In this document: piece by piece, positions 1 to 64,000 of the stretch
Layout of the letters: the number at the start of each line of letters is the position of its first letter
Position numbering within the stretch: position 1 is the first letter of the stretch
NCBI GenBank assembly: GCA_964447335.1
Contig: CAYUSA010000009.1
Coordinates: 3,345 to 67,344, forward strand
DNA from: an uncultured Actinomycetes bacterium
GTDB lineage: Bacteria; Actinomycetota; UBA4738; HRBIN12
Direction of reading: 5' to 3'
DNA: 64,000 nt
Made by a program: the position numbers and the translations under genes
The notes under the pieces: model-generated
What the model was told of the DNA's origin: nothing
The model's input: only the letters and a program-made list of their open reading frames with translations
Database searches by the model: none

Positions 1-604
1 GGCCTCGCGCCAGGCGCGCCGGCTGCACGTTCGCGGCGTCGGCGATGAGCATCCCGCCGCCGAACGCCGGCGAGGCGCACCGCTTCTGGACCTCCTCGGG
101 TGTGAGGGCCTGGTACTCGTCCTCGACGCCGAGCTTGCGGGCGATCTCGATGGTGCCCTCCCACCGGCCCTCGGCGCTCGGGCTCGTCGCGACGGCGAGG
201 TCGCCGCCGGTGGTGAACCACGCGTCGACGCCGTGCGCCTGGCACCACGCGCCGATCTCGGCGGGGGAGCGCCCGCACGTCATGAGTAGCTCGAGCGCGT
301 CGGCCTCGCCGTACGTCTTCACCATGTCGCCGATGTGTCCCCACCAGCCGTCGCAGAACCCGCCGTTGCGGCCGGAGGGCCCGCCGCCGCAGATGTCGGC
401 CTCGAGCAGCACGACGTCGAGGTCGGGCTCGCGCTCCTTCAGGAACCAGGCTGTCCACATCCCCGTGTAGCCACCGCCGAGGATCAGGGCGTCGGCGGAC
501 GTGTCGCCACGGAGCGGCGGGGCCTCCGGGCCGGCGAGCTCGGGCCGCGCGAGGGCCTCCTCGAGCCACCACGAGCGCCTCGCGGGCCGCGGTGCGACGG
601 GCAT
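1..604 (-). CDS. FAD-dependent oxidoreductase, N-terminal part; the gene runs off the window start
   Basis: Minus-strand translation starts MPVAPRPARRSWWLEEALARPELAGPEAPPLRGDTSADALILGGGYTGMWTAWFLKEREPDLDVVLLEADICGGGPSGRNGG, giving a GGGYTG dinucleotide-binding motif of the DadA/glycine-oxidase family. A GGAAGGAG RBS lies 8 nt upstream of the ATG at 604. The ORF track did not list it because it is partial. Confidence 0.75.
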   Translation of the reverse strand, partial: MPVAPRPARRSWWLEEALARPELAGPEAPPLRGDTSADALILGGGYTGMWTAWFLKEREPDLDVVLLEADICGGGPSGRNGGFCDGWWGHIGDMVKTYGEADALELLMTCGRSPAEIGAWCQAHGVDAWFTTGGDLAVATSPSAEGRWEGTIEIARKLGVEDEYQALTPEEVQKRCASPAFGGGMLIADAANVQPARLARG

Positions 605-738
605 GGCGGTGTCACTCCTTCCGGGCCGTGTCGTGCCGCTCCAATCCTGAACCGATGTTCAGGTGCGCGCACCCGGGGAACCCATGTCGCGGGTGGGCCC
701 GTCCCAGGCTGAGACCCTCGAACGGGAAGGACGCTCCG

Positions 739-1518
739 ATGCGCACCCTCCGATCGCTGATCCCCGTGGCCCTCCTCCTACTGATGACGGCGTGCGCCGA
801 CGAGGCGCCCTCGGGACGGGGCGGCGACCTCGAGGGGATCACGTGGATCCTCGACCGCCCGTCGATCGACGCACTGGTGGACGGCGTTCCTGCGGATGCC
901 CGCGTGACCGTCCGGTTCGAGGGCGGGGAGGTCGGGGGGACGGCGGCGTGCAACCACTACGGCGGCACCTACCAGCTCGGTGGGGACGGGGCGATCGCGA
1001 TCTCGGTCGGCTCGATGACCGAGATGGCATGCGAGGAGCCCCTGATGGCGCTCGAGTCGGCCTTCGTCGAGGCCCTCGGGCGGGTCACGTCGGCCAGGGT
1101 CTCCGGCGAGGACCTCGTGCTCGAGGGCGACGGGCTCGCTCTCGCGTTCTCCGCCGAGCAGCCCCTGCCGCTCGAGGGCACCGCGTGGCGGCTCGACGGC
1201 ATCGGGTCGGGCGGGGGCACGGTGTCCTCCGTCCTCGCGGGCACCGAGGTCACCGCGACCTTCGACGCGGCGGGGCACGTCCGTGGCACCGGCGGGTGCA
1301 ACGAGTACGGCGGCTCGTACGCGACGGACGGCGAGGCCCTCACGATCTCGGACGTCGCCTCGACCATGATCGGGTGCGCCCCCGACGTCAGCGACCAGGA
1401 GGCCGCGTTCTTCGATGCGCTCGGCCGGGCCGCGTCGTTCCACATCCAGGGCTCGACGCTGACGCTCCTCGACGACCAGGGCGGGTTCCTGCTCTCGTTC
1501 GTGGCCGAGTCCGGGTAG
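739..1518 (+). CDS. META-domain (HslJ-like) lipoprotein with two tandem META repeats
   Basis: MRTLRSLIPVALLLLMTACAD is a signal peptide with an LMTAC lipobox. Two repeats carry GGxxxCNxYGGxY...G....M.EMAC / ...TMIGCAP motifs typical of DUF306/META. I chose the internal ATG at 739, preceded by GGGAAGGA, over the ORF's upstream extension. Confidence 0.7.
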   Translation: MRTLRSLIPVALLLLMTACADEAPSGRGGDLEGITWILDRPSIDALVDGVPADARVTVRFEGGEVGGTAACNHYGGTYQLGGDGAIAISVGSMTEMACEEPLMALESAFVEALGRVTSARVSGEDLVLEGDGLALAFSAEQPLPLEGTAWRLDGIGSGGGTVSSVLAGTEVTATFDAAGHVRGTGGCNEYGGSYATDGEALTISDVASTMIGCAPDVSDQEAAFFDALGRAASFHIQGSTLTLLDDQGGFLLSFVAESG

Positions 1519-1677
1519 CTCCGCCTCGCGCTCGTTCCCACGATGAGGGGATCGTCGGGACGATCCCCGGGCCCGCGGGTGTTGATGGAAGGAGCCCCCG
1601 GGAGAGGACCCGACACGAGCGCGACGATCCAGACCGAGCCGGCCGCCCGCCGAGCGTGGACCGAGGGCGAAGGCCCG

Positions 1678-2445
1678 ATGCCGGCGCTCTATCTCGGGCA
1701 CGGCGCGCCGCCGCTGCTGGATGACGAGCTGTGGACCTCGCAGCTCGCGGCCTGGGCTCGAGACCTACCCAGGCCGAGGTCGATCCTCATCGTCTCGGCG
1801 CACTGGGAGTCGGCGCCGCTCACCCTCGGCGCGACGGCCGACGCCGTGCCGCTCACGTACGACTTCTACGGCTTCCCCCAGCGCTACTACGAGATGACCT
1901 ACCCGTCGCCCGGCGCGCCCGAGCTCGCGGAACGGATCCAGGCGCTCGTGCCCGACACCGAGCCGGTCGCCGAGCAGCCCGACCGGGGCCTGGACCACGG
2001 TGCCTACGTGCCGCTCATGGTCATGTATCCCGAGGCGGACGTGCCGGTGCTCCAGATGTCGATGCCCACGCTCGACCCGCAGCGACTGTTCGACCTCGGC
2101 CGGCGGCTGCGCGCGCTTCGCGGGGAGGGCGTGCTCGTCGTGGGCTCGGGTTTCCTTACCCACGGGCTACCGTTCCTCAAGGACTGGCGCCCCGACGCAC
2201 CGCCGCCCGGCTGGTCCCGCGACTTCGACGACTGGGCCAAGGACGCGCTCGAGCGCGGCGACGTGGACGAGCTGATGGCGTTCCGAGACCGGGCCCCCGG
2301 CATGCCGTACGCGCACCCCACGATCGACCACTTCGCGCCGCTGTTCGTCACGCTCGGCGCGGCCGCCGATCCCGAGCACACCCCCGGCACCGCGATCGAG
2401 GGCTTCTTCCTCGGCCTCGCGAAGCGCTCGTTCCAGGTCAACTGA
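1678..2445 (+). CDS. Class III extradiol ring-cleavage dioxygenase, subunit B (LigB/YgiD-like, 4,5-DOPA dioxygenase family)
   Basis: MPALYLGHGAPP...ILIVSAHWES...DHGAYVPL...VLVVGSGFLTHGL is the conserved LigB-family core. The start was placed at the internal Met matching the family N-terminus. Confidence 0.75.
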   Translation: MPALYLGHGAPPLLDDELWTSQLAAWARDLPRPRSILIVSAHWESAPLTLGATADAVPLTYDFYGFPQRYYEMTYPSPGAPELAERIQALVPDTEPVAEQPDRGLDHGAYVPLMVMYPEADVPVLQMSMPTLDPQRLFDLGRRLRALRGEGVLVVGSGFLTHGLPFLKDWRPDAPPPGWSRDFDDWAKDALERGDVDELMAFRDRAPGMPYAHPTIDHFAPLFVTLGAAADPEHTPGTAIEGFFLGLAKRSFQVN

Positions 2446-2603
2446 GGGCTGCGGGCTCCCGCCCGAGGGGACGGGTTTCCCCTCCGAGGCCCCCGATACC
2501 CATCCCGCTATCGCCGCCCGCGCCGGGATCCGGCACCGAGTGCACGGCGCCTTGACCGTACCGCCCCGGCGGGTCACCCTCGGAGGACGCAGGGGGAGGG
2601 TGG

Positions 2604-3047
2604 ATGAGCCGACGGCGGAAGGTGGTCGTCCTCGGGGCGGGGGTGGCGGTGATCGCAGCCGCGGCCGTCGTCCTCTCTACCCGGCCGGGCTCGACCGCCG
2701 GCCCGTGGGACGGGTGGGGGTGCCCGCCCGAGCAGATCGGCACGAGCTCCTACGACTTCTTGGGGTACGAGGGTGGCTTCGCGACGGCCGAGCAGGCGCT
2801 GCGTGCCGAGGCCGAGTTCCAGACGACCGACGGCGCGCTCGAGGGCGACCGCTACCTCGAGGCCCTCGGCTCGCGCTCGGGGCCGACACGCTACGACCCC
2901 GAGACCGGCGAGCTCCACCTCGATGGCGAGATCTACGCGAGGTTCAAGGCCCACCCCTTCGACGACGGCACGTGGGTCGTCGCGCAGATCACGAACTGCT
3001 TCCCGCCGCCGCCCGAGGGCAACTCACCCGGTCCAACGCCCGCCTGA
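2604..3047 (+). CDS. Hypothetical membrane-anchored protein
   Basis: 147-aa ORF with an N-terminal hydrophobic helix ([19 protein letters not shown]) followed by a soluble domain. I recognise no family. Confidence 0.4.
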
Positions 3048-3117
3048 GCCTCCCGTCAAGCGCATCCCTGCTGGTATCGTGCGGCCACCCGCCGTTCAAC
3101 CAGGGAGGTCGCACCCC

Positions 3118-4797
3118 ATGAGCCCGGACAGCAGGCCGCGGAGCTGGCAGGTCACCGAGGGTCCCGAGCGTGCCCCGGCCCGCGCGATGCTCCGAGCGGT
3201 CGGGTTCGGCGAGGACGACTTCGGCAAGGCGCAGGTCGCCGTCGCGAGCAGCTGGAACGAGGTGACCCCCTGCAACTACCACCTCGACAAGCTCGCGGCG
3301 CTCGCGAAGGAGGGCGTCCGCCAGGGCGACGCCGTCCCGATCGAGTTCACGACGATCGCCATCTCCGACGGCATCGCGATGGGCCACGAGGGCATGAAGG
3401 CGTCCCTCATGAGCCGCGACCTCATCGCGGACTCGGTCGAGCTCGTCATGCACGCCGAACGGTTCGACGCGCTCGTCGGCATCGCGGGCTGCGACAAGTC
3501 CGAGCCGGGCATGCTCATGGCGATCGCCCGCCTCAACCTGCCGAGCGTCTACCTCTACGGCGGCACGATCCTGCCCGGCACGTACCAGGGCAAGGACATC
3601 ACGATCCAGGACGTGTTCGAGGCCGTCGGCGCGCACGCGAAAGGCACGCTCAGCGACGAGGATCTGCTCGGCGTCGAGCGCGCCGCGTGCCCGGGCGCCG
3701 GCTCGTGCGCCGGCATGTACACGGCGAACACGATGGCCGCGGTCGGCGAGGCCCTCGGCATGTCGTTGCCCGGGAGCGCGAGCCCGCCCGCCGTCGACTA
3801 CCGGCGCGAGGTCTTCGCGCGCGAGTCCGGCACCCGCGCGGCGGAGCTCGTCGCGCAGGGGGGACCCCTCCCGCGCGACATCATGACCAAGCAGGCCTTC
3901 GAGAACGCGATCGCCGTCACGATGGCGCTCGCCGGCTCGACCAACGCTGTCCTCCACCTGCTCGCGATCGCTCGCGAGGCGCACGTGGAGCTGGAGCTCG
4001 AGGACTTCGACCGGATCGCGCGCGACGTGCCGCACATCGTGGACGTTCGCCCGGCCGGCCGATTCGTGATGAGCGACCTCGACCGCGTGGGCGGTGTGCC
4101 GGTCGTGATGAAGGAGCTGCTCGACCATGGGTTGCTGCACGGCGACTGCGTCACGGTTACCGGCAAGACGATCGCCGAGAACCTCGAGGCCATCGCGCCG
4201 CCCGCACCCGACGGCGAGGTCGTGCGCCCGTTCGACCGTCCGCTCCACCCGTGGGGCGGCACCGCGATCCTACGCGGCAACCTCGCGCCAGACGGCGCGG
4301 TGATGAAGGCCGCCGGCGCCGAGGGCCTGGTCTTCACCGGCACGGCGAAGGTGTTCGACTCCGAGACCGATGCGTTCACGGCCGTCACGAGCGGCGCGAT
4401 CGTCCCCGGGGACGTCGTCGTGATCCGCTACGAGGGCCCGAAGGGCTCGCCCGGCATGCCCGAGATGCTCGCGGTCACCGCGGCGGTCGCCGGCGCCGGT
4501 CTCGGCAAGGACGTCGCGCTCATCACCGACGGACGCTTCAGCGGCGCGACGAAGGGCTTCAGCGTCGGCCACATCGCGCCCGAGGCGTTCATCGGCGGCC
4601 CGATCGCGCTCGTGCGCGACGGCGACCGCATCGTCATCGATGCCGATGCGCGCAGGATCGCGGTCGAGGTCGACGACGCCGAGCTCGAGCGCCGTCGCGC
4701 CGAGTGGGCCCAGCCCGCCCCCCGCTACACGCAGGGCGCCCTCGCGAAGTACGCGGCCGTCGTCGGCCAGGCCAACCACGGAGCCGTGACCTGGTGA
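3118..4797 (+). CDS. ilvD: Dihydroxy-acid dehydratase
   Basis: [30 protein letters not shown]...[11 protein letters not shown]...[16 protein letters not shown]... is a canonical IlvD/EDD signature. A GGGAGG RBS lies upstream. Confidence 0.9.
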
Positions 4798-6026
4798 CCG
4801 CGATCACGAGCCCCGCGGCGCTCGAGTGCCGCGAGTGCGGCCAGCGCTACCCGGTCGAGGCGCTCACGATCTGCGAGGAGTGCTTCGGCCCGCTCGAGCC
4901 GGCGTACGACCTCGAGCACGTCGACGGCACCGAGTTCCGCAAGCACGCCGAGGCCGGGCCCGCGTCGCTCTGGCGCTACCAGCCGTTGCTCCCCGGCGGG
5001 CCGGACCTCGAGCGCGTGGACCTCGGCGCCGGGTTCACGCCGCTGCGCCGAGCCGACAACCTGGCCGAGCGCCTCGGCCTCCGCACGCTGTGGGTCAAGG
5101 ACGACAGCGTGAACCCCTCCAACTCGTTCAAGGACCGCGTCGTGAGCGTCGCGATCACGATGGCGCGCGCGTTCGGGTACGAGGCGATCAGCTGCGCGAG
5201 CACCGGCAACCTCGCGAACGCGACCGCGGCGCACGCCGCGAAGGCCGGCATGCCGTGCTACGTGTTCGTGCCCGAGGACCTCGAGCGCGCGAAGATCCTC
5301 GCGACCGAGGCCTACGGCGCGAGCGTCGTCGCGGTCAAGGGCAACTACGACGCGGTGAACCGCCTCTGCTCCGAGGTTGCCGAGGCCCTGCCGTGGGCGT
5401 TCGTGAACGTGAACATGCGCCCCTACTACGCCGAGGGATCCAAGTCGCTCGGCTTCGAGGTCGCGGAGCAGCTCGGCTGGCGCCTGCCCGACCACGTCGT
5501 GGTGCCGATCGCCTCCGGCGCGCTCATGACGAAGATCCACCGGGCGTTCCGCGAGCTCGTCGACATCGGCGCGGTGCCCGAGCGCCCGTACCGCATCTCC
5601 GGCGCCCAGCCCGAGGGCTGCTCACCGGTGGCGCAGGCATTCAAGACCGACGCGACCGAGGTCCGACCGGTCAAGCCGAACACGATCGCTCGCTCGCTCG
5701 CCATCGGCAACCCCGCCGACGGCTGGTACGCCATCCAGACCGCGAGGCAGACCGGCGGCGCCATCGAGTGGTGCTCCGAGCGCGAGGTGATCGAGGGCAT
5801 CACGCTCCTCGCCGAGACCGAGGGCGTGTTCACCGAGACCGCCGGCGGCGTCACCATCGCGGTGCTGAAGCGCCTCGTCGAGCAGGGCGTCATCGGCCCC
5901 GAGGAGGAGACCGTCGCGCTCGTCACCGGCAACGGCTACAAGACCGTCGAGGCGCTCGAGGGCACGCTGGAGCCGAGCTACCACGTCGCACCCGACCTCG
6001 ACGAGTTCCTCGCCGCGCTCGGGTAG
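4794..6026 (+). CDS. thrC: Threonine synthase with an N-terminal zinc ribbon (archaeal/Thermus-type ThrC)
   Basis: [39 protein letters not shown]... then [14 protein letters not shown] (PLP lysine motif) and the ThrC fold. The GTG start overlaps the ilvD stop as GTGA. Confidence 0.85.
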
Positions 6027-6041
6027 CTCGATCCGGCGGGT

Positions 6042-6587
6042 CTAGCCTCCGAAGAACGGGAACGTTGCCGAGTCGTAGACGTCCAGCTCGGAGACGATCT
6101 TGCCCTCGCGGACCTCGAGGATCAGCAGGATGGGCGCCGATGCCTCGACGCCGTCGGCGTTCGTGCCGGACCAGGTGGACACGATCGCGGCCCAGCGGTC
6201 GTTGGCGAGGACCACGTCGACGCGGATGGACAGGTCCTGCGCGAACATGTCCTGCCAGCCTTCCGCGATGGCGTCCCTGCCCTCGACCGTCATCCCCCCG
6301 GGCCCATCGGTGGCGACGGCGTCCAAGGCATAGAGCGCGGCTACCTTCGCGCTGTCCTCGGCCTGGTCCAGCGGCGAGTGCGAACCGTCCATGATTTCGG
6401 CGAGGTCGTTCGCGACGGTCTCGGCCACGGGCTCGCCCTCGGAGTGGAGGAGCCATCCGGCCGCGAACCCCGCGCCGCCGAGGACCAGCATCAGGACCGC
6501 TGCGACGGCGATCGGGATCGGGACCAATGGCCCGCCGGGCTCAGGTCGGGGCTCTAGGGTGGTGGCGGCCTCCGGTCGGCGGAGCAT
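6042..6587 (-). CDS. SnoaL-like/NTF2-like domain protein with an N-terminal TM anchor
   Basis: MLRRPEAATT...PIAVAAVLMLVLGGAGFAAGWLL is a TM helix. It is followed by ...RDAIAEGWQDMFAQDLSIRVDVVLANDRWAAIVSTWSGTNADG...LEVREGKIVSELDVYD, an NTF2-like cone fold. I used the internal start. Confidence 0.55.
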   Translation of the reverse strand: MLRRPEAATTLEPRPEPGGPLVPIPIAVAAVLMLVLGGAGFAAGWLLHSEGEPVAETVANDLAEIMDGSHSPLDQAEDSAKVAALYALDAVATDGPGGMTVEGRDAIAEGWQDMFAQDLSIRVDVVLANDRWAAIVSTWSGTNADGVEASAPILLILEVREGKIVSELDVYDSATFPFFGG

Positions 6588-6705
6588 GCGGATCCGGCGC
6601 TCGAGTCCTTGGGGCAACGCACCGGACCCGCCTCGCTCCGACCCGCTGTCTCGATCGCCGAAGTGCGATGATTGATCACGGTCCACCGACGAAGGGGAGC
6701 GTGGC

Positions 6706-6894
6706 ATGGGCGACGAGGGCGGAGCGAACGGAACCGGCGCGCGGATCGAGCGCCCCCTCCGGCCGCGTCCACTGTGCCCATCGTGCGGGTCGAAGCACAC
6801 CCAACCGTTCCCTCATGCCGGACCCGGCGCCCGCGTCAACATGCAGTGCAACGACTGCCGGCACCTGTTCAGGGACAAGGACCTCCGCAGCTGA
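6706..6894 (+). CDS. Possible small zinc-ribbon protein
   Basis: 62-aa ORF carrying CPSCG...(26 aa)...CNDC, a pattern of four cysteines in an otherwise intergenic gap. It could be spurious in GC-rich DNA. Confidence 0.25.
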   Translation: MGDEGGANGTGARIERPLRPRPLCPSCGSKHTQPFPHAGPGARVNMQCNDCRHLFRDKDLRS

Positions 6895-6947
6895 CGCGGT
6901 GACGAGCAGCCCTCGGCGGTCCTCGCGACCGGATGTCGAGGCCGCCG

Positions 6948-7286
6948 TCAGCGGAGCACGCGGACGCGCACGCCGGGCTTCGGGGTGGCCCAGGTCCGTG
7001 GTGACGGCCGTGCCGTCGATTCGCTCGGCGAGCTCGAGGCCGAGCGCCTCGAGGTCGAACTCGAGCCCCCGGTGTCGATGCCGTGCTGCTCGGGCTTCTG
7101 CAGCACCTCGGCGAGGTTCACGGCGGACATGATCGCGTCGTCGAGCAGTGCCTCGACGTCGTCGGCCCCCTGTTCCTCCGCGAGGGGCGCGAGCAGCGCC
7201 GAGGCGTCGAGCACCGGCCGTCCGTCGCTCGCGTCCGGCCGGTAGGTCTTGACGCGACCAGCGAGAGATGACATAAAGCCTGTCAT
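6948..7286 (-). pseudogene. PIN-domain (VapC-like) fragment that is probably degraded; no cognate antitoxin is present
   Basis: The N-terminal 49 aa (RPVLDASALLAPLAEEQGADDVEALLDDAIMSAVNLAEVLQK) match the VapC N-terminus including the SAVNLAEV motif. After a GGGGG run the reading frame loses PIN character, and the remaining ~60 aa are low-complexity S/T/R-rich. Confidence 0.3.
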
Positions 7287-7292
7287 CACGAC

Positions 7293-7925
7293 ATGAGCTA
7301 TGACGCTCGCGGAGGGAGCATGCAGGAACCGGCGCTCCGCAGCAGGCAGACCGAGCTCACGCGCACCCTCGTCATGGAGGCCTTGGCGGAGGTCATCGTC
7401 GAGGAGGGGCTCACCGACTTCTCGGTCCAGGACGTGGCGGAGCGCGCCGGCGTGTCCCATCGCACCGTCTACCGCCACTTCGAGACCCGAGAAGCCATGC
7501 TCGACGCCCTCGTCCACTGGCTGGAGGATCGGGTCTCTGCGCGCGGTGGGATGGCGCTCCCCGAAGACGCAGACCAGATCGTGCCCGCCCTGCGCGCGAA
7601 GTTCGCCGCGTTGGATGAGGTGGGGCCGATCGCGATGGCCGTGCTCAAGCTCGAGACGGCGAGGCGCATCCACTCGCGGCAGTCCTTCCGCAGCGCGCGG
7701 GCGATCCGCGGCGCGCTCGCCGAGACCACCGCGCACCTGCCCTCGGACGTGGCGGAGGTCGTCGTCGCCCTCATCCGGCAGATCGCGAGCTCCCGGACGT
7801 GGCTCGCGCTCCGCGAGGACGCCGGCATCGACGGTGCGCGGTCGGCGGACGTCGTCGCGTGGGCGGTCGAGACGCTGCTGGACGAGCTGAAAGGCGGGCG
7901 AGGCCCAGGCGTCGACCGTTCGTAA
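7293..7925 (+). CDS. TetR/AcrR-family transcriptional regulator
   Basis: LTRTLVMEALAEVIVEEGLTDFSVQDVAERAGVSHRTVYRHFETREAMLDAL is a TetR N-terminal HTH. The alternative start at 7320 (MQEP) is equally possible. Confidence 0.85.
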   Translation: MSYDARGGSMQEPALRSRQTELTRTLVMEALAEVIVEEGLTDFSVQDVAERAGVSHRTVYRHFETREAMLDALVHWLEDRVSARGGMALPEDADQIVPALRAKFAALDEVGPIAMAVLKLETARRIHSRQSFRSARAIRGALAETTAHLPSDVAEVVVALIRQIASSRTWLALREDAGIDGARSADVVAWAVETLLDELKGGRGPGVDRS

Positions 7926-7946
7926 CCGGGCCGAAGGGAGGGTCCC

Positions 7947-10454
7947 GTGTCAACCACAGCCGCATCTTCGAGCAGAACGCTCCTCGCGCTCGAGGACCCC
8001 GGTGCCCGAGATCCCGACGTCGCCGGCCACAAGGCGGCGACGCTCGCTCGGTTGATCTCGGAGGGGTTCGCCGTGCCGAGGGGGGTCGTCCTCACCCGCT
8101 CGGCCTGCGAGCGCATCCTGAGCGCCTCCGGGCTCGGTCCCGACGCGCCGGCCGAGCAGGTCGCCGCGGCCGCGATCCCGTCCGACGTGCGGGCCGAGCT
8201 CGTCGCCTCGCTCGCGAGCTTCGACGGCTCGGCCCTGGCCGTGCGCTCCTCCGGCATCGCCGAGGACCTGCCCGGTGCGTCGTTCGCCGGTCAGTACGAG
8301 ACGGTGCTCGGCGTTCGCGGCGAGGACGCGCTCGTCGACGCCGTGCACCGCTGCCTGGCTTCCGCGTTCTCCGAGCGCGTCGCCGCCTACAGCGGACTGA
8401 GAGACAGCGCGGCGCCGATGTCGGTGCTGATCCAGGAGATGGTCGAGGCCGACGCCGCCGGTGTGGCCTTCACGGCGAACCCGGTGACCGGCGACGAGGA
8501 GACCCTGGTGAGCGCCGTCCGGGGACTCGGCGAGCGCCTGGTCGGCGGAGAGGCGAGCCCCGACGAGTGGGTCGTGCGCCACGGCGAGGTCGAATGCCTC
8601 TCGGCGCCGGAGGACGCCATCGACTCCGACGATGCGCGTCGCGTCGCGGACCTGGCCGCCGAGGTGGAAGCGGCGCTCGGCACGCCGCAGGACATCGAGT
8701 GGGCGATCGCGGGCGGTGAGCTGTTCCTGCTCCAGGCTCGTCCCATCACCGCGTTGCCGCGCGAACCGAACATCGAGGTGCCCTCCACCGGCTACTGGAT
8801 CAAGGACGACACGCACTACCCGATGCCGCTGACACCGTTCGGCGCATCCGTGTACCTGCCGGCCCTCGAAGTCGGTACGAAACCGATGTTCGAGGAATTC
8901 GGCTTCCTGCTCGAGGGGTTCGAGCAGCGTTCCCTCGGCGGAGAGGCATACATGCGGATGATCCCCATCGGCGGGAAGGACCGCAAAGCTCCCCCGTGGT
9001 GGGTCATGTGGATCGCTGCACGGCTCGCACCGCCCATCCGCAAGCGCGCGCGAGTCGCGGAAGAAGCCCTCCGCACGCATAGGGGAGACCAGCTGATAGA
9101 CCGCTGGTACGCGGAATGGCGCCCCTGGCTCCGGCAAGAGACCGCGGCCCTGTTGAGCCGTGACCTGCCGAGCCTCGACGATCAAGGGTTGCTGTCGCAC
9201 CTGGGCGACGCGGAGGAGCTCATCGGCAAGGGCGAGTACATCCACTTCGTCCTGTGGGTCGCGTACGCCCTGCCCGTCTACGAGCTGGACCTGGCCTGCA
9301 AGGAGCTCCTCGGATGGGATCCGCTGCAGACGTTGACGCTGGTCGCCGGAACATCCCAGGCCTCCTCGGCGCCCGGGAGAGCGCTCACCGAGCTCGCCGC
9401 CGCGGTCGGGCGCTCGCTCGAGGCCCGTCAAGCGGTCGAGCAGGGCGGCTCCGACGTTCTGCAACGGCTCCGCGAGGCTGCCCCTGAGGTCGCCGTCGCG
9501 ATGGACGGCTACCTGGCGGAGCACGGCCATCGCACCCTCAGCTACGACCCCGGCGACCCGACGCTCGCGGAGAGGCCCGAGCTGCTGGCCGGACTCCTGC
9601 GGGACCGGCTGCGCGGTGCCGCTTCGGGAGACGCCGACGCGGCGGAGCGGGCGCGCGCCGACGCCCTGACACGGGCGAGAGCGGAGCTCGCGACCCGTTC
9701 CGACGGGGAACGCGAGCGCTTCGAGCGCGCCCTGGCCGCAGCCGAACGCGCCTATCCGATCCGCGAGGACAACGTCGTGTGGACCGACAACGTGCCGTCG
9801 GCGATCCTGCGGTACTCGGCCGTGGAGTTCGGACGGCGTTTGGCGAACAGAGGCGCGCTCGCCAAGGCCGATGACGCGGTCTTCCTGGAGGTAGACCAAC
9901 TACGGGCCGCTCTGCTCGGAGAGCACGAGAACCTGCGCGACACCGTGATCAGGCGCCGCGCGGAGCGTGCCTGGGTGGCGTCTCATCCCGGCCCCGCGAG
10001 CTACGGCCCGGATCCCGGACCCCCGCCCGACCTCCGCGGATTGCAGCCGGGCGTCCGCCACCTCATGGAAGGGCTCATGTGGTTCATGCAACTGCTGATC
10101 CAGCCGGACAGGGCCGAAGCCAGGGAGGGCGAGATCGCGGGCGCGCCGGGCTCGCCCGGGCGCCACACCGGACCGGTCCGGGTCATCCGCGACGAGTCCG
10201 AGTTCGACCGGCTGCGCCCCGGCGACGTGCTCGTCTGCCCGATCACGAGCCCGGCCTGGTCGGTGCTCTTCTCGCAGGCGGGCGCCGTCGTGACGGACGG
10301 CGGGGGCGTGCTCGCGCACGCGGCCGTGATCGCGCGCGAGTACGGCATCCCGGCGGTCCTGGCGACCGGCGACGCGACGCGCCGACTGCGCGACGGTCAA
10401 GTGGTCACGGTCGACGGCTCCTCGGGCGTGATCGCGGTCACCGGATCGGGGTGA
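7947..10454 (+). CDS. PEP-utilising enzyme / pyruvate,water-dikinase-like protein with the architecture of the rifampicin phosphotransferase (Rph) family
   Basis: The N-terminal PPDK_N-like ATP-grasp shows ...DVAGHKAATLARLISEGFAVPRGVVLT.... The C-terminal swivel domain reads RPGDVLVCPITSPAWSVLFSQAGAVVTDGGGVLAHAAVIAREYGIPAVLATGDAT. The 835-aa protein lies immediately downstream of the TetR gene. Confidence 0.7.
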   Translation: MSTTAASSSRTLLALEDPGARDPDVAGHKAATLARLISEGFAVPRGVVLTRSACERILSASGLGPDAPAEQVAAAAIPSDVRAELVASLASFDGSALAVRSSGIAEDLPGASFAGQYETVLGVRGEDALVDAVHRCLASAFSERVAAYSGLRDSAAPMSVLIQEMVEADAAGVAFTANPVTGDEETLVSAVRGLGERLVGGEASPDEWVVRHGEVECLSAPEDAIDSDDARRVADLAAEVEAALGTPQDIEWAIAGGELFLLQARPITALPREPNIEVPSTGYWIKDDTHYPMPLTPFGASVYLPALEVGTKPMFEEFGFLLEGFEQRSLGGEAYMRMIPIGGKDRKAPPWWVMWIAARLAPPIRKRARVAEEALRTHRGDQLIDRWYAEWRPWLRQETAALLSRDLPSLDDQGLLSHLGDAEELIGKGEYIHFVLWVAYALPVYELDLACKELLGWDPLQTLTLVAGTSQASSAPGRALTELAAAVGRSLEARQAVEQGGSDVLQRLREAAPEVAVAMDGYLAEHGHRTLSYDPGDPTLAERPELLAGLLRDRLRGAASGDADAAERARADALTRARAELATRSDGERERFERALAAAERAYPIREDNVVWTDNVPSAILRYSAVEFGRRLANRGALAKADDAVFLEVDQLRAALLGEHENLRDTVIRRRAERAWVASHPGPASYGPDPGPPPDLRGLQPGVRHLMEGLMWFMQLLIQPDRAEAREGEIAGAPGSPGRHTGPVRVIRDESEFDRLRPGDVLVCPITSPAWSVLFSQAGAVVTDGGGVLAHAAVIAREYGIPAVLATGDATRRLRDGQVVTVDGSSGVIAVTGSG

Positions 10455-10789
10455 GCCGCTGATCTTCGTCGGTGCCGGATGTCGACTGCCCAGCGGATCG
10501 CGGCGTCCAGGCGTCTGCTCGCGGCCTCCCCGAGCCGCCCGATGGGATCTGGCTCGAGCAGGTCCTTCGGCACGGTCAGCACGTTGTCCACGTTGACGAC
10601 CGAGGCACGCCCGAGCCCCTCCGCGCGGCCGACCTGGACCTCGGACCGGATCTTCCGCGCACGCCGCGTGACGGGGGCGACGGTCACCCTGGTGCGGACG
10701 TCGGCGACGGCGGTGCGCGTGAGGATGACGACCGGCCGCCGCCCGTAGCCGAGGGGGAGGTCGGCCCAGTAGACCTCCCCGCGTCTCAT
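10397..10789 (-). CDS. mazF: MazF/PemK-family mRNA-interferase toxin
   Basis: MRRGEVYWADLPLGYGRRPVVILTRTAV...VTVAPVT...SEVQVG...ASVVNVDNVLTVPKDLL is a PemK/MazF fold signature. Its 3' tail overlaps the convergent upstream gene by ~58 bp. Confidence 0.8.
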   Translation of the reverse strand: MRRGEVYWADLPLGYGRRPVVILTRTAVADVRTRVTVAPVTRRARKIRSEVQVGRAEGLGRASVVNVDNVLTVPKDLLEPDPIGRLGEAASRRLDAAIRWAVDIRHRRRSAAHPDPVTAITPEEPSTVTT

Positions 10790-11004
10790 TCCTCCGGCCA
10801 GCCCCCGCCCGTCCAGACCTCGGGAGCCCTTCGGTACGACTCGACCGCCGCTCGTTCCTGCTCGGCCCAGTCGAGGTCCCGGAGATGGCTCGCGATCGCC
10901 CGGCGGATCAGCTCGCTCCGGCTCACCCCGGCGCCCTGCGCTCGGGCGTCGAGCGCCTCCACGAGCGCGTCGTCGAGCTGCACGAGCACCTGCTTGCGCA
11001 CCAT
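10786..11004 (-). CDS. Ribbon-helix-helix (CopG-like) antitoxin partnered with MazF/PemK
   Basis: MVRKQVLVQLDDALVEALDARAQGAGVSRSELIRRAIASHL is an RHH fold. Its stop overlaps the mazF start (ATGA). Confidence 0.7.
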   Translation of the reverse strand: MVRKQVLVQLDDALVEALDARAQGAGVSRSELIRRAIASHLRDLDWAEQERAAVESYRRAPEVWTGGGWPEE

Positions 11005-11072
11005 GGGTCCGACCCTACCATATGCTTCACCATATCGTTGCCGAGCCGAGACTCCTGCGCTCGCGTCCTCCG

Positions 11073-11465
11073 TCACGGTTCGATCCGCTCCACCGTCGGG
11101 ACGGCATCCAGATCGCGGTCGAAGGAGACCACGCGTCCGATGCCGAGCCGCTCGGCCGTGGCGGCGAGGTACATCTCGGCGAAATCGCGCCGGAGCGATC
11201 CGTAGAGCTCCAGCGCCCGAAGCAGCAGCGCCTGATCGGTCGTGGCCACGGAGGGGAGCGCGAGGAGCGCTCCGGCAGTCGCTGCGATCTGGGGTCTGGG
11301 CCGCCGGTAGAAGGACTCGAGCACGTAGATGACCTCGGCGAGGATCACGTCGGTGAGGATCAGCTCGTGATCCTGGCTGAGGAGCCTGGTCGCCCGCCGT
11401 GCCTGACCGGATGGCTCTCCGGTCAAGTGCCGCAGGAGCACGTTTGAGTCGATCAGCGCGTTCAT
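11073..11465 (-). CDS. vapC: VapC PIN-domain toxin
   Basis: MNALIDSNVLLRHLTGEP...ELILTDVILAEVIYVLE...VSFDRDLD carries the PIN acidic residues. It overlaps the upstream antitoxin by 4 bp. Confidence 0.8.
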   Translation of the reverse strand: MNALIDSNVLLRHLTGEPSGQARRATRLLSQDHELILTDVILAEVIYVLESFYRRPRPQIAATAGALLALPSVATTDQALLLRALELYGSLRRDFAEMYLAATAERLGIGRVVSFDRDLDAVPTVERIEP

Positions 11466-11710
11466 CGACGTTCCGCGGCTCTCCTTCGCCACGCCTCCTC
11501 GCGGGCCTTCCTCCACGGCACCCCGCGGACCTCGGGTGGGACGGGGACGCTTCCCCCGAGGTCGATGAAGTCGGGGACCTTCGTGAGGACCGCGCCGTCT
11601 TGGTGGACCCTGAAGTACACGCGATCGCCTGCCTCCAGTCCCAGCGCCTCCCGAACCTCCTTCGGGATCGTCAGCTGTCCCTTGGAGGTCAAGGTCGCCC
11701 CGATCTGCAT
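11462..11710 (-). CDS. vapB: VapB antitoxin of the AbrB/MazE/SpoVT family
   Basis: MQIGATLTSKGQLTIPKEVREALGLEAGDRVYFRV is an AbrB-type swapped-hairpin DNA-binding fold. Confidence 0.75.
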   Translation of the reverse strand: MQIGATLTSKGQLTIPKEVREALGLEAGDRVYFRVHQDGAVLTKVPDFIDLGGSVPVPPEVRGVPWRKAREEAWRRRAAERR

Positions 11711-11809
11711 GGCGTCCTCCTTACCGACTCGAGAAGGTAAGGATACGCCGTCCGTGAGAACCATGGACGCGAGTCTGGCCCCGGGTGTGTGCATCCGCAG
11801 TGATGGAAG

Positions 11810-12316
11810 TCACAGCCGCCCGAGCCAGTCGCGCAGTTCCTTCATCAACAGGAGGAGATGGAGGGGGTCGGTCGGGGAGGGTTCGAAGTCGAAGTGCTCG
11901 TAGAAGGTCCTCGCCCGCCCGTCCTTGGCGTGCACGAGCACCGCGCGCACACCGATCTCCTCGGCGGCGCCCGCCGCTCGGACCAGCGCGTCTTTGAGCA
12001 GCGCGGCGCCCAGCCCCTTCCCCTGGTGCTTCCGATCGACCGCGAGCCGAGCCAGGATGATGACGGGGATCGCGTGGCGGGCCATGCCGGCCGCCGCCCG
12101 CTCCGGGGCGTCCTCCCGGGCCACACCGCCCGCGGCGAGCGAGTGGTAGCCGACGACCCGGAGATCCTCGTGGACGACGTAGGTGCGCGCTCCACCGGCC
12201 TCTCGGTTCATGAGCGCGTGGCGCTGGAGGTAGCGGTCGAGCTCTGGGCTGCCGCAGTCGAACCCGTCGGTCCTGTGCTCGGACGTCAGGAGCTCGACGG
12301 CTGAAGGCTTGGTCAT
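11810..12316 (-). CDS. GNAT-family acetyltransferase toxin (TacT/KacT/AtaT-like)
   Basis: ...TDGFDCGSPELDRYLQRHA...RLAVDRKHQGKGLGAALLKDAL is a GNAT acetyl-CoA motif. The gene lies directly downstream of a DUF1778 antitoxin with a 12-bp gap. Confidence 0.75.
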   Translation of the reverse strand: MTKPSAVELLTSEHRTDGFDCGSPELDRYLQRHALMNREAGGARTYVVHEDLRVVGYHSLAAGGVAREDAPERAAAGMARHAIPVIILARLAVDRKHQGKGLGAALLKDALVRAAGAAEEIGVRAVLVHAKDGRARTFYEHFDFEPSPTDPLHLLLLMKELRDWLGRL

Positions 12317-12328
12317 GCCGAGCGGTTC

Positions 12329-12622
12329 TCAGCGCTCGAGGGCGCTCGGCGTCTGCAGCAGCTCCTCGAGGCGCGGCTTGGACGCGAGCGGCGTCACAGG
12401 CCGATCCAGGAGCGCGGTGAAGCTGCGCCACGCGGTCTCGTCGAGCGCGAAGAACCGGCGATCCGCCAGGACGGTGCGCGCCTGTTCCAGGGCAGCCTCG
12501 AGCACGAACGCGCTCAGATCCTTGTCCGCGGCCTCCGCAGCCTCGCCGATGAGCTCGCGCTGGCGTCGACTGACGCGCACGTAGAGCCGGTCGCCCTTGA
12601 GCTCCTTGTCCGCCGCTCCCAC
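12329..12622 (-). CDS. DUF1778 (TacA/KacA-like) RHH antitoxin
   Basis: GDRLYVRVSRRQRELIGEAAEAADKDLSAFVLEAALEQARTVLADRRFFALDETAWRSFTALLDRP is the conserved DUF1778 pattern. Confidence 0.75.
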   Translation of the reverse strand: MGAADKELKGDRLYVRVSRRQRELIGEAAEAADKDLSAFVLEAALEQARTVLADRRFFALDETAWRSFTALLDRPVTPLASKPRLEELLQTPSALER

Positions 12623-12773
12623 TTCAGGCCTCCACGGTCATGCTCTGTCCGTACATCCGCCGCATAACACAGTACGCACAAAAGGCGTACACATCAAAGA
12701 GAACTCCTCCGCGAGGCTCTCTGAGGCCGGCGATACCGAAAGAGGTATCGATCCACGCCGCGAGGGTCGGTCC

Positions 12774-13163
12774 TCACCCGGTGCCGGGCGCGATGACCTG
12801 GATCCCTGCGGTCGCCGCCGCTTCGGCGAGGAGCCCGTCGTAGGTGACGAGGCTCGCGACGTCTTCCCCCAGGCTGAGCGCCGTGGCGACGTGGATCGCA
12901 TCGAGCGTTCGCAGGCCGACGGGGGCGAGGTCGGCAGCGCCCCGGAGGATGCCGTCGTCGATGGGGACGAGGGCGATGCCCTCGAGCACCTCCTGCGCGC
13001 GGGCGACCCGGCCGCGCGCGCGCCTCACCGCGCGGATGACCTCCGTCCATGCGAGCGCGCTCGAGATCACCGCCGGATCCGCGCGTACGGCCTCGACCAG
13101 CTCCGGCGTCTCGGGCTCTCGCGCCACCAGCTTCACGATCGCGGAGGAGTCGAGGTAGAGCAC
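12774..13163 (-). CDS. vapC: VapC PIN-domain toxin
   Basis: MLYLDSSAIVKLVAREPE...ALAWTEV...LRTLDAIHVATAL...LVTYD is PIN-like. Confidence 0.8.
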   Translation of the reverse strand: MLYLDSSAIVKLVAREPETPELVEAVRADPAVISSALAWTEVIRAVRRARGRVARAQEVLEGIALVPIDDGILRGAADLAPVGLRTLDAIHVATALSLGEDVASLVTYDGLLAEAAATAGIQVIAPGTG

Positions 13164-13165
13164 GG

Positions 13166-13444
13166 CTAGAGGCGCTCGGCGCGCTCGGCGAGGAGGGCCG
13201 CGCTCGTGCGGGTGGAGGGACGGCCCGGGGGGGGAAGAAGCTCCAAGAGGTCCTTCCGAGGTGAGGAGACCCGGCCTGCGGCCACCAGTCGAGCGAGCGG
13301 GCTCTCCGGCTCACCGAGGGGCGCGAGCACGGCCACCGGCCGCCCATGCTCGGTCACCTCGAGCCGTTCGCCCCGCTCCACGCGGCGGAGGTACTTGCTC
13401 AGGTTCTGCCGCAGCTCACGGACGCCGACCCGTCGCTCTTCCAT
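13166..13444 (-). CDS. Phd/YefM-family antitoxin
   Basis: MEERRVGVRELRQNLSKYLRRVERGERLEVTEHGRPVAVLAPL. The gene abuts the vapC start with a 2-bp gap. Confidence 0.75.
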   Translation of the reverse strand: MEERRVGVRELRQNLSKYLRRVERGERLEVTEHGRPVAVLAPLGEPESPLARLVAAGRVSSPRKDLLELLPPPGRPSTRTSAALLAERAERL

Positions 13445-13531
13445 GTAGCACAAGGTAGCACATCATGGTCCGGGATCGGAGCGAGCCTATACTCGCGATG
13501 TCTGAGCCCAGATGGGAGGGGAGGACCTGCG

Positions 13532-14173
13532 ATGGGAACGGATCCGGGAACCACGGCCGTCGTCTTGATCGAGTTCCAGAACGACTTCACCTCCGACGGG
13601 GGCGCTCTCCACGGCGCCGTCCAAGGGGTCATGGACTCGACGAACATGCTCGAGCACGCGAAGCACCTCGTGGACGAGGCCCGGTCGGCGGGCGCGACCA
13701 TCATCCACGTGCCCATCCGCTTCGCGGAGGGGTACCAGGAGATCACCGATCATCCGTACGGGATCTTGGCGGGCGTCGTCGACAACAAGGCGTTCGTCAA
13801 GGACACGTGGGGCGCCGAGATCGTCGATGACCTCACCCCCATGCCGGATGACATCGTGATCGAGGGCAAGCGCGGGCTCGACACGTTCGCCAGCACGAAC
13901 CTCGACTTCATCCTTCGGAGCAAGGGGATCAAGACTGTCGCGCTCGGCGGCTTCCTCACGAACTGCTGCGTCGAGTCCACCATGCGGAGCGCGTACGAGA
14001 AGGGGTTCGACGTGGTCACGCTCACCGACTGCGTCGCGGCCACGTCCGAGGCGGAGCACGAGAACGCGATCAAGTACGACTACCCGATGTTCTCGCGACC
14101 GATGACGTCCACCGCGTTCGTCGGCTCCCTGCAGGGGCATGACGCCGGCGGCGACACGAGCCGCGGCTACTGA
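13532..14173 (+). CDS. Isochorismatase-family cysteine hydrolase
   Basis: TAVVLIEFQNDF...IHVPIRF...KTVALGGFLTNCCVESTMRSAYEKGFDVVTLTDCVAA is an isochorismatase catalytic Cys motif. I used the internal start. Confidence 0.8.
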   Translation: MGTDPGTTAVVLIEFQNDFTSDGGALHGAVQGVMDSTNMLEHAKHLVDEARSAGATIIHVPIRFAEGYQEITDHPYGILAGVVDNKAFVKDTWGAEIVDDLTPMPDDIVIEGKRGLDTFASTNLDFILRSKGIKTVALGGFLTNCCVESTMRSAYEKGFDVVTLTDCVAATSEAEHENAIKYDYPMFSRPMTSTAFVGSLQGHDAGGDTSRGY

Positions 14174-14274
14174 GCTCGTCGCCCGCCGCGTCGACGCGCG
14201 TCCGCTCGACCGTGGGTCCACCTGAGCCGCGATGTGTCTATCCGCGTGTCCAGATCGGCGCCGCGGATCGGGTG

Positions 14275-15138
14275 TTAGCCCGCGTCGCGAAAGCCGCGCA
14301 GGAACTCCCGGACGGTCGCCACCGCCTCTCGGCGCAGCCGGGCCTTCTCATCATCGTCGTCCGGGGCGGCGAGGAACGACGCGTACGCGGTGGGTCCATC
14401 CTGGCGGACGTCCTGAAAGCGCTCTTCGAGAAGGGCGAGGGCCTCGTCGATCTGAGGATGCTGCGCTACGGCGCTCGACCTGACTGCGCTTCCCGCGTCA
14501 CTGGGACCGCCCGCGTGGTTCAGGAGAGTGAAGACGAGGTCGTACGCATCCTTGTTCTCGTGCCGGTCCTGGAAGGCGAAGATCTTCAGCACCATGTACG
14601 GAAGAACATCCGCCACCCGCACCGTGACCTTGGACTGGCCTCCGCCATCGAGGCGCTCGCCCTCGATGTCGCGCTCGATGAAGTCGTCTCGCACCAGATG
14701 TGCGCCGCGGACGTTGAAGGCGCTGAGTTTCGATCCCGTGTACTCGTCCTTGGGGCGGAAGATGCGGCCGGGTTCCACGTCGTCCGTCTCGCAAAGGAAC
14801 TCGAGGAGGACGGTGACCCCGTCAACGTCGCGCGCCCACCGGAAGCTCGGCTCCTTCTGCTCGAAGTGGGCCTTCTCCAGATCGTTCTGCAGAGTGCGGT
14901 ACGTCTCCGGTGTCTCGTCGCCGAGGGCGAGGCCGATGACCAGGTCGACATCGGTCGTTCCGACGTGGGCTCGTGCACCTTCGGGGAGCTGCCCAACCAG
15001 GTATCTCGGGGCGAGGCCCCCGGCCAGATAGATGCGCTCGCGCCACGGACCGAGGTCGCCGAGCAACGTGAGCAGGACACGCTCGCAGCGCGCCGTCGTC
15101 TCCTCGTCGTAGTCGGTGTGGTGCTCGCGTGGGCTCAA
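14275..15138 (-). CDS. AbiEii-type nucleotidyltransferase (DUF1814-like) toxin
   Basis: ...LAGGLAPRYLVG...AHVGTTDVDLVIGLALGDE... is an NTase G-x(n)-DxD motif. The gene is translationally coupled by a 4-bp overlap to the upstream COG5340-like regulator. Confidence 0.65.
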   Translation of the reverse strand: MSPREHHTDYDEETTARCERVLLTLLGDLGPWRERIYLAGGLAPRYLVGQLPEGARAHVGTTDVDLVIGLALGDETPETYRTLQNDLEKAHFEQKEPSFRWARDVDGVTVLLEFLCETDDVEPGRIFRPKDEYTGSKLSAFNVRGAHLVRDDFIERDIEGERLDGGGQSKVTVRVADVLPYMVLKIFAFQDRHENKDAYDLVFTLLNHAGGPSDAGSAVRSSAVAQHPQIDEALALLEERFQDVRQDGPTAYASFLAAPDDDDEKARLRREAVATVREFLRGFRDAG

Positions 15139-16226
15139 AACCCGATCACCTCCCGGCGCAGATTCTCCGCCTGCTCACGCCCGCGGCGCGGGTCGCGGCG
15201 CAGATCGGCGTAGAGACGGAAGCGATTGGCCAGCCACAGACCCTTCTTCTTCTCGCGGTAGACGAGCGGCGTGTCGTCCTTTGCCTGCAGGAACACGACG
15301 TTCTGGCCATCAATGACGGGATCTGCCCCTGCACCGTTGTGCAGCTCCTCAGGTGCCGCTGTCGCTGTCACCCACACGTCGACGATAGGAACCGCCGTGA
15401 TGAAGGGTGCGACCAGGCTTGCGGCCGCCGCTCCGGTGAGCGCGTACTCGATGCCGCTGCGTCCGAGGTTGGTGCCCACCGCCTTGATGAGCCGCTGTGG
15501 AGTCTGTGCGAGGAGGTAGGCCGGCGTCCGCGTCGCGCGCTCAACGTTCTCCTCGGCCCACAGGTCGAGCAGGGCGGTCGGGTCGGTGACTCGCCGCACA
15601 CGCTTGGGACCGGTGCCCTGTGCCGCGACGATCCCTTCTGTCTCCAGGCGAGCGAGAACGCGGTGTGTCAGGGCGCCCGACACCTGCCCCTCTTGGGCGA
15701 GGTCCTTGACCTGCCATGCGCGGTCGGGGTGGAGCAAGAGTGCCTGAGCGACGACTCCGGCCTTGCCCTTCAGGCGTGTCGGCGGGGTGTCTCCGGCCCT
15801 CTGCTCCGGCCGTCGGTGGCCTTCCAGATGGAAGAGAAGGCCGGGCAGCTCGATATGGGCGTTCCCGAGACCATCGATGACGGCGATACCGTGCTCCTCC
15901 AGGATCTTCCGAGCTTCCGCGGTGGTCTGGCCTGCGATGAGCAGAACGGGCACATCCGGCCGTTCGTGGGCGTAGTGCACGAGCTGCCAGGCCGTGGCCG
16001 GGTTGGCGCGCCGTTTGAAGTCGACGGCGACCGGGACACGGTTGCCGGCGAAACGAAGGATGGTGTCGACCGCGCGATCCGCACCGCCAGGCTTGGCCAT
16101 CACGGCCAGGCCGGGGATCCCCCGTAGGATGCGGAGAGCCGCGGCCTCGAACGGGCCCTCCAGATTCACAAGTGCATGCTTATTCACAACGTCTATGAAT
16201 ATAGCCGATTCTGTGAAACGTGTCAT
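15135..16226 (-). CDS. COG5340/AbiEi-like winged-HTH regulator (Rv2827c-like architecture): N-domain, wHTH, C-domain
   Basis: The central wHTH reads AWQVKDLAQEGQVSGALTHRVLARLETEGIV. It is a paralogue of the 39448..40485 gene. The true start may instead be GTG at 16187, since a -35/-10 promoter appears to lie in the ORF's first 40 bp (see findings). Confidence 0.6.
   Translation of the reverse strand: MTRFTESAIFIDVVNKHALVNLEGPFEAAALRILRGIPGLAVMAKPGGADRAVDTILRFAGNRVPVAVDFKRRANPATAWQLVHYAHERPDVPVLLIAGQTTAEARKILEEHGIAVIDGLGNAHIELPGLLFHLEGHRRPEQRAGDTPPTRLKGKAGVVAQALLLHPDRAWQVKDLAQEGQVSGALTHRVLARLETEGIVAAQGTGPKRVRRVTDPTALLDLWAEENVERATRTPAYLLAQTPQRLIKAVGTNLGRSGIEYALTGAAAASLVAPFITAVPIVDVWVTATAAPEELHNGAGADPVIDGQNVVFLQAKDDTPLVYREKKKGLWLANRFRLYADLRRDPRRGREQAENLRREVIGF
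16183..16226 (-). promoter_or_regulatory. Putative autoregulated promoter: ATGACA-N17-TATATT with a TTCACA...TGTGAA inverted repeat
   Basis: Read on the minus strand this is ATGACA cgtttcacagaatcggc TATATT catagacgtt GTG. It has the same architecture as the promoters at 40486-40521 and 21415-21450. Confidence 0.35.
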
Positions 16227-16510
16227 CTTGGCCGCGTCGGGCAAGGGCCCGCGCAACCGCCGCACCCAGGACGGGCCCCGCGGAGAGCCCGGAGACTCGG
16301 TGCACGAAGACGAGCGATCGCAGTGAGGCGGGGCTACAGCGGCTTGTAGGGCGTGACTGCGACACGCGGTTTGGCTGACCTTGTGTCGCGGGGAGATCGG
16401 ACCGGGTGCTAGCGTGCCTGGATGAGGGTCGACGCGGTCGTGGAACCGGCCGGCGCGCGGCCGTGAACGCGGTGCCGACCCCGCCGCTGTGGGTGACGAG
16501 CGCGGGAACG

Positions 16511-17197
16511 ATGGACGCGATCGCCGCGGTCGATCCGGAGGTCGCCGCGGCAGCGTTCGGATCCGATCACGCGATCGCGCTCGGTGGTCGTCCCGGTGCC
16601 ATCGCGGGCAGGTCGTGGGCGAGTTGCGCCCGGTTCGAGGCGGACGCGACCTCGCGAGCGATCGGCGCCGACGTCCGGGTCGCGATGTACGACCCGGAAC
16701 GGTGGCGGCACACGCCCGCCGAGGAGCAGCGCGATCCGCTCGGCGCGATGGCGCGGTTCGGCGACGTCGCCCGGCGGCATGGGTACGTGTGCATGATCAC
16801 CCCGCACCCGGGTCTCGTGTCGGTCACGGGGAGCACGCTCGCCCGAGACGCCGATGAGACCGAGGAGGCGGCGTACGAACGCTCGGGCATCACGGAGGTC
16901 GCCGCGCGCGCGGCCGACATCGTCGAGACCCAGGCGCAGCGCCTCCAGGACCGTCCCGATGCCTACCGCAGCCTCGTGTCGGCCACCGCGGCTCGGGCTC
17001 GAGGCGTGAACCCGTCGGTGCTCGTCCTGTCGGGGCTCTCGACCTCACCCGGCTTCCCGGCCACGCCGCAGATGCTGCTCGACGCGTGGGCGAGCGTGGC
17101 GGACGTCGTCGACGGGCACTACCTCTCGCTCGCGAAGGGGCGCTACCCGGAGGTGATGGCCGCGTTCCTTCGGTCGGTGCTCGGGTCGGACCGGTGA
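16511..17197 (+). CDS. Hypothetical protein
   Basis: 263-aa ORF (16406..17197) with balanced composition and no motif I recognise. The start is uncertain; the internal Met is at 16511. Confidence 0.35.
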   Translation: MDAIAAVDPEVAAAAFGSDHAIALGGRPGAIAGRSWASCARFEADATSRAIGADVRVAMYDPERWRHTPAEEQRDPLGAMARFGDVARRHGYVCMITPHPGLVSVTGSTLARDADETEEAAYERSGITEVAARAADIVETQAQRLQDRPDAYRSLVSATAARARGVNPSVLVLSGLSTSPGFPATPQMLLDAWASVADVVDGHYLSLAKGRYPEVMAAFLRSVLGSDR

Positions 17198-17273
17198 GCG
17201 GACGGTTTCGGCGCGTCACGATCGGGCACCGCCCGAACGCGTGGCGTTCGTGACGAGCGGCCGCGTGAGAACA

Positions 17274-17286
17274 GGTTCAATGAACC
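17274..17286. repeat. Palindrome GGTTCA-A-TGAACC (copy 1 of a repeated GGTTCAAYGAACCGCG motif)
   Basis: Seen directly in the ~340-bp non-coding stretch upstream of arcC. A near-identical motif recurs at 42734-42748. Confidence 0.3.
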
Positions 17287-17542
17287 GCGTGTCGCTCTGA
17301 GTTGCGGCGGCCACAACTGCCGCGAGGGTGCCGACGTCGGCGCGACAGAGGATCACGCCGCCGAGACCTCCTCCTCACCCGGCGAGTAGCGTGCCCCCTG
17401 CGCGACCAGGCTGCACGCGGGGAAGCCGCCCGCCGGCTTCAGGAAGGTCCGAGGGTCAGGCGTCCCACCTGCGAAGATGAGGAGCTTCGCCGGACACGAC
17501 ATCATTGCCTCGAGGGGTCGGAGCGGGAGGAGTCCACCGGCG

Positions 17543-18499
17543 ATGGGTGAACGAACGGCGGTCGTCGCGATCGGCGGCAACTCGCTGATCAAGGACACGA
17601 TGCACCAGACGGTGCGCGATCAGTACATCGCGGCCGGCGAGACGTGCGTCCATATCGCCGGGATGATCCGCGACGGCTGGAACGTGGTGATCACGCACGG
17701 CAACGGTCCGCAGGTCGGGTTCATCCTGCGCCGGTCCGAGCTCGCCGCCCACGAGCTGCACGAGGTCCCGCTCGACGTGTGCGGGGCCGACACGCAGGGT
17801 GCGATCGGCTACGCGCTCCAGCAGAACCTCTACAACGACTTCGCCCGGCTCGGTATGGACAGGCGCGTCGTGACCGTCATCACGCAGACCGAGGTGGCGG
17901 CGGACGACCCGGCCTTCGACGACCCGACGAAGCCCATCGGCTCGTACATGGACGCCGAGCAGGCCGCCCGCCGCCGGGAGGAGGACGGCTGGAGCGTGGT
18001 CGAGGACGCCGGCCGCGGATGGCGCCGCGTCGTGGCGTCGCCGGCGCCGAAGCGGATCGTCGAGGAGGGCGTGATCCGGGACCTGCTGAACGACGGGGTC
18101 GTCGTCATCGCGGTCGGCGGCGGCGGGATCCCCGTGGTCGCGGACGCGAACGGGGACCTGCGCGGCGTCCCCGCGGTCATCGACAAGGACCGCGCGTCCT
18201 CGCTCCTCGCGTCCTCGCTCGGAGCGGAGCTCTTCGTGATCAGCACGTCGATCGAGAAGGTCGCGCTCCGGTTCGGCACGCCGGAGCAGCAGTGGGTCGA
18301 TCACCTCACACCGGAGGAGGCCCGGCGGTACCTGGCCGAGGGCACGCACTTCGCCAAGGGCAGCATGGCCCCGAAGATCGAGGCGGCGGTCGCGTTCGTG
18401 GAGGCAACCGGCGGCACGGCCGTGATCACAAATCCCGAGAGCGTCGCCCGCGCGCTGGCGGGCGAGACGGGCACGCGGATCGGTTCGGCGGGAGGATGA
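17543..18499 (+). CDS. arcC: Carbamate kinase
   Basis: MGERTAVVAIGGNSL...VITHGNGPQVG...AVIDKDRASSLLA...GSMAPKIEAAVAF is a carbamate-kinase / amino-acid-kinase fold signature. Confidence 0.85.
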   Translation: MGERTAVVAIGGNSLIKDTMHQTVRDQYIAAGETCVHIAGMIRDGWNVVITHGNGPQVGFILRRSELAAHELHEVPLDVCGADTQGAIGYALQQNLYNDFARLGMDRRVVTVITQTEVAADDPAFDDPTKPIGSYMDAEQAARRREEDGWSVVEDAGRGWRRVVASPAPKRIVEEGVIRDLLNDGVVVIAVGGGGIPVVADANGDLRGVPAVIDKDRASSLLASSLGAELFVISTSIEKVALRFGTPEQQWVDHLTPEEARRYLAEGTHFAKGSMAPKIEAAVAFVEATGGTAVITNPESVARALAGETGTRIGSAGG

Positions 18500-18519
18500 G
18501 CGGGTACTCGATGGTACGG

Positions 18520-18796
18520 ATGACGACACGCGCCGAGAAGCACGCGAGACCCTCACGCTGGACGGACGGGAGGTCTCGGCCGAGGTTCGCCCGGGCATGA
18601 GCCTGCTCAAGCTCCTGCGGGAGGAGCTCGGCGTGACCTCGGCGAAGGACGTGTGCGCGCCCGAGGGCTCGTGCGGCGCGTGCGCCGTGCTGATCGACGG
18701 CAAGGCCGTGTGGTCTCCTGCGCCCAGAAGGCCGAGCGCGCCGCGGCAGTACAGCCGCAGGCGCCGGTGCCTGTGCTGATCCAGCGCGAGGTTACA
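18520..18796 (+). pseudogene. Decayed remnant of a [2Fe-2S] small subunit (CoxS/XdhC-like) of a molybdopterin dehydrogenase
   Basis: ...TLTLDGREVSAEVRPGMSLLKLLREELGVTSAKDVCAPEGSCGACAVLIDGKAV matches the CoxS N-terminal ferredoxin domain. It is split over three frames: MTTRAEKH in one, the core in a second, and VSCAQKAERAA in a third, and it is truncated at ~18796. Confidence 0.4.
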
Positions 18797-18999
18797 CCCG
18801 GCCCTCGCGCCTGTGAATCCAGCTGACGCGCGGTCCGCACAACCGTGTGTCGTTCCGGTACCACGGGCTCGCCGACCGGCGATCGACCAGGGCCACCTGG
18901 GCGGTGGGCGGGCTGCTCGACGACGCGAGAGCGGCATTGCGATCGTCCCCAGCCGCGGCACGATCGACGCCTCTTCTTGCCCTTCAATACAATCGCGAC

Positions 19000-21360
19000 A
19001 TGGCGAACCTCGGTCCTCTGGAGGCTTCTACCTGTAAGGACTACGTCGTCCCACTGCTCAAGGCGGCAGGCTGGTCGGATGAGCAGATCGTCGAGCAGTT
19101 CCCCGTGACCGACGGCCGGATTATCCCCGGAGTGAAGGGGCACCGCAGAGAGAAGCCGCTACGCGCCGACTATCTCTTGGAGTATCGGCCGGGCCTTGCG
19201 GTCGCGGTCGTCGAAGCCAAGCGCGAGTACAAGCTTCCGACGGACGGCCTGCAGCAGGGAAAGCGCTACGCGCAGATGCTCGATCTGCCGCTCGCCTACT
19301 CGACGAACGGCAAGGGCATCGTCGAACACGACTTCGACACAGGTGCGGAAACGAACCCTGCCAAGTTCCCGACCCCACAAGAAGCCTGGGACAGATATCG
19401 CTCTTACCAGGGGATCACTCCAGCGGCTGAGGAGATCCTCACGCTGCCGTTCAACCGCGATCTTCGGCGTCCGGACGGTGCCGTCAAGGAGCCCCGCTAC
19501 TACCAGCGGGTCGCGATCGACCGTGTCCACGCATCGGTGGTGGCCGGGAACAAGCGCGCCTTGCTCACCATGGCGACCGGCACCGGCAAGACCTTCGTTG
19601 CCATGCAGATCGTATGGAAGCTTTGGCGACATGCCTGGCCCGAAGGCCGCAAGCCGCGCGTCCTCTATCTCGCGGACCGGAACATCCTCGTGGACCAACC
19701 GATCCAGCGTGAATTCCTGCCCGTCTTCGGCAACGCGATCTGGAAGATCAAGGGCGCGGCCAAGACGAGCCGCGAGATCTACTTCGCCCTGTATCAGTCG
19801 CTCGCGGATTCCGGCGACAGTCTCGGGATCTTCCGCGACTATCCGGCGGACTACTTCGATCTCGTCGTCGTCGATGAGTGTCACCGCGGCAGCGCCAAGG
19901 ACGACTCGAGCTGGCGGGCGATCCTGGATCACTTCGCTCCGGCCACGCAGCTGGGTCTCACAGCCACGCCCAAACGCGACGACAACGTCGATACGTACGC
20001 CTACTTCGGCGACCCGCTCTACACCTACTCACTTGCGCAGGGGATCGAAGACGGCTTCCTCGCTCCCTACCGGGTCCGGCGTGTCGTCCTTAGCGCGGAT
20101 GCGTACGGATGGAGTCCTGATGAAGGGCAGCTCGACCTCTTCGGCAAGGAGATCCCTGCCGGCCTCTACGAAACGCGAGACTTCGAACGCGTCGTGTCCC
20201 TGCTAACCCGCACTCAGGCGGCGGCGCATCACCTCACCGAGTACATGAAGCGAACCGACCGGATGGCGAAGACCGTTGTGTTCTGCGTCGATCAGGAACA
20301 CGCGGACCAGATGCGAGCGGCGCTTCACAAGGAGAATGAGGATCTTGCAAGGCAGCACCCGAACTACGTTGCCCGCATCGTCTCCGACGAAGGCGATGTC
20401 GGCGATGAGCTCCTCGGGTATTTCGCAGATCCGGAATCCGAAGAGCCGGTCATCGTCACGACGTCGCGTTTGCTCTCCACCGGTGTGGACATGCCCGCCG
20501 TCAAGAACATCGTGCTGTTCAAGCCGATCGGCTCGATCGTCGACTTCAAGCAGATCATCGGCCGCGGGACGCGCATCTACGAGGACGTCGACAAGCTCAG
20601 CTTCGAGATCATCGACTACTCGGGGGCAACGCGGCTGTTCGAAGACCCGGAGTTCGACGGTCCTGCCGAGCGCGTCGCGACCGAAGAGATCGATGAGAAC
20701 GGCGACGTTCAGGTAGAGCTGGTTGTAGCCGAACCCGAGCAGCCGTTCGGGGAACCCGGCGAACTGGATGAAGAAGAGGTCGCAGAAGAGGCCCGCGAGA
20801 AGCTCTACGTTGGCGACGCGCCCGTATACCTCGTGGCCGAGGGATACCGGATCCTCGACCCCGCCACCGGCAAGCTGAAGCTCGTCGAGTACGCCGACTA
20901 CGTGAAGGACCAAGTACGGATCCTGTTCGAGGGTCATGCCGAACTTCTGGGACGCTGGCGAACGCACGAGGGACGGGAAGAGATCAAGGAGCTGCTGGCC
21001 GAGCGAGGAGTGTTCCTTCAAGAGGTGGCGGAGCAATCGCACCTGGAGGAGCTCGACCCGCTCGATGTTCTTGCCCATCTGGCCTGGAACAGCCCGGCCG
21101 CGAGCCGGCGGGACCGCGCCCGCAGGGTGCGAAATGCGAACTTCCTCGAAACCTTCCAGCCCCAGGCTCGAGAAGTGCTGGAGCTGCTGCTTGAGAAGTA
21201 CGCGGAGTTCGGTGTCTCGCAGCTCGATGACCTGGAGGTCCTGATGGTCCCGCCGCTGAACGAGCTCGGAACCCCCGTTGAGATCGCCGCCCGGTTCGGC
21301 GGTCCGGCCAAGCTTCAGGAAGCCGTTGACCGCATGGAGCAGCTCCTCTACGCTGCGTGA
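19000..21360 (+). CDS. hsdR: Type I restriction enzyme R subunit
   Basis: PD-(D/E)xK nuclease motif (LRADYLLEYRPGLAVAVVEAKREYK), DEAD-box helicase motifs (TMATGTGKT, DECHR, LTATP) and a C-terminal HsdR domain. I used the internal start MANLG; a TACAAT -10 lies 6 nt upstream. Confidence 0.85.
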   Translation: MANLGPLEASTCKDYVVPLLKAAGWSDEQIVEQFPVTDGRIIPGVKGHRREKPLRADYLLEYRPGLAVAVVEAKREYKLPTDGLQQGKRYAQMLDLPLAYSTNGKGIVEHDFDTGAETNPAKFPTPQEAWDRYRSYQGITPAAEEILTLPFNRDLRRPDGAVKEPRYYQRVAIDRVHASVVAGNKRALLTMATGTGKTFVAMQIVWKLWRHAWPEGRKPRVLYLADRNILVDQPIQREFLPVFGNAIWKIKGAAKTSREIYFALYQSLADSGDSLGIFRDYPADYFDLVVVDECHRGSAKDDSSWRAILDHFAPATQLGLTATPKRDDNVDTYAYFGDPLYTYSLAQGIEDGFLAPYRVRRVVLSADAYGWSPDEGQLDLFGKEIPAGLYETRDFERVVSLLTRTQAAAHHLTEYMKRTDRMAKTVVFCVDQEHADQMRAALHKENEDLARQHPNYVARIVSDEGDVGDELLGYFADPESEEPVIVTTSRLLSTGVDMPAVKNIVLFKPIGSIVDFKQIIGRGTRIYEDVDKLSFEIIDYSGATRLFEDPEFDGPAERVATEEIDENGDVQVELVVAEPEQPFGEPGELDEEEVAEEAREKLYVGDAPVYLVAEGYRILDPATGKLKLVEYADYVKDQVRILFEGHAELLGRWRTHEGREEIKELLAERGVFLQEVAEQSHLEELDPLDVLAHLAWNSPAASRRDRARRVRNANFLETFQPQAREVLELLLEKYAEFGVSQLDDLEVLMVPPLNELGTPVEIAARFGGPAKLQEAVDRMEQLLYAA

Positions 21361-21382
21361 TATGCCTCAGGAGTGCACGAAC

Positions 21383-21450
21383 CTATATCGAATCTATAGT
21401 TCTGCGTAGCCACCTTGTCAGAGAACTAAAGATTCCGTATAGTTACACGC
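21383..21450 (+). promoter_or_regulatory. abiEi promoter/operator: CTATA-N7-TATAG palindrome, then TTGTCA-N17-TATAGT, then a leaderless ATG 7 nt downstream
   Basis: The 90-bp spacer between hsdR and abiEi is AT-rich (~45% GC versus ~70% background). -35 at 21415-21420, -10 at 21438-21443, ATG at 21451. Confidence 0.45.
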
Positions 21451-22050
21451 ATGGCGAACGTACAGGACAGGCGCGAGCTTCGCCGCAAGCTGTTCCAGAT
21501 CGCTGGATATCAGTCCGGTCTCTTCACGGCTGCCCAGGCACGGGACGCCGGCTACTCCTACGCGGCTCAGAAGTACCACGTCGACCACGGGAACTGGGTC
21601 CGGATCGACAGGGGGATCTTCCGCCTGCCCGAGTGGCCGCCCGAGCGGCACGAGGATCTCATCCGATGGGTGCTCTGGAGCGGCGGCAAAGGGGTCATCT
21701 CCCACGACACCGCGCTTTCGGTGTACGACCTCGGCGACGTCGATCCGGTCCGTACGCATCTCACGGTGCCCAAGGGGTTCCGCAAGTCAGCCCCCGGGGT
21801 GGCACTTCACCGCGCAACCCTGCCGAGCGAAGACGTTCAGGGCTTCGAGGGGGTTTCCATCACGACCCCGACGCGCAGCGTCCTCGACGTCGCGGCGGGC
21901 AACCTGGATGCGGACCAACTCGCCTCGGCGGTCGGCGATGCCATCGGGGCAGGGCTGGCGACGAAGAGAGAGCTCCTCCGACGGGCGGATTCCTTCGGCG
22001 CGCACGCGGCACTCCGCATCGAACGCTCACTCATGGACGCTGCTGCGTAG
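21451..22050 (+). CDS. abiEi: AbiEi antitoxin / transcriptional regulator (type IV TA / abortive infection)
   Basis: LFQIAGYQSGLFTAAQARDAGYSYAAQKYHVDHGNWVRIDRGIFRLPEWPP...LIRWVLWSGGKGVISHDTALSVYDL is the AbiEi_4 N-domain with the conserved C-domain. Confidence 0.8.
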   Translation: MANVQDRRELRRKLFQIAGYQSGLFTAAQARDAGYSYAAQKYHVDHGNWVRIDRGIFRLPEWPPERHEDLIRWVLWSGGKGVISHDTALSVYDLGDVDPVRTHLTVPKGFRKSAPGVALHRATLPSEDVQGFEGVSITTPTRSVLDVAAGNLDADQLASAVGDAIGAGLATKRELLRRADSFGAHAALRIERSLMDAAA

Positions 22051-22913
22051 TGGATCGCTACAAGACGCCCGCCGCCTTCCGCGCGGCTCTGGAGGACCGC
22101 CTGAAACAGCGCGCTCCGGACCAGTCCGCACTCGACCGATCCCGCAGGCAAGTCGTGTTCGACCGCATGCTTGCACGCCTGGAACGGGAGACGCCCGGCC
22201 AGTGGGTGGTCAAAGGGGGAACGGCTTTGGAGATCCGTCTGCCGGGCCGGGCGCGCCGCACCAAGGATCTTGACATGGCGACACGTCAAGACACGACGGA
22301 TGGGCTCGAGCTCCGGGGCGACCTCGTTCGGGCACTTGACCCCGACCCCTTCGAGGACTGGTTCGAGTTCAGGGTCGCCGATCCGCAGCAACTGGCCGAC
22401 GACGAGGCCGGTCGCCCCGGTTGGCGGTTCCCCGTGGAGTCGCGCCTAGCGGGTAGGACCTTTGCCAAGGTGAAGATGGACGTCGTTGCACGCATGGACG
22501 AGATCTCGGCAACCGAGAGGGTCACACTACCGGGGCTGTTGGACTTCGCCGGCCTCCCCCCGGTGGAAGTCGAGATCGTTGACAAGAAGCAGCACTTCGC
22601 CGAGAAGCTTCACGCGTACTCGAAGGACTATGGCGATCGCCCGAATACCCGCGTCCGTGACATCGTCGACATGGTGCTGCTGATCGAGGACGGCTTGCAG
22701 CCCGACGCCGATCTGTACGTCGCGGTCGACCATGTGTTCGCCGTGAGGGATACGCATCAGATCCCCGTTGATCTCCCGGACCCGCCACTGGTATGGGAGG
22801 AGCGCTACGAGGAACTCGCACAGGATCTCGATATCAGCCCGAAGACGCTTGATGTGGCCGTTCCGACGGTTCGGAGCTTCTGGGCGGCTGCGGTCGTAGC
22901 AGCGAAGGAGTAG
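22050..22913 (+). CDS. abiEii: AbiEii nucleotidyltransferase toxin (DUF1814)
   Basis: ...QWVVKGGTALEIRLPGRARRTKDLDMAT... is the NTase motif. The GTG start overlaps the abiEi stop (TAGTG). Confidence 0.8.
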   Translation: MDRYKTPAAFRAALEDRLKQRAPDQSALDRSRRQVVFDRMLARLERETPGQWVVKGGTALEIRLPGRARRTKDLDMATRQDTTDGLELRGDLVRALDPDPFEDWFEFRVADPQQLADDEAGRPGWRFPVESRLAGRTFAKVKMDVVARMDEISATERVTLPGLLDFAGLPPVEVEIVDKKQHFAEKLHAYSKDYGDRPNTRVRDIVDMVLLIEDGLQPDADLYVAVDHVFAVRDTHQIPVDLPDPPLVWEERYEELAQDLDISPKTLDVAVPTVRSFWAAAVVAAKE

Positions 22914-22916
22914 ACG

Positions 22917-24410
22917 ATGGCGAAGAAGAAGCAACCAGAGAAGCCGACGACACCGCAGGCGCGACTGGCGTCGGCGATCAAGCGCGCTCGCGACATCATG
23001 CGCAAGGACGCCGGTCTGAACGGGGACACCGACCGCATCCCGCAGCTCGCCTGGCTGCTCTTCCTGAAGGCCTTCGACGCGCAAGAGGCCCAGCGCGAGG
23101 TCACCGACCGCTCGTTCCGGCCTGCCATCGAGGCTCCCTTCCGTTGGCGCGACTGGGCGGCCAACGAGATCGAGGGCCGCACCGGCGAGGCGCTGCTCAC
23201 GTTTGTGAACGGCGAGCTGCTGCCGTACCTGCGAGGACTGACCGGCACCGAAGAGCGCGATCCGCGCGACGTCCTGGCCGCCGTCTTCAAAGAGACCTAC
23301 AACCGGATGCTCTCCGGCTACCTGCTGCGCGATGCCATCGATTGCGTGAACGAGGTCCACTTCGAGTCCTCTGACGACATCCACACGATGGCGTTCCTCT
23401 ACGAGACCATGCTGCGCGAGATGCGGGACGCCGCCGGCGACTCCGGCGAGTTCTACACCCCCAGGCCGGTCATCCGCTTCATCGTCCGGCAGGTCGATCC
23501 GAAGCTCGGCGAGATCATCCTCGACCCCGCTTGCGGGACCGGAGGCTTCCTCGTGGAATCGCTCGAGCACCTGCGACCGAAGGCCAAGAGCGTGGAGCAA
23601 TGGCAGGGGCTGCAGGACGACCTGCGTGGGATCGAGAAGAAGCCGCTGCCCTACCTGCTCGGCATGATGAACCTGCTCCTGCACGAGGTCGAGCAGCCCG
23701 CGATCGTCCGCGACAACGCCCTCGCACACCCGGTCACCGAGATCCGGGAAGCGAGCCGCGTGAACGTCGTCGTCACCAACCCGCCGTTCGGCGGTGAGGA
23801 GGAGAAGAGCATCCAGGCCAACTTCCCGGCCGGAACGCGGGCTGCGGAGACGGCGCTGCTCTTCCTGCAACTCGTCGAGCGCTCCCTTAAGTCCTCCGGC
23901 CGGTGCGGCATGGTCGTGCCCAACGGGCTCCTATTCGGCGACGGAGTCGCCGCGCGCATCAAGGAGCGGCTGATGAAGGAGTGCAACCTCCACACGATCG
24001 TCCGCTTGCCTGAGGGTGTCTTTGCCCCATACACGGACATCGCTTCGAATCTGCTCTTTTTCGAGAAGACCGGGCGCACCAAGGAAGTCTGGTTCTACGA
24101 GATCTTCCCGCCCGAGGGTAAGAAGAAGTACTCGAAGACCCGCCCGATGCCGTTCGAAGCTTTCGCCGAGTGCCAGGCATGGTGGGGTGGAGCAGCTCGA
24201 TCCGGACGAGCGGAGACTAGTCACGCGTGGCGGGTCCCTATCGCCGACCTTGAAGCTAGCGGTTACAACCTCGACCTCAAGAACCCGGATTCGTCCCTTG
24301 ACCTTTCGCACAAACCACCCGGAGAACTCCTCGCTGATCTCACCGAACTGGAACACGAGATCCAAGACCTTCTTACGCAACTCTCCTCTGCGATTCGGGG
24401 GGCAGAATGA
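22917..24410 (+). CDS. hsdM: Type I RM N6-adenine DNA methyltransferase subunit
   Basis: HsdM_N domain (...IPQLAWLLFLKAFD...), SAM motif LDPACGTGGFLV and NPPF catalytic motif (VVVTNPPFGG). An AAGGAG RBS lies upstream. Confidence 0.9.
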   Translation: MAKKKQPEKPTTPQARLASAIKRARDIMRKDAGLNGDTDRIPQLAWLLFLKAFDAQEAQREVTDRSFRPAIEAPFRWRDWAANEIEGRTGEALLTFVNGELLPYLRGLTGTEERDPRDVLAAVFKETYNRMLSGYLLRDAIDCVNEVHFESSDDIHTMAFLYETMLREMRDAAGDSGEFYTPRPVIRFIVRQVDPKLGEIILDPACGTGGFLVESLEHLRPKAKSVEQWQGLQDDLRGIEKKPLPYLLGMMNLLLHEVEQPAIVRDNALAHPVTEIREASRVNVVVTNPPFGGEEEKSIQANFPAGTRAAETALLFLQLVERSLKSSGRCGMVVPNGLLFGDGVAARIKERLMKECNLHTIVRLPEGVFAPYTDIASNLLFFEKTGRTKEVWFYEIFPPEGKKKYSKTRPMPFEAFAECQAWWGGAARSGRAETSHAWRVPIADLEASGYNLDLKNPDSSLDLSHKPPGELLADLTELEHEIQDLLTQLSSAIRGAE

Positions 24411-25609
24411 CTGTCAACGCCGTCTCGGTCGGAGAAGTTGCCACCCTTCACCGGCGGTGGATCAACCCGGATCCTATGACTGAATACATTCAGATTGGCG
24501 TCCGAGGCTTCGGCAGGGGCATCTTCCACTATCCACCGACGCTGGGGATGAACCTGGGACGACTTCGCTTCGCGACGGTCGAGCCGGGCGACCTAGTAGT
24601 GAGCAACATCAAGGCGTGGGAAGGTGCCATAGCTATGGCTGGCGACGGGGACGCGAACTGTATCGCATCCAACCGCTTCCTCACCTATCGAGTTTCAGAC
24701 GAGCGCGCGGACGCTCGTTATCTCCGGTACTTCTTCCTGAGCGAAGCTGGCCTCCGCCTCATTGGAAGGGCTTCACCGGGTTCCGCAGATAGAAATCGCA
24801 CCCTCGCAATCGATCGCTTTGAAGCGCTTGAGGTCCCGCTCGGACCGATTGACGAACAGCGCCGCATCGCCACCCTGCTTGACTCCATCCATTCGCGGAC
24901 TTCCACCGCGGACGCATTCGCAGTGAAGGCCGCCGTTGCCGCCGAGGCTCTGAAATGGGCCGTCACAAGGGATACGTTCGCCGACGTCGATACGAGTCTG
25001 AGCGAAGCCGTAGACATCAACCCGGAGTCGGTGAATCCGGAGAGAGACCTCGACGGGTCGATGTTCACCTACATCGACATCGGGTCGGTAGCCAATGGCA
25101 CGGGCGCGATTGCGACCCCGAAGGTCCTTCCGGTTGCCGAGGCTCCCTCCCGGGCGCGCAAGCGCGTGAGGACGGGTGACGTTCTGGTCGCGACCGTCCG
25201 CCCTAATCTCAAGGGAGTGGCGCTCGTATCGCAGGCACTCGATGGTGCTATCTGTTCGACGGGGTTCGCGGTCCTTAGGCCGAACTCTCGGCTGTCTCCC
25301 GAGTACCTGCTCCTTCAATGCCTGTCAGATGCCGTGACGGAACAGCTTGTCGAAGCCACCCGAGGTGGTCACTATCCTGCGGTCCCGGATAGGAAGCTTC
25401 GAGACGTGAAGATCGCGGTGCCGCCGGCGGACGAGCAGGTTGCCGTTGTTCAACGTCTGGGAGTGCTTCTTCATGAAGTCGGCGAACTCAAGCGGCGAAT
25501 CGGGGAGAGGAACGACCTTCTGCAAGCGCTCCCAAAGTCCATGCTTAACGAGTGCTTCAAAGGCGGAGCCTCCAAGGGACCCGCCGGCGAAGGAAGACCC
25601 CCCCGATGA
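24407..25609 (+). CDS. hsdS: Type I RM specificity subunit with two target-recognition domains
   Basis: Two TRDs separated by the conserved central and terminal coiled-coil repeats (LGPIDEQRRIATLLDSI... / ...VPPADEQVAVVQRLGVLLHEV). The start overlaps the hsdM stop (ATGA). The local GC is lower (~58%). Confidence 0.85.
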   Translation: MTVNAVSVGEVATLHRRWINPDPMTEYIQIGVRGFGRGIFHYPPTLGMNLGRLRFATVEPGDLVVSNIKAWEGAIAMAGDGDANCIASNRFLTYRVSDERADARYLRYFFLSEAGLRLIGRASPGSADRNRTLAIDRFEALEVPLGPIDEQRRIATLLDSIHSRTSTADAFAVKAAVAAEALKWAVTRDTFADVDTSLSEAVDINPESVNPERDLDGSMFTYIDIGSVANGTGAIATPKVLPVAEAPSRARKRVRTGDVLVATVRPNLKGVALVSQALDGAICSTGFAVLRPNSRLSPEYLLLQCLSDAVTEQLVEATRGGHYPAVPDRKLRDVKIAVPPADEQVAVVQRLGVLLHEVGELKRRIGERNDLLQALPKSMLNECFKGGASKGPAGEGRPPR

Positions 25610-26436
25610 TGGAACTGCGGGATGGATTGGGCGCGAGTGATGCCGAGAAGGCCATCCGCGATGTGATCGTTTGGTTCGAGAACCTGTCCGGAGGAGGTAG
25701 GGACGCCCTTGCGCTTCGCGACAGGTATCTGACTGAGGTCGAGCGTGCCGAGTCACAGCTGAGCAACCTGTATCCGGGGCTTGAGTGGATGGGCAGGCTC
25801 TACAGCGAGCGCTACTGGCGCATCCGCGAACTACACGCCGGCAGCCCGCGTCCCTTTCCGCTGATCCAGGACGAAGCTCGCGCGGTGGTCGGCTGGCTCA
25901 ACGACATGAAGCGTTGGCTGGAGGAACTCGCAGCCGAAGAGGCGCTGGTAGATCCGAAGGTTCCTCGCGTCGTGCTGGACACGAACGCCATCATGCACGC
26001 CAAGCCGCTCAGGGACAGCGACTGGCCCGGGGAACTGGGTCGGTCGTCCGTCCGGCTGATCCTGCCGTTGATCGTCATCACCGAACTCGACAACCTCAGG
26101 AACAGCGGGAACGACAAGAAAAGGGCGCGAGCCGCAACACGGCTATCAGAGATGCGTCGTCTGCTAGATGGGAAAGGGCGCGGACCCACGGACGTTCGGA
26201 CCAGAGTAACGCTCGAGGTTCTCGTCACACCCAGAGGGCACCTGCGCCACCAGAACAACGACGAGGAGATACTCGCGAACGTCGAGTCGCTCTCTCGGCG
26301 CCCCGGCGGCGCTCTTGTGCTCGCCACCGACGATTTCTCGATGCAGTTGAGGGCGGAGTCCCGAGGGATGGACGTAGTCGCGATCCCTGAGAATCTGGAG
26401 ATGCCTTTGCAGCCGCCACTCCCCGACGAGAGTTAG
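25606..26436 (+). CDS. Two-domain protein: an all-alpha N-terminal domain (~125 aa, with an Rx4H motif RIRELH) fused to a C-terminal PIN nuclease domain; translationally coupled to hsdS
   Basis: The PIN region reads PRVVLDTNAIMHAKPL...LILPLIVITELDNL...LVLATDDFSMQL...MDVVAIP, carrying the four conserved PIN acidic residues. The ATG at 25606 overlaps the hsdS TGA (ATGATGG). Confidence 0.65.
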   Translation: MMELRDGLGASDAEKAIRDVIVWFENLSGGGRDALALRDRYLTEVERAESQLSNLYPGLEWMGRLYSERYWRIRELHAGSPRPFPLIQDEARAVVGWLNDMKRWLEELAAEEALVDPKVPRVVLDTNAIMHAKPLRDSDWPGELGRSSVRLILPLIVITELDNLRNSGNDKKRARAATRLSEMRRLLDGKGRGPTDVRTRVTLEVLVTPRGHLRHQNNDEEILANVESLSRRPGGALVLATDDFSMQLRAESRGMDVVAIPENLEMPLQPPLPDES

Positions 26437-27137
26437 CGAACCTCGATCGATTCCCAGCTGGCTTCACCCACCACGACGTGTGAGAGAAAGCGCGTGCAGA
26501 CTGCTCGCGACGCTTCAAGCATATGTCGAGTCGCGTCCAAGTCGATATCGCTTGGCTTCGTATCGCCGGAGGGATGGTTGTGGGCGACAGCGAACGCACG
26601 CCCGTCATTGACCAGTACGGCGTTGAGGATCTCGCGCACCGGCACCATCGCCCGGTCGATCGACCCCTCGCTGACGCGCACGACCTTCTTCAGGCGGTTG
26701 GCGCCGTCGCAAACGAGCACGACGACGCGCTCGCGGCGCAGCCCTCTAAGCTCCTGACCAGCGATCCGGGCGACGTCCTCGGGCCCCCGCAGCTGCTCTC
26801 CTACTCCGCCGACGTGTTCGGAGCGCCGACCGAGCGTGAAAGCCGCGATGAGCCCTGCCGCCTTCGCTTCGCCGACACCCGGCCAGCGAGTCAGCTCCTC
26901 CAGCCTGGCCGACGCGATCGCCCGCAGCGAGCCGAACTCGGCAAGCAGCTCGCTTGCCAGATCCAGCGAGCTGACGCCCGGACGTCCGTTCCGGATAACC
27001 AGGGCCAACAGTTCCCGGTCGCTCAACGCCGCCGCGCCGACAGAGACAAGGCGCTCCCTCGGACGTTCCCCGCTGGGGATGCGTGCGATCGTCGTCGGTC
27101 CTGTCATAGGGCGAAGGGTAGTGTTTGGCTCTGACAT
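26433..27137 (-). CDS. RadC-like JAB/MPN-domain protein (UPF0758)
   Basis: ERPRERLVSVGAAALSDRELLALVIRNGRPGVSSLDLASELLAEFGSLRAI...WPGVGEAKAAGLIAAF is the HhH region. FAVAHNHPSGDTKPSDID is the JAMM H-x-H-x(n)-S-x2-D metalloprotease motif. An alternative start is at 27107. Confidence 0.75.
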   Translation of the reverse strand: MSEPNTTLRPMTGPTTIARIPSGERPRERLVSVGAAALSDRELLALVIRNGRPGVSSLDLASELLAEFGSLRAIASARLEELTRWPGVGEAKAAGLIAAFTLGRRSEHVGGVGEQLRGPEDVARIAGQELRGLRRERVVVLVCDGANRLKKVVRVSEGSIDRAMVPVREILNAVLVNDGRAFAVAHNHPSGDTKPSDIDLDATRHMLEASRAVCTRFLSHVVVGEASWESIEVR

Positions 27138-27178
27138 CCGAGTTCGGACCCGAGGAGACGGAGACCATCGGCGACAAC

Positions 27179-28192
27179 ATGAACGGACTGAGTTGGGAGG
27201 AGCTCGACACGGTCTACCTCCCGGAGAGAGACCGGTCATTCACCGAGGACCGCTGCTTCCTGTGCGGGACGCCGCTCACCAAGAAGAACCGCGCCGACGA
27301 GCATGTCTTCCCGAAATGGCTTCAGCATCGGTTCGACCTCTGGAACCAACGGATGGTTCTCCTCAATCGCACGGACATCCCATATCGGAGTGTCAAGATT
27401 CCGTGCTGCTCAGCCTGCAACCACGGACCCTTGGCGGAACTCGAAGCCCGGGTGGCGGAAGCCCATGCGGACGGTTTTGAAGGTTTCGCCCAGCTGGACA
27501 GGCGTGACCTCTTCCTGTGGCTGGCGAAGATCTATTACGGCCTGATGTTCCGAGAGGTGCTGCTCCCGGCCGACAGAACCGATCCAGACTCAGAGCCGAT
27601 CCTCCCCCCGGATATCTTCGAGGAGCTGAGGATGCACCATTTGCTCTTGCAAGCGATCCGCGGCGCCGTGCGGTGGCGCGGGTTCCCTGCCAGCATCTTC
27701 CTGTTCCGATGCCAGGTGCACCCCGATCCGCGATTCGGCTTTGACTATCGTGATTCGTTCTTGGATCCTTTTCTCGCCCTTCGCCTCGGTCAAGTCGCAG
27801 TACTCGCGAATCTTCAGGACTGGGGAGCGATGGAGGACCAAGCGATTGCGGACTTCGAGACGGCGAAGACTCTCGAGCTTCACCCTGTCCAGTTCATCCA
27901 GCTCGCCGCGCAGGCGACGTACATCAGCACATTGTTCAACCGAACGCCAAAACACGTGGTCGTCCTGGACCGGGATGTCCTCGACGTCATCACGCTTCCC
28001 CTTGCAGGCTTCAGTGGCAAGCCCTTGTTCGATTCCTTCGACCCCGCCGAATACGCGGAGTTCTTGGCGGCAGCAATGTTCGTGGGGGTCGACGAGGTGA
28101 TGGGCGGCGACGGAATCAGGACTTACCTTCAGGACGAGCGACGCGCCCCTTTGTTCATCCCATGGGATCCGCAGGGGAACGTCACGCCATGA
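27179..28192 (+). CDS. HNH-endonuclease-domain protein with a ~230-aa C-terminal extension of unknown function
   Basis: CFLCGTPLTKKNRADEHVFPKWLQHRF...IPCCSACNHG is an HNH (McrA-like) C-x2-C...H...N...C-x2-C-N-H signature. GC is noticeably lower (~58-60%). It is transcribed divergently from the RadC-like gene. Confidence 0.6.
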   Translation: MNGLSWEELDTVYLPERDRSFTEDRCFLCGTPLTKKNRADEHVFPKWLQHRFDLWNQRMVLLNRTDIPYRSVKIPCCSACNHGPLAELEARVAEAHADGFEGFAQLDRRDLFLWLAKIYYGLMFREVLLPADRTDPDSEPILPPDIFEELRMHHLLLQAIRGAVRWRGFPASIFLFRCQVHPDPRFGFDYRDSFLDPFLALRLGQVAVLANLQDWGAMEDQAIADFETAKTLELHPVQFIQLAAQATYISTLFNRTPKHVVVLDRDVLDVITLPLAGFSGKPLFDSFDPAEYAEFLAAAMFVGVDEVMGGDGIRTYLQDERRAPLFIPWDPQGNVTP

Positions 28193-28404
28193 CAGTCCCT
28201 GAGACTGCGGGAATACCGGTGGCCATGCCGGTACTCGAGCGTCCGGTTTGCACTGGTGTCCAACCATCGGGGTAGAGTCCGTCAAGTCCGCTCGCTGAAG
28301 CGGACCCCGCTCGGGCACCACGATCCGGATTGCAGGCTTGTAGGAATCAGGCGCTAGGGTCGCCAGATGCCGCCCCCGCGCCGAGATGGTGGCGGGACTA
28401 CTGC

Positions 28405-28587
28405 ATGCCCTCCGGTCACCGCCCCGTCGTCGAGTTCATCCGCACCTCCCTGATCCAACGCCGCGGCGGTCCTCAAACGCGGGCAGGTGCTCCTCGCACT
28501 CGAGGCGTTCGCGAAGAAGGGGCAGAAGACGCCACCCGCGACCATCGCGCTCGCCGAACGGCGCCTCCGAGACTGGCGCACCCGGGG
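28405..28587 (+). pseudogene. Remnant of a HigB/Gp49-family (RelE/ParE-superfamily) toxin, truncated and frameshifted
   Basis: The N-terminal piece MPSGHRPVVEFIRTSLIQRRGG is in one frame. The C-terminal piece VLKRGQVLLALEAFAKKGQKTPPATIALAERRLRDWRTRGRG* is in another; FxKKtqKTP...A..R is the Gp49/HigB C-terminal signature. The central ~45 aa are missing. Confidence 0.35.
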
Positions 28588-28649
28588 CAGAGGATAGCGA
28601 CAGCGATATCTCGGATCCGATATGGTCGGAAAGCGAAGGAGACCTCACC

Positions 28650-28961
28650 ATGGCGAAGGATCTGATCGACGAACTGACGGAGGAGCGGGCCAAGGGGAAC
28701 CCGGACTTCCCGGAGATGGTCGAGGCCGCCCTCAAAGCCCGCCGGCTGCTCCGGTCCCTCTCGGATCGCCGGCGCGAGCTCGGCCTCAGTTAGACCGCGG
28801 TCGCCGCGCGCATGGGGACATCGCAGTCCGCACTCGCCCGACTGGAGGGCGGGGACTCGGACCCGCGGATCTCGACCGTGGAGCGGTACGCGCTCGCGGT
28901 TGGCGAGGAGCTCGCGCACCGGCGGGTGGCCGCTGCGAGGTCTCGACGCCGCCGTACGTGA
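28650..28961 (+). pseudogene. XRE-family HTH antitoxin (HigA-like) interrupted by an in-frame TAG
   Basis: MAKDLIDELTEERAKGNPDFPEMVEAALKARRLLRSLSDRRRELGLS-TAG-TAVAARMGTSQSALARLEGGDSDPRISTVERYALAVGEEL. Across the stop at 28791-28793 the reading gives a complete HTH_XRE motif, and the stop falls exactly where a Gln codon (CAG) is expected. Confidence 0.45.
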
Positions 28962-29199
28962 ACCGCAGGTCACCTCGGTCGAGGTGAGGCGGCGACCCTC
29001 GAGGCAGCCTCAAGCGGGGATGATCAGCTGGTGCCGGGTGCGATCGCTTGGATGCCCACAGCAGTCCCCGCCGTGGCGACTCGCCCGTCGTACGTGACCA
29101 GACTCGTGACGTCTTCTCCCATCGGAAACGCCAAATGAGGTGTGGCTGTGCGGAGACCGACTTGACCGGCAGGAGGCTGCGATATATTCTCCGTATATC

Positions 29200-29892
29200 G
29201 TGCCTGCAGTTTCCCAGCCTCGCTCCCCGCTCAGGCAGAGCGATACGGCCTACGAGCTGCTGAAACAGCTCATCGTCGAGTGCCAGGTCGCGCCCGGGGC
29301 CCTCGTCGACGAGCGGGACCTCATGGAGCGGCTCGAGGTCGGCCGCACCCCACTGCGGGAGGCGCTCCAGCGGCTCGAGCGCGACCACCTGATCCAGGCG
29401 GTCCCCAGACACGGGTACTTCGTCGCGCACGTCACGGTCGCCAACCTCGCGCACGCGTTCGAGCTCAGGCAGCCGGTCGAGGGGCTGGCGGCCCGGCTCG
29501 CGGCCGAGCGAGCGACCAAGCGGCATCTCGACGACCTGGTCGACTACCTGGCGGAGGTCGAGCGCGATTCGGGTCACACCACCGACCGGCGCTGGCACCT
29601 CTCGGTCGACAAGCGCTTCCACGACCTGGTGGCGGCCGCCTCGGGCAACCCGTACCTGCAGCACATGGTCGACGAGCTCTTCAACCTGACCGCCCGCCTC
29701 TTCTACATGTCCCAGGCGCCGATCACGCTGGTCCACGACGAGCTCCCCGCGTATCGCGCCGTCATCGGCGCGATACGGTCGGGCGACCCCGGCGAGGCCG
29801 AGCGCGCCATGCGAGTCCACGTCGAGCCGCTGCCGATGCAGCTCGTCTCGGGCGCCATCCCCAGAGTCCGCGATGGTGCTGCGCCGGGCTGA
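29200..29892 (+). CDS. GntR-family (FadR/FCD subfamily) transcriptional regulator
   Basis: AYELLKQLIVECQVAPGALVDERDLMERLEVGRTPLREALQRLERDHLI is a GntR wHTH, followed by a helical FCD domain. The ORF could extend to a GTG at 29140. I prefer the GTG at 29200 because an AT-rich GATATA-N7-TATATC operator-like palindrome sits at 29181-29199. Confidence 0.8.
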   Translation: MPAVSQPRSPLRQSDTAYELLKQLIVECQVAPGALVDERDLMERLEVGRTPLREALQRLERDHLIQAVPRHGYFVAHVTVANLAHAFELRQPVEGLAARLAAERATKRHLDDLVDYLAEVERDSGHTTDRRWHLSVDKRFHDLVAAASGNPYLQHMVDELFNLTARLFYMSQAPITLVHDELPAYRAVIGAIRSGDPGEAERAMRVHVEPLPMQLVSGAIPRVRDGAAPG

Positions 29893-30757
29893 GTCCCAGG
29901 GACGAGCCCGCACGGGCAGCGGCTGGACCACCCTCCTGTTGCTCTCGCCGTCGGTGCTCATGCTCGTCGCGTTCCTGCTCATCCCGCTGTTCATCGTCGT
30001 GAAGTACAGCTTCTCGGGGAGCGATCCCTACGGCGGCGTCACGTCGAACCTGACCCTGGAGAACTACCGGGCGCTGTTCCGCCCTCTGTACGTGCCGATC
30101 TTCCTGCGGAGCGTCGAGCTCGCCGCGGCGACAACCCTCGTGAGCCTGCTGGTCGGGTACCCGGTCGCCTACTTCCTGGCGTTCCGGGCCGGGCGGTTCG
30201 CGCCGCTGCTGCTGATGGCGATGATCGTCCCGTTCTGGACGAACTTCCTGGTCCGGATCTCGGCCTGGATGACCCTGCTGAACGACCAGGGCGTGATCAA
30301 CGCGACCCTGCAGGCGGTCGGGCTGACGGGCCGCCCGTTGCGCATGGTCCCCACGTCCGGGGCGGTCCTCGTCGGGCTCCTGTACGCGTTCCTGCCCTCG
30401 GCGGTGTTCCCGATCTACGCGAGCCTGCGCTCGGTGGAGCCGTCGCTGCTCGAGGCCGCGCAGGACCTGGGGTGCGGAGCGATCGCGACCCACCGCCGGA
30501 TCGTGCTGCCCGTCGCCCTGCCGGGGATCGTGGCCGCGGCGCTGCTCGTGTTCATCCCGGCGCTCGGCGTGTTCGTGATCCCGGTGCTGCTCGGCGGCGG
30601 CAAGCAGATCATGATCGGCAACCTCATCGTCACGCTCTACCTGGAGTTCCGGAACATCCCGTTCGGCGCCGCGATCTCGGTCGTGCTGCTGCTGATCGTG
30701 TCGATCGGGATCGCGGGTTTCCTGAAGCTCTCGGGCGCGGCGCGGAGGTTCGCGTGA
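29873..30757 (+). CDS. ABC transporter permease (PotB-like)
   Basis: Six TM segments with the EAA-like loop ...LEAAQDLGCGAIATHRRIVLPVALPGI.... The start overlaps the GntR gene end. Confidence 0.8.
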   Translation: MVLRRAESQGRARTGSGWTTLLLLSPSVLMLVAFLLIPLFIVVKYSFSGSDPYGGVTSNLTLENYRALFRPLYVPIFLRSVELAAATTLVSLLVGYPVAYFLAFRAGRFAPLLLMAMIVPFWTNFLVRISAWMTLLNDQGVINATLQAVGLTGRPLRMVPTSGAVLVGLLYAFLPSAVFPIYASLRSVEPSLLEAAQDLGCGAIATHRRIVLPVALPGIVAAALLVFIPALGVFVIPVLLGGGKQIMIGNLIVTLYLEFRNIPFGAAISVVLLLIVSIGIAGFLKLSGAARRFA

Positions 30758-30779
30758 TGGCCTCGGCACAGGGGTCCGC

Positions 30780-31685
30780 GTGATGGCCGCGACGACCGAG
30801 GGCCTCACTGCGTACCGCGTCGCCGGCTGGCGGACCTGGCTGAGCCGGATCGAGCAGCGCGCCGTCGACCTCGCGATCGGAGGGACGACGCTGCTCACGT
30901 ACGCGTTCCTGTACGCGCCGATCGTCATCCTCATCGTGTTCTCGTTCAACCGCGCCGAGCTCTCGTACTCGTGGCAGGGCGCGACGACCGAGTGGTACCG
31001 GGTCCTGCTGCACGACCGATACCTGTTCTCGGCGCTGCGGGTGAGCCTCGGCGTAGCGGCGAGCTCGGCCGTGATCGGGACGGCCGTCGGCGGGCTCACC
31101 GCCCTCACGATCGCCAGGAGAAGGTTCCGGGGCCGAGGCGCACTCACGATGGTCCTGTTCATGCCGCTCGTCCTGCCCGAGATCGTGGTCGCGGTCGCCT
31201 TCCTGTCGTTCGTGGTCGCGATGAAGGTGCACCTCGGCTACCTGACGCTGATCGCCGGCCACAGCCTGCTGGCGCTTCCGTTCGCGGCACTCATCCTGCT
31301 TGGCTCGGCGGCGGGGCTCGACGCCTCGCTGGAGGAGGCGGCCTCGGACCTCGGCTGCACGGCGTGGCAGGCGTTCCGGCGCGTGACGCTCCCGCTGCTG
31401 TTGCCCGGGATCCTCGCGAGCCTGCTGCTCACCTTCACGATGTCGCTCGACGACATCGTGATGTCGACGTTCGTCAGCGGGGTCGGCACCACGACGTTGC
31501 CGCTCCGCATCTACTCGATGCTCAAGACCGGCATCACGCCCGAGATCAACGCGCTCGGCACACTGCTCGTGGTGCTCAACCTCACGATCCTCGCCGCCGT
31601 GGGGGCGACGCAGCTGAAGCGCGTGCTCGGGATCGGAGCCACGGGGGGGAGGCGATCGATAGGGGCGCTTCCAGGACGACGGTGA
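30780..31685 (+). CDS. ABC transporter permease (PotC-like)
   Basis: TM protein with the EAA motif LEEAASDLGCTAWQAFRRVTLPLLLPGI. Confidence 0.8.
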   Translation: MMAATTEGLTAYRVAGWRTWLSRIEQRAVDLAIGGTTLLTYAFLYAPIVILIVFSFNRAELSYSWQGATTEWYRVLLHDRYLFSALRVSLGVAASSAVIGTAVGGLTALTIARRRFRGRGALTMVLFMPLVLPEIVVAVAFLSFVVAMKVHLGYLTLIAGHSLLALPFAALILLGSAAGLDASLEEAASDLGCTAWQAFRRVTLPLLLPGILASLLLTFTMSLDDIVMSTFVSGVGTTTLPLRIYSMLKTGITPEINALGTLLVVLNLTILAAVGATQLKRVLGIGATGGRRSIGALPGRR

Positions 31686-31718
31686 GACCCGGACCGACGG
31701 CCGAGATGGAGGTTCGAC

Positions 31719-32810
31719 ATGAAGCGGCCAAGATGGAACAGCTTGATCGTGCTGATGGTGCTGGCGCTCGTCGCCGCCGCGTGCGGCGGGGGCGACGAGG
31801 GGGAGACGGGAGAGAACGGCGGCGGAACGACGGGGGCGGGCGGCGACACCGAGCTGCACCTGCTCGCGTGGTCCGGTGAGGTGCCCGACTCGATCGTCGC
31901 GCAGTTCGAGGAGCAGACCGGGATCTCGGTCACGCTGGACACGTTCGACAGCAACGAGTCCATGATCGCCAAGCTCGAAGCCGGCGCGACCGGCTACGAC
32001 GTGGTCGAGCCCAGCCAGTACGCGGTGCAGATCCTCATCGCCAAGGGACTGCTCGAGGAGCTCGACCACTCGCGGCTGCCGAGCCTCGGCAACCTGGGAG
32101 AGGTGTTCCAGGACCCGAGCTACGACCCAGGCAACCAGTACAGCCTGCCCTACGTGTGGGGCACCACGGGGCTCGCCTACAACGACGAGTGCGTGACCGA
32201 GACCGTGGACAGCTGGTCGATCCTGTGGGACCCGGCGTACGAGGGCAAGATCTACATGCTCGATAACATGCTCGCGGCGTACATCGCCGGGCTGCAGGTC
32301 AACGGGTTCCACGCCAACTCGACGGATCCCGCCGAGATCGAGAAGGCGACCCAGTCGCTGATCGACCAGAAGCCGCTGCTCGCCGGCTACACCTCCACCG
32401 ACTACGCGCAACTCGTGGACTCGGGGCAGGCGTGCGTGGTGCAGGCGTGGGGCGGTGGCAGCATGGCCAAGGTCGTCCAGCGCAACCCGCACGTCCACTA
32501 CGTCCTGCCGAAGGAAGGCGGGACGATGTGGGTCGACGGGTTCGCGATCGTCAAGGGCGCCGAGAACGTGGACGCGGCCTACCAGTGGCTGGAGTTCGTC
32601 CTGCAGGCAGAGGTGGCCGCCGAGGTGACCAACGAGGGCGGCACGGCGACGGCGGTCGCGGCGGCGGACGCGCTGATCGACGCTGAGGTGCGGAGCAACA
32701 CGGCGATCTACGCGCCGGAGGAGTCGCTCGCCAACGCGGACTTCATCCTGGATCCGGGTGAGGCGATGCAGTACTTCCAAGAGGGCTGGACCCAGGTGAA
32801 GGCGGCGTGA
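31719..32810 (+). CDS. ABC transporter substrate-binding lipoprotein (PotD/PotF-like)
   Basis: Signal peptide and lipobox (LALVAAACGG), then a Gly-rich linker, then an SBP fold (HLLAWSGEVPDS...LPYVWGTTGLAYN...). Confidence 0.8.
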   Translation: MKRPRWNSLIVLMVLALVAAACGGGDEGETGENGGGTTGAGGDTELHLLAWSGEVPDSIVAQFEEQTGISVTLDTFDSNESMIAKLEAGATGYDVVEPSQYAVQILIAKGLLEELDHSRLPSLGNLGEVFQDPSYDPGNQYSLPYVWGTTGLAYNDECVTETVDSWSILWDPAYEGKIYMLDNMLAAYIAGLQVNGFHANSTDPAEIEKATQSLIDQKPLLAGYTSTDYAQLVDSGQACVVQAWGGGSMAKVVQRNPHVHYVLPKEGGTMWVDGFAIVKGAENVDAAYQWLEFVLQAEVAAEVTNEGGTATAVAAADALIDAEVRSNTAIYAPEESLANADFILDPGEAMQYFQEGWTQVKAA

Positions 32811-32879
32811 GACGGGACCTTCGATGGTGGGAGGGTCCGCCTCCCACCATCGTGAGGTTGCCCGCTCCGTCTCAAGACC

Positions 32880-33590
32880 ATGTTCGAGATCCGTGAACGT
32901 TCGGATGGGGTCTCCGCAGAGCTCGTCGAGGCGTACCGATCTGTCGCACCCGCGACGCTCGGGCACCTGATCGACGGGCCTGCGATGGACCCCCGCATCA
33001 AACCGGTGTGTCCGGGGAGCGTTGCGGTCGGTCCCGGGCTCACGATCTGGTCGCCGGACCGGGACTCGACCGCCTGCCACAAGGCGATCGACCTCGTCGG
33101 ACCGGGGGACGTGCTCGTGATCGCCCGCGACGGCGCGGACGGCTACGCCTGCTGGGGCGAGATGATGACGCTTGCGGCGAAGCTCCGGGGCGCCGCCGCG
33201 GTGATCGTCGACGGGCCCATCACCGACGTCCACGCCCTGCGCGAGCTCGGGCTGCCGGTCTTCGCGCGCGGCTCTGCGGCGCTGACGACGCAGTTGCTGG
33301 GCGAGCGAGGCGGCGTGAACGTCCCCGTCGTGTGCGGCGGCGTGGAGGTGAACCCCGGGGACCTGATCCTCGCGGACGAGGACGGCATCCTCGTGCTCGC
33401 GCCCGATCTGGCGGCCTCGCTCCTGCCCGCGGCGCGCGAGGAGGAGACCGCGGACGCCGAGTACCGCCGCGAGCTGCTCGCCGGCCGGCTCCCGTCCGAG
33501 CTGGCCGGGATCGACGACCTCATCAGGAGGGCCGATGGCAGGATCGCTGACACGAGGAGGGCCGATGGGAACGACCACGAACCTCGTTGA
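32880..33590 (+). CDS. RraA-family protein (4-hydroxy-4-methyl-2-oxoglutarate aldolase / oxaloacetate decarboxylase-like)
   Basis: ...GPGDVLVIARDGADGYACWGEMMTLAAKLRGAAAVIVDGPITDV...LPVFARG... is the RraA/MenG fold. Confidence 0.75.
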   Translation: MFEIRERSDGVSAELVEAYRSVAPATLGHLIDGPAMDPRIKPVCPGSVAVGPGLTIWSPDRDSTACHKAIDLVGPGDVLVIARDGADGYACWGEMMTLAAKLRGAAAVIVDGPITDVHALRELGLPVFARGSAALTTQLLGERGGVNVPVVCGGVEVNPGDLILADEDGILVLAPDLAASLLPAAREEETADAEYRRELLAGRLPSELAGIDDLIRRADGRIADTRRADGNDHEPR

Positions 33591-34344
33591 GCCGAGGTGG
33601 AACGCCGACACCGACTACAGCGCGCTCGACTGGCGCCAGATCGAGGAACGGCCGAGGAGGAACCCGGTCGCGGTGATCCCGAGCGGCGCGGTCGAGGTGT
33701 ACGGGCCGCATCTGCCGCTCGGCTCCGACGGGATCGTGGCCGAGGCGATCGCGCGGATGGTGGCGGGTCGCCTCGGTGCGGTGTGCACGCCCCTGATTGC
33801 CATCGGGTACTCGGGCGATCTCATGAGCCATCCGGGCACGCTCACGGTGAGCCCGGATGCCTTCCGCGCGTACTACGAGGGCGTCTGCCGGAGCCTGATC
33901 CGGTGGGGGTTCACCGACCTGCTGTTCCTCAACACGCACGACGGCAACACGCGGCTGATCGACCAGATCGGCCTCGCGCTGGTCGACGAGGGCGTGCGCT
34001 GCATGCAGATCGACTGGTGGCGCTTCGCCGTGCGGTTCGGCGAGGACGTGCTCACCACCGGGCGATGGGCCGCCGGCCACGCGGGTGAGCTGTGCACCTC
34101 CGTCGTGATGCACGTCGCCCCGCACCTCGTGTCCGGGCCGGGGGAGGACTTCGTGCCCGAGGACGACCCGTGGCCGGGCGGCATCGAGCGGTACGAGGAC
34201 TTCCGCGAGGTGACCGGCTCGGGTGTCCTCGGGAGGCCCTCGGAGGCGAGCGCGCGCAAGGGTGAGGTCATCGTGGGTCGCGCGGTCGAGGCGATCGTGC
34301 AGGCCGCGCGGGAACGGTTCGGGCTTGAGGTGGAGGCCGTCTGA
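33565..34344 (+). CDS. Creatininase-family amidohydrolase
   Basis: NPVAVIPSGAVEVYGPHLPLGSDGIVAEAIA...LNTHDGN...GHAGELCTSVVMHVAP is the creatinine amidohydrolase metal-binding pattern. Confidence 0.75.
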   Translation: MGTTTNLVEPRWNADTDYSALDWRQIEERPRRNPVAVIPSGAVEVYGPHLPLGSDGIVAEAIARMVAGRLGAVCTPLIAIGYSGDLMSHPGTLTVSPDAFRAYYEGVCRSLIRWGFTDLLFLNTHDGNTRLIDQIGLALVDEGVRCMQIDWWRFAVRFGEDVLTTGRWAAGHAGELCTSVVMHVAPHLVSGPGEDFVPEDDPWPGGIERYEDFREVTGSGVLGRPSEASARKGEVIVGRAVEAIVQAARERFGLEVEAV

Positions 34345-35812
34345 CACTTCCCATGTCAACCTCACGCTGCTTCGAGGAGGACCGCAGCCCCGTGAAGGGT
34401 CGGGTCGTAGGGGGTGCGGTCCTGCCAGCACCGCCAGATGACCCGCACCCAGGCCCGGGCCAAGATCCGCACGGCATGGGGATGATCGCAGCCGCGAGCG
34501 ATGGCCCGGCGGTAGACCTCAGCGGCTCAGGGCGAGGCGTGCCGGGAGTTGTCGGCGAACGTTGTGATGGCCTCCCGCAGGCGCTTGTTGCAGGCCCACC
34601 GGAAGCTCACGTCGCGATGCTTACCGGAGGTGTGGGTGACCGGGCAGAGCCCTCCCAGCATGGCTACCGAGTCGGGGCAGGGGTACGCTTCCCGGCAGTC
34701 GCCCCACTCGGCGAGCATCTGGGCGGCGTTGATCCGACCGGAGCGTGGCAGCGACGTGAAGACCTCGGCGTCCGGGTGCTCACCAAGGTGGGCGACGACG
34801 GCCCGGTCCAGCTCCTTGATCGAGCGCAGCAGCGATCGCATCACCCGGGCCATGGAGCGCACCGCGTCGGACCGGGCCTCGGCCTCAACGCCCACGATGC
34901 CCTCGGGCGCCGCCCGGAGCCTTGCAAGCAGCTCGGCGGGGGGTCTCCTCCCGCTGTAGCCGGCCTTCTTGAGGAAGCTCTCAAGCCTCAGCTCTCCGAG
35001 GTTGGCGGCCGACTCCGGGGTGGGGTAGCGCTCCAGGAACGACAGGCAGATCTCCGAGGCCACGTCGGCGAAGATCACCGCCGCTCCCGGCCAGAAGGCC
35101 TCCAGGCACGCCCGGAGCTGGTTGCCGAGAGCCACCCGCTGATCCACGAGGTCGTCGCGAGCTCTGACCACCGAGCGAAGGGCCCGGGTCTCATCCGACA
35201 GCGGCTCCAGGCGCCTCAGGCGGTGACCGTCGGTTCGCACCACGTCGGCGATGACGTAGGCATCCCCGGGGTCGGACTTGGCCCCGCTGACGGCGTAGCG
35301 GCGGCGCAGGTCCTTCATGGCGAAGGTCGGGATCAGCACGATCGGGTAGCCGGCCTCCAGGATGGCATCGACCAGCCGTCCCTCGGGGCGCTCGATGCCC
35401 ACGAGGATCTCTCCTTGGCAGGACCAGCGAACGAGGTGCTTGGTGAGCTCGTCGAAGCCCTGTTGCGAGTGGGCCACGGTGGCTCGCCCGCAGATCTTGC
35501 CAGCCGAGTCCACCACGCAGACGTCGTGGGACTCCGCTGCCCAGTCGATGCCGACGAACATCAGACCTCCCTTCGATCGGGGGGCCGTCCCGGTGGCGGA
35601 AGCGCGCGGCGGTTCATTACTGACTGGCGCTCGAGGCGCGTCTTCCCATGGCCGCTCTGCGCTCCCGGGGGCCGGCGGGGGTGGCGGTATCAGACTGGCC
35701 CTCGAGGGGCGATGGCCATTGGCCCTTCCCCCGCCGGTCACCGGGTCGCCGGGAGCATGCACCCGGGAAGCAGCGATTCCTCGGAACCTCACGCAAGAAG
35801 GGTGGACCAGTA
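34345..35812 (-). mobile_element. IS110-family insertion sequence (~1.4 kb) sitting between the creatininase and C-N hydrolase genes
   Basis: The 1468-bp gap between two operon genes holds a single minus-strand IS110-type transposase. IS110 elements lack terminal inverted repeats, so the exact ends are not defined. Confidence 0.6.
34527..35561 (-). CDS. IS110-family transposase (DEDD)
   Basis: MFVGIDWAAESHDVCVVDSAGK...GIERPEG...KSDPGDAYVIADV...(DEDD_Tnp_IS110), with C-terminal ...LTSLPGIG-like SLPRSGRINAAQMLAEWGD.... GGAGG RBS 6 nt upstream. Confidence 0.85.
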   Translation of the reverse strand: MFVGIDWAAESHDVCVVDSAGKICGRATVAHSQQGFDELTKHLVRWSCQGEILVGIERPEGRLVDAILEAGYPIVLIPTFAMKDLRRRYAVSGAKSDPGDAYVIADVVRTDGHRLRRLEPLSDETRALRSVVRARDDLVDQRVALGNQLRACLEAFWPGAAVIFADVASEICLSFLERYPTPESAANLGELRLESFLKKAGYSGRRPPAELLARLRAAPEGIVGVEAEARSDAVRSMARVMRSLLRSIKELDRAVVAHLGEHPDAEVFTSLPRSGRINAAQMLAEWGDCREAYPCPDSVAMLGGLCPVTHTSGKHRDVSFRWACNKRLREAITTFADNSRHASP

Positions 35813-36640
35813 ATGCTCGTCGCGGTGGCGCAGATGCACTCCACCTCCGACAAGGAGCGGAACGTGGACCGTGCCGTCGGGTTCGTCGACGAGGCGGCGG
35901 GGCGTGGGGCCGGGCTCGTGCTGCTGCCCGAGTATGCGGTGTACCTCGGTCCCGAGGAGGGGTACACGGCCGTCGCCGAGCCCATCCCCGGGCCGACCAC
36001 GGAACGCCTTGGCGAGGCGGCCCGGCGTCACGGCATGTACGTATGCGTCGGAACGATCATCGAGCCCTCCACGGAGGGAAGGTTCTTCAACACGAGCGTG
36101 CTCATCGACCCGGCCGGGACGGTGGTGGCGACCTACCGCAAGATCCACCTGTTCGACATCGACGTGCCCGGGGAGGCCACCGACACCGAGTCCGCCTACA
36201 TGGATGCGGGTGATCGCCTCGTCGTCGTGCAGACGCCGGGGCTCACGCTCGGGATGTCGATCTGCTTCGACGTCCGCTTCCCCGAGCTGTATCGGGCGCT
36301 CGCGGCGGCGGGCGCGAACGTGCTGACCGTGCCCTCGGCCTTCACGGTCCCGACCGGCCGCGCGCATTGGGAGGTGCTGCTCCGGGCTCGGGCGATCGAG
36401 AACCACGCGTACGTGCTCGCCGCCGGGCAGCACGGCACGACGCCGGACGGCATCGCGACCTACGGGCACAGCATGATCGTCGACCCCTGGGGCCGGGTCC
36501 TACGCGAGATGCCCGAAGGTGTGGGGATCCTCGTGGCGGACATCGATGTCGATGAGGCGGTCCGCCGCCGTGGCCAGATCCCGGTGCTCGACCTGCGGCG
36601 GCCCGAGCTCTACGAGAAGGTCACGACGATCCGTGGATGA
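35813..36640 (+). CDS. Carbon-nitrogen hydrolase family protein (Nit/omega-amidase-like)
   Basis: MLVAVAQMHSTSDKERN...LLPEYAVY (catalytic Glu), ...YRKIHLFD (Lys), ...GMSICFDVRFPE (catalytic Cys). Confidence 0.8.
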   Translation: MLVAVAQMHSTSDKERNVDRAVGFVDEAAGRGAGLVLLPEYAVYLGPEEGYTAVAEPIPGPTTERLGEAARRHGMYVCVGTIIEPSTEGRFFNTSVLIDPAGTVVATYRKIHLFDIDVPGEATDTESAYMDAGDRLVVVQTPGLTLGMSICFDVRFPELYRALAAAGANVLTVPSAFTVPTGRAHWEVLLRARAIENHAYVLAAGQHGTTPDGIATYGHSMIVDPWGRVLREMPEGVGILVADIDVDEAVRRRGQIPVLDLRRPELYEKVTTIRG

Positions 36641-37791
36641 GCGAGATGAACGCTTCTAGATCGCAGGGAGCCGCCGCGGGGCGGGAGACGACCGCACCTG
36701 GGGCCGAGGTGCCGGCCGTCGAGCTGATCGGCGTCTCGAAGCGCTTCGACGAGGTGCTGGCGGTCGACGACGTCTCGCTTCGGATCCGCCAGAACGAGTT
36801 CTTCTCGATCCTCGGCCCGTCTGGGTGCGGCAAGACGACGATCATGCGGATGATCGCCGGCTTCGAGGTCCCCTCGGTCGGCGAGGTCCGGCTCATGAAC
36901 GAGGATCAGGGAGGCAAGCCCCCGAACCTGCGCAACCTCAACATGGTGTTCCAGAACTACGCGATCTTCCCGCACCTGGACGTTCATGAGAACGTCGCCT
37001 TCGAGCTGAAGGTGCGGCGGTGGCCGAAAGCCGACATCGAGCCCCGGGTGACCGAGGCCCTGCGGCTCGTCCGCCTGACTGGCTTCGAGCGCCGCAAGCC
37101 GTCTCAGCTCTCGGGTGGCCAGCGCCAGCGGGTGGCCCTGGCTCGAGCGCTCGTCGGGCGCCCCGCGGTGCTCCTGCTGGACGAGCCGCTCGGCGCGCTC
37201 GACCAGAAGCTCCGCAAAGAGATGCAGATCGAGTTGAAGCGGCTCCAGCGAGAGGTCGGCATCACCTTCGTCTACGTCACCCACGACCAGGAAGAAGCGC
37301 TCACGATGTCGGATCGGATCGCGGTGATGAACGCGGGCCGCGTACTGCAGGCCGACACGCCTCGGGCGCTGTACGAGCTTCCCGCCACGAGGTTCGTCGC
37401 GGACTTCATCGGCGCGTCGAACCTGGTCGAGGGGCACCTGGCGGCGTCGGATCACGACCTTGCCGAGGTGGAGATCGACGGCGTCGGCACCGTGCGATGC
37501 GCCCCGAACCCTGAGGCGCAGGTCGGCGACGAGGTGACGATCGCGATCCGGCCCGAGCGCCTGAGGCTCGCCCGGGGTCCCGCGGCGAACGGCGAGAACC
37601 ACCTCCGCGGAACGGTGCGAGACGTGGTGTTCGTCGGCAACGACACGCAGTACTTCGTGACCCTGGGGAACGGCCAGGACATCACCGTGCGAGAGCAGAA
37701 CGCCGCTCCTTCGCTGACGGACGACGTTCGGCCGGGGCAGCCGGTCGACGTGGCCTGGGCCGTCGCGAGCACGAGGTTGTTGACCGATTGA
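36637..37791 (+). CDS. ABC transporter ATP-binding protein (PotA-like, with a C-terminal TOBE/MOP domain)
   Basis: Walker A GPSGCGKTT, signature LSGGQRQRVALARAL, Walker B LLLDEPLGALD and a C-terminal transport-associated OB domain. The start overlaps the hydrolase stop (ATGA). Confidence 0.85.
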   Translation: MSEMNASRSQGAAAGRETTAPGAEVPAVELIGVSKRFDEVLAVDDVSLRIRQNEFFSILGPSGCGKTTIMRMIAGFEVPSVGEVRLMNEDQGGKPPNLRNLNMVFQNYAIFPHLDVHENVAFELKVRRWPKADIEPRVTEALRLVRLTGFERRKPSQLSGGQRQRVALARALVGRPAVLLLDEPLGALDQKLRKEMQIELKRLQREVGITFVYVTHDQEEALTMSDRIAVMNAGRVLQADTPRALYELPATRFVADFIGASNLVEGHLAASDHDLAEVEIDGVGTVRCAPNPEAQVGDEVTIAIRPERLRLARGPAANGENHLRGTVRDVVFVGNDTQYFVTLGNGQDITVREQNAAPSLTDDVRPGQPVDVAWAVASTRLLTD

Positions 37792-37878
37792 TCCGGTGTT
37801 GCCCTCTTCCATTGCCCGTCCTTGGATCGCGGACGGCTTCATGCGGATTCCTCGCGAGCCGATACTTGCTCGTGATCG

Positions 37879-38556
37879 GTGTTCTCCACAGCGGCAACGT
37901 CGACCACGTCGTGGTCGGACCGACCGGCATCTCCCCACCGGTACGGCCCCCTTCGCCCGCACTACGTGAAGAGCGAGGGGCAGAACGAGGCGTCCACGTC
38001 CGGGTCGGATCACGCCAGGAAGGTTCCCTTCGGGAGCTCGCGCCCCGGCTCGTGGGCAGCGGCCGTGGTCGCGGTGGAGGGGATGGGCGACGTGACCGCC
38101 GTCTCGCTTTACGGCCTGCTCGACGAGCTCAGTGACGCCTCCGTACATCGCTCGCTCTCGGAGGTGAGCCCGGTCTTCGACGACGACCGCTACGACCGGC
38201 TGGTGCTCCTCGGTGGCGACCTCAACACGTGGACCGGGTGGAATGCTCGAAGGGAAGCTCGACACTTGGCGCGCGATCGTGCCGTGCTCGAGCGGATCCG
38301 TGCGTACGGTCTGGTCGATTGCCTCGAGCGGGTCCGGCCTCCCGGTCGTCTGGAGGGCTGCACGTGCAGCCTCGGCGAGGACTGCGCCCACACGTGGACC
38401 CGAATCGATCCGCGCCATCCGCGCATCCGGTACCAGATGGACTACCTGTTCGCGTCACCTGCCCTGGCGGACCGGCTGGTGCACTGCGAGGCGCTCTCGC
38501 CAACCGAGTGGAGCCGGTTCAGCGACCACAGCCCGATCGTCGCAACGTTCGCGTGA
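37879..38556 (+). CDS. Endonuclease/exonuclease/phosphatase (EEP) family protein; the N-terminus may be truncated or frameshifted
   Basis: C-terminal EEP motifs are present: ...LVLLGGDLNTW...RIDYLFASPALADRLV...SDHSPIVATFA. The expected N-terminal third of the domain is not found in frame. Confidence 0.5.
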   Translation: MFSTAATSTTSWSDRPASPHRYGPLRPHYVKSEGQNEASTSGSDHARKVPFGSSRPGSWAAAVVAVEGMGDVTAVSLYGLLDELSDASVHRSLSEVSPVFDDDRYDRLVLLGGDLNTWTGWNARREARHLARDRAVLERIRAYGLVDCLERVRPPGRLEGCTCSLGEDCAHTWTRIDPRHPRIRYQMDYLFASPALADRLVHCEALSPTEWSRFSDHSPIVATFA

Positions 38557-38628
38557 TCTTGGCCTGTGGTTCTCACACCGTCGCCGCGTGGTCGGGCGAC
38601 ACGCGGTCCACGCCCCCGGGTGTCGGGG

Positions 38629-39315
38629 TCAGTCCTTCGGTTCCGTCGTACTCGAGCCCAGGACCGCGCGGACGAGCGCCACGACGCGTGCCGGGTTCGG
38701 GGCGTTCAGCACGAGCGTCCGCCCGGCCATCACCGCCTGCACCCCCGGGGCCGCCGTGCTGCCGAACGCGCTTCGGACGATCTCGGCCGCTGCCTGCGCA
38801 GGTCCGCGGGATGCGTCCGGGCCCAGGCCTGCGCGTCTCGCGATCTCGAGAGCGCGCCAGACGTCGACCGCGTCCCGGTCCTGCAGCCGCAGGCCCCAGA
38901 CGTGGGCACGCAGGATCACGCAGCCCACCTCGTCGGGCAGCACCACCTGGATGTCGGCGGCCTCGCCGTTCAAGCGGATCAACCGGAGCTGGGCAGTAAC
39001 CGTCGCCCTCATGGCGATCGCGAGCCCCGGAACCTCCGTCACGACGAACGCCCCGAGCGGCACGTTCTCGCGAGCCCGGCTCGTGAATGCCGGCGCCAAC
39101 AACTCGATCTGCGCGACCGGTGGATCACCCTCGCTCATCCCGACCGGGATGTCCAGGACGGGCTTCCCGAACGTGTTCCCCGACGTGCGTGAGTAGCCCA
39201 GCTGCTCGATCCGTGGCAGGAGGCTCTCATCCTTCAGGCCCACAAGCGTGACGCCGGTGTCGGCGTCGCGGGACTCCCGATACAGCTCGGCTCCTAGCCC
39301 CCCATCGGTAGGCAT
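38629..39315 (-). CDS. Hypothetical protein, a possible functional partner of the upstream COG5340-like regulator
   Basis: 228-aa ORF 132 bp downstream of the 39448..40485 gene on the same strand. It shows no clear NTase G-x(n)-DxD motif. Confidence 0.4.
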   Translation of the reverse strand: MPTDGGLGAELYRESRDADTGVTLVGLKDESLLPRIEQLGYSRTSGNTFGKPVLDIPVGMSEGDPPVAQIELLAPAFTSRARENVPLGAFVVTEVPGLAIAMRATVTAQLRLIRLNGEAADIQVVLPDEVGCVILRAHVWGLRLQDRDAVDVWRALEIARRAGLGPDASRGPAQAAAEIVRSAFGSTAAPGVQAVMAGRTLVLNAPNPARVVALVRAVLGSSTTEPKD

Positions 39316-39447
39316 GGAGGGTCACCATCTGTCCGCCGATCAGAACTGCCTGGGGCTCCCGGGCGCGGAAGAACAGTTGCTCGAGGTCGCGAAGGGCCAC
39401 GAAGGCGAGATCCTGCGCCACCGAATCGGCCTGCAGCACGAGGCGTG

Positions 39448-40485
39448 TCAGCGGGAGCGCAGGATCCACGCCCTCAGCTCCTCGAGCTGTTCGAGGCGAT
39501 CGTCGCCTCCGAGTCGCTGCAGATCCCAGGCAACCTGGGTGGGTTCGGCGAGCGAGATGGCATGTGCCACCGCGGATGGCTGCAACGGCTCGACGGGGAA
39601 GACCGACGTGTCGACTGGTCTGATCACGGTCACGTTCGCGTCGGCCTCAGCAGTCGTGGCGACCAGCGCGTCGTTCTCGTCGATCGACCCCTGGCGCACG
39701 TAGGCGACGAGATGCGAAGGGCGCCGGTGCGGAGCGAGCAGATCCGCGGCCACGTCGCCTGAGATCACGGGCTCGAGCTCAGGGCGATCGGCGATCGCCC
39801 GCGTCGCCGCGCCGAGATCGAGGGCGTAGAACCAGCGATGGTCGCCCCTCGGCCCCGGGTACTCGGCGAGGAAGAGATCGAGCAGCGTGACCCTGTCCAC
39901 ATCCCAGGTGTTGTCCGGGCCCTTCGAGACGTATCCATGGGTACGCAGCTGATGGAGCACCTGTGAGGTGCGGGGCGCCGAGATCCCGGCGGCGCGGGAG
40001 AGCGTGGACGTCCGGACGGGGTCGGGCGGGCGTGCGATGAGCGTTCGAACCACTCGCAGCCCTGCCCACCCTCTCGGCAGTGCGTTCGACGAGCGCCTGC
40101 CCTCACCCCTAGCCTTGGGGACCCGGTTCCGCAGCACGATGCCCTTTGCGCGCAGATCGAAGTTCCCGAGTTCGTCTACCCAGGACCACGCATGCGCCGT
40201 AAGGGCGCGTCCTTGGCCGTCCGTGATGCGCGGCGCGTAGAGCAGCGGGTTGCCCCAACGGCGCAGACGATCCCTCAGGGGGTCGAGCCGCGGCGTCTGC
40301 GCCGGGTAGGGAGCAGGCGACCTCACCTCGACCGCGAAGCGCGTTGCGTGACCTCCGACGTCGATCTGCACCACGAAGTCAGGCCGCGACCCCCGGGCAG
40401 GATCGACGGGGGCTGCCTGTCGGGTGGGCCTCGAGAGCGAGACGCCGGCCTCTCGGAAAGCTTCGACCACAACGGAGTTAAACAC
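39448..40485 (-). CDS. COG5340/AbiEi-like winged-HTH regulator, paralogous to 15135..16226
   Basis: Same N-domain/wHTH/C-domain layout (wHTH: LRVVRTLIARPPDPVRTSTLSRAAGISAPRTSQVLHQLRTHGYVS). I placed the start at GTG 40485 because a consensus promoter and operator lie immediately upstream; the longer ORF extension would overlap them and the RHH gene. Confidence 0.55.
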   Translation of the reverse strand: MFNSVVVEAFREAGVSLSRPTRQAAPVDPARGSRPDFVVQIDVGGHATRFAVEVRSPAPYPAQTPRLDPLRDRLRRWGNPLLYAPRITDGQGRALTAHAWSWVDELGNFDLRAKGIVLRNRVPKARGEGRRSSNALPRGWAGLRVVRTLIARPPDPVRTSTLSRAAGISAPRTSQVLHQLRTHGYVSKGPDNTWDVDRVTLLDLFLAEYPGPRGDHRWFYALDLGAATRAIADRPELEPVISGDVAADLLAPHRRPSHLVAYVRQGSIDENDALVATTAEADANVTVIRPVDTSVFPVEPLQPSAVAHAISLAEPTQVAWDLQRLGGDDRLEQLEELRAWILRSR

Positions 40486-40521
40486 ATGGCGTATATTAAG
40501 CGTGTTGCTTAATGCTGTCAA
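40486..40521 (-). promoter_or_regulatory. Promoter TTGACA-N17-TAATAT with a perfect TTAAGC-N5-GCTTAA operator palindrome (40496-40512) and a leaderless GTG 8 nt downstream
   Basis: Read on the minus strand: TTGACA gcattaagcaacacgct TAATAT acgccat GTG. The -35 is at 40516-40521 and the -10 at 40493-40498. The palindrome overlaps the -10 and the spacer. Confidence 0.5.
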
Positions 40522-40558
40522 GACATGGAAGTTCCCGCGGATCCGCAGGGGGTCTCGA

Positions 40559-40831
40559 TCAGCTCGCCACGTACTTCTGCAGCGCCTCGCGAGCGACCTC
40601 ACTCACCGTCCGCCCCTCAGCCTTCGCCTTCTTCTTGGTGCGATCGAAGAGGGCCGGCGCCACTCGGTAGCTGATCCTCGGCGATTCCCCCTCTGCAAGT
40701 GAGGGACGACCGGGCCCGACCCGCTGGCGCTTGGCCTTGGAAAGGTCGTATCCGGCCTCCGCCTCCGCCGCGAGGTTGTCGACGGCGGCCTTCGAGAGCT
40801 TCATCCCCTTCTTGGACTTCAGATCCGCCAT
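40559..40831 (-). CDS. Ribbon-helix-helix (CopG/ParD-like) DNA-binding protein with antitoxin-like character
   Basis: The C-terminal ...PRISYRVAPALFDRTKKKAKAEGRTVSEVAREALQKYVAS is an RHH fold. No cognate toxin gene lies adjacent; a 72-bp gap separates it from the COG5340-like gene. Confidence 0.55.
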   Translation of the reverse strand: MADLKSKKGMKLSKAAVDNLAAEAEAGYDLSKAKRQRVGPGRPSLAEGESPRISYRVAPALFDRTKKKAKAEGRTVSEVAREALQKYVAS

Positions 40832-41126
40832 CTCTTCGCCTCCTTAGTACTGCGGCCGGTATCGTTCTCTCAGTTGTCCCGCTGGCGGAGCAACGCGGAA
40901 CACCAGACCGCGATGCTCGATCACGAAAGCGCTCCGCGCCCGTGCCACTCGATGCTTCGTTGCAGACCTCGCCCACCTGATCATGACCCGGACGGAAGGC
41001 TAGCACGATTCTGTCGGACAGAACCGCGCGCCGACTGGACGTTCGAGGCGCGGTAGGGATGAAAGTGCGGGGATCCCTGCAGCATCGCAGGAGCGTCTGG
41101 GCGAACCACCGTGGCAGACTGTCCTC

Positions 41127-41405
41127 GTGGACGACGAGGAGCTTCTGGCCCAAGCGGAGCAAGCCCTGACCGAGATCAAGATCGGCCAGGGGCTGTCTGA
41201 GCGCCACGCCTCGGTGCTGGCCGCGTTGCGCATCCGGCTGAAGGGGAGCGCCGGGAAGTCGCTGGAGGAATTGCTCGAGGCTGCGGGCGATCTTCGGCCG
41301 GACAGCCTTGAGGAGAAGATGGCGGAGGCCGAGCGCGAGCGCAAGCCCTCGTTGGATGACCTGATGACCAAGGAGCCGAAGCCGAAGCGCGACTGGCCCT
41401 CCTGA
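41127..41405 (+). CDS. Hypothetical small acidic helical protein
   Basis: 92-aa ORF with GTG start and charged, helical composition (EELLAQAEQALTEIKIGQGLSERHASVLAALRIRLKG...). No family recognised. Confidence 0.3.
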   Translation: MDDEELLAQAEQALTEIKIGQGLSERHASVLAALRIRLKGSAGKSLEELLEAAGDLRPDSLEEKMAEAERERKPSLDDLMTKEPKPKRDWPS

Positions 41406-41677
41406 TGGGGGCACTCAACCCACAGACCCAATAGCCCGTGCATGGGCCCGCCGACACACGGTCTTCGTGTTCGCGTGTCTTGCGGTCCGCGGATCGTCAG
41501 CCTGCAGGTTCCGCTTCGGAAGATCGCCACACGACCACCGTCCGTACCTCCTTGAGGACGTCCTCGAACGGGGGCAGGTCTTTCCTCTGATAGCCGAGTC
41601 GCTGGGTCCACGCCTCCTCGAGGCTCGTCGCTCGATCGACGGACGCCGCCATCGGCGGACGAGCTCACGACGGCCGA

Positions 41678-42532
41678 TCATGTCCTCGCCGCCTCGATGA
41701 GCTGGTCTGGGTCGGCGTTCACGTCGAGCTCCCAGCGCTTGTTCCGTTCGAGCACTTCGTCACGGCCGGGCACGAGGCGCGTGTACGTCTTGAGGCGCGG
41801 GGCATGCGCTTCGAGCTCGCGCATGAGCCGCGGATCGCCGTACCCGACGATCTCCAGGAGGAACCCGAGGCGTTTGGTCGCGACCGGCTGGTCCAGCTCG
41901 ACCACGTAGCGGAGCAGGCGCTCTCGGTCCAGGTCGTCGTGGCGGCGAGCGAACCCGCGGACCACCTCCTCGATACCCCCGCAGAGGTCCATCCGGTCGA
42001 CCGCGTCGAGGAACGTCCGCTCGAGATCCGCGACCTCGACGGTCTTCCCACGCTCCACTTGGCGTGGCTCGTGCCCGAACCGGAACTTCGCCCGAGGGAG
42101 ACGCGCGAACTCGATGGTCACGGGCCCGACGTCGACATCTGCGATGCGCTCGGTGGTCGCGACGATGACCGTCGCGAGCGGATGCTGGATCATCCGATGC
42201 AGATCCATCGCCGTGTAGTAGGCGAGGAAGTAGGGGTTGGGGCCGGCGAGGTGCTTCGCGACCAGATGCCAGTTCGCGACCACCGGTGTGCCGGGACGGC
42301 CCCAGTGGTTCGGTGCGAGGGGGACGTATACACCGGGCTTCACGCGATGGGCCTGGTTCTTCGCGCCCATCCGCCACGTGAGCTCACGTGCCACCTTGCG
42401 TGGCACGTCGAACCGCTCGACCAGGTCGTCGATCGTGAAGACGTCGAGGTCCTGATCTGCCACCCAGGCGAGGACGTCCTGGGTTCGAAGACGAGGGTGC
42501 CGCCGTTCCACAAGGTGACAGTACGCCGGCAC
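41678..42532 (-). CDS. AbiEi/COG5340-like transcriptional regulator with no AbiEii partner downstream
   Basis: N-terminal wHTH (DQDLDVFTIDDLVERFDVPRKVARELTWRMGAKNQAHRVKPGVYVPL) plus a conserved C-domain (...ATVIVATTERIADVDVGPVTIEFARLP...). The downstream same-strand ORF is low-complexity and I rejected it. Confidence 0.6.
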   Translation of the reverse strand: MPAYCHLVERRHPRLRTQDVLAWVADQDLDVFTIDDLVERFDVPRKVARELTWRMGAKNQAHRVKPGVYVPLAPNHWGRPGTPVVANWHLVAKHLAGPNPYFLAYYTAMDLHRMIQHPLATVIVATTERIADVDVGPVTIEFARLPRAKFRFGHEPRQVERGKTVEVADLERTFLDAVDRMDLCGGIEEVVRGFARRHDDLDRERLLRYVVELDQPVATKRLGFLLEIVGYGDPRLMRELEAHAPRLKTYTRLVPGRDEVLERNKRWELDVNADPDQLIEAART

Positions 42533-42733
42533 CGACCCGATGTCAATGCTGCCGTCTGCGTACTCGCAGATAGCGAGTCAGTGGGCCAGCGTGTTGCGAA
42601 ACCTACGTATCTGAGGTCCTGCAACTCGCGTCTGTGAACATCTGCAACGCGCGCGACGACGCGATGGCCATGGGCTATCCCTCGTCCCTCACCACGGCGA
42701 AGTCACTCATCCCTCGCACCCCCTCCCGACACT

Positions 42734-42748
42734 CGGTTCAACGAACCG
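42734..42748. repeat. Palindrome CGGTTC-AAC-GAACCG (copy 2 of the GGTTCAAYGAACCGCG motif)
   Basis: Lies in the intergenic region ~200 bp upstream of the orphan AbiEi-like gene. It matches the motif at 17274-17286. Confidence 0.3.
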
Positions 42749-42812
42749 CGGTTCCAGCTTGGCGTCTTCGGGGGTAGTCCTCAGGCAAGGTGATCCGGAT
42801 CGGCAAGGTTCC

Positions 42813-43289
42813 TCAGACCTGCCTCGGGACCTTGCCAGTCATGGTGAACCAGAACCGCATCGCCTTGTGTCCGCCGTCGGCGGTGGGGTCGAACATCAAG
42901 GGGCAGCCTCCGTCGATCACCGTGATTCCCCGCTGCCGTCCGTATCCCGCCGCCGCCTCGGAGACGCTGCCGGTCCCGAAGGCGCGATGCATCCACACGT
43001 GCTCGATGCCGAGGTCGGCACACTCGCGCATGGTGGCCTCCGCGGTCTCGGGCCTGGTTCCGATCACGACCGCGTCGATGCCGCCGGGGATCGATGCAAG
43101 GTCGTGGTAGCAGGGGTCGCCTTCGACCTCGTCCGCGTTCGGGTTGACCGCGAAGACCTCGTAGCCCCGCTCCCGCAGCCGCTGGTACACGATGTTGCTG
43201 CCGTGGCCCTTCGGGTCCCTGGAGACCCCGGTCACCGCGACCCGCTCGTTGGCCAGGAACTCGGACGCGGCCTGTTTGACGTTCGCCAC
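42813..43289 (-). CDS. CoA-binding domain protein (YccU/YneT family)
   Basis: ...ERVAVTGVSRDPKGHGSNIVYQRLRERGYEVFAVNPN...IDAVVIGTRPE... is a CoA-binding Rossmann-like fold. Confidence 0.8.
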   Translation of the reverse strand: MANVKQAASEFLANERVAVTGVSRDPKGHGSNIVYQRLRERGYEVFAVNPNADEVEGDPCYHDLASIPGGIDAVVIGTRPETAEATMRECADLGIEHVWMHRAFGTGSVSEAAAGYGRQRGITVIDGGCPLMFDPTADGGHKAMRFWFTMTGKVPRQV

Positions 43290-43600
43290 ACGTGCCTCCT
43301 TGGATACGAACGGGCCGGACCCAGTGTGGGGGCCCGGCCCGTTCGGTATCTATCGCCTCACGGGCACTTCGGCCTCTGACGAGGCTTCGTCCGGTAGACC
43401 AGCCGGAACTCGTGAGGGCGGTGAACTGGTTGGATTCTGCCGGTCTCCCGGCGAACGGGCGGGGCGGTGGCCCCGGCCCGCGAGGGATGGCTCAGCAGCC
43501 AGTCACCTCGAGGGTCTCATGCTGTTCGTGCAAGCTGGACCACCTCCTTTCTCCCGTGCCGCACATGGTGCGGCAGAACCCGCGGCAAGGCAACCCGAGG

Positions 43601-44029
43601 TCAGGGGGCCTGGGAGGGGGCGGCCAGGAACCCCTCAGTGCGGGCGGCCTCCCACAACCGTCTGTCCCAGCACGCGAAGGTGAGCTCCGCGGGGTCGTCG
43701 ACGAGCTCGTGGGCGGCCGCGAGGTGGATCGCGTCGGCGGAGCGAAGCGGGTGGCTGCGAGCCAGCTCCGCCGCCCGCTCGGCTCCGACCGCGTCCAGCT
43801 CGACCACGACCAGGTCTGCCCACCTTCGATCGAAGCCGCGCGCCGCTCGGGAGGCCTGGGCCGGCGACAGGCGCCCCTCACGCCGGCCCCGCGCGAACGC
43901 CGCGTGACACTCCACGAACGAGTGCCGCGACGTCGCCCGGGTGGTCGCCTCCCGGAGCAGCCCGATGACCGCGTCGCTCCCCGCCTCCTCGAGGAAAGCC
44001 TTCACGAGGGCGCTCGCGTCCAGGTAGGT
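43601..44029 (-). CDS. vapC: VapC PIN-domain toxin; the start codon is uncertain and may be non-canonical
   Basis: (L)ITYLDASALVKAFLEEAGSD...ECHAAFAR...LDAVGAERAAELA...LRSADAIHLAAA is PIN-like. The ORF track starts at an internal GTG after the first catalytic Asp. The only upstream in-frame candidate is a CTG that overlaps the phd stop. Confidence 0.7.
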   Translation of the reverse strand, partial: TYLDASALVKAFLEEAGSDAVIGLLREATTRATSRHSFVECHAAFARGRREGRLSPAQASRAARGFDRRWADLVVVELDAVGAERAAELARSHPLRSADAIHLAAAHELVDDPAELTFACWDRRLWEAARTEGFLAAPSQAP

Positions 44030-44031
44030 GA

Positions 44032-44295
44032 TCAGCCTCGGTCCTCGCCGATGTAGTCGGAGAACGGTGGGCCGGTCCTGGGACGGATCAGGGCGTCGGG
44101 CGGTTCGAAGCGTTTGCCCGACCAGGTGACACGGCCGTCGGCCATGAGCCTCGCGATGCGCTCAGGGGTGGCCGTTGGGATGATCCAGGCGATCGGCTCG
44201 CCGCGATCGGTGACGACGATCGTCTCGCCCGCCCGCACGCGCTTCAGGTAGCGGCTGAGCGCGTTCTTCAGCTCACGCACACCCACTTCCGCCAT
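44032..44295 (-). CDS. Phd/YefM-family antitoxin
   Basis: MAEVGVRELKNALSRYLKRVRAGETIVVTDRGEPIAWIIP. I used the internal start. The stop overlaps the vapC 5' end. Confidence 0.75.
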   Translation of the reverse strand: MAEVGVRELKNALSRYLKRVRAGETIVVTDRGEPIAWIIPTATPERIARLMADGRVTWSGKRFEPPDALIRPRTGPPFSDYIGEDRG

Positions 44296-44427
44296 GTAGC
44301 CACGATAGCGCCGATGTAGCCTCATCCGCAACCCGGGTCGGGGGATCTCCGGGAGGTCGGCGATATCGGAAGAGGTATCGGCCGGCTCGCGGACGTCCGC
44401 GTCCTCGTCGGTGCCCATCGCCGGACC

Positions 44428-45918
44428 CTACGACGAGCCGCCGACACCGAGCGCCTCGGCTCCGTAGGCGGCGACGATGCGCGAGAGCTCCTGTGCCGTC
44501 GCGTCGTCGAGGGGTTCGGGCTCGTGCTCCGCGAGGAGCCGTCGCACCTCCGCGAGCGCGACGTCGGCCGGGTCCGGCTCCCCGGCGGTCTCCCACGCCT
44601 CCCACGAGGAGCGGTCCATGTACGTCGCCCGCCAGAGCTCGCTCATGTGCTGCAGCGTGTGGGGCTCGGCCAGGAAGTGGCCTTCGGGTCCCACATGCTC
44701 GACCACGTCGAGACCGAGGTGTGCATCGTCGAAGGCGTAACCCTCCGCCCACCGGGCCACGGAGCCGAACAGCTCGCAGTCGAGCAGCAGCTGGGCCGGC
44801 GAGAACACGTTGGCGGCGTAGAGGCTGCCGGCGCCGTTGAACAGGTCGGCCGGCATGAACACGCTCTTGGCGGCCGTGAGGGCTGCCTGCGCTCCGGCCT
44901 GCCAGTTCGATCGCTTGGCGCCGGTCCCGAGCATCCCGGTCGCGCATGGGAGGTCGAGCGCGCGGAGCACCTGCGTGCACGCCATCGCGGCGAACGAGTC
45001 GTCCGGTCCCGCCGCGAGGTTGAGCGCACCCGAGCGCAGGTCCATCGTCGAGGGGTACCCGGTGCAGATCGCCTTCGCGCCGGGCGCCATCGTCTGCAGG
45101 ATGGCGAGTCCGGAGAGGATCTCGGCGATCGTCAGCGTGAGCAGACCCGCCACGGTGCCGGGAGCGGTGGCGCACGCCATGGCCATGGAGACGATCGAGA
45201 TGGGGATGCCCGCCTCCGCGTAGACCTCGAACGCGTCGATCGGTCCCTCGTCCCAGAACAGCGGGCTGATGATGCACTGGATGCTCGACAGGATGGGGCG
45301 CGCGCGCAGCGCATCGGCACCGCCGGCCACCGTCCGACACAGCTCCACGACGCCGCGCGCGGTGACGGCGTCGGTCCCCGAACCGGTCTGGAGGTGCTTG
45401 GTCGTGTTGTTCAACTGCACCTCGACCTCGTGCAGCGAGCGCACCTCGGCCGGCGTGTCGCCCGCCGACACGGAGCGCCACAGGAACCCGATCTCGGGCA
45501 GCGCGTCCGCGAGACGCGTGATCTGCCCCAGGTCGGCTTTCGTGGACGCGCGACGCCGTCCGGTGTCGAGGTCGATCACCTGCGGGGCGCAGCCGTCCGG
45601 CGACAGGTACCCGTGCGCCCCGTCGATCGCCAGGTCTCGGTCGGGACGGCGGCCTGCCAGCGTGTAGTGGCGGGGCGCGAGCGCGCGCTTCTCCTCCACG
45701 AAGTCGGGGGCGAAGCGGATGCGTCCGTGCTCGAAGTCGACGTCCTGGCCGTGGTCGGCCATGAGCTTCAGCAGCTTCGCGCTGTTCGTCGCGATGCCGG
45801 TTCGCTGCAGGATCTGCAGGGCGCCTTCGCGGATGCGCCTGACCTGGTCGGGCGTGAGCACCTCGACGTGGTACTTGAGCGGGAGCGAGCGGATGGGCCC
45901 GGGTGTCTCGATCGTCAT
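44428..45918 (-). CDS. Trimethylamine-methyltransferase (MttB) family protein, non-pyrrolysine type (likely a glycine-betaine/quaternary-amine:corrinoid methyltransferase)
   Basis: The 496-aa MttB-superfamily TIM barrel (...ISPLFWDEGPIDAFEVYAEAGIPISIVSMAMACATAPGT...) has no in-frame amber codon. Confidence 0.8.
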   Translation of the reverse strand: MTIETPGPIRSLPLKYHVEVLTPDQVRRIREGALQILQRTGIATNSAKLLKLMADHGQDVDFEHGRIRFAPDFVEEKRALAPRHYTLAGRRPDRDLAIDGAHGYLSPDGCAPQVIDLDTGRRRASTKADLGQITRLADALPEIGFLWRSVSAGDTPAEVRSLHEVEVQLNNTTKHLQTGSGTDAVTARGVVELCRTVAGGADALRARPILSSIQCIISPLFWDEGPIDAFEVYAEAGIPISIVSMAMACATAPGTVAGLLTLTIAEILSGLAILQTMAPGAKAICTGYPSTMDLRSGALNLAAGPDDSFAAMACTQVLRALDLPCATGMLGTGAKRSNWQAGAQAALTAAKSVFMPADLFNGAGSLYAANVFSPAQLLLDCELFGSVARWAEGYAFDDAHLGLDVVEHVGPEGHFLAEPHTLQHMSELWRATYMDRSSWEAWETAGEPDPADVALAEVRRLLAEHEPEPLDDATAQELSRIVAAYGAEALGVGGSS

Positions 45919-45968
45919 CTGGCATCACCTCGGTGCCTCGGTGAGGCGAACGCGCTCCTGACCTGGTT

Positions 45969-46394
45969 CTAGGTCTCGGCTTCCACGAGGTCCTTGATGT
46001 TCCCGATGCTCCGCTCCATGAGGCCGGTGAGCAAGCTCGGATCGGTCGACTCGCCCATCCCGGAGATATCGACGCTGACGGTGAGCAGGGTGCGGCCCGG
46101 TCCGTCTGCCTCGAAGGTGGCCCGCCCGTGCATCTCCATGGGTCCATCGTGGATCGCCAGGCCTATCGCCCGTTCGGGATCGAACTCCACGACCTCCATC
46201 GTTCCCTCGACGGGGGTGCCGGAGCGGGAGTTGCGCCTCCGGATGACCGTCCCGACCCCGATCGGGCCGTAGGACTCTTGCTCGAGCTCCATGTCCGGAT
46301 CCCAACGGGGATGGTTGCGGACGTGCTCGACGGCGTAGAAGCGCCAGACGTCGGCTACCGGGCGGTCGATCACCTTCGAAACCTCGACCTTCAT
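45969..46394 (-). CDS. SRPBCC-family (polyketide-cyclase/AHSA1-like) protein
   Basis: MKVEVSKVIDRPVADVWRFYAVEHVRNHPRWDP... is a START/Bet v1-like fold signature. I used the internal start. Confidence 0.6.
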   Translation of the reverse strand: MKVEVSKVIDRPVADVWRFYAVEHVRNHPRWDPDMELEQESYGPIGVGTVIRRRNSRSGTPVEGTMEVVEFDPERAIGLAIHDGPMEMHGRATFEADGPGRTLLTVSVDISGMGESTDPSLLTGLMERSIGNIKDLVEAET

Positions 46395-46491
46395 GCGTGC
46401 GCACCTCCTGCTCAGAGATGTCGGGTCGGATCCGCGCAGGGGATCGCCATCCGCCGGACCATAGCGCACCGCCGAAGTATCCGGGCGGTCG

Positions 46492-46887
46492 TCAGGAAGG
46501 CCACTCGTTCTCGGCGATGCGAGCTTCGATGAGCCGTCGAACGAGCGCGTCGGGCAGCGGCGCGTCGGGTGGGAAGCGGATCGTGCCCTTGCCGGTGTCG
46601 TACCCCGCGAGCTCGTCACGGTGCGCCTCCATGACGCCGGTGCTCATCAGGTAGAAGGAGCAGTGGTTCTTCGTCGCTCCGAACCCCACGAGGGGACGCC
46701 CGTGCAGCCTGCACGTCGGGATCCCAAAGCTGATGCGCTCCGTCACCTCTGGTGCGACCGCCTTGATCGCCGCGCGGAGCGTCATGAGCGCCCGGCGCTG
46801 ATCCTCGGGGAGGGCGGCGAGGTAGGCGTCCACGTCGGCCGCCCCAGCAGGGGCCGTCGCTCCATCGTCGCCATGACGCTTCGGCAT
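46492..46887 (-). CDS. DUF1801 (YdhG-like) domain protein
   Basis: ...VDAYLAALPEDQRRALMTLRAAIKAVAPEVTERISFGIPTCRLHGRPLVGF... is the typical DUF1801 pattern. Confidence 0.6.
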   Translation of the reverse strand: MPKRHGDDGATAPAGAADVDAYLAALPEDQRRALMTLRAAIKAVAPEVTERISFGIPTCRLHGRPLVGFGATKNHCSFYLMSTGVMEAHRDELAGYDTGKGTIRFPPDAPLPDALVRRLIEARIAENEWPS

Positions 46888-46984
46888 CGGTCATCCCTCT
46901 GGTATCGGTGGGCGAAAACGCATCCTAGCGGAGCGCTCGAACAGCCACTCCCGGTCTGCGACACACGGCTAGCGACACCGTGGC

Positions 46985-48358
46985 TCAGGTGCTGAGGCGG
47001 CTCCTCGGCAGGAACTTCCCCTGCCCGGGCTTGCCGTGGTACTCGCCGCCCTCGACGAGCACCTGCCCGCGCTGCATCACGGTCTCGGGCAGCCCGTGAA
47101 CCGTCATGCCCTCGTAGCAGGAGTAGTCCACGTTCATGTGGTGGGTCTCCGCGGAGATGACCCGCTCGTGCTTGGGGTCGAAGACCACGATGTCGGCGTC
47201 CGATCCCGGCGCGATCGTCCCCTTGCGCGGGTACAGGCCGAACATCTTCGCGGGGGTGGTGGCGACCAGCTCGACGAACCGGTTCAGCCCGATGTGCCCC
47301 CTCTCGACACCCTGGTAGATCAGCGTGAACCGGTCCTCGACCGAGGGCAGGCCGTTCGGGATCTTGGAGAAGTCGTCCTTGCCGAGCTCCTTCTGGCCCT
47401 TGTAGTTGAAGGGCGCGTGGTCGGTCGAGACGATGCTCAGGTCGCCGGCGCGGAGCCCGGCCCACAGGTCCTCCTGGTGATCGGCCGGCCGAAGCGGCGG
47501 CGAGCACACGTACTTCGCCCCCTCGAAGCCCGGCCTCGCCATGTCGTCGGAGCTCAGGTACAGGTACTGGGGGCACGTCTCGGCGAACGCGGGGAGCCCG
47601 CGATCCCGCGCCTCGCGCACGGCGTTCAGCCCGTCGCGCGAGGACAGGTGCACGATGTACGCGGGGGCGCCCGCGAGCTCCGCGAGCTTGAACGCGCGGT
47701 GGACCGCCTCGCCCTCCATCGAGGCCGGCCGCGACAGCCCGTGGTACTTCGGCTCGAGCTTGCCCTCCTCGACATACCGATGCACCAGCACGTCGATCGG
47801 CCCGCCGTTCTCCGCGTGCATCATGATCAGCGCGCCCGAGTCCGCGGCGCGCTGCATCGTTCGGAAGATCGACGCGTCGTCAAGCATGAAGACGCCCGGG
47901 TACGCCATGAAGAGCTTGAAGGAGGTCACGCCCTCCCCGACCAGCTCGTCCATCTCCCTCAGGACCTGGTCGTTCACCTCCTTCACGATCATGTGGAACC
48001 CGTAGTCGATCGAGGAGGTCTGCGCTTTCTCGAACCACAGCTCGAGGCCCGGTCGGAGACCCTCGCCGGTCCCCTGCAGGGCGAAGTCCACGATCGTGGT
48101 CGTCCCCCCGAACGCGGCGGCGCGCGAGCCCGTCTCGAAGTCGTCCGAGCAGGAGCTCCCGCCGAAGGGCAGGTCCATGTGCGTGTGCACGTCGACCCCG
48201 CCCGGCATCACGTACCGGCCGGTCGCGTCGATCGTCCTGTCGGCCTCGACGCTCATCCCGACCCCGATCGCGGCGACCTTCTCGTCCTCGATGACGACGT
48301 CGGCCTTGACCGCGTCCGTCGCCGTCACGAGCGTCCCGTTCCGGATCAGCGTCCTCAT
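46985..48358 (-). CDS. Dihydropyrimidinase / D-hydantoinase (cyclic amidohydrolase)
   Basis: ...GGVDVHTHMDLPFGGS...FKLFMAYPG... is the metal-dependent amidohydrolase signature of hydantoinases. Confidence 0.85.
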   Translation of the reverse strand: MRTLIRNGTLVTATDAVKADVVIEDEKVAAIGVGMSVEADRTIDATGRYVMPGGVDVHTHMDLPFGGSSCSDDFETGSRAAAFGGTTTIVDFALQGTGEGLRPGLELWFEKAQTSSIDYGFHMIVKEVNDQVLREMDELVGEGVTSFKLFMAYPGVFMLDDASIFRTMQRAADSGALIMMHAENGGPIDVLVHRYVEEGKLEPKYHGLSRPASMEGEAVHRAFKLAELAGAPAYIVHLSSRDGLNAVREARDRGLPAFAETCPQYLYLSSDDMARPGFEGAKYVCSPPLRPADHQEDLWAGLRAGDLSIVSTDHAPFNYKGQKELGKDDFSKIPNGLPSVEDRFTLIYQGVERGHIGLNRFVELVATTPAKMFGLYPRKGTIAPGSDADIVVFDPKHERVISAETHHMNVDYSCYEGMTVHGLPETVMQRGQVLVEGGEYHGKPGQGKFLPRSRLST

Positions 48359-49200
48359 GGCAGCAGCTCCGTCAGCTCGCCGTAGGTCTCGGGACGCCGG
48401 TCCCGCATGAACTGCCAGGTGTCCCGAACCTCACGGATCATGTCCATGTCCAGGTCGTGGACCAGCACCTCGTCCTCGGAGTCCGAGGCCCGCGCGACGA
48501 TCTGCCCTCGCGGATCGCAGAAGTAGGAGGAGCCGTAGAAGCGCGCGCTCGACAGCGGCTCCTCGACGCCGACCCGGTTGATCGCCGCGATCCAGTAGCC
48601 GTTCGCGACCGCGTGGGCCGGCTGCTCGAGCTCCCACAGGTACTTCGAGAGCGACTCGACGGTCGCCGACGGGTTGAACACGAGCTCCGCGCCCTTCAGG
48701 CCGACCTGCCGCGCGACCTCCGGGAAGTGCCGGTCGTAGCAGATGATCAGGCCGATCTTGCCGACCGAGGTGTCGAAGACCGGGTACCCGAGGTTGCCGG
48801 GCTTGAAGTAGAACTTCTCCCAGAAGCACGGCCCGACGTGCGGGATGTGCGTCTTGCGGTACGTGCCGAGGAGGGTGCCGTCGGTCTCGATCACGGCCGC
48901 CGCGTTGTAGTAGACGCCGGTCTGCGCCTCCTCGAACCACGGGACCACGAGCACCATCGCGTGCTCCTTCGCGACCTCGCGCATCCTCGTCATCGTGGGG
49001 CCGTCCACCGGTTCCGCGGTCCGGTACCACTTCGGATCCTGCTCGGCGGGGAAATAGGGGCCGTGGAAGATCTCCTGCAGGCAGGTCACCTTCGCGCCCT
49101 CGGCCGCGGCCTTGGCGATGAGCCCGACGTGCTTGTCGATCGCCTCCTCCTTCGGCATGTTCGCGTAGCACTGGATCACCGCCGCCCTCACGGTCCTCAT
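48355..49200 (-). CDS. Beta-ureidopropionase / N-carbamoyl-amidohydrolase (C-N hydrolase family)
   Basis: MRTVRAAVIQ...LQEIFHGPYF (Glu)...YRKTHIP (Lys)...IGLIICYDRHFPE (Cys), a beta-alanine-synthase-like CN-hydrolase. It overlaps the hydantoinase start by 4 bp. Confidence 0.8.
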   Translation of the reverse strand: MRTVRAAVIQCYANMPKEEAIDKHVGLIAKAAAEGAKVTCLQEIFHGPYFPAEQDPKWYRTAEPVDGPTMTRMREVAKEHAMVLVVPWFEEAQTGVYYNAAAVIETDGTLLGTYRKTHIPHVGPCFWEKFYFKPGNLGYPVFDTSVGKIGLIICYDRHFPEVARQVGLKGAELVFNPSATVESLSKYLWELEQPAHAVANGYWIAAINRVGVEEPLSSARFYGSSYFCDPRGQIVARASDSEDEVLVHDLDMDMIREVRDTWQFMRDRRPETYGELTELLP

Positions 49201-49211
49201 CGCTTCCTCCT

Positions 49212-50204
49212 TCACCTGAACGCGGGGATCAGCTCCCGGCCGAAGCTCCTGATCAGCCCGGCGGGGTCGTCGACCATCGAGTAGATGTTGAACTGGTCCA
49301 CACCGAGCGCCTCGAGCTCGCGCAGCTTCGCCAGGCACCGCTCCCGCGAGCCGAGCACGCAGAAGCGGTCCACGACCTCGTCGGTCACGAACGAGGCGTG
49401 CTCGGCGCCGGTCCTGCCATGGTCCGCGTAGTCGTAGTGGTCGCGCGCCTCGATGAACTCGGTCAGCTCCAGCGGGAGCTCGGTCGAGGCGTAGCGCTGG
49501 ACGAGGTCGACGACGTGGTTCGACACCATCGCCGGGAACCAGCGGACCTGCTCCCGAGCCGCCTCCAGGTCGTCGGTCACGTACGCGGGAGCGGCGCTCA
49601 TGATCTGGATGTCGTCGAACGAGCGGCCCGCCTCCTCGGCGCCCTCGCGCACGTACCGCAGCGACCACTCGATGATGTAGGGGTCCGCGAGCTGCATGAT
49701 GAGCCCGTCGGCCACGCGCCCCGCCGCCCGGAGCGCCTTCGGCCCGTAGGCGGCGACCCATACCGGGAGCGTCCCGCTCGCCCACTTCAGCCGGAGCGGG
49801 GTGCCCTCGTAGTCGATCTCGCGCCCCTCCGCCAGATCGCGGATCTGCCGGCAGGCCTGCTCCATGTGCTCGACGGTCACGGGCGGCTTGCCGATCACGC
49901 GTCGGGCGCTGTCGCCACGGCCCATCCCGACCACCATGCGCCCGCCGGAGATCTCGTTCAGCGTGGCGAGCGCGCTGGCCGTCACGGTGATGTCCCGCGT
50001 GGCCGGGTTCGTCACGCAGGGTCCGATCCTGACCCGCTCCGTGTTCACGGCGATCAGCGTGAAGACCGGGTAGACGTCCTGCCACAGGATGTGGGAGTCC
50101 CAGGCCCAGACGTAGTCGAACCCGTTCCCCTCGGCCAGCTTCGCCAGCTCGACCACCCGCGAGGGCGGCGGGTCCAGCATGAACGTGACGCCGAAGGAGA
50201 GCAT
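49212..50204 (-). CDS. LLM-class (luciferase-like) flavin/F420-dependent oxidoreductase
   Basis: MLSFGVTFMLDPP...ELAKLAEGNGFDYVWAWDSHI...GRMVVGMGRGDSAR... is the bacterial-luciferase TIM-barrel family. I used the internal start. Confidence 0.8.
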   Translation of the reverse strand: MLSFGVTFMLDPPPSRVVELAKLAEGNGFDYVWAWDSHILWQDVYPVFTLIAVNTERVRIGPCVTNPATRDITVTASALATLNEISGGRMVVGMGRGDSARRVIGKPPVTVEHMEQACRQIRDLAEGREIDYEGTPLRLKWASGTLPVWVAAYGPKALRAAGRVADGLIMQLADPYIIEWSLRYVREGAEEAGRSFDDIQIMSAAPAYVTDDLEAAREQVRWFPAMVSNHVVDLVQRYASTELPLELTEFIEARDHYDYADHGRTGAEHASFVTDEVVDRFCVLGSRERCLAKLRELEALGVDQFNIYSMVDDPAGLIRSFGRELIPAFR

Positions 50205-50513
50205 CGGCCCCTTTCGCTCTGGCTCGTGGTCCGCTCGACGACGCCGCTGGGGCGGCGCGCCCGTGCTGGTCCACCCTAGCCCAAGCCGCCGAGGGCGGGG
50301 GCGCTCGTGCGGGTGCTCGCGGGGCGGCGGCGCCGGTCGTGCCGGCGGTTGACTTCGCCCTTGTGTGATGAGGTACCCCATCACCCATCGGTGGACGTCA
50401 GCGCCCACCGGAAGGGAGGGGGCGACATGGCGATCGCGCCGAAGCAGGGCCCGACCCTTGGAACTGCCGCTCGAGCGCGAGGGATCGGTCGAGGTCATCC
50501 ACGGGGGACGAGG

Positions 50514-51131
50514 CTACCCGAGAGGACTGGTCGGCCCCCGGAGTGCCGCCGCGACCCGTCGTCGGACGCGGCTATCGATCGACCGCATCGCCTGCCCGAG
50601 CCGGGGGTCGGTCCGCTCGATCTCACGGATGCGTCGCAGCACGTAGCGCCGGTCGATCCGGTCGAACGCTCCGGCCGCGACCGCGAGCGCCGAGCGGAAC
50701 TCGAGGCTCTCGTCCGTCCACGGCGCCGTGGCTTGGCGCAGCCGGTCCACGTACAGGTCGTCGACGCCGATCATCGCGACGGTCCCGCGGTCGATCCGAA
50801 CACGCTCGATCCGGCTCTCGTCGCCGTCGATCCGGCTCTCGGGGAACTCGACCGCGACCCTCGACGCGTCGTGGAACCAATGACGCCCTCGCTTGCGGAA
50901 GCCGAGGGTGCGCAGCAGCTTCGGCTCCCCGTCTCGCAGCCACCCGCACACGTCGAGGTCGGTCTCGTGGTACGGCGCGCCGGAGTGGAACTCCTCGGCG
51001 GTTCCGCCGACCACCACGGGTTCGATCTCGAGCACCTCGCGGAGGGCGGCCGCCACGAGGAGGTGCCGTCGGAGGCGGTCCCGCTCCCGGGCGGCGTGCT
51101 CGAGCAGCGCCTCAGCGCGCGAAACGGTCAC
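50514..51131 (-). CDS. Nucleotidyltransferase-fold protein, a putative toxin/effector partner of the XRE regulator
   Basis: ...PVVVGGTAEEFHSGAPYHETDLDVCGW... is a Pol-beta-like NTase G-G-x(n)-D-x-D motif. The gene overlaps the upstream XRE gene by 20 bp. Confidence 0.45.
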   Translation of the reverse strand: MTVSRAEALLEHAARERDRLRRHLLVAAALREVLEIEPVVVGGTAEEFHSGAPYHETDLDVCGWLRDGEPKLLRTLGFRKRGRHWFHDASRVAVEFPESRIDGDESRIERVRIDRGTVAMIGVDDLYVDRLRQATAPWTDESLEFRSALAVAAGAFDRIDRRYVLRRIREIERTDPRLGQAMRSIDSRVRRRVAAALRGPTSPLG

Positions 51132-51471
51132 GGGTCAGGCCGTCGGCCAACAGGCTCTCGGCCTCGGCGGGCGTGGGGTCGCGCTCCCAGGGATCGAACT
51201 CGTACTCGCCGAGCACCTTGCGGACCCGCTCCCGAAGCTCGCGCCGGGAGGGGCGGCGCCGCGGCGCACCGAGCGTCAGCGTGAGGGGTTCTCCCGTGGC
51301 CTCCGCGAGCCGTGCCAGCAGGTCGAGGCCGGGGAGCGTCCGCCCGGTCTCGATCTTCGAGAGGGCCGCCTGCGTGGTGCCGAGACGATCCGCGAGCTCG
51401 ACCTGCGTCAACCCCGCCTCGCGTCGACGCTTCGCCACGATCCTGCCGATATCCGACGTGTTCATAGCCAC
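51112..51471 (-). CDS. XRE-family helix-turn-helix transcriptional regulator
   Basis: IGRIVAKRRREAGLTQVELADRLGTTQAALSKIETGRTLPGLDLLARLAEATG is HTH_XRE. The start is a GTG. Confidence 0.75.
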   Translation of the reverse strand: MAMNTSDIGRIVAKRRREAGLTQVELADRLGTTQAALSKIETGRTLPGLDLLARLAEATGEPLTLTLGAPRRRPSRRELRERVRKVLGEYEFDPWERDPTPAEAESLLADGLTRDRFAR

Positions 51472-51482
51472 AGCCTAGCGGC

Positions 51483-51504
51483 GATATTGCTATATAGCAA
51501 TATC
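51483..51504. promoter_or_regulatory. 22-bp perfect AT-rich palindrome GATATTGCTATATAGCAATATC, a likely operator/promoter for the XRE gene
   Basis: Seen directly in the sequence. It sits 12 bp upstream of the XRE GTG start and overlaps the stop of the upstream ABC gene. It is strongly AT-rich in a 70% GC background. Confidence 0.5.
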
Positions 51505-53302
51505 CGTCCCGTGGGTCGAGCCTGCCCGGACGTTGCCGAGCCAACTGGCGAACAGGCCGGCGTAGACGCCGCCTTCCGCGAGGAGCTCGCGGTGGGTCCC
51601 GCGTTCGACGATCCGGCCGCCGTCGAACACGAAGATCGTGTCGGCCCCCTCGGCCGTGGACAGGCGGTGGGCGATCGTCACCGTCGTCCTGCCGACGGAT
51701 AGGCGGCGCAGGGCCTCGGAGATGCGGCGCTCGGTGGCCGGGTCGATCGCGCTCGTGGCCTCGTCGAGGATCAGGAGGCCGGGGTCGCCGATCTGCGCCC
51801 GCGCGAGCGAGACGAGCTGGCGCTCGCCGCCGGAGAGCGTGTGCCCGCGCTCGCCCAGGACGGTGTCGAAGCCCTTCGGCAGCTCGCGGATGAAGCGGTC
51901 GGCCTGCGCGATCGTCGCCGCCCGCTCGACCTCCTCGCGCGACGCGTCGGAGTCGAGCGCGATGTTCTCGGCGACCGTGTTCGCGAGCAGGAAGCTCTCC
52001 TGGAACACCAGGGAGACGGCGTGCCGTAGCGACGCCGCGTCGACGTGATGCAGGTTCACGCCGCCGAGCAGGATCTCGCCCGAGGTCGGGTCGTCCAGCC
52101 GCACGAGCAGCTGCGCCAGCGTGGACTTGCCGACCCCCGTCGGCCCGACGAGCGCCACCGACTCGTTCGGCCGGACGTCGAACGTGACCTCGTCGAGCAC
52201 GCGGAGGCCCTCGAACGCGTACGAGACGGCCTCGGCACGGACGTCCAGCGGCCCGTCGGGGAGCACGACCGGCTCGGCGACACGCTCGATCGTGATCGGC
52301 TGCTCGAGCACCTCCACGATCCGGCCGTGGCCGACAACCGCGCGCGGGAGCTCGGACAAGATCCAGCCGATGAACCGCATCGGCCAGGCGAGCATGCCGA
52401 ACAGCGTGACGACCTGGACGAGCGTCCCGATGCTCACCGCGCCCGTCGACACGCGCCACGCGCCGACCGCGAGCAGCACCGTGATGGTGAGTGAGGGCAG
52501 AGCCTCGAGGGCGGGCTCGAACCCTGCGCGGACGAAGCCCGCATCGACGCGCTCCTTGCGGAGCTGCTCGGCCTTGGCGTGCAGGCGGTCGACCTCGGCA
52601 CGCTCGCGACCGAGCGCCTTGACGACGAGCGCACCGTCGATCGACTCGTGCGCGATGGCCGAGACGTCGCCGATCCGCTCCTGCGCACGCTGCGCGGGCC
52701 CCTGCATCCGTCGCGCGAAGCGCGGTTCATCAGCGCGAGCGCCGGCACCATGAGCAGCCCGATGAGCGTGAGGAACGGATCGGTCGCGATCAGCGAGACG
52801 AGCGGGAAGAACACCAGGAACGCACGCCGATCGCGAACGGGATGGGGTAGAGGACGTCGATCGCGGCCTCGACGTCGGCCTCCATGTGCGCGAGGAGCTC
52901 CCCGGTGGGCGTCCCGCGGTGGTACGCGAGCGAGAGGTCCCGGTACCGGTCCGAGACGCGCTCGCGGAGCGTGGCGCCCACGGCGGAGCCGAGCACCCCG
53001 CTGAAGTAGCGGCGCACGCCGATGCCCGTAGCGCGCAGGCACGCGAGCCCCATCACTGCGCCGATCGCGAGCCAGACCGTGCCGGCGCTCACGCCCTCCC
53101 GAAACGCCGGCCGCAGCACCCGGTCGGTCACCCGGCCGAGCGCGACCGATACCCCGATCGAGGAGACCGCGAACAGGAAGGCCCCGCAGGCCGAGATGAC
53201 GAACGGCTTCGGGTGCGCCTTGATGTACGAGCCGACCAGCCGCATCCCGCGCCCGAACAGCCCTCGGGCGCCCGCTCGGTCCTGGGTCTCGGCGTGCATC
53301 AC
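51490..53302 (-). pseudogene. ABC exporter with fused TMD and NBD (MsbA/MdlB-like), split over three reading frames by two apparent frameshifts
   Basis: The N-terminal TMD occupies the frame 53302→~52870. The middle segment (VFFPLVSLIATDPFLTLIGLLMVPALALMN) is in a second frame. The third frame holds the TMD end and the NBD (Walker A GPTGVGKST, LSGGERQ, Walker B LLILDEATSAID). Joining the three frames restores a continuous ~600-aa exporter. Confidence 0.55.
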
Positions 53303-53330
53303 CCCATGATGGATCCCGTGACGGAGCGCG

Positions 53331-53729
53331 TCAGGGCTGCCTGGGGCGCCGGCGCGCGATGTAGCGCGTGACCATCAGTGCCACGACGACGAGGAGCAGG
53401 ACGACGGCGACCGAGACGGACGTGACGCCCGCCTGGATGAACACGACCGCGCACGAGAGCGTGATGAACAGCCAGAGGGTCACGATCGCCGCGCGCTTGG
53501 CCCGTGGCGGCATCTCCGCCTCGCCGAGGAACCCCGCGACGTAGGGTCCGAGGCGCGGGTGCCCGAGGAGCCACGCGTGCAGGCGCGGCGACGAGCGGAC
53601 GAAGCACGCCGCAGCGAGCAGGAGGAAGGGGGTCGTCGGCAGGACCGGCAGGACGATCCCGGCCGCCCCGAGCCCCACGCACACGATCCCCGCGACGGTC
53701 AGCGCGATCCGACCCACCCGTGAGTCCAC
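53331..53729 (-). CDS. DUF454/YbaN-family inner-membrane protein
   Basis: ...LGAAGIVLPVLPTTPFLLLAAACFVRSSPRLHAWLL... is the YbaN signature. It has four TM helices. Confidence 0.7.
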   Translation of the reverse strand: MDSRVGRIALTVAGIVCVGLGAAGIVLPVLPTTPFLLLAAACFVRSSPRLHAWLLGHPRLGPYVAGFLGEAEMPPRAKRAAIVTLWLFITLSCAVVFIQAGVTSVSVAVVLLLVVVALMVTRYIARRRPRQP

Positions 53730-53910
53730 CGACCGGCCGCTCGAGCGTTCGTCCCCGATGGTTCGATGCTACCGGCGCCGGGTGGGCGCGGTCGAGTGCT
53801 CTCCCTCGACCGCTGTATCCACCCCTCGGACGGACCGATACACGAGGAGGGACGGTCGCCGCTTCGAGCGACGCCGCCCGGTTCCGATCGAGGGCGAGAT
53901 CGGAGGCACC

Positions 53911-54258
53911 ATGCAGGCTCCGACGTCGAGCGCACCGCCCGGGGAACGGATCCGCGTGGGCGACTACCTGTGGCGGCGCAAGCTGTTGATCGCCGGGGTC
54001 GTGGTGGCCGCGACGTTCGGGTTCGGCTCGTTCGTGTTCGATCGGCTCCAGTCCAGCATCGAACCCGCGCATCCGACGTTCATCATGCGGATCTCGACGC
54101 GCGGTGCGAGCGGCAACTTCGACGCGGTCACGGCGAACCGCGGCGACCGATCCTCCGCGGCGACGTGCACGGTCGAGGCGTTCGGCATCTACGGGAACAC
54201 GGTCGGCACCAAGGTGTTCGGTCTCGGCCGGCTGGCCCCCGGCGAGCCGCTCGAGTGA
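53911..54258 (+). CDS. Hypothetical membrane-anchored protein
   Basis: It carries one TM helix (LLIAGVVVAATFGFGSFVF) and I recognise no family. I used the internal start. Confidence 0.3.
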   Translation: MQAPTSSAPPGERIRVGDYLWRRKLLIAGVVVAATFGFGSFVFDRLQSSIEPAHPTFIMRISTRGASGNFDAVTANRGDRSSAATCTVEAFGIYGNTVGTKVFGLGRLAPGEPLE

Positions 54259-54415
54259 CGCGGTCACATGAAGGTCAGCGCGCGCGTGGAGCGATGAGCA
54301 TCGGCTGCCGGTAGCGATCGAGGGGCGAACTTTGCCGCGAGGACGGCCGCCCGGGGACGAGGTCCTGATGGAAGTCGTGTCGTGGGCCTGCACGTTCAGC
54401 AGTGATACTGGCTAG

Positions 54416-54841
54416 GTGATCGCTCCTCTGCGCGTGACGCGCTCGATCGTCGTGCCGGAGCGCGAGCTGCGGTGGCGGTTCAGCAGGTCCTCGGGGCCGG
54501 GTGGTCAGTCGGTCAACACGGCCGACTCGCGGGTCGAGCTCAGCCTCGACGTGGCGCGAACGACGGCGCTCGGTCCCCTACAGCGGGCTCGAGCGCTGGA
54601 GCGGCTGGCGGACCGGCTCGTCGACGGCGTGCTCACGGTCTCCGCCTCGGAGCACCGGTCGCAGCTACAGAACCGCGAGGCCGCGCTCGAGCGGCTCGCC
54701 CAGGTCCTAGCGGCGGCCGTCGCACCCCCGCCGCCCCGGCGCCGACCCACGAAGCCGAGCCGCGGGTCCGTCGAGCGCCGACTCGCCGACAAGAAGCGGC
54801 GAGCGCGCACCAAGAAGCTACGCCGGGCCGACGAGGACTGA
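54416..54841 (+). CDS. arfB: Alternative ribosome-rescue factor / peptidyl-tRNA hydrolase
   Basis: GGQ motif in ...RSSGPGGQSVNTADSRVEL..., followed by a basic C-terminal tail (KKRRARTKKLRR). Confidence 0.8.
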   Translation: MIAPLRVTRSIVVPERELRWRFSRSSGPGGQSVNTADSRVELSLDVARTTALGPLQRARALERLADRLVDGVLTVSASEHRSQLQNREAALERLAQVLAAAVAPPPPRRRPTKPSRGSVERRLADKKRRARTKKLRRADED

Positions 54842-54887
54842 GGCTCGGGCTCAGCCCACCGGCTCGAGCGCGAGGCGTCCCGGCCGC

Positions 54888-57800
54888 TCACGCGCCGAGG
54901 TCGGCGAGCCCGTCCTCGACCTCGAACAGGAACGCGCGGGCGTCGCAGTCGGTCAGCACCTCGCGGGCGCGTTCGAGCACCGGTCCGGGATCCTCGCCGA
55001 TCCGCGCCATCGCGCGGCCGAGGTCGACCATCGCGCGCGCGGCGTCGATCCGCAGCCCGAGCTCCTCGAGCGCCGCCACACCCTCCTCGAGGAGCCGGCG
55101 TGCCTCGGTGGGCTCCGGCGCGAGGAGCCCCTCGACCAGCGCCGCGTTGGCTCTCGCGGCGGGCGAGCGCCCGTGCTCGGACAGGTCGCGGTAGCCCTCG
55201 GCCTCGCCCGAGCGACCGGCGCGCAGGAGGGCGCGGACGAGGTCGGTGAACGCCTCCGAGATGGACTCGACGTTGAACGCCCGGAGCTGCTCGACCATGG
55301 TTCCGAGCGAGTCGGCGGCCTCGTCGTTCGCGCCGCGCGCGAGCGCGAGGTACGCCTCCATCATCGGGATGAAGATCTGGCTCTGGGGCTCGGGGTTCCC
55401 GTCCAGGATGGGGATCGACTCGCGGTGGATCGCCTCCGCCTCCTCGTGCCGGCCGCGGAACAGGACGACCGCCGCGAGCGCGGTCAGCCGCATCCCGCGG
55501 AGCGGCTCGTCGCCCACCTGGACCGCGAGCTCGATCGCCTCGCGCTGGAGCGCCTCCGCCTCCTCGAGCCGCCCGAGCCGGAACAGCCCGTCGCCGAGGC
55601 TGCCCTTCAGCCACCCCATGTTCCAGCGGGCGCCCGCGCGCTGCGCGAGCTCGAGTCCCTCGCGAAGCACCTCCTCGGCCCGCCGGTAGTCCGAGGCGAG
55701 ATCCCCGAGGAGCGAGGGCAGGTTGTTGCAGCACCGCATCAGGTTCGAGAATTCACCGACCTCCTTCGCGAGACGGTAGGCCTGCTCGATCGTCTCGATC
55801 GCCTCGGCCGAGCGACCCGTCTGCGCGAGGCACACGGCGAGCGTCTGCATCGACTCCGCGTGCACGAGGGGCGAGTCCACGCGGACGGCCATCTCCACGG
55901 CGCGCCGAAGCAGCGGCTCCGCCTCCACCTCTCGTCCCCGACGCCACAGGTACCAACCGAGCCGATGCAGGGCGTCGGCGAGCTCCGCCCGTTCCCCAAG
56001 CGGCTCGAGCGCCGCGACCGCGGTCCGTCCGGCGCGCTCGCACTCCTCGTCGCGGGCCAGCGTGAGCAGCGGGAAGACGAGGCGGGCATGCGCCCACCCG
56101 ACGCCGACCGGGTCGCCGATCGTCTCGTACGTCGCGAGCGCCCGGCGGACGACGCGCTCGGTCTCGGCCACCGGGTCGGTTCCCCACGAGGCGTCGACGT
56201 GGGAGCGCACGAGCGCGATGCGTTCCTCCGGCGCGAGGTCGAGCTCGTCGGCCAGGCGTTCGGCCTCGCGGAACCATCGCGTCGCCTCGGCCCGCAGCCA
56301 TAGCGCGGACGTGCGCTCCCCGGCCGCCCGCGTCCATCGGAAGGCGCTGCGGCGCAGCTCGTCGCGCCGCTCGCCCACCTCGCCGAGCTCGTCGAGGTAG
56401 CCGAGGGCCTCGAGCAGGTGGGCCGCGATCAGCTCGGCGATCTCGTCGGCGCGGTCGCCCGCGCGCTGCTCGGCCCACCGCGCGACGCCGGCGTGCTTGT
56501 CGGCGCGGAGCGCCTTCGGCAACGAGTCGTAGGCGCCGTCGCGGATGAGGTTGTGGCGGAACGAGAACTCGTGCTCGTCGGAGAAGGACGAGGGCTCGTG
56601 CGGCAGGACGAGCTCCTTCACGCGCAGGCGCCCGAGCGCGTCGCGGACCTGCTGCACGGTCTTGCCGGTGAGCTCGGCGACGGCCCCGACCCAGAACACG
56701 CGGCCCACGACGGCCGCGTCCTGGAGCGTGGCCTTCTCGTCCTCGGGGAGGCCGTCGAGGCGCGCGGCGATCAGGCCCTGGACCGAGCGCGGCAGCTCGA
56801 CGTCCTCGACGGGTCGCGCCACCTCCCACCTGGCGGACTTCGTGGCGCGGAGCACGCCGTCGTCGATCAGCTTGCGGACGATCTCCTCGACGTACAGCGG
56901 GTTGCCCTCGCTCCGCTCGAGGATCGCGCGTTTCAGCTCGGGCGCGACCTCCGTGGAGAGCAGGTCCTCGAGCATCGCGGCGCCCTCGGTCTCCGAGAGC
57001 GGGTCGAGGTAGAGCGAGACGGCGTTGCGCTTGCCGCCGCCCCACGTCGGGCGCGTCTCGAACAGCTCGGCGCGCGCCGTCGCGAGGAGCAGGATCGGGC
57101 CCTGCGCCCAGTCGGCGACGTGCTCGACGAGATCCAAGAGCCCCTCGTCGGCCCAGTGGAGGTCGTCGAGGAGGACGACGAGCGGGTACCGCGCGGCGAG
57201 GCGCTCGAGGAACCGGCGCCACGCCTCGAACAGGTCCTCGCGGCTCATCGCGCGCGCTTCGCCGGCGCCGACGAGCGCGCGGATCTGCGGCGCGACGCTC
57301 TCGTCGCCGAACAGCTCGCGGGTCGCGGTGTCGGCCTTCTTGGCCGCTACCTCGGCGGCGTCGTCCTCGAAGATCTCGCACTGCGCCTTGATCGCGTCGG
57401 CGAACGCGGAGTACGAGGTGTTGCCGTACGCGAGGCACCGGCCACGGCGCCAGTACACGACCTGTGGGAGTCCCTCGACGTGGTGCTCGAGCTCGGCGAC
57501 GAGTCGGGACTTGCCGACACCGGCCGGTCCGACGATCGTCACGAGCGCCGGCCGGCCCTCGGTCTCGACGCGGCGGAGCGTCTGCTTCAGCACGGTGAGC
57601 TCCTCGTCCCGCCCGACCAGGCGAGCCTCCAGGCCGAGCCTCGGCCGTTCGCCGCGCGTGCGCGCCTTGATGCGGAGCGCGCGCCACGCGGGGACCGGCT
57701 CGGCCTTGCCCTTCAGCGTTAGCGGCTCGAGCTCGCGGTACTCGATCACGTCCTTCGTGCTCGCGTAGACGGCGGGCCCCACGACGATGTGGCCGGGCTC

Positions 57801-58322
57801 GGCGGCGGTCTGCAATCTGGCCGCGGTGTTCACCGCGTCGCCCGTCAGCATCCGGTCGCGAGCGCCCGAGGCGCGCTCGACGTCCACGAGCACCTCGCCC
57901 GCCTCGACGCCGATCCGCATCGCGAGCGTCGGCTTGCCCTCGGCCGCGAAGCCGCGGTTCAGCTCGGACAGGACGGCCTGCGCCTCGAGGGCGGCGCGCA
58001 CCGCGCGCTCGGCGTCGTCCTCGTGCGAGCGGGGCACGCCGAACACGGCGAGCACGGCGTCCCCCATGAACTTCTCGAGCAGCCCCTCGTAGCGGCCGAT
58101 CTCCTCGGAGAGGCGGTCGAAGGTCCGGCCGACGACCGACTGAACGACCTCGGGATCCTCCTGCTCGGCGAGCGCGGTCGAGCCCACGAGGTCGGCGAAC
58201 AGCGCCGTCGCGAACTTGCGCTCCTTGCGCCGGACCTCGGCAGGCGCGAGGGCGGCCCCGCACGCGTTGCAGAACCTCGAGCCCTCGAGGTTCTCGGTTC
58301 CGCAGGATGGGCACACGAGCAC
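54888..58322 (-). CDS. Multidomain signalling protein: zinc ribbon, class III adenylate/guanylate cyclase (CHD), AAA/NB-ARC-type ATPase and TPR repeats
   Basis: MLVCPSCGTENLEGSRFCNACG (Zn ribbon); FADLVGSTAL...FMGDAVLAVFG...GVEAGEV (CHD); GPAGVGKSRLVAE (P-loop); and ~500 aa of TPR-like helical repeats. Confidence 0.8.
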   Translation of the reverse strand: MLVCPSCGTENLEGSRFCNACGAALAPAEVRRKERKFATALFADLVGSTALAEQEDPEVVQSVVGRTFDRLSEEIGRYEGLLEKFMGDAVLAVFGVPRSHEDDAERAVRAALEAQAVLSELNRGFAAEGKPTLAMRIGVEAGEVLVDVERASGARDRMLTGDAVNTAARLQTAAEPGHIVVGPAVYASTKDVIEYRELEPLTLKGKAEPVPAWRALRIKARTRGERPRLGLEARLVGRDEELTVLKQTLRRVETEGRPALVTIVGPAGVGKSRLVAELEHHVEGLPQVVYWRRGRCLAYGNTSYSAFADAIKAQCEIFEDDAAEVAAKKADTATRELFGDESVAPQIRALVGAGEARAMSREDLFEAWRRFLERLAARYPLVVLLDDLHWADEGLLDLVEHVADWAQGPILLLATARAELFETRPTWGGGKRNAVSLYLDPLSETEGAAMLEDLLSTEVAPELKRAILERSEGNPLYVEEIVRKLIDDGVLRATKSARWEVARPVEDVELPRSVQGLIAARLDGLPEDEKATLQDAAVVGRVFWVGAVAELTGKTVQQVRDALGRLRVKELVLPHEPSSFSDEHEFSFRHNLIRDGAYDSLPKALRADKHAGVARWAEQRAGDRADEIAELIAAHLLEALGYLDELGEVGERRDELRRSAFRWTRAAGERTSALWLRAEATRWFREAERLADELDLAPEERIALVRSHVDASWGTDPVAETERVVRRALATYETIGDPVGVGWAHARLVFPLLTLARDEECERAGRTAVAALEPLGERAELADALHRLGWYLWRRGREVEAEPLLRRAVEMAVRVDSPLVHAESMQTLAVCLAQTGRSAEAIETIEQAYRLAKEVGEFSNLMRCCNNLPSLLGDLASDYRRAEEVLREGLELAQRAGARWNMGWLKGSLGDGLFRLGRLEEAEALQREAIELAVQVGDEPLRGMRLTALAAVVLFRGRHEEAEAIHRESIPILDGNPEPQSQIFIPMMEAYLALARGANDEAADSLGTMVEQLRAFNVESISEAFTDLVRALLRAGRSGEAEGYRDLSEHGRSPAARANAALVEGLLAPEPTEARRLLEEGVAALEELGLRIDAARAMVDLGRAMARIGEDPGPVLERAREVLTDCDARAFLFEVEDGLADLGA

Positions 58323-58429
58323 GGGGGAACACTACGCCCCGGAGCCTCCGCCGGGGGAGTCCCGGGCTCGCGGACGCCGAACGCGGTGCAGGAGGATGAT
58401 GGCGGGGGACACGGGAGGAGGGAGACGCC

Positions 58430-58642
58430 GTGACCGAGAGCATCTACCGCGTCACCGAGGTCATCGGGACGAGCCCCACGTCGTGGGAGGACGCCGCGAA
58501 GAACGCGGTCGAGACCGCCGCGAAGTCGCTGCGCGACCTGCGGGTCGGCGAGATCGTGAAGCTCGACCTCACCATCGAGGACGGCCACGTGGCGCACTAC
58601 CGGGCCCGGGTCAACATCTCGTTCAAGTACGACGCGACCTGA
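58430..58642 (+). CDS. Dodecin-family flavin-binding protein
   Basis: The 70-aa MTESIYRVTEVIGTSPTSWEDAAKNAVETAAKSLRDLRVGEIVKLDLTIEDGHVAHYRARVNISFKY carries the dodecin fold signature. Confidence 0.75.
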   Translation: MTESIYRVTEVIGTSPTSWEDAAKNAVETAAKSLRDLRVGEIVKLDLTIEDGHVAHYRARVNISFKYDAT

Positions 58643-58810
58643 TCCGCGCCACGAAGAAGAGTGACAAGAACGCGGTTCCCGGTTTGACGCCGTCGCCGCG
58701 GCACCGGTAGATTGCGCGGTGAGAGACCGCTGGAGCCTTCGGGCCCCGGCGGTTTCTCACTTTCCGGGCCTCGTCGAACCGCCCGCGCCTCCCGGTACCC
58801 TTCCCGCGCG

Positions 58811-59812
58811 ATGCGCTCCGACGCCGACTTCGAGCCCCTCCTCACCGAGCGCCTGCTGCTCCGCCGCTCGCTCCCCGAGGACGCCGAGGCGATCTCCGCG
58901 TACCGCAGCGACCCCGAGGTCCACCGCTACCAGGGGTGGGAGCGGACCGATCCGCAGAGCATCCGCGCGGAGATCCGAGAGATGGCCGGCCGCGTGCCGG
59001 GGGAGCCCGGGGGGTGGGTGCGACTCTCGGTCCTGGAGCGCGACGGCGGCCGGCTCGTCGGCGACGTCGGCCTCAGCGGCGCCGAGGGCGAGCCGGACGT
59101 GGTCAAGGTCGGCTACACGATGGCGCCGGCCTTCCAGGGCGCGGGCTACGGCACCGAGGCGGTCGGCGCGCTCGTCGACTACGTGTTCGACGTCCTGCGC
59201 GCCAACGTCGTGCGTGCGTACGCCGACGAGGAGAACATCCCCTCGATCCGCGTCGCCGAGAAGGTCGGGATGCGCCGGGTCGAGCGGTTCGAGCGCCGCT
59301 ACGGCGACGAGCTTTGGCACGGCGTGCGCTACGAGCGCCGTCGCTCCGAGCACGCCGGCTTCGTCCCCGCGGCGTTCGTGCCGCCGGCCGGGATGGCGAC
59401 CGACGCCCTCGTCCTCGAGCCGCTGGGCCCGGAGCACAACGAGCGCGATCACGCCGCGTGGATGTCGAGCATCGAGCACATCCACGCGACGCCCGGCTTC
59501 GACGATCCGAGCCGTCCCGATCGCTGGCCCGAGCCGATGACCCTCGGCGAGAACCTCGCGGACCTGGAGATGCACGCTCGGCACTTCGCCCGTCGCGAGG
59601 GATTCACCTATACCGTGCTCGACCCCGCGACGCGAGACGTGATCGGCTGTGTCTACATCTACCCGGCGGAGGACGGCGTCCACGACGCCTCGGTCCGCTC
59701 GTGGGTCCGGGTCTCGCACGCGCGCCTCGACGCGCCGCTGTGGCGCGCGGTCTCGGACTGGCTCGAGCGCGACTGGCCGTTCGAGCGCGTGGCTTACGCA
59801 TCGCGCGACTGA
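58811..59812 (+). CDS. GNAT-family N-acetyltransferase, tandem or extended
   Basis: ...LLLRRSLPEDAEAISAYRSDPEVHRY...GDVGL...GYTMAPAFQGAGYGTEAV... is a RimJ/RimL-like GNAT. The C-terminal half is more divergent. Confidence 0.7.
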   Translation: MRSDADFEPLLTERLLLRRSLPEDAEAISAYRSDPEVHRYQGWERTDPQSIRAEIREMAGRVPGEPGGWVRLSVLERDGGRLVGDVGLSGAEGEPDVVKVGYTMAPAFQGAGYGTEAVGALVDYVFDVLRANVVRAYADEENIPSIRVAEKVGMRRVERFERRYGDELWHGVRYERRRSEHAGFVPAAFVPPAGMATDALVLEPLGPEHNERDHAAWMSSIEHIHATPGFDDPSRPDRWPEPMTLGENLADLEMHARHFARREGFTYTVLDPATRDVIGCVYIYPAEDGVHDASVRSWVRVSHARLDAPLWRAVSDWLERDWPFERVAYASRD

Positions 59813-59868
59813 CCGATCGCGGTTGCCGTCCCCGCGCCGGCACAGGAGGATGTGGCCGGAGGTGCCCG

Positions 59869-60372
59869 ATGCCCCGCAGCCTCATCACGCTCGTCGGGTT
59901 GACCCTGCTCGGGATGCTCGTGGTGGCGCCATCGGCGTCGGCCTACGAGGTCCGGGGGTACGACCCCGACGACCGGCTCGCGTACGGCACCGACCCCGAC
60001 ATCCGCTCGACGATCCTGCGTGTGGAACCGCGCGAAGACGGCAGGTACCTCGTCCTCGTCGTGCGCGCCTACGAGGTGCTCAGCGACTGGTGGCGCATCG
60101 AGGGGCGCCTGGACGCGCAGGGTGAGCGCCGCGCCGAGCACATCATGACGCTCTGGAACGCCGACACGGGTGGGCTCGGCTGCTCGATCCATCCTCGGCG
60201 CGACCACGACGCCGAGCGCGGCGCCTTCCACCAGAACGGCAGAGCCGGCCGCTGCCGCGTCCCCATCCGGCTCGTGAAGCCCGACAAGCCGATCCGCTGG
60301 AAGCTCGTCTCGGAGTCGGCGTACGGCGAGGGCGAACGCGAGCTCGCCCCCAACGCCGGGATGTACGAGTAG
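59869..60372 (+). CDS. Hypothetical secreted protein
   Basis: The signal peptide is MPRSLITLVGLTLLGMLVVAPSASA. I recognise no family. Confidence 0.45.
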   Translation: MPRSLITLVGLTLLGMLVVAPSASAYEVRGYDPDDRLAYGTDPDIRSTILRVEPREDGRYLVLVVRAYEVLSDWWRIEGRLDAQGERRAEHIMTLWNADTGGLGCSIHPRRDHDAERGAFHQNGRAGRCRVPIRLVKPDKPIRWKLVSESAYGEGERELAPNAGMYE

Positions 60373-60465
60373 GCGCGGGTCGCGCCGAGCGGCTCCCGGG
60401 CCGCGTTGCGCTCGGGCGCGCCTCGGGCGGAGACTGGTCGTCGTCCACAACCAGGAGGTCGGAGC

Positions 60466-60936
60466 ATGCGGAGAGGAAGCGCCATGCTGGCGGCAGGGGC
60501 CGTGTTGGCAGCGACGGCGATCACGGCGTCGCTCATCTCGGTTGCGGCCGCGGGGCCGAACGTGACGAGGATCCAGGTGATCGAGCACGCGACGACGGAT
60601 ACGGTCGTCGACCTCGAGGCGAACGGCGACTCCTCGGGCGACCTGCTGACCTTCCACAACGAGGTCTTCGACGAGACCAACCAACACGTGGTCGGCACCG
60701 ATCAGGGCGACTGCGTGCGGATCGAGGTCGGCGTGAGCTGGGAGTGCCGTTGGGTGACGATCCTCGATGACGGCTCGATCACCGTCGAGGGGCCGTTGTT
60801 CGACGCGGCACCCTCGGTCCTTGCGGTCACCGGCGGCACGGGCGTCTTCCGCAACGTGAGCGGGAGCATGCGGCTCGTCGCGCGGGACGAGACCGGGGCG
60901 GAGTACGACTTCGTCTTCCGGCTCCTCATGTCCTGA
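60466..60936 (+). CDS. Hypothetical secreted beta-rich protein
   Basis: Signal peptide (MLAAGAVLAATAITASLISVAAA). The mature domain is ~130 aa and beta-rich; I recognise no family with confidence. Confidence 0.45.
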   Translation: MRRGSAMLAAGAVLAATAITASLISVAAAGPNVTRIQVIEHATTDTVVDLEANGDSSGDLLTFHNEVFDETNQHVVGTDQGDCVRIEVGVSWECRWVTILDDGSITVEGPLFDAAPSVLAVTGGTGVFRNVSGSMRLVARDETGAEYDFVFRLLMS

Positions 60937-60953
60937 CGGAACCCGCCCGGTGA

Positions 60954-61223
60954 CTACGGGACCGCTTCGGCGTTGACCTCGAGCCACGTGCGCACGTTCG
61001 CCACGTGGGAGCGAGCCTCGGCGCTGTGCTCGCACACGCCGGGACGCCCGCACTGGGCGTTGCCTTGCATCGTGAAGAAGTTGAACCGGCAGTTGGGGCA
61101 GAAGACGTCGAGCTCCTCGGGGAGGTAGGGGCACTCGCCCCACGAGCAGGAGCGCTCCCCATCGCCGGTCGCGGGGTCGTAGCCGCAGCCGGGGCACCGC
61201 CGGAAGCCTTTCCAGCGTCGCAT
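60954..61223 (-). CDS. Small Cys-rich protein, a putative metal-binding zinc-ribbon-like protein
   Basis: The 89-aa MRRWKGFRRCPGCGYDP...CSWGECPY...FCPNCRF...CGRPGVCEHS has 10 Cys. A GGAGGA RBS lies 5 nt upstream. It follows the 61238..61852 gene after a 14-bp gap. Confidence 0.45.
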   Translation of the reverse strand: MRRWKGFRRCPGCGYDPATGDGERSCSWGECPYLPEELDVFCPNCRFNFFTMQGNAQCGRPGVCEHSAEARSHVANVRTWLEVNAEAVP

Positions 61224-61237
61224 GGAGTCCTCCGGCC

Positions 61238-61852
61238 CTAGTTCCGGAAGTCCCCCGTGACGTTCAGCTCGAGGAACCGGTCGCCGGCTCCCTGGATCGG
61301 GACGTAGACGCCCATGTCGTGCCAGCCGTCCATGCCCTCGTGCATCGAGAGCTCGAAGGTGAGGACCGTGGACTCGCCGGGAGCGAGCGTGCTCGCGCCG
61401 AGGACGAGCGGACCGGGGCAGCAGCCCTCGCGGACCTGGGCCTCGGGCTCGCCGAGCGTGACCTCGGTGCTCCCGGTGTTCGTGAGGGTCCAGAACGGCC
61501 GGACCGCGATGTCGAGCGGGACCTGGCCCATCGCCCAGTCGGCGCCCTGGACCGTGATGCCGCCGGCCGAGGCCGAGCCCGAGGCGTACCCCGGCGTCTC
61601 GTAGACGGGCAGGCCCATCGCGTTCATCTCGCCGGTCGGCGCGAGCGCGGAGGCGGCGGCCGGGACGGCGACGGCATCGGTGCCCGATCCACCGACCGGC
61701 GAGGTGCTCCCATCGGAGTTCGAGGCGACGAGGATGCCGGTGACGGCTCCGACGAACACGACCACCGCCGCGATCACACCGATCACCGCGAGGTTGCCGC
61801 CCGACCGCGGCTTCGCCCGCGTGGAACGCTGTGTGGTCTTCGTCGTTGTCAT
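61238..61852 (-). CDS. Membrane-anchored hypothetical protein with a Gly/Ser-rich linker and a C-terminal beta domain
   Basis: TM helix (LAVIGVIAAVVVFVGAVTGILVA). It has a CCPGP motif. Confidence 0.45.
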   Translation of the reverse strand: MTTTKTTQRSTRAKPRSGGNLAVIGVIAAVVVFVGAVTGILVASNSDGSTSPVGGSGTDAVAVPAAASALAPTGEMNAMGLPVYETPGYASGSASAGGITVQGADWAMGQVPLDIAVRPFWTLTNTGSTEVTLGEPEAQVREGCCPGPLVLGASTLAPGESTVLTFELSMHEGMDGWHDMGVYVPIQGAGDRFLELNVTGDFRN

Positions 61853-61861
61853 GGCTTCCCC

Positions 61862-62377
61862 CTACCCACTCGTGCCCATCGTCGGGCCGCCGAACTCCGC
61901 GACGATCCGTCCCTGCATCATCTGGGACCCCATGCCGCGGCCCATCATCCGCGTGACCATCTGCGACTCGTCGATGCACACCTGGCACCCCGAGGCGTGC
62001 GACTCCCAGGCACCGTCGGGCGTCACGAAGCAGTCCTCGAGGTTGCGGTGCCCGAGCATGCTCTGGCAGCCGCAGAAGCAGGGGATCTGCGTATAGACCC
62101 CGGGGTTCGCCCTCGCGAGCTCGTAGTGCTGGACCGTCATGGCCGGCATGCCGTCGAGCTGGAAGGTTGCGGCCGCCTCGACCGCGGAGGCGGGCGCGAC
62201 CTGTGCGACGCGCGGGTCGGGGCCGCCCCACATCATCGTGTGGCTCCCGCCGCGCATGCCCATCCACACCCCGGTCACGCCTCCGGCGGCGATCAGCAGC
62301 ACGGCGAGCCCGAGCACCACGAGCACGGTGAGACCCGTGTGCGCCGCATCGGGCTCGGTTCCTCGATCATCGGTCAT
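61862..62377 (-). CDS. PCYCGC-motif membrane protein
   Basis: N-terminal TM helix, then ...YTQIPCFCGCQSMLGHRNLEDCF...HASGCQVCIDE.... The P-C-x-C-G-C motif family is of unknown function, putatively metal- or thiol-related. Confidence 0.5.
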   Translation of the reverse strand: MTDDRGTEPDAAHTGLTVLVVLGLAVLLIAAGGVTGVWMGMRGGSHTMMWGGPDPRVAQVAPASAVEAAATFQLDGMPAMTVQHYELARANPGVYTQIPCFCGCQSMLGHRNLEDCFVTPDGAWESHASGCQVCIDESQMVTRMMGRGMGSQMMQGRIVAEFGGPTMGTSG

Positions 62378-62529
62378 CGGTCGTCCACCTGCATGCCCCG
62401 ATGCTCGGCCCGCCGTGTGGAGGCCGTGTGGAGACCGGGTGCGTGCCGGATGGAACGTTGTCGCCCTCGGTCCGGGTGGCCGCGTACCATCGCGGGCACG
62501 AGCCCGGACGGGCGCGAGGGAGCGCGAGG

Positions 62530-63228
62530 ATGGCGCAGACGGTCCTGATCGTCGAGGACGAGACGAAGATCCGCTCGCTGCTGCGCGGCTACCTCGAGCG
62601 CGCGGGGTTCTCGGTCCTCACGACGGGGAGCGGCGCCGAGGCGCTCACGCTCGTCGCGACCGCGGCGCCCGACCTCGTGCTGCTCGACCTCGGCCTGCCG
62701 GACGTGCCGGGGGAGACCGTCGCGCGCGAGGTCCGCCGCTCGGGCCGCACGCCGATCCTCATCCTGACCGCGAAGACGAGCGAGGAGGACCGGATCGGCG
62801 GCCTGGAGCTCGGCGCGGACGACTACGTGACGAAGCCGTTCAGCCCGCAGGAGGTCGTGCTCCGCGTGCAGGCGATCCTGCGGCGCGCTGGCGGACGGCC
62901 GGACGGCGGTTCCGCGCCGAGGTCCTTCGGCGGGGGCGAGCTCACGATCGACGAGGATCGCCACGAGGTCCGCGTCAGGGGCGAGGCGGTCGAGCTCACG
63001 CCGAGCGAGTGGTCGCTGCTCGTCGCGCTCGTCGGCGCGCCGGGGCGCGTGTACTCGCGGACCGAGCTCATCAACCGCACGCGCGGGTACGAGTTCGCCT
63101 CGGAGCGCGCGGTCGACAGCCACGTGAAGAACCTGCGACGCAAGGTCGAGCTCGACCCGCACGAGCCGAGGATCGTCGAGACGGTGCTCGGGACGGGCTA
63201 TCGCCTGGGGCTGCGGCGTGACGACTAG
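62530..63228 (+). CDS. OmpR-family two-component response regulator
   Basis: REC domain (VLIVEDE...LVLLDLGLPD...ILILTAKT...) and winged-helix domain (...LTPSEWSLLVALV...GYRLG). I used the internal start. Confidence 0.85.
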   Translation: MAQTVLIVEDETKIRSLLRGYLERAGFSVLTTGSGAEALTLVATAAPDLVLLDLGLPDVPGETVAREVRRSGRTPILILTAKTSEEDRIGGLELGADDYVTKPFSPQEVVLRVQAILRRAGGRPDGGSAPRSFGGGELTIDEDRHEVRVRGEAVELTPSEWSLLVALVGAPGRVYSRTELINRTRGYEFASERAVDSHVKNLRRKVELDPHEPRIVETVLGTGYRLGLRRDD

Positions 63229-64000
63229 GAAGGTCTCGCCGCTCAGCGTGCGCCTGGCCGCCGCGTTCGTGACGGTCGGGGTTGCGGCGGTCGGCGTGTA
63301 CGCGCTGCTCACGATCACGTCCACGCGCGCCGAGCTCTCCGACCTCATGCTCGAGGTCCACCGCGAGGACGCCGCCGCAGCCGCAGCCGCTGCGGCGAGG
63401 GCCTACGCCGCGGCCGGCAGCTGGGAGGACGCCGACCTCACGGGGGCGGTCGCGGTCGCGTCGCGCGGGCAGGCGACGCTCGCGGTGCGCGACGCGAGCG
63501 GGGCCGTCGTCGCGGCGCCGGCCGAGGAGGCCGCGCAGATGCTCGAGCAGATGCACGGCATCGAGATCGTCGACATCCCGCGCGGGGATCCGATCGTCGC
63601 GCCGGTCGTCGTCGACGGGGAGAAGGTGGGGAGCCTGGTCCTCCGCTTCCCGGCGAGCCACCTGCCGGCGCCCGAGCAGCAGGTGCGCGCGGCGCTGCTC
63701 CACACGGCGCTGGTCGGGGCGGCCGCGGCCATCGTCGTCGCGATCGGCATCGGGCTGTTCGTGGCTCGCCGCGTCAGCAGGCCGCTGGTCGCACTCACCG
63801 ACGCCGCGAGCGAGATGGAGGCCGGGCGCCGAGGCGTGCGGGTGGAGCTCGGTGGCGCGCCGGGCGAGCTCGGCGTGCTCGCGACGGCGTTCGACCGCAT
63901 GTCCGAGTCCGTCGAGCGCTCGGAGGATCTCCGGCGGCAGCTCGTCCGCGACGTCGCGCACGAGGTCCGCACCCCGCTCACGATCCTGCGCGGCACGACC
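63218..64000 (+). CDS. Sensor histidine kinase, 5' part; the gene continues beyond the window end
   Basis: The GTG start overlaps the RR stop. Two TM segments flank a periplasmic region, followed by HAMP (...RPLVALTDAASEMEAGRRG...) and the start of HisKA (...DVAHEVRTPLT). The ORF track did not list it because it is partial. Confidence 0.75.
   Translation, partial: MTTRKVSPLSVRLAAAFVTVGVAAVGVYALLTITSTRAELSDLMLEVHREDAAAAAAAAARAYAAAGSWEDADLTGAVAVASRGQATLAVRDASGAVVAAPAEEAAQMLEQMHGIEIVDIPRGDPIVAPVVVDGEKVGSLVLRFPASHLPAPEQQVRAALLHTALVGAAAAIVVAIGIGLFVARRVSRPLVALTDAASEMEAGRRGVRVELGGAPGELGVLATAFDRMSESVERSEDLRRQLVRDVAHEVRTPLTILRGTT

Follow-up and report, generated by a model that had tools for sequence, protein, structure and literature searches.

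How did a cluster of defence genes come to lie directly downstream of a carbamate kinase gene in this uncultured actinobacterium, and did its arrival disrupt the locus that it now occupies? We analyzed the whole 64-kb stretch of DNA around it (the window). The GC content of 19000-28192 is 63.2%, as against 69.4% for the window; in 500-bp steps it passes from 0.70-0.73 at 16.2-18.9 kb to 0.58-0.69 at 19.0-28.2 kb, and to 0.67-0.70 past 28.3 kb. GC at third codon positions (GC3) was 0.78 ± 0.04 in the eight island genes and 0.92 ± 0.03 in 20 genes outside 10.4-28.2 kb, with no overlap between the two ranges (Mann-Whitney p = 6e-7). Tetranucleotide distances to the window profile, scanned over 8-40 kb, gave outliers confined to windows starting at 19.0-26.5 kb. 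The segment is compositionally foreign, the island spanning ~9.3 kb of foreign-looking DNA. The sliding GC and tetranucleotide analyses that a first-pass annotation had proposed thereby confirmed a shift, composition being non-uniform across the region. The drop that it described at 18.8-28.3 kb, from ~70% to ~58-62%, is real, if slightly overstated by the lower figure, as the abiE segment reaches 0.67-0.69.

The left flank carries the following features.

17474-17533, + strand: deletion scar that retains ~58 nt (about 19 codons, MRSFAGHDI...) from the start of a ygeW-like OTCase gene
17543-18499, + strand: carbamate kinase gene, intact, with native GC3 (0.94); Pfam AA_kinase 73 bits
18552-~18752, + strand: Fer2 pseudogene stub, an N-terminal [2Fe-2S] domain, frameshifted near 18715 and cut short after that
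18784-18852, + strand: 69-bp element, 84% identical to strain L084, where different cargo follows

The OTCase scar, which matches the 5' end of the L086-L091 OTCase gene at 80% and is common to strains L084 and L107, runs almost directly into the start of the carbamate kinase gene. Stitched across its frameshift, the stub matches Pfam Fer2 (29.6 bits); it represents the first ~65 codons of its parent and is 67% identical to residues 3-69 of an 869-aa protein of L086 (tblastn), while DNA homology of the stub region to L085/L086 stops at 18741-18746. The first-pass annotation was correct in seeing a frameshifted, truncated [2Fe-2S] gene here, but the CoxS label does not hold, the match being to the N-terminus of a fused Fer2/Fer2_2/Ald_Xan_dh_C/MoCoBD dehydrogenase of ~870 aa. 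The 69-bp element opens with a hairpin with an 8-bp stem (GCGCGAGG-11 nt-CCTCGCGC), occurs once in the window, and had no match among viral contigs or in Rfam.

Carbamate kinase genes of relatives are 84-97% identical to the one in the window. In relatives with 88-92% identity (L085, L086-L091 and one JGI contig), the gene lies in an intact operon, PALP-PALP-OTCase-carbamate kinase-dehydrogenase, followed by at least 6 kb more, as a synteny comparison had been predicted to reveal. None of the remaining operon genes was found in the 64-kb window: more than 10 kb of downstream operon is missing, as are the upstream PALP and OTCase genes, so that what had been read as a simple insertion between neighbors is instead a replacement. 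Of the ancestral operon, the carbamate kinase gene alone survives complete, and it forms the conserved anchor of a variable site. The island was absent from every relative found. L084, 96.7% identical at the nucleotide level over carbamate kinase, has the 69 bp after the stub in common with the window and then a different low-GC gene; L107 (96.5%) has a third gene directly past the carbamate kinase stop. Both already lack the dehydrogenase, and their cargo at the junction is a Schlafen AlbA_2 ATPase or a GH25-like gene, although their contigs extend over only 2.7 and 1.7 kb and an R-M system could lie farther downstream. As two strains without the dehydrogenase carry other cargo at the same junction, the operon probably broke, and the truncation junction probably formed, before the R-M cargo arrived, and the earlier claim that the island disrupted the locus is doubtful.

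On the right, two decayed genes follow the island.

28393-28597, + strand: HigB/Gp49-like toxin pseudogene, fragments in two frames with an internal deletion; GC 0.693, native-like
28650-28961, + strand: XRE/HigA-like antitoxin pseudogene, its helix-turn-helix interrupted by an in-frame TAG (28791-28793)

The toxin remnant consists of an N-terminal fragment (~28393-28450) and a C-terminal one (28487-28597) in different frames, which when stitched match Pfam Gp49 with 25.8 bits (cutoff 23.9); with its TAG read through, the antitoxin matches HTH_3 with 40.5 bits. The degraded HigB/HigA pair that had been proposed as the right flank is therefore real. The GntR operon, which had been named as the right neighbor, cannot be demonstrated to be an ancestral flank: the nearest non-self GntR homologue is 60% identical, and no homologue of the operon exceeded that value. 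Among the relatives found, there was no strain-level empty site joining carbamate kinase to the GntR operon, and the right boundary is consequently placed by composition alone.

We consider it likely that ~18.85-28.3 kb is a horizontally acquired defence island at a strain-variable site directly 3' of a relic carbamate kinase gene. The acquisition claimed by the first-pass annotation is thus upheld, by foreign composition, defence genes and absence from the relatives. The disruption of the dehydrogenase locus proposed there could have come about through a single integrative element, its integrase since lost, that inserted into the dehydrogenase gene and directly truncated it. The low-GC DNA begins less than ~100 bp from the end of the stub, and decayed toxin-antitoxin genes lie on the opposite side; both would fit such an event, which we nevertheless regard as unlikely. 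The statement that 18.8-28.3 kb has no integrase or tRNA proved true in domain and tRNA searches (none of the eight island genes encodes a recombinase domain by Pfam, and the whole window is free of tRNA genes); the search for flanking direct repeats suggested at ~18.8 and ~28.3 kb gave nothing above chance-level matches, and no target duplication is present. The operon DNA is missing, not displaced, with the 3' part of the dehydrogenase absent from the whole window, and the upstream OTCase gene was deleted too. The same 69 bp beside different cargo in L084 imply either that the truncation junction is older than the R-M cargo, or that the 69 bp are a shared element end. An IS110 transposase gene (34527-35561) lies outside the island.

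We find it plausible, while leaning against it, that the island is only what stands out most in a much larger plastic region (~10.4-37.8 kb) in which carbamate kinase is a relic. Besides the R-M island and the HigBA remnants, such a region would take in four toxin-antitoxin pairs in tandem (10.4-13.45 kb), an HTH/nucleotidyltransferase-like pair, unknown genes, and a GntR-ABC-creatininase operon that is lineage-specific and split by IS110 at 34.5 kb. The toxin-antitoxin pairs, the IS110 and the distant GntR homologue speak for it, as does the fact that, upstream of 17448 and 17321, respectively, L084 and L107 no longer follow the window. However, GC3 (0.80-0.97) and the tetranucleotide profile are near native outside 19.0-28.3 kb, which would require old residents or compositionally similar donors. 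It is very improbable that the locus was inherited vertically and owes its lower GC to functional or selective constraint on its defence genes. Such genes are often richer in AT than the host genome, and no donor of the island was identified, but third codon positions, which are free of protein-function constraint, show the strongest shift (0.78 vs 0.92), and the nearest relatives lack these genes at the site. The chance that metagenome assembly or binning created chimeric junctions here is close to negligible. Although the contig is metagenome-assembled, and two Logan contigs stop at 18956 and 19091, just within the left boundary, three independent Logan assemblies from separate runs cross the junctions with 99.99-100% identity (L082, 14147-23450, on the left; L093, 19873-37287, and L094, 26259-37292, on the right).

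Returning to an acquired island at a strain-variable site, our model suggests that this site formerly held a catabolic operon (PALP-PALP-OTCase-carbamate kinase-[Fer2-molybdopterin dehydrogenase]-amidohydrolase-...) that deletions eroded in the ancestor shared by the present strain and its 96-97% relatives. Different low-GC cargos would afterwards have been swapped at the site, most likely by recombination, and the arrival would not have been that of a classical integrase/tRNA element. Both this order of events and the mechanism of exchange are what we infer from the sequences. The cargo comprises a type IB R-M system, an AbiE cassette, a PIN_4 protein, a RadC/JAB protein and a stand-alone HNH-like protein; profile matches and reading found every gene listed for the island by the first-pass annotation (hsdR, abiEi, abiEii, hsdM, hsdS, PIN, RadC/JAB and HNH) present and full-length. 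Each of the five island proteins looked up formed a singleton cluster at 90% identity in a set of 15 billion proteins.

The R-M genes are arranged as follows.

18964-18993, + strand: promoter-like site TCGACG-18-TACAAT, a consensus match alone
19000-21360, + strand: hsdR, full-length restriction subunit of type IB (EcoAI/FtnUII family), 786 aa
22917-24410, + strand: hsdM, N6-adenine methyltransferase subunit, 497 aa
24407-25609, + strand: hsdS, specificity subunit, 400 aa, in ATGA overlap with hsdM

HsdR scored 933.6 bits against NF046051, the EcoAI/FtnUII R subunit (cutoff 550; profile positions 3-767 of 768), and matched PADLOC REase_I (1e-201) and Pfam ResIII and EcoEI_R_C. Its start at 19000 is also that of the Logan gene call, and the promoter-like site stops 6 nt short of this ATG, so a transcript from it would be leaderless-type. 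HsdM matched Pfam N6_Mtase (211.7 bits), HsdM_N and PADLOC MTase_I (3e-198); HsdS matched PADLOC Specificity_I (4e-70, profile positions 1-385 of 392) and Pfam Methylase_S (39.4 bits). As judged by these matches, the R-M system is a complete, intact type IB system of the EcoAI family, in which HsdM2S1 would methylate a bipartite target and HsdR2M2S1 would translocate and cut unmethylated DNA. For each island system, activity is what its genes predict.

Between hsdR and hsdM lies a second module.

21374-21451, + strand: hsdR-abiEi intergenic control region, with a promoter-like site and an inverted repeat
21451-22050, + strand: abiEi, type IV toxin-antitoxin antitoxin and transcriptional regulator, 199 aa
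22050-22913, + strand: abiEii, DUF1814 nucleotidyltransferase toxin, 287 aa, overlapping the abiEi stop by 1 nt

AbiEi matched PADLOC AbiEi (1e-68) and Pfam AbiEi_4 (31.8 bits), and AbiEii matched Pfam AbiEii (93.3 bits) and PADLOC AbiEii (7e-79), with KGGTAL and KDLDM motifs read directly from the sequence. All five R-M and AbiE proteins matched their family models end to end. A promoter-like TTGTCA-17-TATAGT (21415-21443) lies 5' of abiEi, flanked by a 30-nt imperfect inverted repeat (arms 21374-21403 and 21422-21451). In 18.4-29.3 kb, a scan with a sigma-70-type consensus, which may not be the host's, placed promoter-like sites only before hsdR, abiEi and gntR. From abiEi through abiEii, hsdM and hsdS to the PIN gene, neighbors overlap or lie 3 nt apart. 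The abiEii stop is 3 nt from the hsdM ATG, with a GGAG within the end of abiEii and neither a terminator-like site nor a gap at the junction. These five genes are presumably co-transcribed, and the AbiE promoter-like site may also drive hsdM-hsdS-PIN. Three sampled EcoAI-family plasmid loci (two plain hsdR-hsdM-hsdS, one with a fused methylase) had no gene between hsdR and the methylase, which suggests that AbiE is an insertion here. This type IV toxin-antitoxin/abortive-infection cassette probably entered the hsdR-hsdM gap with its own promoter-like site and operator-like inverted repeat.

Downstream of hsdS, the island continues with three further genes.

25606-26436, + strand: two-domain PIN protein, a ~120-aa N-terminal helical region, then PIN_4; ATGA overlap with the hsdS stop
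26433-27107, - strand: RadC-like JAB/MPN protein, 224 aa, with an HNHPSGD motif (sequence read)
27125-28192, + strand: HNH-like protein, 355 aa, an N-terminal Cys4 HNH-like motif and a conserved C-terminal region of ~250 aa

The PIN protein, which matched Pfam PIN_4 (55.1 bits) and had no family match over its N-terminal ~120 aa, is predicted to be RNase-type. D125, D162, D219 and D243 are invariant in a full-length family alignment, and the family profile matches the EST1A PIN structure (3e-8). The RadC-like gene is convergent with the PIN gene (4-nt overlap), and its product matched Pfam RadC (92.5 bits), UPF0758_N (84.9 bits) and TIGR00608 (149.8 bits; cutoff 133.85). The 355-aa protein had no match in Pfam, NCBIfam, PADLOC or PHROG. 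It has a conserved CxxC..EH..N..CxxCN motif and 131 homologues, mainly actinobacterial, none with a Pfam domain, which elsewhere lie in other mobile or defence neighborhoods. C44, C47, E59, C95, C98 and N99 are invariant, and H60 and N81 are present in at least 90%. Its AlphaFold2 model (pLDDT = 90.4) had no match in a PDB fold search. The protein is a stand-alone HNH-like member of an uncharacterised family.

The island is of an ordinary, well-documented kind. Its R-M genes resemble type IB (EcoAI/FtnUII) systems in the order hsdR, hsdM, hsdS, the ATGA overlap, the full-length HsdM and HsdS and an HsdR above the NF046051 cutoff; they differ in that a two-gene AbiE cassette parts hsdR from hsdM and a PIN gene overlaps the hsdS end. 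The cassette resembles AbiE (Dy et al. 2014, PMC3985639) as a bicistronic overlapping pair of a COG5340-type antitoxin and a DUF1814 toxin with nucleotidyltransferase motifs, with an inverted repeat at the promoter-like site as AbiEi autoregulation would predict. In contrast, the plasmid-borne AbiE pairs inspected stand alone, whereas this one is embedded in an hsd operon. Type I R-M operons are known to harbor embedded genes, a pattern exemplified by PrrC in EcoprrI (PMC12707154) and TgvAB in Vibrio VPI-2 (PMC11411939) and described as 'guilt-by-embedding' by Payne et al. (10.1101/2024.01.29.577857). As in those cases, a mechanistically distinct second defence module lies between hsd genes; here AbiE takes the place of an ABC-ATPase anticodon nuclease or GmrSD-like enzyme. 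PrrC senses inhibition of the R-M enzyme, while the likeness of AbiE to it is one of embedded position, known from the genes alone. The site itself can be set beside the recombinase-free defence hotspots between conserved genes described by Hochhauser et al. 2023 (PMC10121019). It differs in that one conserved flank is documented, in its birth from the decay of a catabolic operon, and in its three alleles, two of them on short contigs. It is similar in having an anchor gene (carbamate kinase) beside varied low-GC cargo in 96-97% identical strains, with no integrase, tRNA or repeats.

The first-pass annotation had placed a stretch of lower GC at about 18.8-28.3 kb, and the base composition bears this out. 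In 500-bp sliding windows, GC stood at 0.70-0.73 across 16.2-18.9 kb, dropped to 0.58-0.69 across 19.0-28.2 kb and was back at 0.67-0.70 from 28.3 kb; for bases 19000-28192 as a whole it is 0.632, versus 0.694 for the window. The GC3 of the eight island genes (0.68-0.84, mean 0.78) showed zero overlap with that of 20 genes outside 10.4-28.2 kb (0.87-0.97, mean 0.92; Mann-Whitney p = 6e-7). Within 8-40 kb, the tetranucleotide distance, measured from the window profile, exceeded a robust 3-sigma threshold only for windows starting at 19.0-26.5 kb. Deviant composition together with absence from close relatives marks this stretch as a genomic island, and a foreign origin of its DNA is supported. 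The genes initially named in it agree with the Pfam, PADLOC and NCBIfam results:

19000-21360, hsdR; NF046051 (EcoAI/FtnUII, type IB equivalog) 933.6 bits, cutoff 550, profile positions 3-767 of 768
21451-22050, abiEi; full-length PADLOC match
22050-22913, abiEii; full-length PADLOC match
22917-24410, hsdM; full-length PADLOC match, N6_Mtase 211.7 bits plus HsdM_N
24407-25609, hsdS; full-length PADLOC match, Specificity_I profile positions 1-385 of 392
25606-26436, PIN protein; PIN_4 after about 120 residues without a family match
26433-27107, minus strand, RadC (JAB protein); HNHPSGD motif intact
27125-28192, 355-aa protein; no match in Pfam, NCBIfam, PADLOC or PHROGs

The island does not have the features of a classical integrative element (integrase or recombinase, tRNA or att site, flanking repeats). 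As had been noted from the sequence, integrase and tRNA are lacking: none of the eight genes encodes a recombinase domain and the 64 kb contain no tRNA. A comparison of the island flanks gave direct or inverted matches at chance level only, and no Rfam family was found in 17-30 kb. Megablast of the island against plasmids returned zero matches and identified no donor, all five island proteins looked up were singletons at 90% identity, and exact look-ups of window proteins matched solely the same strain. Both junctions are crossed by three independent assemblies from separate runs at 99.99-100% identity, and a chimera is excluded.

To the left of the island, relatives with 88-92% identical carbamate kinase carry the intact operon that had been expected there. 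It runs PALP-PALP-OTCase-carbamate kinase, then a dehydrogenase of about 870 aa (Fer2/Fer2_2/Ald_Xan_dh_C/MoCoBD) and, 3' of it, amidohydrolase-luciferase-like-CoxM-CoxS-amidohydrolase. Window DNA is homologous to this operon across 17538-18746, and the other operon genes are absent throughout the 64-kb window. The Fer2 pseudogene right of carbamate kinase had been described as a frameshifted, truncated CoxS-like [2Fe-2S] stub. Frameshifted and truncated it is, but it is not a CoxS gene: it aligns with residues 3-69 of an 869-aa protein (67% identity, frameshift near 18715; Pfam Fer2 29.6 bits), and by this alignment the stub is the N-terminal domain of the fused dehydrogenase. On the other side, an OTCase scar at 17474-17533 retains the initial ~58 nt of a ygeW-like gene, nearly abutting the carbamate kinase start, and leaves an ORF from 17477 that extends the N-terminus in frame by 22 codons. 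The catabolic operon has most likely decayed through several deletions, with carbamate kinase as the single surviving gene. The same operon appears in one further contig (L092, ERZ25039603 contig_58283, 9010-17260) as many short split genes, with OTCase, dehydrogenase and CoxM each in two pieces; the splits more likely come from frameshift errors in long reads than from decay.

The two closest relatives by carbamate kinase, contigs L084 and L107 (96.5-96.7% nucleotide identity), have the OTCase scar in common with the window. Both contigs are short and the comparison covers the junction only. L084 is missing the stub, but its positions 1482-1550 match window 18784-18852, a 69-bp element between stub and hsdR, at 84%, and everything further right differs; the next gene there is of low GC (0.62-0.65) and encodes a Schlafen AlbA_2/HATPase_c_4 protein. 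In L107, window homology ends at 18501, 2 nt beyond the carbamate kinase stop, and the next gene encodes a signal-peptide protein, GH25 muramidase-like by eye. Thus, three near-identical carbamate kinase anchors have three different neighbours. A separate 70-bp nucleotide match (84%) links the L084 Schlafen AlbA_2 gene (1949-2018) to window 37943-38011, and the 225-aa window ORF there has no protein-level counterpart in the Schlafen protein. A more distant contig, L108, was left out as aberrant, its carbamate kinase being internally duplicated. Among species-representative genomes, the best match had 83% amino-acid identity and only carbamate kinase was conserved, which does not inform the boundaries.

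The 69 bp right of the stub recur in L084, which makes it likely that the truncation junction predates the present restriction-modification (R-M) cargo. Alternatively, on the same comparison, the 69 bp could be the conserved end of an element family rather than a sign of an older junction. The element contains a hairpin with an 8-bp stem, and an element end, a terminator and a relic are all candidates for its role; no further copies were found elsewhere in the window or in viral contigs. The earlier proposal that the island disrupted a dehydrogenase locus survives in part. The island is foreign and relatives carry the intact operon, but several deletions have worn down the locus, and in the closest strains cargo has turned over at a place where the operon had probably been broken before.

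At the right flank, the degraded HigB/HigA pair first reported there is confirmed as pseudogenes of that family: the Gp49/HigB-like toxin has an internal deletion and persists as two pieces read in different frames, and the XRE antitoxin has a TAG in frame. The native-like GC of these remnants (0.693) argues that they are old residents. Beyond them, a GntR(FCD)-ABC permeases-SBP-RraA-creatininase-CN hydrolase-ABC ATPase operon of native composition spans 29200-37791, in which an IS110-family transposase (DEDD_Tnp_IS110 plus Transposase_20; 34527-35561, minus strand) splits creatininase from CN hydrolase. The operon seems to be a lineage-specific catabolic one, whose substrate may be creatinine or something related. 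The nearest GntR homologue among 5.8 billion clusters has 60% identity and JGI metagenome contigs held no GntR relatives, so this flank has no comparison. As the GntR operon is without close homologues, the right boundary at ~28.2-28.3 kb is set by composition alone.

Within the island, HsdR belongs to type IB, its family equivalog score lying above the curated cutoff. Separate HsdM (an N6-adenine methyltransferase with HsdM_N) and HsdS proteins are encoded, as in type I systems; Pfam Methylase_S picks up only the second target-recognition domain of HsdS. An hsdR start at 18847 (837-aa ORF) was rejected as an over-extension, and the ATG at 19000 agrees with both model and public gene call. The three genes are not contiguous, with abiEi and abiEii sitting between hsdR and hsdM, whereas in three sampled EcoAI-family plasmid loci the methylase gene comes straight after hsdR. 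Contiguity is typical of the type IB family and does not define it.

AbiE has been characterised as a type IV toxin-antitoxin/abortive-infection system (PMC3985639). Here, abiEi and abiEii form one bicistronic unit with a 1-nt stop/start overlap. AbiEi, of the COG5340 type with a winged-helix N-terminal domain, matches PF13338 (31.8 bits; PADLOC 1e-68) and AbiEii matches PF08843 (DUF1814 nucleotidyltransferase, 93.3 bits; PADLOC 7e-79), with nucleotidyltransferase motifs KGGTAL and KDLDM in its translation that correspond to the conserved toxin motifs (GG...; DxD; definitions partly from PMC3985639). The hsdM ATG lies 3 nt past the abiEii stop, with a GGAG within abiEii, and ATGA overlaps occur at the hsdM/hsdS and hsdS/PIN junctions. 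In 18.4-29.3 kb, promoter-like sites (matches to a sigma-70-type consensus, which may not be the host's) were found only directly upstream of hsdR, abiEi and gntR, and no plus-strand terminator-like site was found. The abiEi site (21415-21443), within the AT-rich 90-bp hsdR-abiEi gap, is flanked by an imperfect 30-nt inverted repeat, 77% complementary. This layout is what AbiEi autoregulation would require, and we regard the repeat as a putative AbiEi operator.

The three AbiE pairs sampled on plasmids set no direct precedent for embedding of the kind seen here. Since these pairs stand alone, and plasmid EcoAI loci have hsdR and the methylase gene adjacent, the arrangement is most simply read as the insertion of an AbiE cassette, together with a control region of its own, into the hsdR-hsdM gap. 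Comparative-genomics work has reportedly seen AbiE embedded in type I operons; our literature search found no paper stating it. We hypothesize that AbiE may be co-transcribed with hsdM-hsdS-PIN, in which case the AbiEi-controlled promoter would drive these genes as well; if so, an abortive-infection antitoxin would set the expression of methylase and specificity subunits. The PIN RNase gene, which overlaps the hsdS stop with its start, would supply a third effector.

Other toxin-antitoxin genes lie elsewhere in the window. Four tandem pairs (PemK/RHH, PIN/MazE-like, GNAT/TacA and PIN/Phd) occupy 10397-13453 on the minus strand, with composition near native (GC3 0.83-0.92). At 14275-16169 (minus strand), two genes resemble an AbiE-like regulator/nucleotidyltransferase pair: the upstream product (344-376 aa) has a weak MarR-type helix-turn-helix and the downstream one (287 aa) matches NTP_transf_8 weakly (E 0.004). 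The helix-turn-helix protein is distantly paralogous to one at 39448-40602 (minus strand; 28% identity, E 5e-7), and the downstream partners of the two are mutually unrelated.

The PIN protein is a member of the PIN nucleases (PIN_4 55.1 bits, cutoff 21.9), with D125, D162, D219 and D243 invariant among 30 homologues. Its architecture is that of a common family of ~270 aa (330 clusters at E <= 1e-10); a single-sequence AlphaFold model was unusable (pLDDT 38.8). RadC matches PF04002 (92.5 bits) and TIGR00608 (149.8 bits, cutoff 133.85) and falls slightly below the NF000642 cutoff (177.2 versus 180 bits); its metal motif (HxHPxxxxxxSxxD), read as HNHPSGDTKPSDID, is present, as expected of a RadC/JAB (MPN) protein.

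The 355-aa protein has 131 homologues, mostly from Actinobacteria, with zero Pfam domains among them. Across 55 homologues, C44, C47, E59, C95, C98 and N99 do not vary, with H60 and N81 kept in at least 90%, which gives the CxxC...(D/E)H...N...CxxC(N/H) motif, a Cys4 HNH pattern. The first-pass label of HNH protein therefore holds for the conserved motif but fails at the family-model match, the best of which is PF14279 HNH_5 at 14.9 bits (cutoff 27.5; 21 of 56 profile positions). The AlphaFold model is confident, and PDB searches by sequence and by fold gave zero matches. We consider that the protein probably works as an HNH-type nuclease, judging by the motif, without being an established member of an HNH family. 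An 'HNH endonuclease' adjoining a Rhizobium EcoAI-type locus bears no relation to it. Homologues occur beside a serine recombinase, an integrase with a Bub-type system and, in Streptomyces, KAP-NTPase/AbiEi; no conserved RadC or R-M partner was found beside those examined, and we regard it as a gene of mobile/defence regions that stands alone. Given these neighbourhoods of its homologues, the protein may represent a single-gene defence nuclease that has not been described before.

The locus leaves the present view of defence islands as it was; its value is that of a documented case with candidate genes. It is a well-bounded case of defence cargo turnover in an uncultured high-GC actinobacterial lineage, where strains 3-4% apart hold different low-GC genes beside carbamate kinase with no recombinase seen, and the 3' end of carbamate kinase may act as a hotspot where cargo is exchanged without a recombinase. 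It also offers a testable architecture, in which AbiE separates hsdR from hsdM and closely abuts hsdM-hsdS-PIN, and an unnamed family that carries an HNH-like motif and for which no fold relative could be detected. That the island is one integrated unit and not a loose assortment of genes, the 355-aa protein a single-gene defence nuclease and the carbamate kinase 3' end a hotspot, all three together, we think unlikely.

A second defence module inside a type I R-M operon has established precedents, among them PrrC in EcoprrI (PMC12707154) and TgvAB in Vibrio VPI-2 (PMC11411939); embedded genes were reported to be frequent in type I R-M systems by a systematic survey (10.1101/2024.01.29.577857). 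The embedded position is the same here as in a PrrC-type guardian, but that system pairs an ABC-ATPase N-domain with an anticodon-nuclease C-domain, whereas the genes here are AbiEi/AbiEii and the ABC-ATPase domain is absent. Defence hotspots that lack a recombinase and are bordered by conserved genes are known in E. coli. The locus thus belongs to known kinds, namely embedded module, AbiE and recombinase-free hotspot. Three things about it are less common: AbiE is packed tightly against hsdM-hsdS-PIN, one protein with an HNH-like motif comes from an unnamed family, and the site itself arose when an operon decayed.

Follow-up and report, generated by a model that had tools for sequence, protein, structure and literature searches.

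An AbiE pair between hsdR and hsdM of a type IB restriction-modification locus, with a predicted AbiEi-controlled promoter upstream of the modification genes

Described systems related to the locus

In the AbiE system of S. agalactiae, the antitoxin gene precedes the toxin gene and overlaps it (PMC3985639, PMC7319586). Its AbiEi antitoxin has a two-domain winged-helix fold (6Y8Q), its toxin is a DUF1814 protein with defined catalytic motifs, and its promoter carries two 23-bp inverted repeats that match at 19 of 23 positions. All of these features are shared by an abiEi-abiEii pair that lies between the hsdR and hsdM genes of an EcoAI-family restriction-modification (RM) locus in the 64-kb stretch of DNA analyzed here (the window; all coordinates are positions within it), with the fold taken from a structural model of the present AbiEi. 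Nevertheless, the two systems are only ~15% identical at the protein level, and their repeats are spaced differently (3 bp apart in S. agalactiae versus 17 to 18 bp here). Transcription of S. agalactiae abiE starts 26 nt before the ATG and the gene has a ribosome-binding site, whereas the present abiEi is predicted to be leaderless (PMC3985639). Moreover, S. agalactiae abiE is bicistronic, whereas the operon described here appears to run on into hsdM, hsdS, and a PIN-domain gene.

The M. tuberculosis Rv2827c-Rv2826c pair (MenA3-MenT3) also resembles the present one in its actinobacterial host, in the AbiEi-type fold of its repressor (1ZEL), and in an operator of 23-bp inverted repeats that are separated by a wider gap (13 bp) and straddle a predicted SigA site (PMC7319586). 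However, Rv2827c is larger than the present AbiEi (~295 amino acids), has four repeats, and binds them with negative co-operativity; unlike the present pair, Rv2827c-Rv2826c is not embedded in a restriction system.

An effector for suicide or dormancy encoded within a type I RM operon and expressed together with it is known from EcoprrI-PrrC (PMC3874165, PMC3632139). PrrC is an ABC-ATPase/HEPN anticodon nuclease encoded in a type IC hsd operon; it has no cognate antitoxin and is silenced by the restriction complex. In contrast, the effector embedded here is a DUF1814 nucleotidyltransferase, rather than a guard of the ABC-ATPase and HEPN nuclease type, and is accompanied by its own antitoxin-repressor; it is also located at the 5' end of the modification operon, to which it would supply the promoter. 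In a review of type I RM control, proteolysis and assembly are the only modes described (ClpXP-dependent restriction alleviation), with no dedicated transcriptional regulator (PMC3874165). According to the searchable text of a study of "guilt-by-embedding" in type I RM, BREX, and DISARM systems (bioRxiv 10.1101/2024.01.29.577857) and of Makarova et al. 2013 (PMC3632139), type I loci often carry nested, apparently co-expressed defense or toxin genes. In relatives of the present cassette, the slot likewise carries HEPN, Zeta-toxin, or GmrSD genes. The text of these two papers neither names AbiE in type I systems nor describes modification genes under an embedded autoregulated promoter. Our search of the literature on AbiE with type I RM or hsd returned general statements on embedding only and found no coupling between an AbiEi promoter and a methylase.

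Among type II RM systems, C proteins are helix-turn-helix dimers of the Xre type; in most cases, they first activate and later repress the restriction gene, and their C-boxes lie ahead of the C and R genes. A C protein is a small autoregulator, encoded within its RM cluster, whose binding to inverted repeats in its own promoter times or sets RM expression, much as we propose for AbiEi. AbiEi differs in being an antitoxin with a two-domain winged-helix fold, and its target would be the methylase/specificity side. AbiEi (winged helix, 199 amino acids) is the sole regulator encoded in the cassette, and no AbiEi-type box precedes hsdR.

Gene content and conservation of the cassette

The original prediction had placed abiEi and abiEii between hsdR and hsdM, and both the gene calls and the Pfam, PADLOC, and NCBIfam identities bear this out. 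The genes are as follows.

19000-21360, + strand: hsdR, EcoAI/FtnUII-family (type IB) restriction subunit, 786 amino acids
21451-22050, + strand: abiEi, antitoxin and predicted autorepressor, 199 amino acids
22050-22913, + strand: abiEii, DUF1814 nucleotidyltransferase toxin, 287 amino acids
22917-24410, + strand: hsdM, 497 amino acids, beginning 3 nt past the abiEii stop
24407-25609, + strand: hsdS, 400 amino acids, ATGA overlap (4 nt) with hsdM
25606-26436, + strand: PIN_4-domain gene, 276 amino acids, ATGA overlap (4 nt) with hsdS
26433-27107, - strand: radC-like JAB gene, convergent (Pfam RadC and UPF0758_N; NCBIfam)

HsdR matches the NCBIfam EcoAI/FtnUII equivalog NF046051 at 933.9 bits (cutoff, 550) and carries the helicase motifs and EcoEI_R_C domain of the type IB (EcoAI) family (Pfam ResIII, Helicase_C, and EcoEI_R_C; gene call in L082); its start lies at 19000, and an earlier start was not upheld. 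The two other subunits of a type I RM set are encoded together, HsdM being recognized by Pfam N6_Mtase (2e-62) and HsdM_N and by PADLOC MTase_I, and HsdS by Pfam Methylase_S and PADLOC Specificity_I (4e-70). The PIN gene, which is the final gene of the coupled string, is cargo particular to the present locus and is missing from related loci with a single exception (L093). The radC-like gene is the conserved right-hand neighbor of the cassette and follows hsdS in most loci. Flanking direct repeats and a tRNA that might mark a mobile-element boundary were sought, and none were found.

AbiEi was identified by Pfam AbiEi_4 (1.6e-7; 31.8 bits against a cutoff of 25) and, over residues 9 to 184, by PADLOC AbiEi (1e-68). 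When a full-length AF2 model of the protein (pLDDT, 89.6) was used in a fold search, the best PDB match was the AbiEi structure 6Y8Q (E value, 1.9e-8; TM score, 0.65; 201 columns), and the Rv2827c structure 1ZEL (1.8e-5) was the only other match below 1e-3. Sequence-level searches of the PDB with AbiEi and AbiEii gave no relevant match, so that the link between AbiEi and these two structures comes from the fold search. AbiEii was identified by Pfam AbiEii (1.2e-26; 94.5 bits against a cutoff of 22.5) and PADLOC (7e-79). Its catalytic motifs, namely, GG, DxD, a third acidic residue, and a C-terminal K/R/D motif, are intact, and the corresponding residues (KGG56-57, T71xD73xD75, D144, and AEK186...R197xNxRxxD204LxD207) are at least 95% conserved among 102 orthologs and correspond to those mutated in PMC3985639. 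The GTG start of abiEii shares 1 nt (22050) with the TAG stop of abiEi, and this antitoxin-first order with overlapping genes, which is that of AbiE systems, is identical in all related loci. By analogy with MenT toxins, AbiEii would be expected to target tRNA. In AbiE systems, which are type IV toxin-antitoxin pairs, the antitoxin neutralizes the toxic AbiEii and represses transcription from the repeats, and phage resistance arises through abortive infection.

Type I systems with embedded defense genes have been described before, and the present arrangement is normal for its clade. The coupling had been called unusual, which is wrong within this clade, since abiEii lies directly upstream of hsdM, in the hsdR-hsdM slot, in 64 of the 73 informative loci found through HsdM. 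Given that the layout recurs in >100 related loci, in Actinomycetota (e.g., Nocardioides currus IB-3, L050) and a few other phyla, it represents a conserved composite defense module rather than a one-off. AbiE and Hsd distance matrices were correlated at a Mantel r of 0.80 to 0.89, a value reached by 0 of 1,000 permutations and comparable to that for HsdR versus HsdM (0.88), and this co-diversification held down to a mean pairwise AbiEii identity of 49% (54 loci). The best explanation for these sequence comparisons is that hsdR, abiEi-abiEii-hsdM-hsdS, and radC form a conserved composite module that has probably spread horizontally.

Predicted promoters and AbiEi operator

The elements recognized ahead of hsdR, abiEi, and hsdM are as follows.

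18988-18993, + strand: -10 hexamer TACAAT of the predicted hsdR promoter, leaderless, with 6 nt between it and the hsdR ATG
21381-21403, + strand: IR1, distal 23-bp arm of the predicted AbiEi operator, ACCTATATCGAATCTATAGTTCT
21415-21420, + strand: -35-like hexamer TTGTCA, between the two arms, not conserved in relatives
21422-21444, + strand: IR2, proximal 23-bp arm, AGAACTAAAGATTCCGTATAGTT, covering the spacer and the -10 hexamer
21438-21443, + strand: -10 hexamer TATAGT, 17-nt spacer after TTGTCA
22905-22910, + strand: AAGGAG, Shine-Dalgarno sequence for hsdM, within the last abiEii codons

As originally described, the AT-rich hsdR-abiEi spacer (21361 to 21450; 90 nt; 44.4% GC) contains TTGTCA, 17 nt, TATAGT, and then 7 nt (TACACGC) before the abiEi ATG at 21451. 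This promoter scores 10 of 12 consensus matches and is one of two matches in 10 kb (shuffle mean, 1.1). No Shine-Dalgarno sequence precedes the ATG, and we infer that the promoter is leaderless, with its start site at the ATG. Of 55 related loci, 52 have a TANNNT -10 element placed 6 to 8 nt ahead of the abiEi start codon, while one subclade (L033, L037, and L044) has TTGAGG at that position instead. The consensus leaderless promoter that had been proposed therefore stands with respect to its -10 placement, whereas its near-consensus -35 (at least 5/6 matches) is found in only 4 of the 55 relatives and is specific to the present locus. Relatives carry TACGAT or TACGGT 6 to 8 nt before the hsdR start. 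Type IB systems have separate promoters for the restriction and modification genes (Pres and Pmod), and candidate leaderless -10 elements are present here ahead of both hsdR and abiEi.

IR1 and IR2 are inverted relative to each other, match at 19 of 23 positions with 18 bp between them, and can be extended to 30 nt at 77% match with 18 nt between the arms. None of 2,000 shuffles of the spacer reached 19/23 (maximum, 17). IR1 and IR2 were the only occurrences of the repeat box in the window; a search for AbiEi-type boxes upstream of hsdR and across the rest of the window found none. The palindrome CTATA-N7-TATAG, which had been put forward as the binding site, is indeed present (21383 to 21399), but it is the internal dyad of IR1, and the predicted operator itself is the 23-bp pair. 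The broader idea of an inverted-repeat operator fared well, as 46 of 55 related loci retain both arms, with a constant spacing of 17 to 18 bp and a shared arm consensus, WMCTMNAYSRAAACTWKAGTTY; three loci (L025, L031, and L061) have IR2 only. The hsdR stop abuts IR1 in most loci. AbiE relatives that stand alone, with no hsdR upstream, retain both arms, indicating that the operator belongs to abiE.

Published AbiEi operators consist of 23-bp inverted repeats with a 19/23 match that overlap the promoter (PMC3985639; PMC7319586), an arrangement also seen here. By this analogy, AbiEi most likely binds both repeats and represses the promoter; the argument is one of analogy because AbiEi is ~15% identical to the characterized repressors and has no relevant sequence-level match in the PDB. 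When co-variation between AbiEi residues and operator bases was analyzed across 67 loci, the recognition helix was not enriched, and phylogeny and high-entropy columns dominated the result.

Transcription of the modification genes

With the end of abiEii at 22913 and the start of hsdM at 22917, the locus has the 3-bp gap originally reported. Among 114 loci, the gap between these genes measures -4 to +12 nt in 105, and in 103 an SD-like motif precedes the hsdM start by 4 to 16 nt. From abiEi to the PIN gene, the junctions consist of a 1-nt overlap, the 3-nt gap with its internal Shine-Dalgarno sequence, and two 4-nt overlaps. No + strand TANNNT was found between the abiE -10 at 21438 and position 24485, i.e., as far as hsdS, and no + strand terminator was predicted either in the abiE-hsdMS string or between hsdR and abiEi. 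A scan of the 400 nt that precede hsdM in each of 114 loci returned 47 TANNNT hexamers in total, without a positional peak. A separate hsdM promoter, which had been raised as the finding that would speak against co-transcription, was therefore rejected as far as promoters of the sigma-A type are concerned. Co-transcription of hsdM and hsdS with abiE from the abiE promoter, as had been proposed, is thus supported by the layout of the locus and its relatives.

We consider it likely that the cassette is a composite module in which the leaderless abiE promoter produces an abiEi-abiEii-hsdM-hsdS-PIN message under AbiEi feedback. In this model, hsdR would be transcribed from its own leaderless promoter, while a second leaderless promoter in the hsdR-abiEi spacer would give rise to abiEi, abiEii, hsdM, hsdS, and PIN as a single translationally coupled message. 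AbiEi, whose winged-helix fold is that of the characterized AbiEi and Rv2827c repressors, would bind the two 23-bp repeats, one lying over the -10 and the other ~four helical turns upstream, and this binding would shut its own promoter. The resulting feedback would set the levels of toxin, methylase, and specificity subunit together, and the AbiE promoter would substitute for the classical Pmod of a type I system. The possible payoff may be stabilization of the cassette, a second-line abortive defense, or a methylation-first burst in a new host.

The hsdR promoter could instead drive the whole cluster, with hsdMS mainly expressed by read-through, the abiE promoter merely topping up AbiE, and AbiEi having little influence on the methylase. 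Read-through may contribute to or even dominate hsdMS expression, since no terminator is predicted after hsdR and, in relatives that lack AbiE (L116, L143, and L144), hsdM begins ~20 to 90 nt after hsdR with no recognizable promoter. The abutment of the hsdR stop and IR1 in most loci points the same way, as does the Shine-Dalgarno sequence of hsdM, which would make the gene translatable from any transcript. However, transcripts from the conserved leaderless abiE promoter must include hsdM, because this promoter lies directly upstream of a gap-free gene string. Moreover, in one relative (L033), abiE-hsdMS sits behind a divergent gene and a few remnant hsdR codons; since the upstream gene is divergent, no hsdR promoter feeds this operon. 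AbiEi bound to IR1 and IR2 would also block the path of a read-through polymerase. We therefore regard control of the whole cluster by the hsdR promoter as unlikely and infer that the abiE promoter supplies most of the hsdMS mRNA. It is very unlikely that the inverted repeat acts as an RNA hairpin (a terminator, a stabilizer, or an occluder of the abiEi start) rather than as a protein operator. Although a 100-nt stretch folds moderately stably (-25.4 kcal/mol; z = -2.2) into a structure in which the two arms form a stem that has the abiEi AUG at its base, the 46 loci with both arms conserve the consensus and not the pairing, the complementarity of the arms being 14.7/23 within a locus versus 13.9/23 between loci. 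Furthermore, no T-run follows the hairpin, the spacer has no match to a known RNA family in Rfam, and a leaderless start would leave IR1 and IR2 untranscribed; the loci with IR2 alone and the stand-alone abiE loci that keep both arms argue against a hairpin as well.

A functionally unlinked AbiE, i.e., a selfish passenger in a permissive hsdR-hsdM slot whose tight junction with hsdM is a by-product of genome compaction, is unlikely. HsdM relatives at 60 to 63% identity carry HEPN_RiboL-PSP, Zeta toxin, or GmrSD in this slot instead, 15 of 80 close AbiEi relatives have no RM neighbors, and embedding is common in type I systems generally, at least as described in the searchable text of bioRxiv 10.1101/2024.01.29.577857. 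More distant AbiE homologs on plasmids (Thermus, Simkania, and Deinococcus) also stand alone, so that the embedded state appears specific to the present clade. Yet AbiE has co-diversified with Hsd as strongly as HsdR has with HsdM and is kept in most of the loci found through HsdM. In addition, the ribosome-binding site of hsdM falls inside the abiEii coding sequence in those 103 of 114 loci, which makes hsdM expression physically dependent on the abiE transcription unit, whatever the selective reason.

A more far-reaching version of the composite module with AbiEi feedback can be offered only tentatively, namely, that AbiEi is the transcriptional controller of the type IB modification arm. 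In a newly entered naive cell, where the leaderless promoter is not yet repressed, it would produce a burst of methylase, specificity subunit, toxin, and antitoxin, after which AbiEi feedback would set in. AbiEii would provide a PrrC-like back-up, set off by a phage that bypasses the operon or shuts it down. On this view, the five genes would constitute one co-evolving "restrict, or else abort" unit rather than two adjoining systems.

The clade offers a simple, widespread, and testable case of methylase and specificity genes that have no apparent sigma-A-type promoter of their own and lie behind a predicted toxin-antitoxin autorepressor. For annotation and defense-finder pipelines, hsdR-abiEi-abiEii-hsdM-hsdS(-radC) should count as one unit. 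If the proposed wiring is correct, it would be a second suicide module wired into a type I system beside PrrC, albeit a mechanistically different one. Should AbiEi indeed determine how much HsdM and HsdS is made, this would tie toxin-antitoxin regulation both to epigenetic self-protection and to the establishment of RM systems following horizontal transfer.

Gene layout of the AbiE-containing type I cluster

The AbiE pair, an abortive-infection (type IV toxin-antitoxin) module made up of abiEi, the antitoxin and predicted autorepressor, and abiEii, a nucleotidyltransferase toxin, lies between the restriction (hsdR) and methylase (hsdM) genes of a type I system. The spacer, abiEi, abiEii and hsdM were all found where the original prediction had placed them.

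Genes of the cluster and the hsdR-abiEi spacer
19000 (ATG) to 21358-21360 (TGA), + strand: hsdR; EcoAI/FtnUII (type IB) equivalog, 934 bits (cut-off, 550)
21361-21450: hsdR-abiEi spacer, 90 nt; 44.4% GC versus the 69% window average
21451 (ATG) to 22050 (TAG), + strand: abiEi; Pfam AbiEi_4; PADLOC 1e-68
22050 (GTG start, sharing this base with the abiEi stop) to 22913, + strand: abiEii; Pfam 1.2e-26; PADLOC 7e-79
22917 (start), + strand: hsdM
24407-25609, + strand: hsdS (specificity); 4-nt overlap with hsdM
25606-26436, + strand: PIN_4 gene, 276 aa; 4-nt overlaps at both ends (hsdS and radC)
26433-27107, - strand: radC-like JAB gene, convergent

The family assignments of AbiEi, AbiEii, HsdR, HsdM, HsdS, PIN_4 and RadC are firm, and the genes lie in an island of lower GC content (~18.9 to 28.3 kb; 63% versus 69%). 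The PIN_4 gene, whose product has an N-terminal extension of ~130 aa, lies directly between hsdS and radC. Because it is missing from ~160 related loci, with the sole exception of a 35%-identical copy in L093, we regard it as locus-specific extra cargo on the same operon. At the edge of the island, a 355-aa open reading frame with Cys-rich motifs (27125-28192) had no match in Pfam, PADLOC or NCBIfam and no counterpart among the related loci. A second regulator-nucleotidyltransferase pair with a 4-nt overlap is located 3 kb upstream of hsdR (14275-16265, - strand); its 376-aa protein weakly matches a MarR-type winged helix (PADLOC PDC-M05A, 4e-4) and its 287-aa partner weakly matches NTP_transf_8, so this pair may represent a further AbiE-like or PDC-M05-like module.

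Predicted AbiEi operator and leaderless promoters

A repeat finder identified inverted arms at 21374-21403 and 21422-21451 that are 77% complementary and separated by 18 nt. Their cores constitute the predicted AbiEi operator.

Arms of the predicted operator
IR1 (distal), 21381-21403: ACCTATATCGAATCTATAGTTCT, 23-nt core arm
IR2 (proximal), 21422-21444: AGAACTAAAGATTCCGTATAGTT, 23-nt core arm covering the promoter spacer and -10

IR1 and IR2 agree at 19 of 23 positions, a value reached in none of 2000 spacer shuffles (maximum, 17), and the box occurs at only these two sites within the 64-kb window. The CTATA-N7-TATAG palindrome of the original prediction (21383-21399) is present, but it is only the internal dyad of this larger repeat with 23-nt arms. 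When abiEi upstream regions from 80 loci were aligned on the start codon, a proximal box was recognisable in 55, and in 46 of these 55 the two 23-nt arms were both present, separated by a constant 17-18 bp. IR1 and IR2 have a common consensus, WMCTMNAYSRAAACTWKAGTTY, and arms from the same locus match only slightly better than arms from different loci (14.7/23 versus 13.9/23; 3 of 10000 permutations reach this excess). This combination fits a protein operator and not a selected RNA stem; an RNA-hairpin role for the repeats is thus unlikely, and the lack of any match in an Rfam search of the spacer also argues against it. Stand-alone AbiE relatives retain the same repeats and -10, which indicates that operator and promoter are part of abiE and move together with it.

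The IR pair mirrors published AbiEi operators, namely, the two 23-bp repeats of Streptococcus agalactiae PabiE, which have 4 mismatches and lie 3 bp apart (PMC3985639), and the pairs of 23-bp repeats bound by Rv2827c, which lie 13 bp apart and straddle the SigA site (PMC7319586). AbiEi as modelled by AF2 (mean pLDDT, 89.6) gave PDB fold matches below 1e-3 only to 6Y8Q (S. agalactiae AbiEi; E 1.9e-8, TM 0.65, full length) and 1ZEL (Rv2827c); sequence searches of AbiEi and AbiEii against solved structures found nothing.

A consensus scan returned two promoter matches in 10 kb. One is the TTGTCA-17-TATAGT element anticipated by the original prediction (21415-21443; 10/12 consensus matches), whose -35 falls in the gap between IR1 and IR2 and whose -10 is followed after 7 nt, without a Shine-Dalgarno sequence, by the abiEi ATG. 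Given this geometry, the start site is predicted to lie at or beside the start codon, yielding a leaderless message. The other is TACAAT (18988-18993), which is separated from the hsdR ATG by 6 nt, so hsdR is likewise predicted to be leaderless; in its relatives, TACGAT or TACGGT precedes the hsdR start by 6-8 nt, and several also have a GGTACnGTACC palindrome nearby. In 52 of 55 loci, abiEi has a TANNNT hexamer (TATAGT or TAGGAT) 6-8 nt ahead of its start codon. Conservation does not extend to the -35, which reaches at least 5/6 matches in only 4/55 loci; poor -35 conservation is usual in actinobacterial promoters. On the reverse complement of IR1 (21381-21403, - strand), a -10-like hexamer (TATAGG or TAGGTT) faces the hsdR 3' end, so that the predicted operator could conceivably also control an antisense promoter in the divergent direction.

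Coupling to hsdM and co-inheritance

In 105 of 114 loci, hsdM begins within -4 to +12 nt of the abiEii stop, and 103 of the 114 have a Shine-Dalgarno-like motif, usually GAGGAG, 4-16 nt upstream of hsdM; among the loci listed, this motif sits in the last abiEii codons. The original prediction had stated that a strong promoter dedicated to hsdM within abiEii would count against it. No such promoter of the sigma-A type was found, since TANNNT is missing from the + strand of the window between 21438 and 24485, and the 47 occurrences in the 400 nt upstream of hsdM over 114 loci show no positional peak.

An AbiEi profile scan of species-representative genomes, with neighbours typed by tblastn using the window's proteins, yielded 80 loci. 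The order hsdR-abiEi-abiEii-hsdM was found in 47, abiE-hsdM without adjacent hsdR in 5, and stand-alone AbiE in 15; the other 13 comprise six with hsdR upstream and hsdM absent or past the contig end, L037, which has abiEi and hsdM but lacks abiEii, and six whose contigs are too short for classification. In most full cassettes, hsdS comes next and then a convergent radC, which seems either to bound the module on the right or to be its sixth member. The hosts are mostly Actinomycetota (Solirubrobacterales, Acidimicrobiia, Thermoleophilia, Mycobacteriales and Nocardioides currus), with a few of the loci in Chloroflexia, Acidobacteriota and one deltaproteobacterial bin. Farther AbiE homologues on plasmids (~40% identity) are stand-alone.

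A second scan, anchored on HsdM and hence blind to AbiE, gave 73 loci with enough upstream DNA, in which the immediate upstream neighbour of hsdM was abiEii in 64, hsdR in 3 and something else in 6. Where hsdR was present among these six, the slot was filled by different toxin or defence genes.

Alternative slot cargo in HsdM relatives at 60-63% identity
L151, 4332-4994: HEPN_RiboL-PSP
L164, 4194-5002: Zeta toxin and a 73-aa open reading frame
L162, 1469-3160: GmrSD (GmrSD_N)

A further locus without AbiE (L116, 4860-5010) retains ...GAGAGGAGTAGGCGGTG ahead of hsdM, the junction seen in other loci between the abiEii 3' end and the hsdM start, pointing to secondary loss of AbiE. L033, L037, L044 and L069 form a subclade with abiE-hsdM-hsdS and no adjacent hsdR, L044 having dnaG and rpoD upstream. 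The -10 position reads TTGAGG rather than TANNNT in L033, L037 and L044, to which this comparison is confined since no abiEi start codon was found in L069.

The variable slot would suit a selfish passenger. This explanation fits poorly, however, with the co-diversification of AbiE and Hsd and with an hsdM ribosome-binding site built into abiEii. AbiEi/AbiEii and HsdR/HsdM distance matrices correlate (Mantel r, 0.80-0.89; reached in 0/1000 permutations) as strongly as HsdR and HsdM do (r, 0.88), which indicates that the module is inherited as a unit, and conservation of the AbiEii catalytic motifs is at least 95% over 102 orthologues that are only 35-62% identical, implying purifying selection on the toxin. 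It is also possible that most hsdMS expression comes from transcription reading through from the hsdR promoter, given that no + strand terminator was found from 18 to 28 kb of the window and that hsdM closely follows hsdR in AbiE-less relatives. In L033, a divergent MMPL transporter gene and a few remnant hsdR codons lie upstream of abiE-hsdMS, so no hsdR promoter can feed hsdMS there; the remnants suggest secondary hsdR loss.

Proposed regulation and relation to known systems

We propose that hsdR is transcribed from its own predicted leaderless promoter and abiEi-abiEii-hsdM-hsdS(-PIN) from the predicted leaderless abiE promoter, which AbiEi most likely represses via IR1 and IR2, by analogy with characterised operators. 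The arm centres are separated by ~41 bp, or about four helical turns, so both would lie on one face of the DNA. Lacking a Shine-Dalgarno sequence, abiEi would be translated efficiently only from the leaderless message, and abiEii translation would rely on coupling to abiEi; hsdM has its own Shine-Dalgarno sequence. Any read-through from hsdR would thus favour Hsd proteins over AbiE.

The biology of AbiE and autoregulation by AbiEi are established (PMC3985639, PMC7319586), as are the PrrC paradigm and the presence of additional, co-expressed genes within restriction-modification loci (PMC3632139, PMC3874165), and so is the common occurrence of defence genes embedded in type I systems (bioRxiv 10.1101/2024.01.29.577857). 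Our literature search found no paper that lists AbiE among the regular components of a type I clade and no description of hsdM and hsdS relying on an embedded system's autoregulated promoter. The parts of this arrangement are ordinary; what is notable is the degree of its conservation and its directly testable regulatory wiring.

Follow-up and report, generated by a model that had tools for sequence, protein, structure and literature searches.

A PIN_4-domain nuclease gene adjoining hsdS in an actinobacterial type I restriction-modification cassette, probably a mobile passenger

In a 64,000-nucleotide stretch of DNA from an uncultured Actinomycetes bacterium (hereafter the window), a gene for a PIN-domain protein begins on the stop codon of hsdS, the specificity subunit gene of a type I restriction-modification (RM) system (Table 1). 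The initial annotation proposed the protein as a possible effector wired to the RM complex, and the locus raises the question of whether the gene is a component of that system or a passenger beside it. The reading favored here, at a probability of about 60%, is that the PIN gene is a mobile passenger in a variable cargo slot, with no built-in part in the RM system, and that it encodes an RM-independent nuclease.

Table 1. Coordinates of the PIN gene, its domains, and the surrounding RM cassette in the window
Feature	Position	Strand	Basis
hsdR, type I restriction subunit	18847..21360	+	Pfam ResIII, EcoEI_R_C, Helicase_C
abiEi (21451-22050) and abiEii (22050-22913), between hsdR and hsdM	21451..22913	+	Pfam AbiEi_4, AbiEii
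hsdM, type I methyltransferase, ATGA overlap with hsdS	22917..24410	+	Pfam N6_Mtase 2e-62, HsdM_N
hsdS, type I specificity subunit	24407..25609	+	Pfam Methylase_S; sub-threshold match to NCBIfam type I S subunit
PIN gene, 276 aa	25606..26436	+	ORF reading, PIN_4 match, homologues, AlphaFold2 model
ATGA start/stop overlap of PIN gene and hsdS	25606..25609	+	Direct reading of the sequence
N-terminal up-down helical bundle, residues 1-121	25606..25968	+	
PIN_4 domain, residues 122-258, catalytic acids D125, E160, D219, D243	25969..26379	+	
radC (UPF0758_N, HhH, and JAB), convergent	26433..27107	-	Pfam; NCBIfam RadC

Coding evidence and spacing to hsdS

The peptide strings VVLDTNAIMH, VITELDNL, ATDDFSMQ, and RIRELH were all present in the translated PIN ORF. 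Full-length conservation in hundreds of clusters and a coding-type GC content by codon position (0.68/0.45/0.77) identify the ORF, on sequence grounds, as a genuine gene. The overlap of its start with the hsdS stop was confirmed, with the in-frame ATG at 25606-25608 and the hsdS TGA at 25607-25609 forming an ATGA. An alternative in-frame ATG at 25609 would give TGATG with the hsdS stop; judging from the relatives, whose proteins open with MEL..., either ATG could be the true start. A Shine-Dalgarno-like sequence, GAAGGAAG, lies 10-16 nt 5' of the start. A promoter and terminator scan of positions 22700-27400 gave nothing informative with the sigma-70 consensus, which is a poor fit for Actinomycetota.

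The ATGA overlap is not peculiar to the PIN gene, because hsdM and hsdS share the same overlap (24407-24410) and abiEi and abiEii overlap by 1 nt. In two relatives with 63-66% identity (L001 and L002), the two genes are instead separated, by 6 nt and 4 nt. Comparison of the loci identifies tight operon spacing, rather than the overlap itself, as the feature kept in this hsdS-linked clade. The PIN gene is thus packed into the hsdMS operon, as the initial annotation implied.

The adjacency to hsdS is real and was retained in the homologues with 63-66% identity, where both the near-zero spacing and the overlap with the 3' end of radC (4 nt at the PIN-gene stop in the window) persisted even when hsdS itself had fallen to 28% identity. 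Because it was kept despite such divergence of hsdS, the arrangement is stable and no very recent accident, which weighs against the passenger reading. The translational coupling would nonetheless follow from a compact insertion into the operon and would be no evidence for a shared complex.

Domain architecture of the PIN protein

The PIN domain was found to be complete, as had been claimed: Pfam PIN_4 (PF13638) matched it with a score of 55.1 bits (cutoff 21.9), and its acidic tetrad was invariant among 47 diverse family members. An AlphaFold2 model (pLDDT 93, pTM 0.83) predicted four helices in the N-terminal domain (residues 10-29, 34-55, 62-74, and 83-114) followed by an alpha/beta/alpha PIN fold, in agreement with the all-alpha domain of about 125 residues described in the initial annotation (here about 120). 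The protein ends 18 residues beyond the PIN domain. Within the N-terminal domain, E90 was invariant and Y41, E49, R69, and I73 were nearly so (alignment A7), and no model in the local copy of Pfam matched the bundle. Taken on its sequence features, the protein is probably a PIN-type nuclease that cuts RNA.

The PIN_4 domain is shared with the nucleases SMG6/EST1A, Nmd4, and PhoH2, to which the present protein adds a family-specific N-terminal four-helix bundle. It differs from SMG6 and Nmd4 in the absence of their eukaryotic context of NMD, and from PhoH2 in the absence of the PhoH ATPase; the NCBIfam PhoH2 model scored just 21 bits (cutoff 680) and covered only the PIN part. By analogy with the PIN domains of these three proteins, the enzyme may be an Mg2+/Mn2+-dependent endoribonuclease acting on single-stranded RNA, and the helical domain might serve as its control, either as a module that recognizes a substrate or partner or as an autoinhibitory one.

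A second nuclease in the same chain, an active HEPN RNase in the N-terminal domain, was suggested by the RIRELH string, an Rx4H arrangement, and would be compatible with the four-helix bundle, which is also the topology of HEPN domains. However, this topology is generic and common to many unrelated families, and RIRELH was not conserved even in a relative with 63% identity. Its R72 and H77 were replaced by H and D in the relative P0003 and were variable in alignments A2 and A5. The comparison with HEPN profiles and by fold that the initial annotation had recommended gave no HEPN match either way. The HEPN reading was therefore rejected on the unconserved motif and the lack of a profile or fold match, and is effectively refuted.

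Family distribution and genomic context

A word-index search with the single protein returned five relatives and suggested that the family was rare, which was overturned by an exhaustive HMMER scan with 3883 matches at E<=1e-3, nearly all of about 270 aa. About 1600 members had E<=1e-10. Of the clusters formed at 50% identity, at least 245 had E<=1e-30, and most belonged to Actinomycetota. Defined by these sequences, the four-helix-bundle/PIN_4 family is large, uncharacterised, and mainly actinobacterial. Two members carried PF26425 as a precomputed annotation, and none of the PADLOC 2.0 defence models matched the PIN protein at E<=0.01. The search of viral contigs returned PIN-only matches without the full bundle and PIN_4 architecture, and the search of phage genomes returned no match to the family. 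About six long-form members had a C-terminal extension of about 250 aa; these extensions were homologous to one another and had no Pfam match. A separate gene for the extension was found neither near other members nor in the window, as the sole match (L061) was itself fused.

The genomic context of the family was sampled in 49 genome loci (L010-L058) from species representatives that had been selected with two peptide patterns taken from a 6-sequence alignment; in this sample, which is biased to Solirubrobacterales and Acidimicrobiia, tblastn with HsdR, HsdM, HsdS, and RadC of the window found no match in any locus within up to 10 kb. The vicinity of family members on four additional metagenome contigs and on two plasmids was likewise free of RM genes, and homologues with 51% and 39% identity did not adjoin hsdS. 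Linkage to RM was limited to the clade with at least 63% identity and one more distant member (L073), and an obligate linkage to type I RM across the family was not observed. The initial annotation had stated that close homologues in which the gene never adjoins hsdS would make it a chance neighbour, and beyond the closest clade this is largely what was seen.

Instead of RM operons, family members occupied variable regions resembling mobile elements, where they were solitary genes with Cro/CI-type HTH regulators among their neighbours. Neighbouring gene calls in these loci are approximate. For example, a tyrosine integrase lay within 6 kb of a family member in 11 loci and a TrwC relaxase was near in four, while transposases and serine recombinases were also seen. 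An HTH_3 gene was near in only seven of about 47 loci, and neither its position nor its strand was constant. Five actinomycete plasmids carried family members, and genes for Abi, zeta-toxin, Lamassu, and RM proteins were occasional neighbours.

This distribution bears on the automatic JGI name "rRNA-processing protein FCF1", from which a housekeeping nuclease for RNA processing might be proposed. The label is a generic COG transfer. A housekeeping role is very improbable given the patchy distribution of the family, its variable and mobile contexts including plasmids, the island-like codon-position GC of the locus relative to its flanks (GC3 of 0.69-0.84 versus 0.89-0.93), and the absence of the gene from close relatives of the cassette.

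A conserved partner or antitoxin was not found by clustering of neighbours or by BLAST of downstream genes on the same strand, and two flanking 280-aa ORFs, compared by profile as candidate partners, also gave a negative result. The protein thereby differs from the type II toxin-antitoxin system VapBC, which has a conserved adjacent small antitoxin gene; moreover, VapC belongs to the PIN subfamily PF01850, while the present protein is a PIN_4 member of about twice the size through its fused N-terminal domain. The lack of a separate antitoxin-like partner would fit a single-chain addiction module, in which the helical bundle acts in cis as a fused antitoxin over the PIN site and stabilizes its carrier island or plasmid, here the RM-AbiE cassette. 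Residence among mobile elements and plasmids agrees with such a role, as does the pTM of 0.83, which indicates a rigid packing of both domains in the model, and Matelska et al. (2017, PMC5499597) described PIN genes linked to RM without an antitoxin as "suggesting a different mechanism of regulation". On the other hand, a protease-labile linker is not evident in the protein, and binding of the substrate would be an equally good role for invariant residues of the N-terminal domain such as E90. Overall, the addiction module is considered unlikely.

The cassette and its variable slot

The genes hsdR, abiEi, abiEii, hsdM, and hsdS with a convergent radC form a widespread cassette. Eighty metagenome relatives of hsdM had 60-77% identity, and in most relatives of the cassette abiEi and abiEii (PADLOC E-values of 1e-68 and 7e-79 in the window) kept their position between hsdR and hsdM. 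The hsdS gene diverged among relatives (28-65% identity) while its flanks were conserved; the radC call in one relative (L007) was 224 aa long. In 41 of the 54 informative relatives, radC directly abutted hsdS and the PIN gene was missing, and radC is hence the usual immediate neighbour of hsdS in the cassette. Together with the 49 loci lacking HsdM, HsdS, and HsdR, these 41 cassettes run counter to the proposal that the protein is wired to the RM complex.

In a further copy of the same type of cassette (L073), a family member with 35% identity was found 283 nt downstream of hsdS, which hints at recurrent capture and, like the stable adjacency, weighs against the passenger reading. This locus shared 88% DNA identity through hsdM with another (L074), and the PIN-family gene was in L073 only, which shows that even close cassettes differ in this gene.

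Such linkage has precedents. The initial annotation knew of no described type I RM accessory of this kind, yet a 2017 survey had already described genes for PIN-like nucleases in transcriptional coupling with those of type I RM subunits, an arrangement that close relatives usually do not share (Matelska et al. 2017, PMC5499597). The present gene resembles those cases in its coupling to hsdM/hsdS, in the lack of an antitoxin, which some of them also show, and in the unconserved arrangement. In contrast, most of them are VapC-type toxins of toxin-antitoxin systems, and the combination of PIN_4 with a fused helical domain was not singled out as a family there. The classic RNase linked to RM is the anticodon nuclease PrrC, which is silenced by EcoprrI (PMC1484252). 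PrrC likewise has its gene in or beside a type I RM locus and offers the conceptual model of an abortive-infection effector guarded by RM, but it combines an ABC-ATPase with the anticodon nuclease and has no PIN domain, whereas the present protein combines a four-helix bundle with PIN_4.

Following this model, the type I RM complex would keep the PIN protein latent until a phage anti-restriction protein unleashed RNA cutting and aborted the infection. The tight coupling retained at 63-66% identity, the seemingly independent second member 3' of hsdS in L073, the precedent of PrrC/EcoprrI, and the presence of an Abi module, AbiE, in the cassette all argue for such a guard. However, prrC is always linked to RM, while RloC is "rarely linked" (PMC3458546), and it is RloC that the present family, almost never linked to RM, resembles in this respect. 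The absence of RM near members elsewhere, the 41 cassettes without the gene, and the conservation of the PIN protein where HsdS falls to 28% identity also speak against it, and a guard of this kind is quite unlikely. For the hsdS-linked clade and, independently, L073, recruitment as a second line of defence similar to PrrC is likewise doubtful. It would involve co-translation with HsdS, an N-terminal domain that holds the PIN protein inactive on the HsdM2S core, and release of the RNase when anti-restriction proteins or restriction alleviation disturb that complex.

In the lineage of this genome, one family copy occupies the variable slot between hsdS and the convergent radC, with spacing tight enough for read-through from hsdMS. 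Under the passenger reading, the PIN protein may function independently of RM, as a toxin-like nuclease or in abortive infection or element maintenance, while its gene is transcribed along with the defence cassette and moves with it. If this is true, the locus adds another case to the established pattern of type I RM loci as landing pads for toxin and defence cargo, and the gene by itself contributes little. A real surprise would arise only under the minority PrrC-like reading, which would make the protein the first PIN-based guard of RM and suggest a modular guard role for the wider family.

Additionally, the locus draws attention to a sizeable actinobacterial bundle and PIN_4 family on plasmids and integrative elements. 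The hsdR-abiE-hsdMS/radC cassette, very conserved and with a defined slot after hsdS, would also be a natural system for the question of cooperation between cargo and RM. Other cargo found after hsdS in relatives included an SDH-type protease, a DUF3800 protein, a methyltransferase-domain protein, a DUF4268 protein, and an HTH_17 protein.

Island layout and the predicted PIN protein

The ORF lies in a compact plus-strand block at 18847-28192 of the window, in which only radC is on the minus strand (see table). Its ATG at 25606 overlaps the hsdS stop TGA at 25607-25609 to form ATGA, with GAAGGAAG immediately 5' of the start and an alternative ATG at 25609. This overlap and the peptide strings quoted in the initial annotation were all read in the sequence, and the gene is real and operon-coupled. 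The overlap is not distinctive, since hsdM and hsdS also share an ATGA and abiEi and abiEii overlap by one base. The GC content at third codon positions (GC3) was 0.69-0.84 from hsdR through the 355-aa ORF, against 0.89-0.93 for the carbamate-kinase-like and GntR genes that flank the block. This lower GC3 marks the whole block, including radC and the 355-aa ORF, as island-like and presumably horizontally acquired. An EHVFPKW motif and two Cys pairs, FLCGTPL... and CCSACNHG, are present in the 355-aa ORF, which closes the island. This ORF had no match in Pfam, PADLOC, NCBIfam, or PDB sequences and turned up solely on contigs from the same organism. Some 8 kb 3' of the cassette, past a GntR/ABC-transporter/RraA-like/creatininase block, is an IS110-family transposase (DEDD_Tnp_IS110/Transposase_20).

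Coordinates of features in the window and in loci containing relatives
Feature	Locus	Position	Strand
hsdR	window	18847-21360	+
abiEi	window	21451-22050	+
abiEii	window	22050-22913	+
hsdM	window	22917-24410	+
hsdS	window	24407-25609	+
PIN-family ORF	window	25606-26436	+
radC, convergent (UPF0758_N + HhH + JAB)	window	26433-27107/27239	-
355-aa ORF, divergent from radC	window	27125-28192	+
IS110-family transposase (position taken from L007:15109-16143)	window	~34527-35561	-
Site of the DUF4145/PIN-family overlap in S. canus NZ_CP188184.1	L058	8892-9647	
Long-form member	L061	9962-11260	
128-aa ORF	L073	10752-11135	+
SDH-type ClpP-like protease	L088	5819-6958	-
DUF3800	L141	9719-10732	+
Methyltransferase-domain protein	L144	9660-11651	+
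DUF4268	L119	9768-10556	-
DUF4268	L114	3656-4009	-
HTH_17	L096	9813-10331	+

The Pfam profile PIN_4 matched residues 122-258 with 55.1 bits (cutoff 21.9), and residues 1-125 had no Pfam match even at E<=10. PADLOC returned no match for the protein, and the sole NCBIfam match was to the PIN part of PhoH2, far below threshold. EST1A was the top match in a profile search of PDB sequences (E 1.4e-6). A confident AlphaFold2 model built from 47 homologues (pLDDT 93, pTM 0.83) predicted a helical N-domain (helices 10-29, 34-55, 62-74, and 83-114) packed against an alpha/beta PIN domain. Across 47 aligned members, D125, E160, D219, and D243, the positions of the canonical PIN acidic tetrad, were invariant; most of these sequences share 25-45% identity with the window protein, and three close relatives share 50-65%. 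Profile, tetrad, and fold place the protein in PIN_4; tests for membership in PhoH2, VapBC, and the PrrC type were negative. From the invariant tetrad we naturally infer a putative active metal-dependent nuclease, and by analogy with SMG6, which cleaves single-stranded RNA with Mn2+ (PMC5499597), RNA would be its likely substrate. A housekeeping processing enzyme resembling FCF1 is very improbable.

A HEPN-like motif had also been proposed in the N-domain, at R72-I-R-E-L-H77. The equivalents of R72 and H77 are H and D in the relative P0003 (~63% identity), and both positions vary across the family, in which W71, I73, R74, and, most of all, E90 are conserved. As positions 72 and 77 are not conserved, the HEPN RNase was rejected and the proposal was mistaken; tests for HEPN membership were negative, and an active domain of this kind has scarcely any probability left.

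Family extent and genomic context

When 1.84 billion cluster representatives were scanned exhaustively with HMMER, there were 3883 matches at E<=1e-3, 1596 at E<=1e-10, and 245 at E<=1e-30, nearly all about 270 aa long and aligned end to end; a word-index search found only five relatives, far fewer than HMMER. Members are named 'PIN domain-containing protein' in RefSeq. PF26425.1, a newer Pfam entry, is precomputed beside PIN_4 on two of them, P0166 and P0099; it may represent some of the family, possibly as a model of the N-domain. A long-form subfamily of ~485-545 aa (P0053, P0061, P0075, P0098, P0108, P0130, and a member in L061) carries C-terminal extensions of ~250 aa. These extensions are homologous to one another and lack Pfam matches, and no stand-alone gene for them was found around short-form members.

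Scanning a single genome for each species gave 55 loci, 49 of which (L010-L058) match the window protein beyond the PIN domain. Solirubrobacterales, Conexibacter, and Acidimicrobiia made up most of the hosts, and Streptomyces canus was represented once. The window HsdR, HsdM, HsdS, RadC, AbiEi, and AbiEii were found by tblastn in none of the 49 loci, with flanks up to 10 kb; sensitivity was adequate, because the same search finds a 29%-identical methyltransferase elsewhere. Within 6 kb of members, a tyrosine integrase occurred in 11 loci, a Cro/CI-type HTH_3 in seven, and a TrwC relaxase in four, along with DDE transposases and large serine recombinases, all typical neighbors of mobile elements. 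The 122 immediate neighbors contained scattered VapC-type PIN (2), DUF4145 (2), Abi_alpha, SIR2, LmuB, PDC-M30B/M41B, and a few type II/III restriction-modification (RM) genes, and no conserved partner gene was found around members. DUF4145 genes lay near members in S. canus, where the end of the gene overlaps the PIN-family start by one base, and in one other locus. Four more metagenome contigs displayed the same context, with HTH genes, serine recombinases, and ORFans. Members annotated with nothing beyond 'PIN domain-containing protein' also occurred on five Streptomyces and Arthrobacter plasmids; one adjoins a phage-type integrase, and a zeta toxin and AbiV lie in the vicinity of another. 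Phage genomes yielded no member, and viral contigs none with the full architecture. The family is large and not RM-linked.

Linkage to hsdS and the variable position behind it

Adjacency to hsdS was confined to part of the closest relatives. P0002 (66% identity) and P0003 (~63-64%) follow hsdS after gaps of 6 and 4 nt, respectively, and are followed by a convergent overlapping radC, whereas P0004 (51%) and P0005 (39%) have no hsdS. In L002, the locus with the 4-nt gap, HsdS shares just 28% identity with that of the window, yet the arrangement is kept.

Screening metagenomes with HsdM of the window retrieved 80 loci (L065-L144; 60-77% HsdM identity), most with the order hsdR-abiEi-abiEii-hsdM-hsdS, and 54 reach far enough beyond hsdS to be informative. 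A minus-strand radC abuts or overlaps the hsdS stop in 41 (39 by script, L071 and L072 by inspection). One has a gene for a ClpP-like protease separating hsdS from radC, one (L073) a PIN-family gene, and 11 other content, including DUF3800, DUF4268 (twice), HTH_17, and a methyltransferase-domain protein of 664 aa that overlaps the hsdS stop with its start. Given this differing content, the slot is a variable cargo position, of which the window PIN gene is one occupant. The L073 gene is full length, 35% identical to the window protein, and 283 nt past hsdS, at a locus without radC. L073 and L074 share 88% DNA identity from hsdR through the end of hsdM and then diverge totally, with the PIN gene in L073 only. 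A 128-aa ORF without a Pfam match overlaps the stop of that gene.

The initial annotation proposed the gene as a candidate new RM-associated effector that could be wired to the RM complex. Its reality and operon coupling stand, but the family-wide lack of RM genes and the prevalence of radC directly behind hsdS point to a passenger and not to an RM accessory. Transcriptional coupling of PIN-like nuclease genes to type I RM subunits is, moreover, already published; some of these genes lack antitoxins, and the arrangement is generally not kept among close relatives (Matelska et al.; PMC5499597); the four-helix bundle plus PIN_4 family was not among the descriptions found in the literature and libraries searched. 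A PIN-based RM guard resembling PrrC/EcoprrI, the classic RM-linked RNase (PMC1484252), would fit the tight hsdS linkage, which is stable within the clade, as well as a second capture in L073. However, obligate RM linkage characterizes prrC-type wiring (PMC3458546) and is missing from this family, which leaves such a guard improbable.

We favor, at a probability of roughly 0.6, a self-contained mobile nuclease gene that would have been inserted between hsdS and radC in the ancestor of the window, P0002, and P0003 lineage. It would now be transcribed by read-through from hsdMS, with the coupling a probable result of operon compaction. The PIN subfamily and context suggest RNase activity, regulation by the N-domain, and a toxin-like, abortive-infection, or element-maintenance role. 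A single-chain addiction module, with the N-domain as cis-acting inhibitor, is compatible with the mobile nuclease model, if unlikely.

No paper was found in which RadC is described as the fixed partner of a module combining AbiE and type I RM; the cassette with full-length convergent radC is conserved in dozens of soil, freshwater, and marine metagenome contigs.
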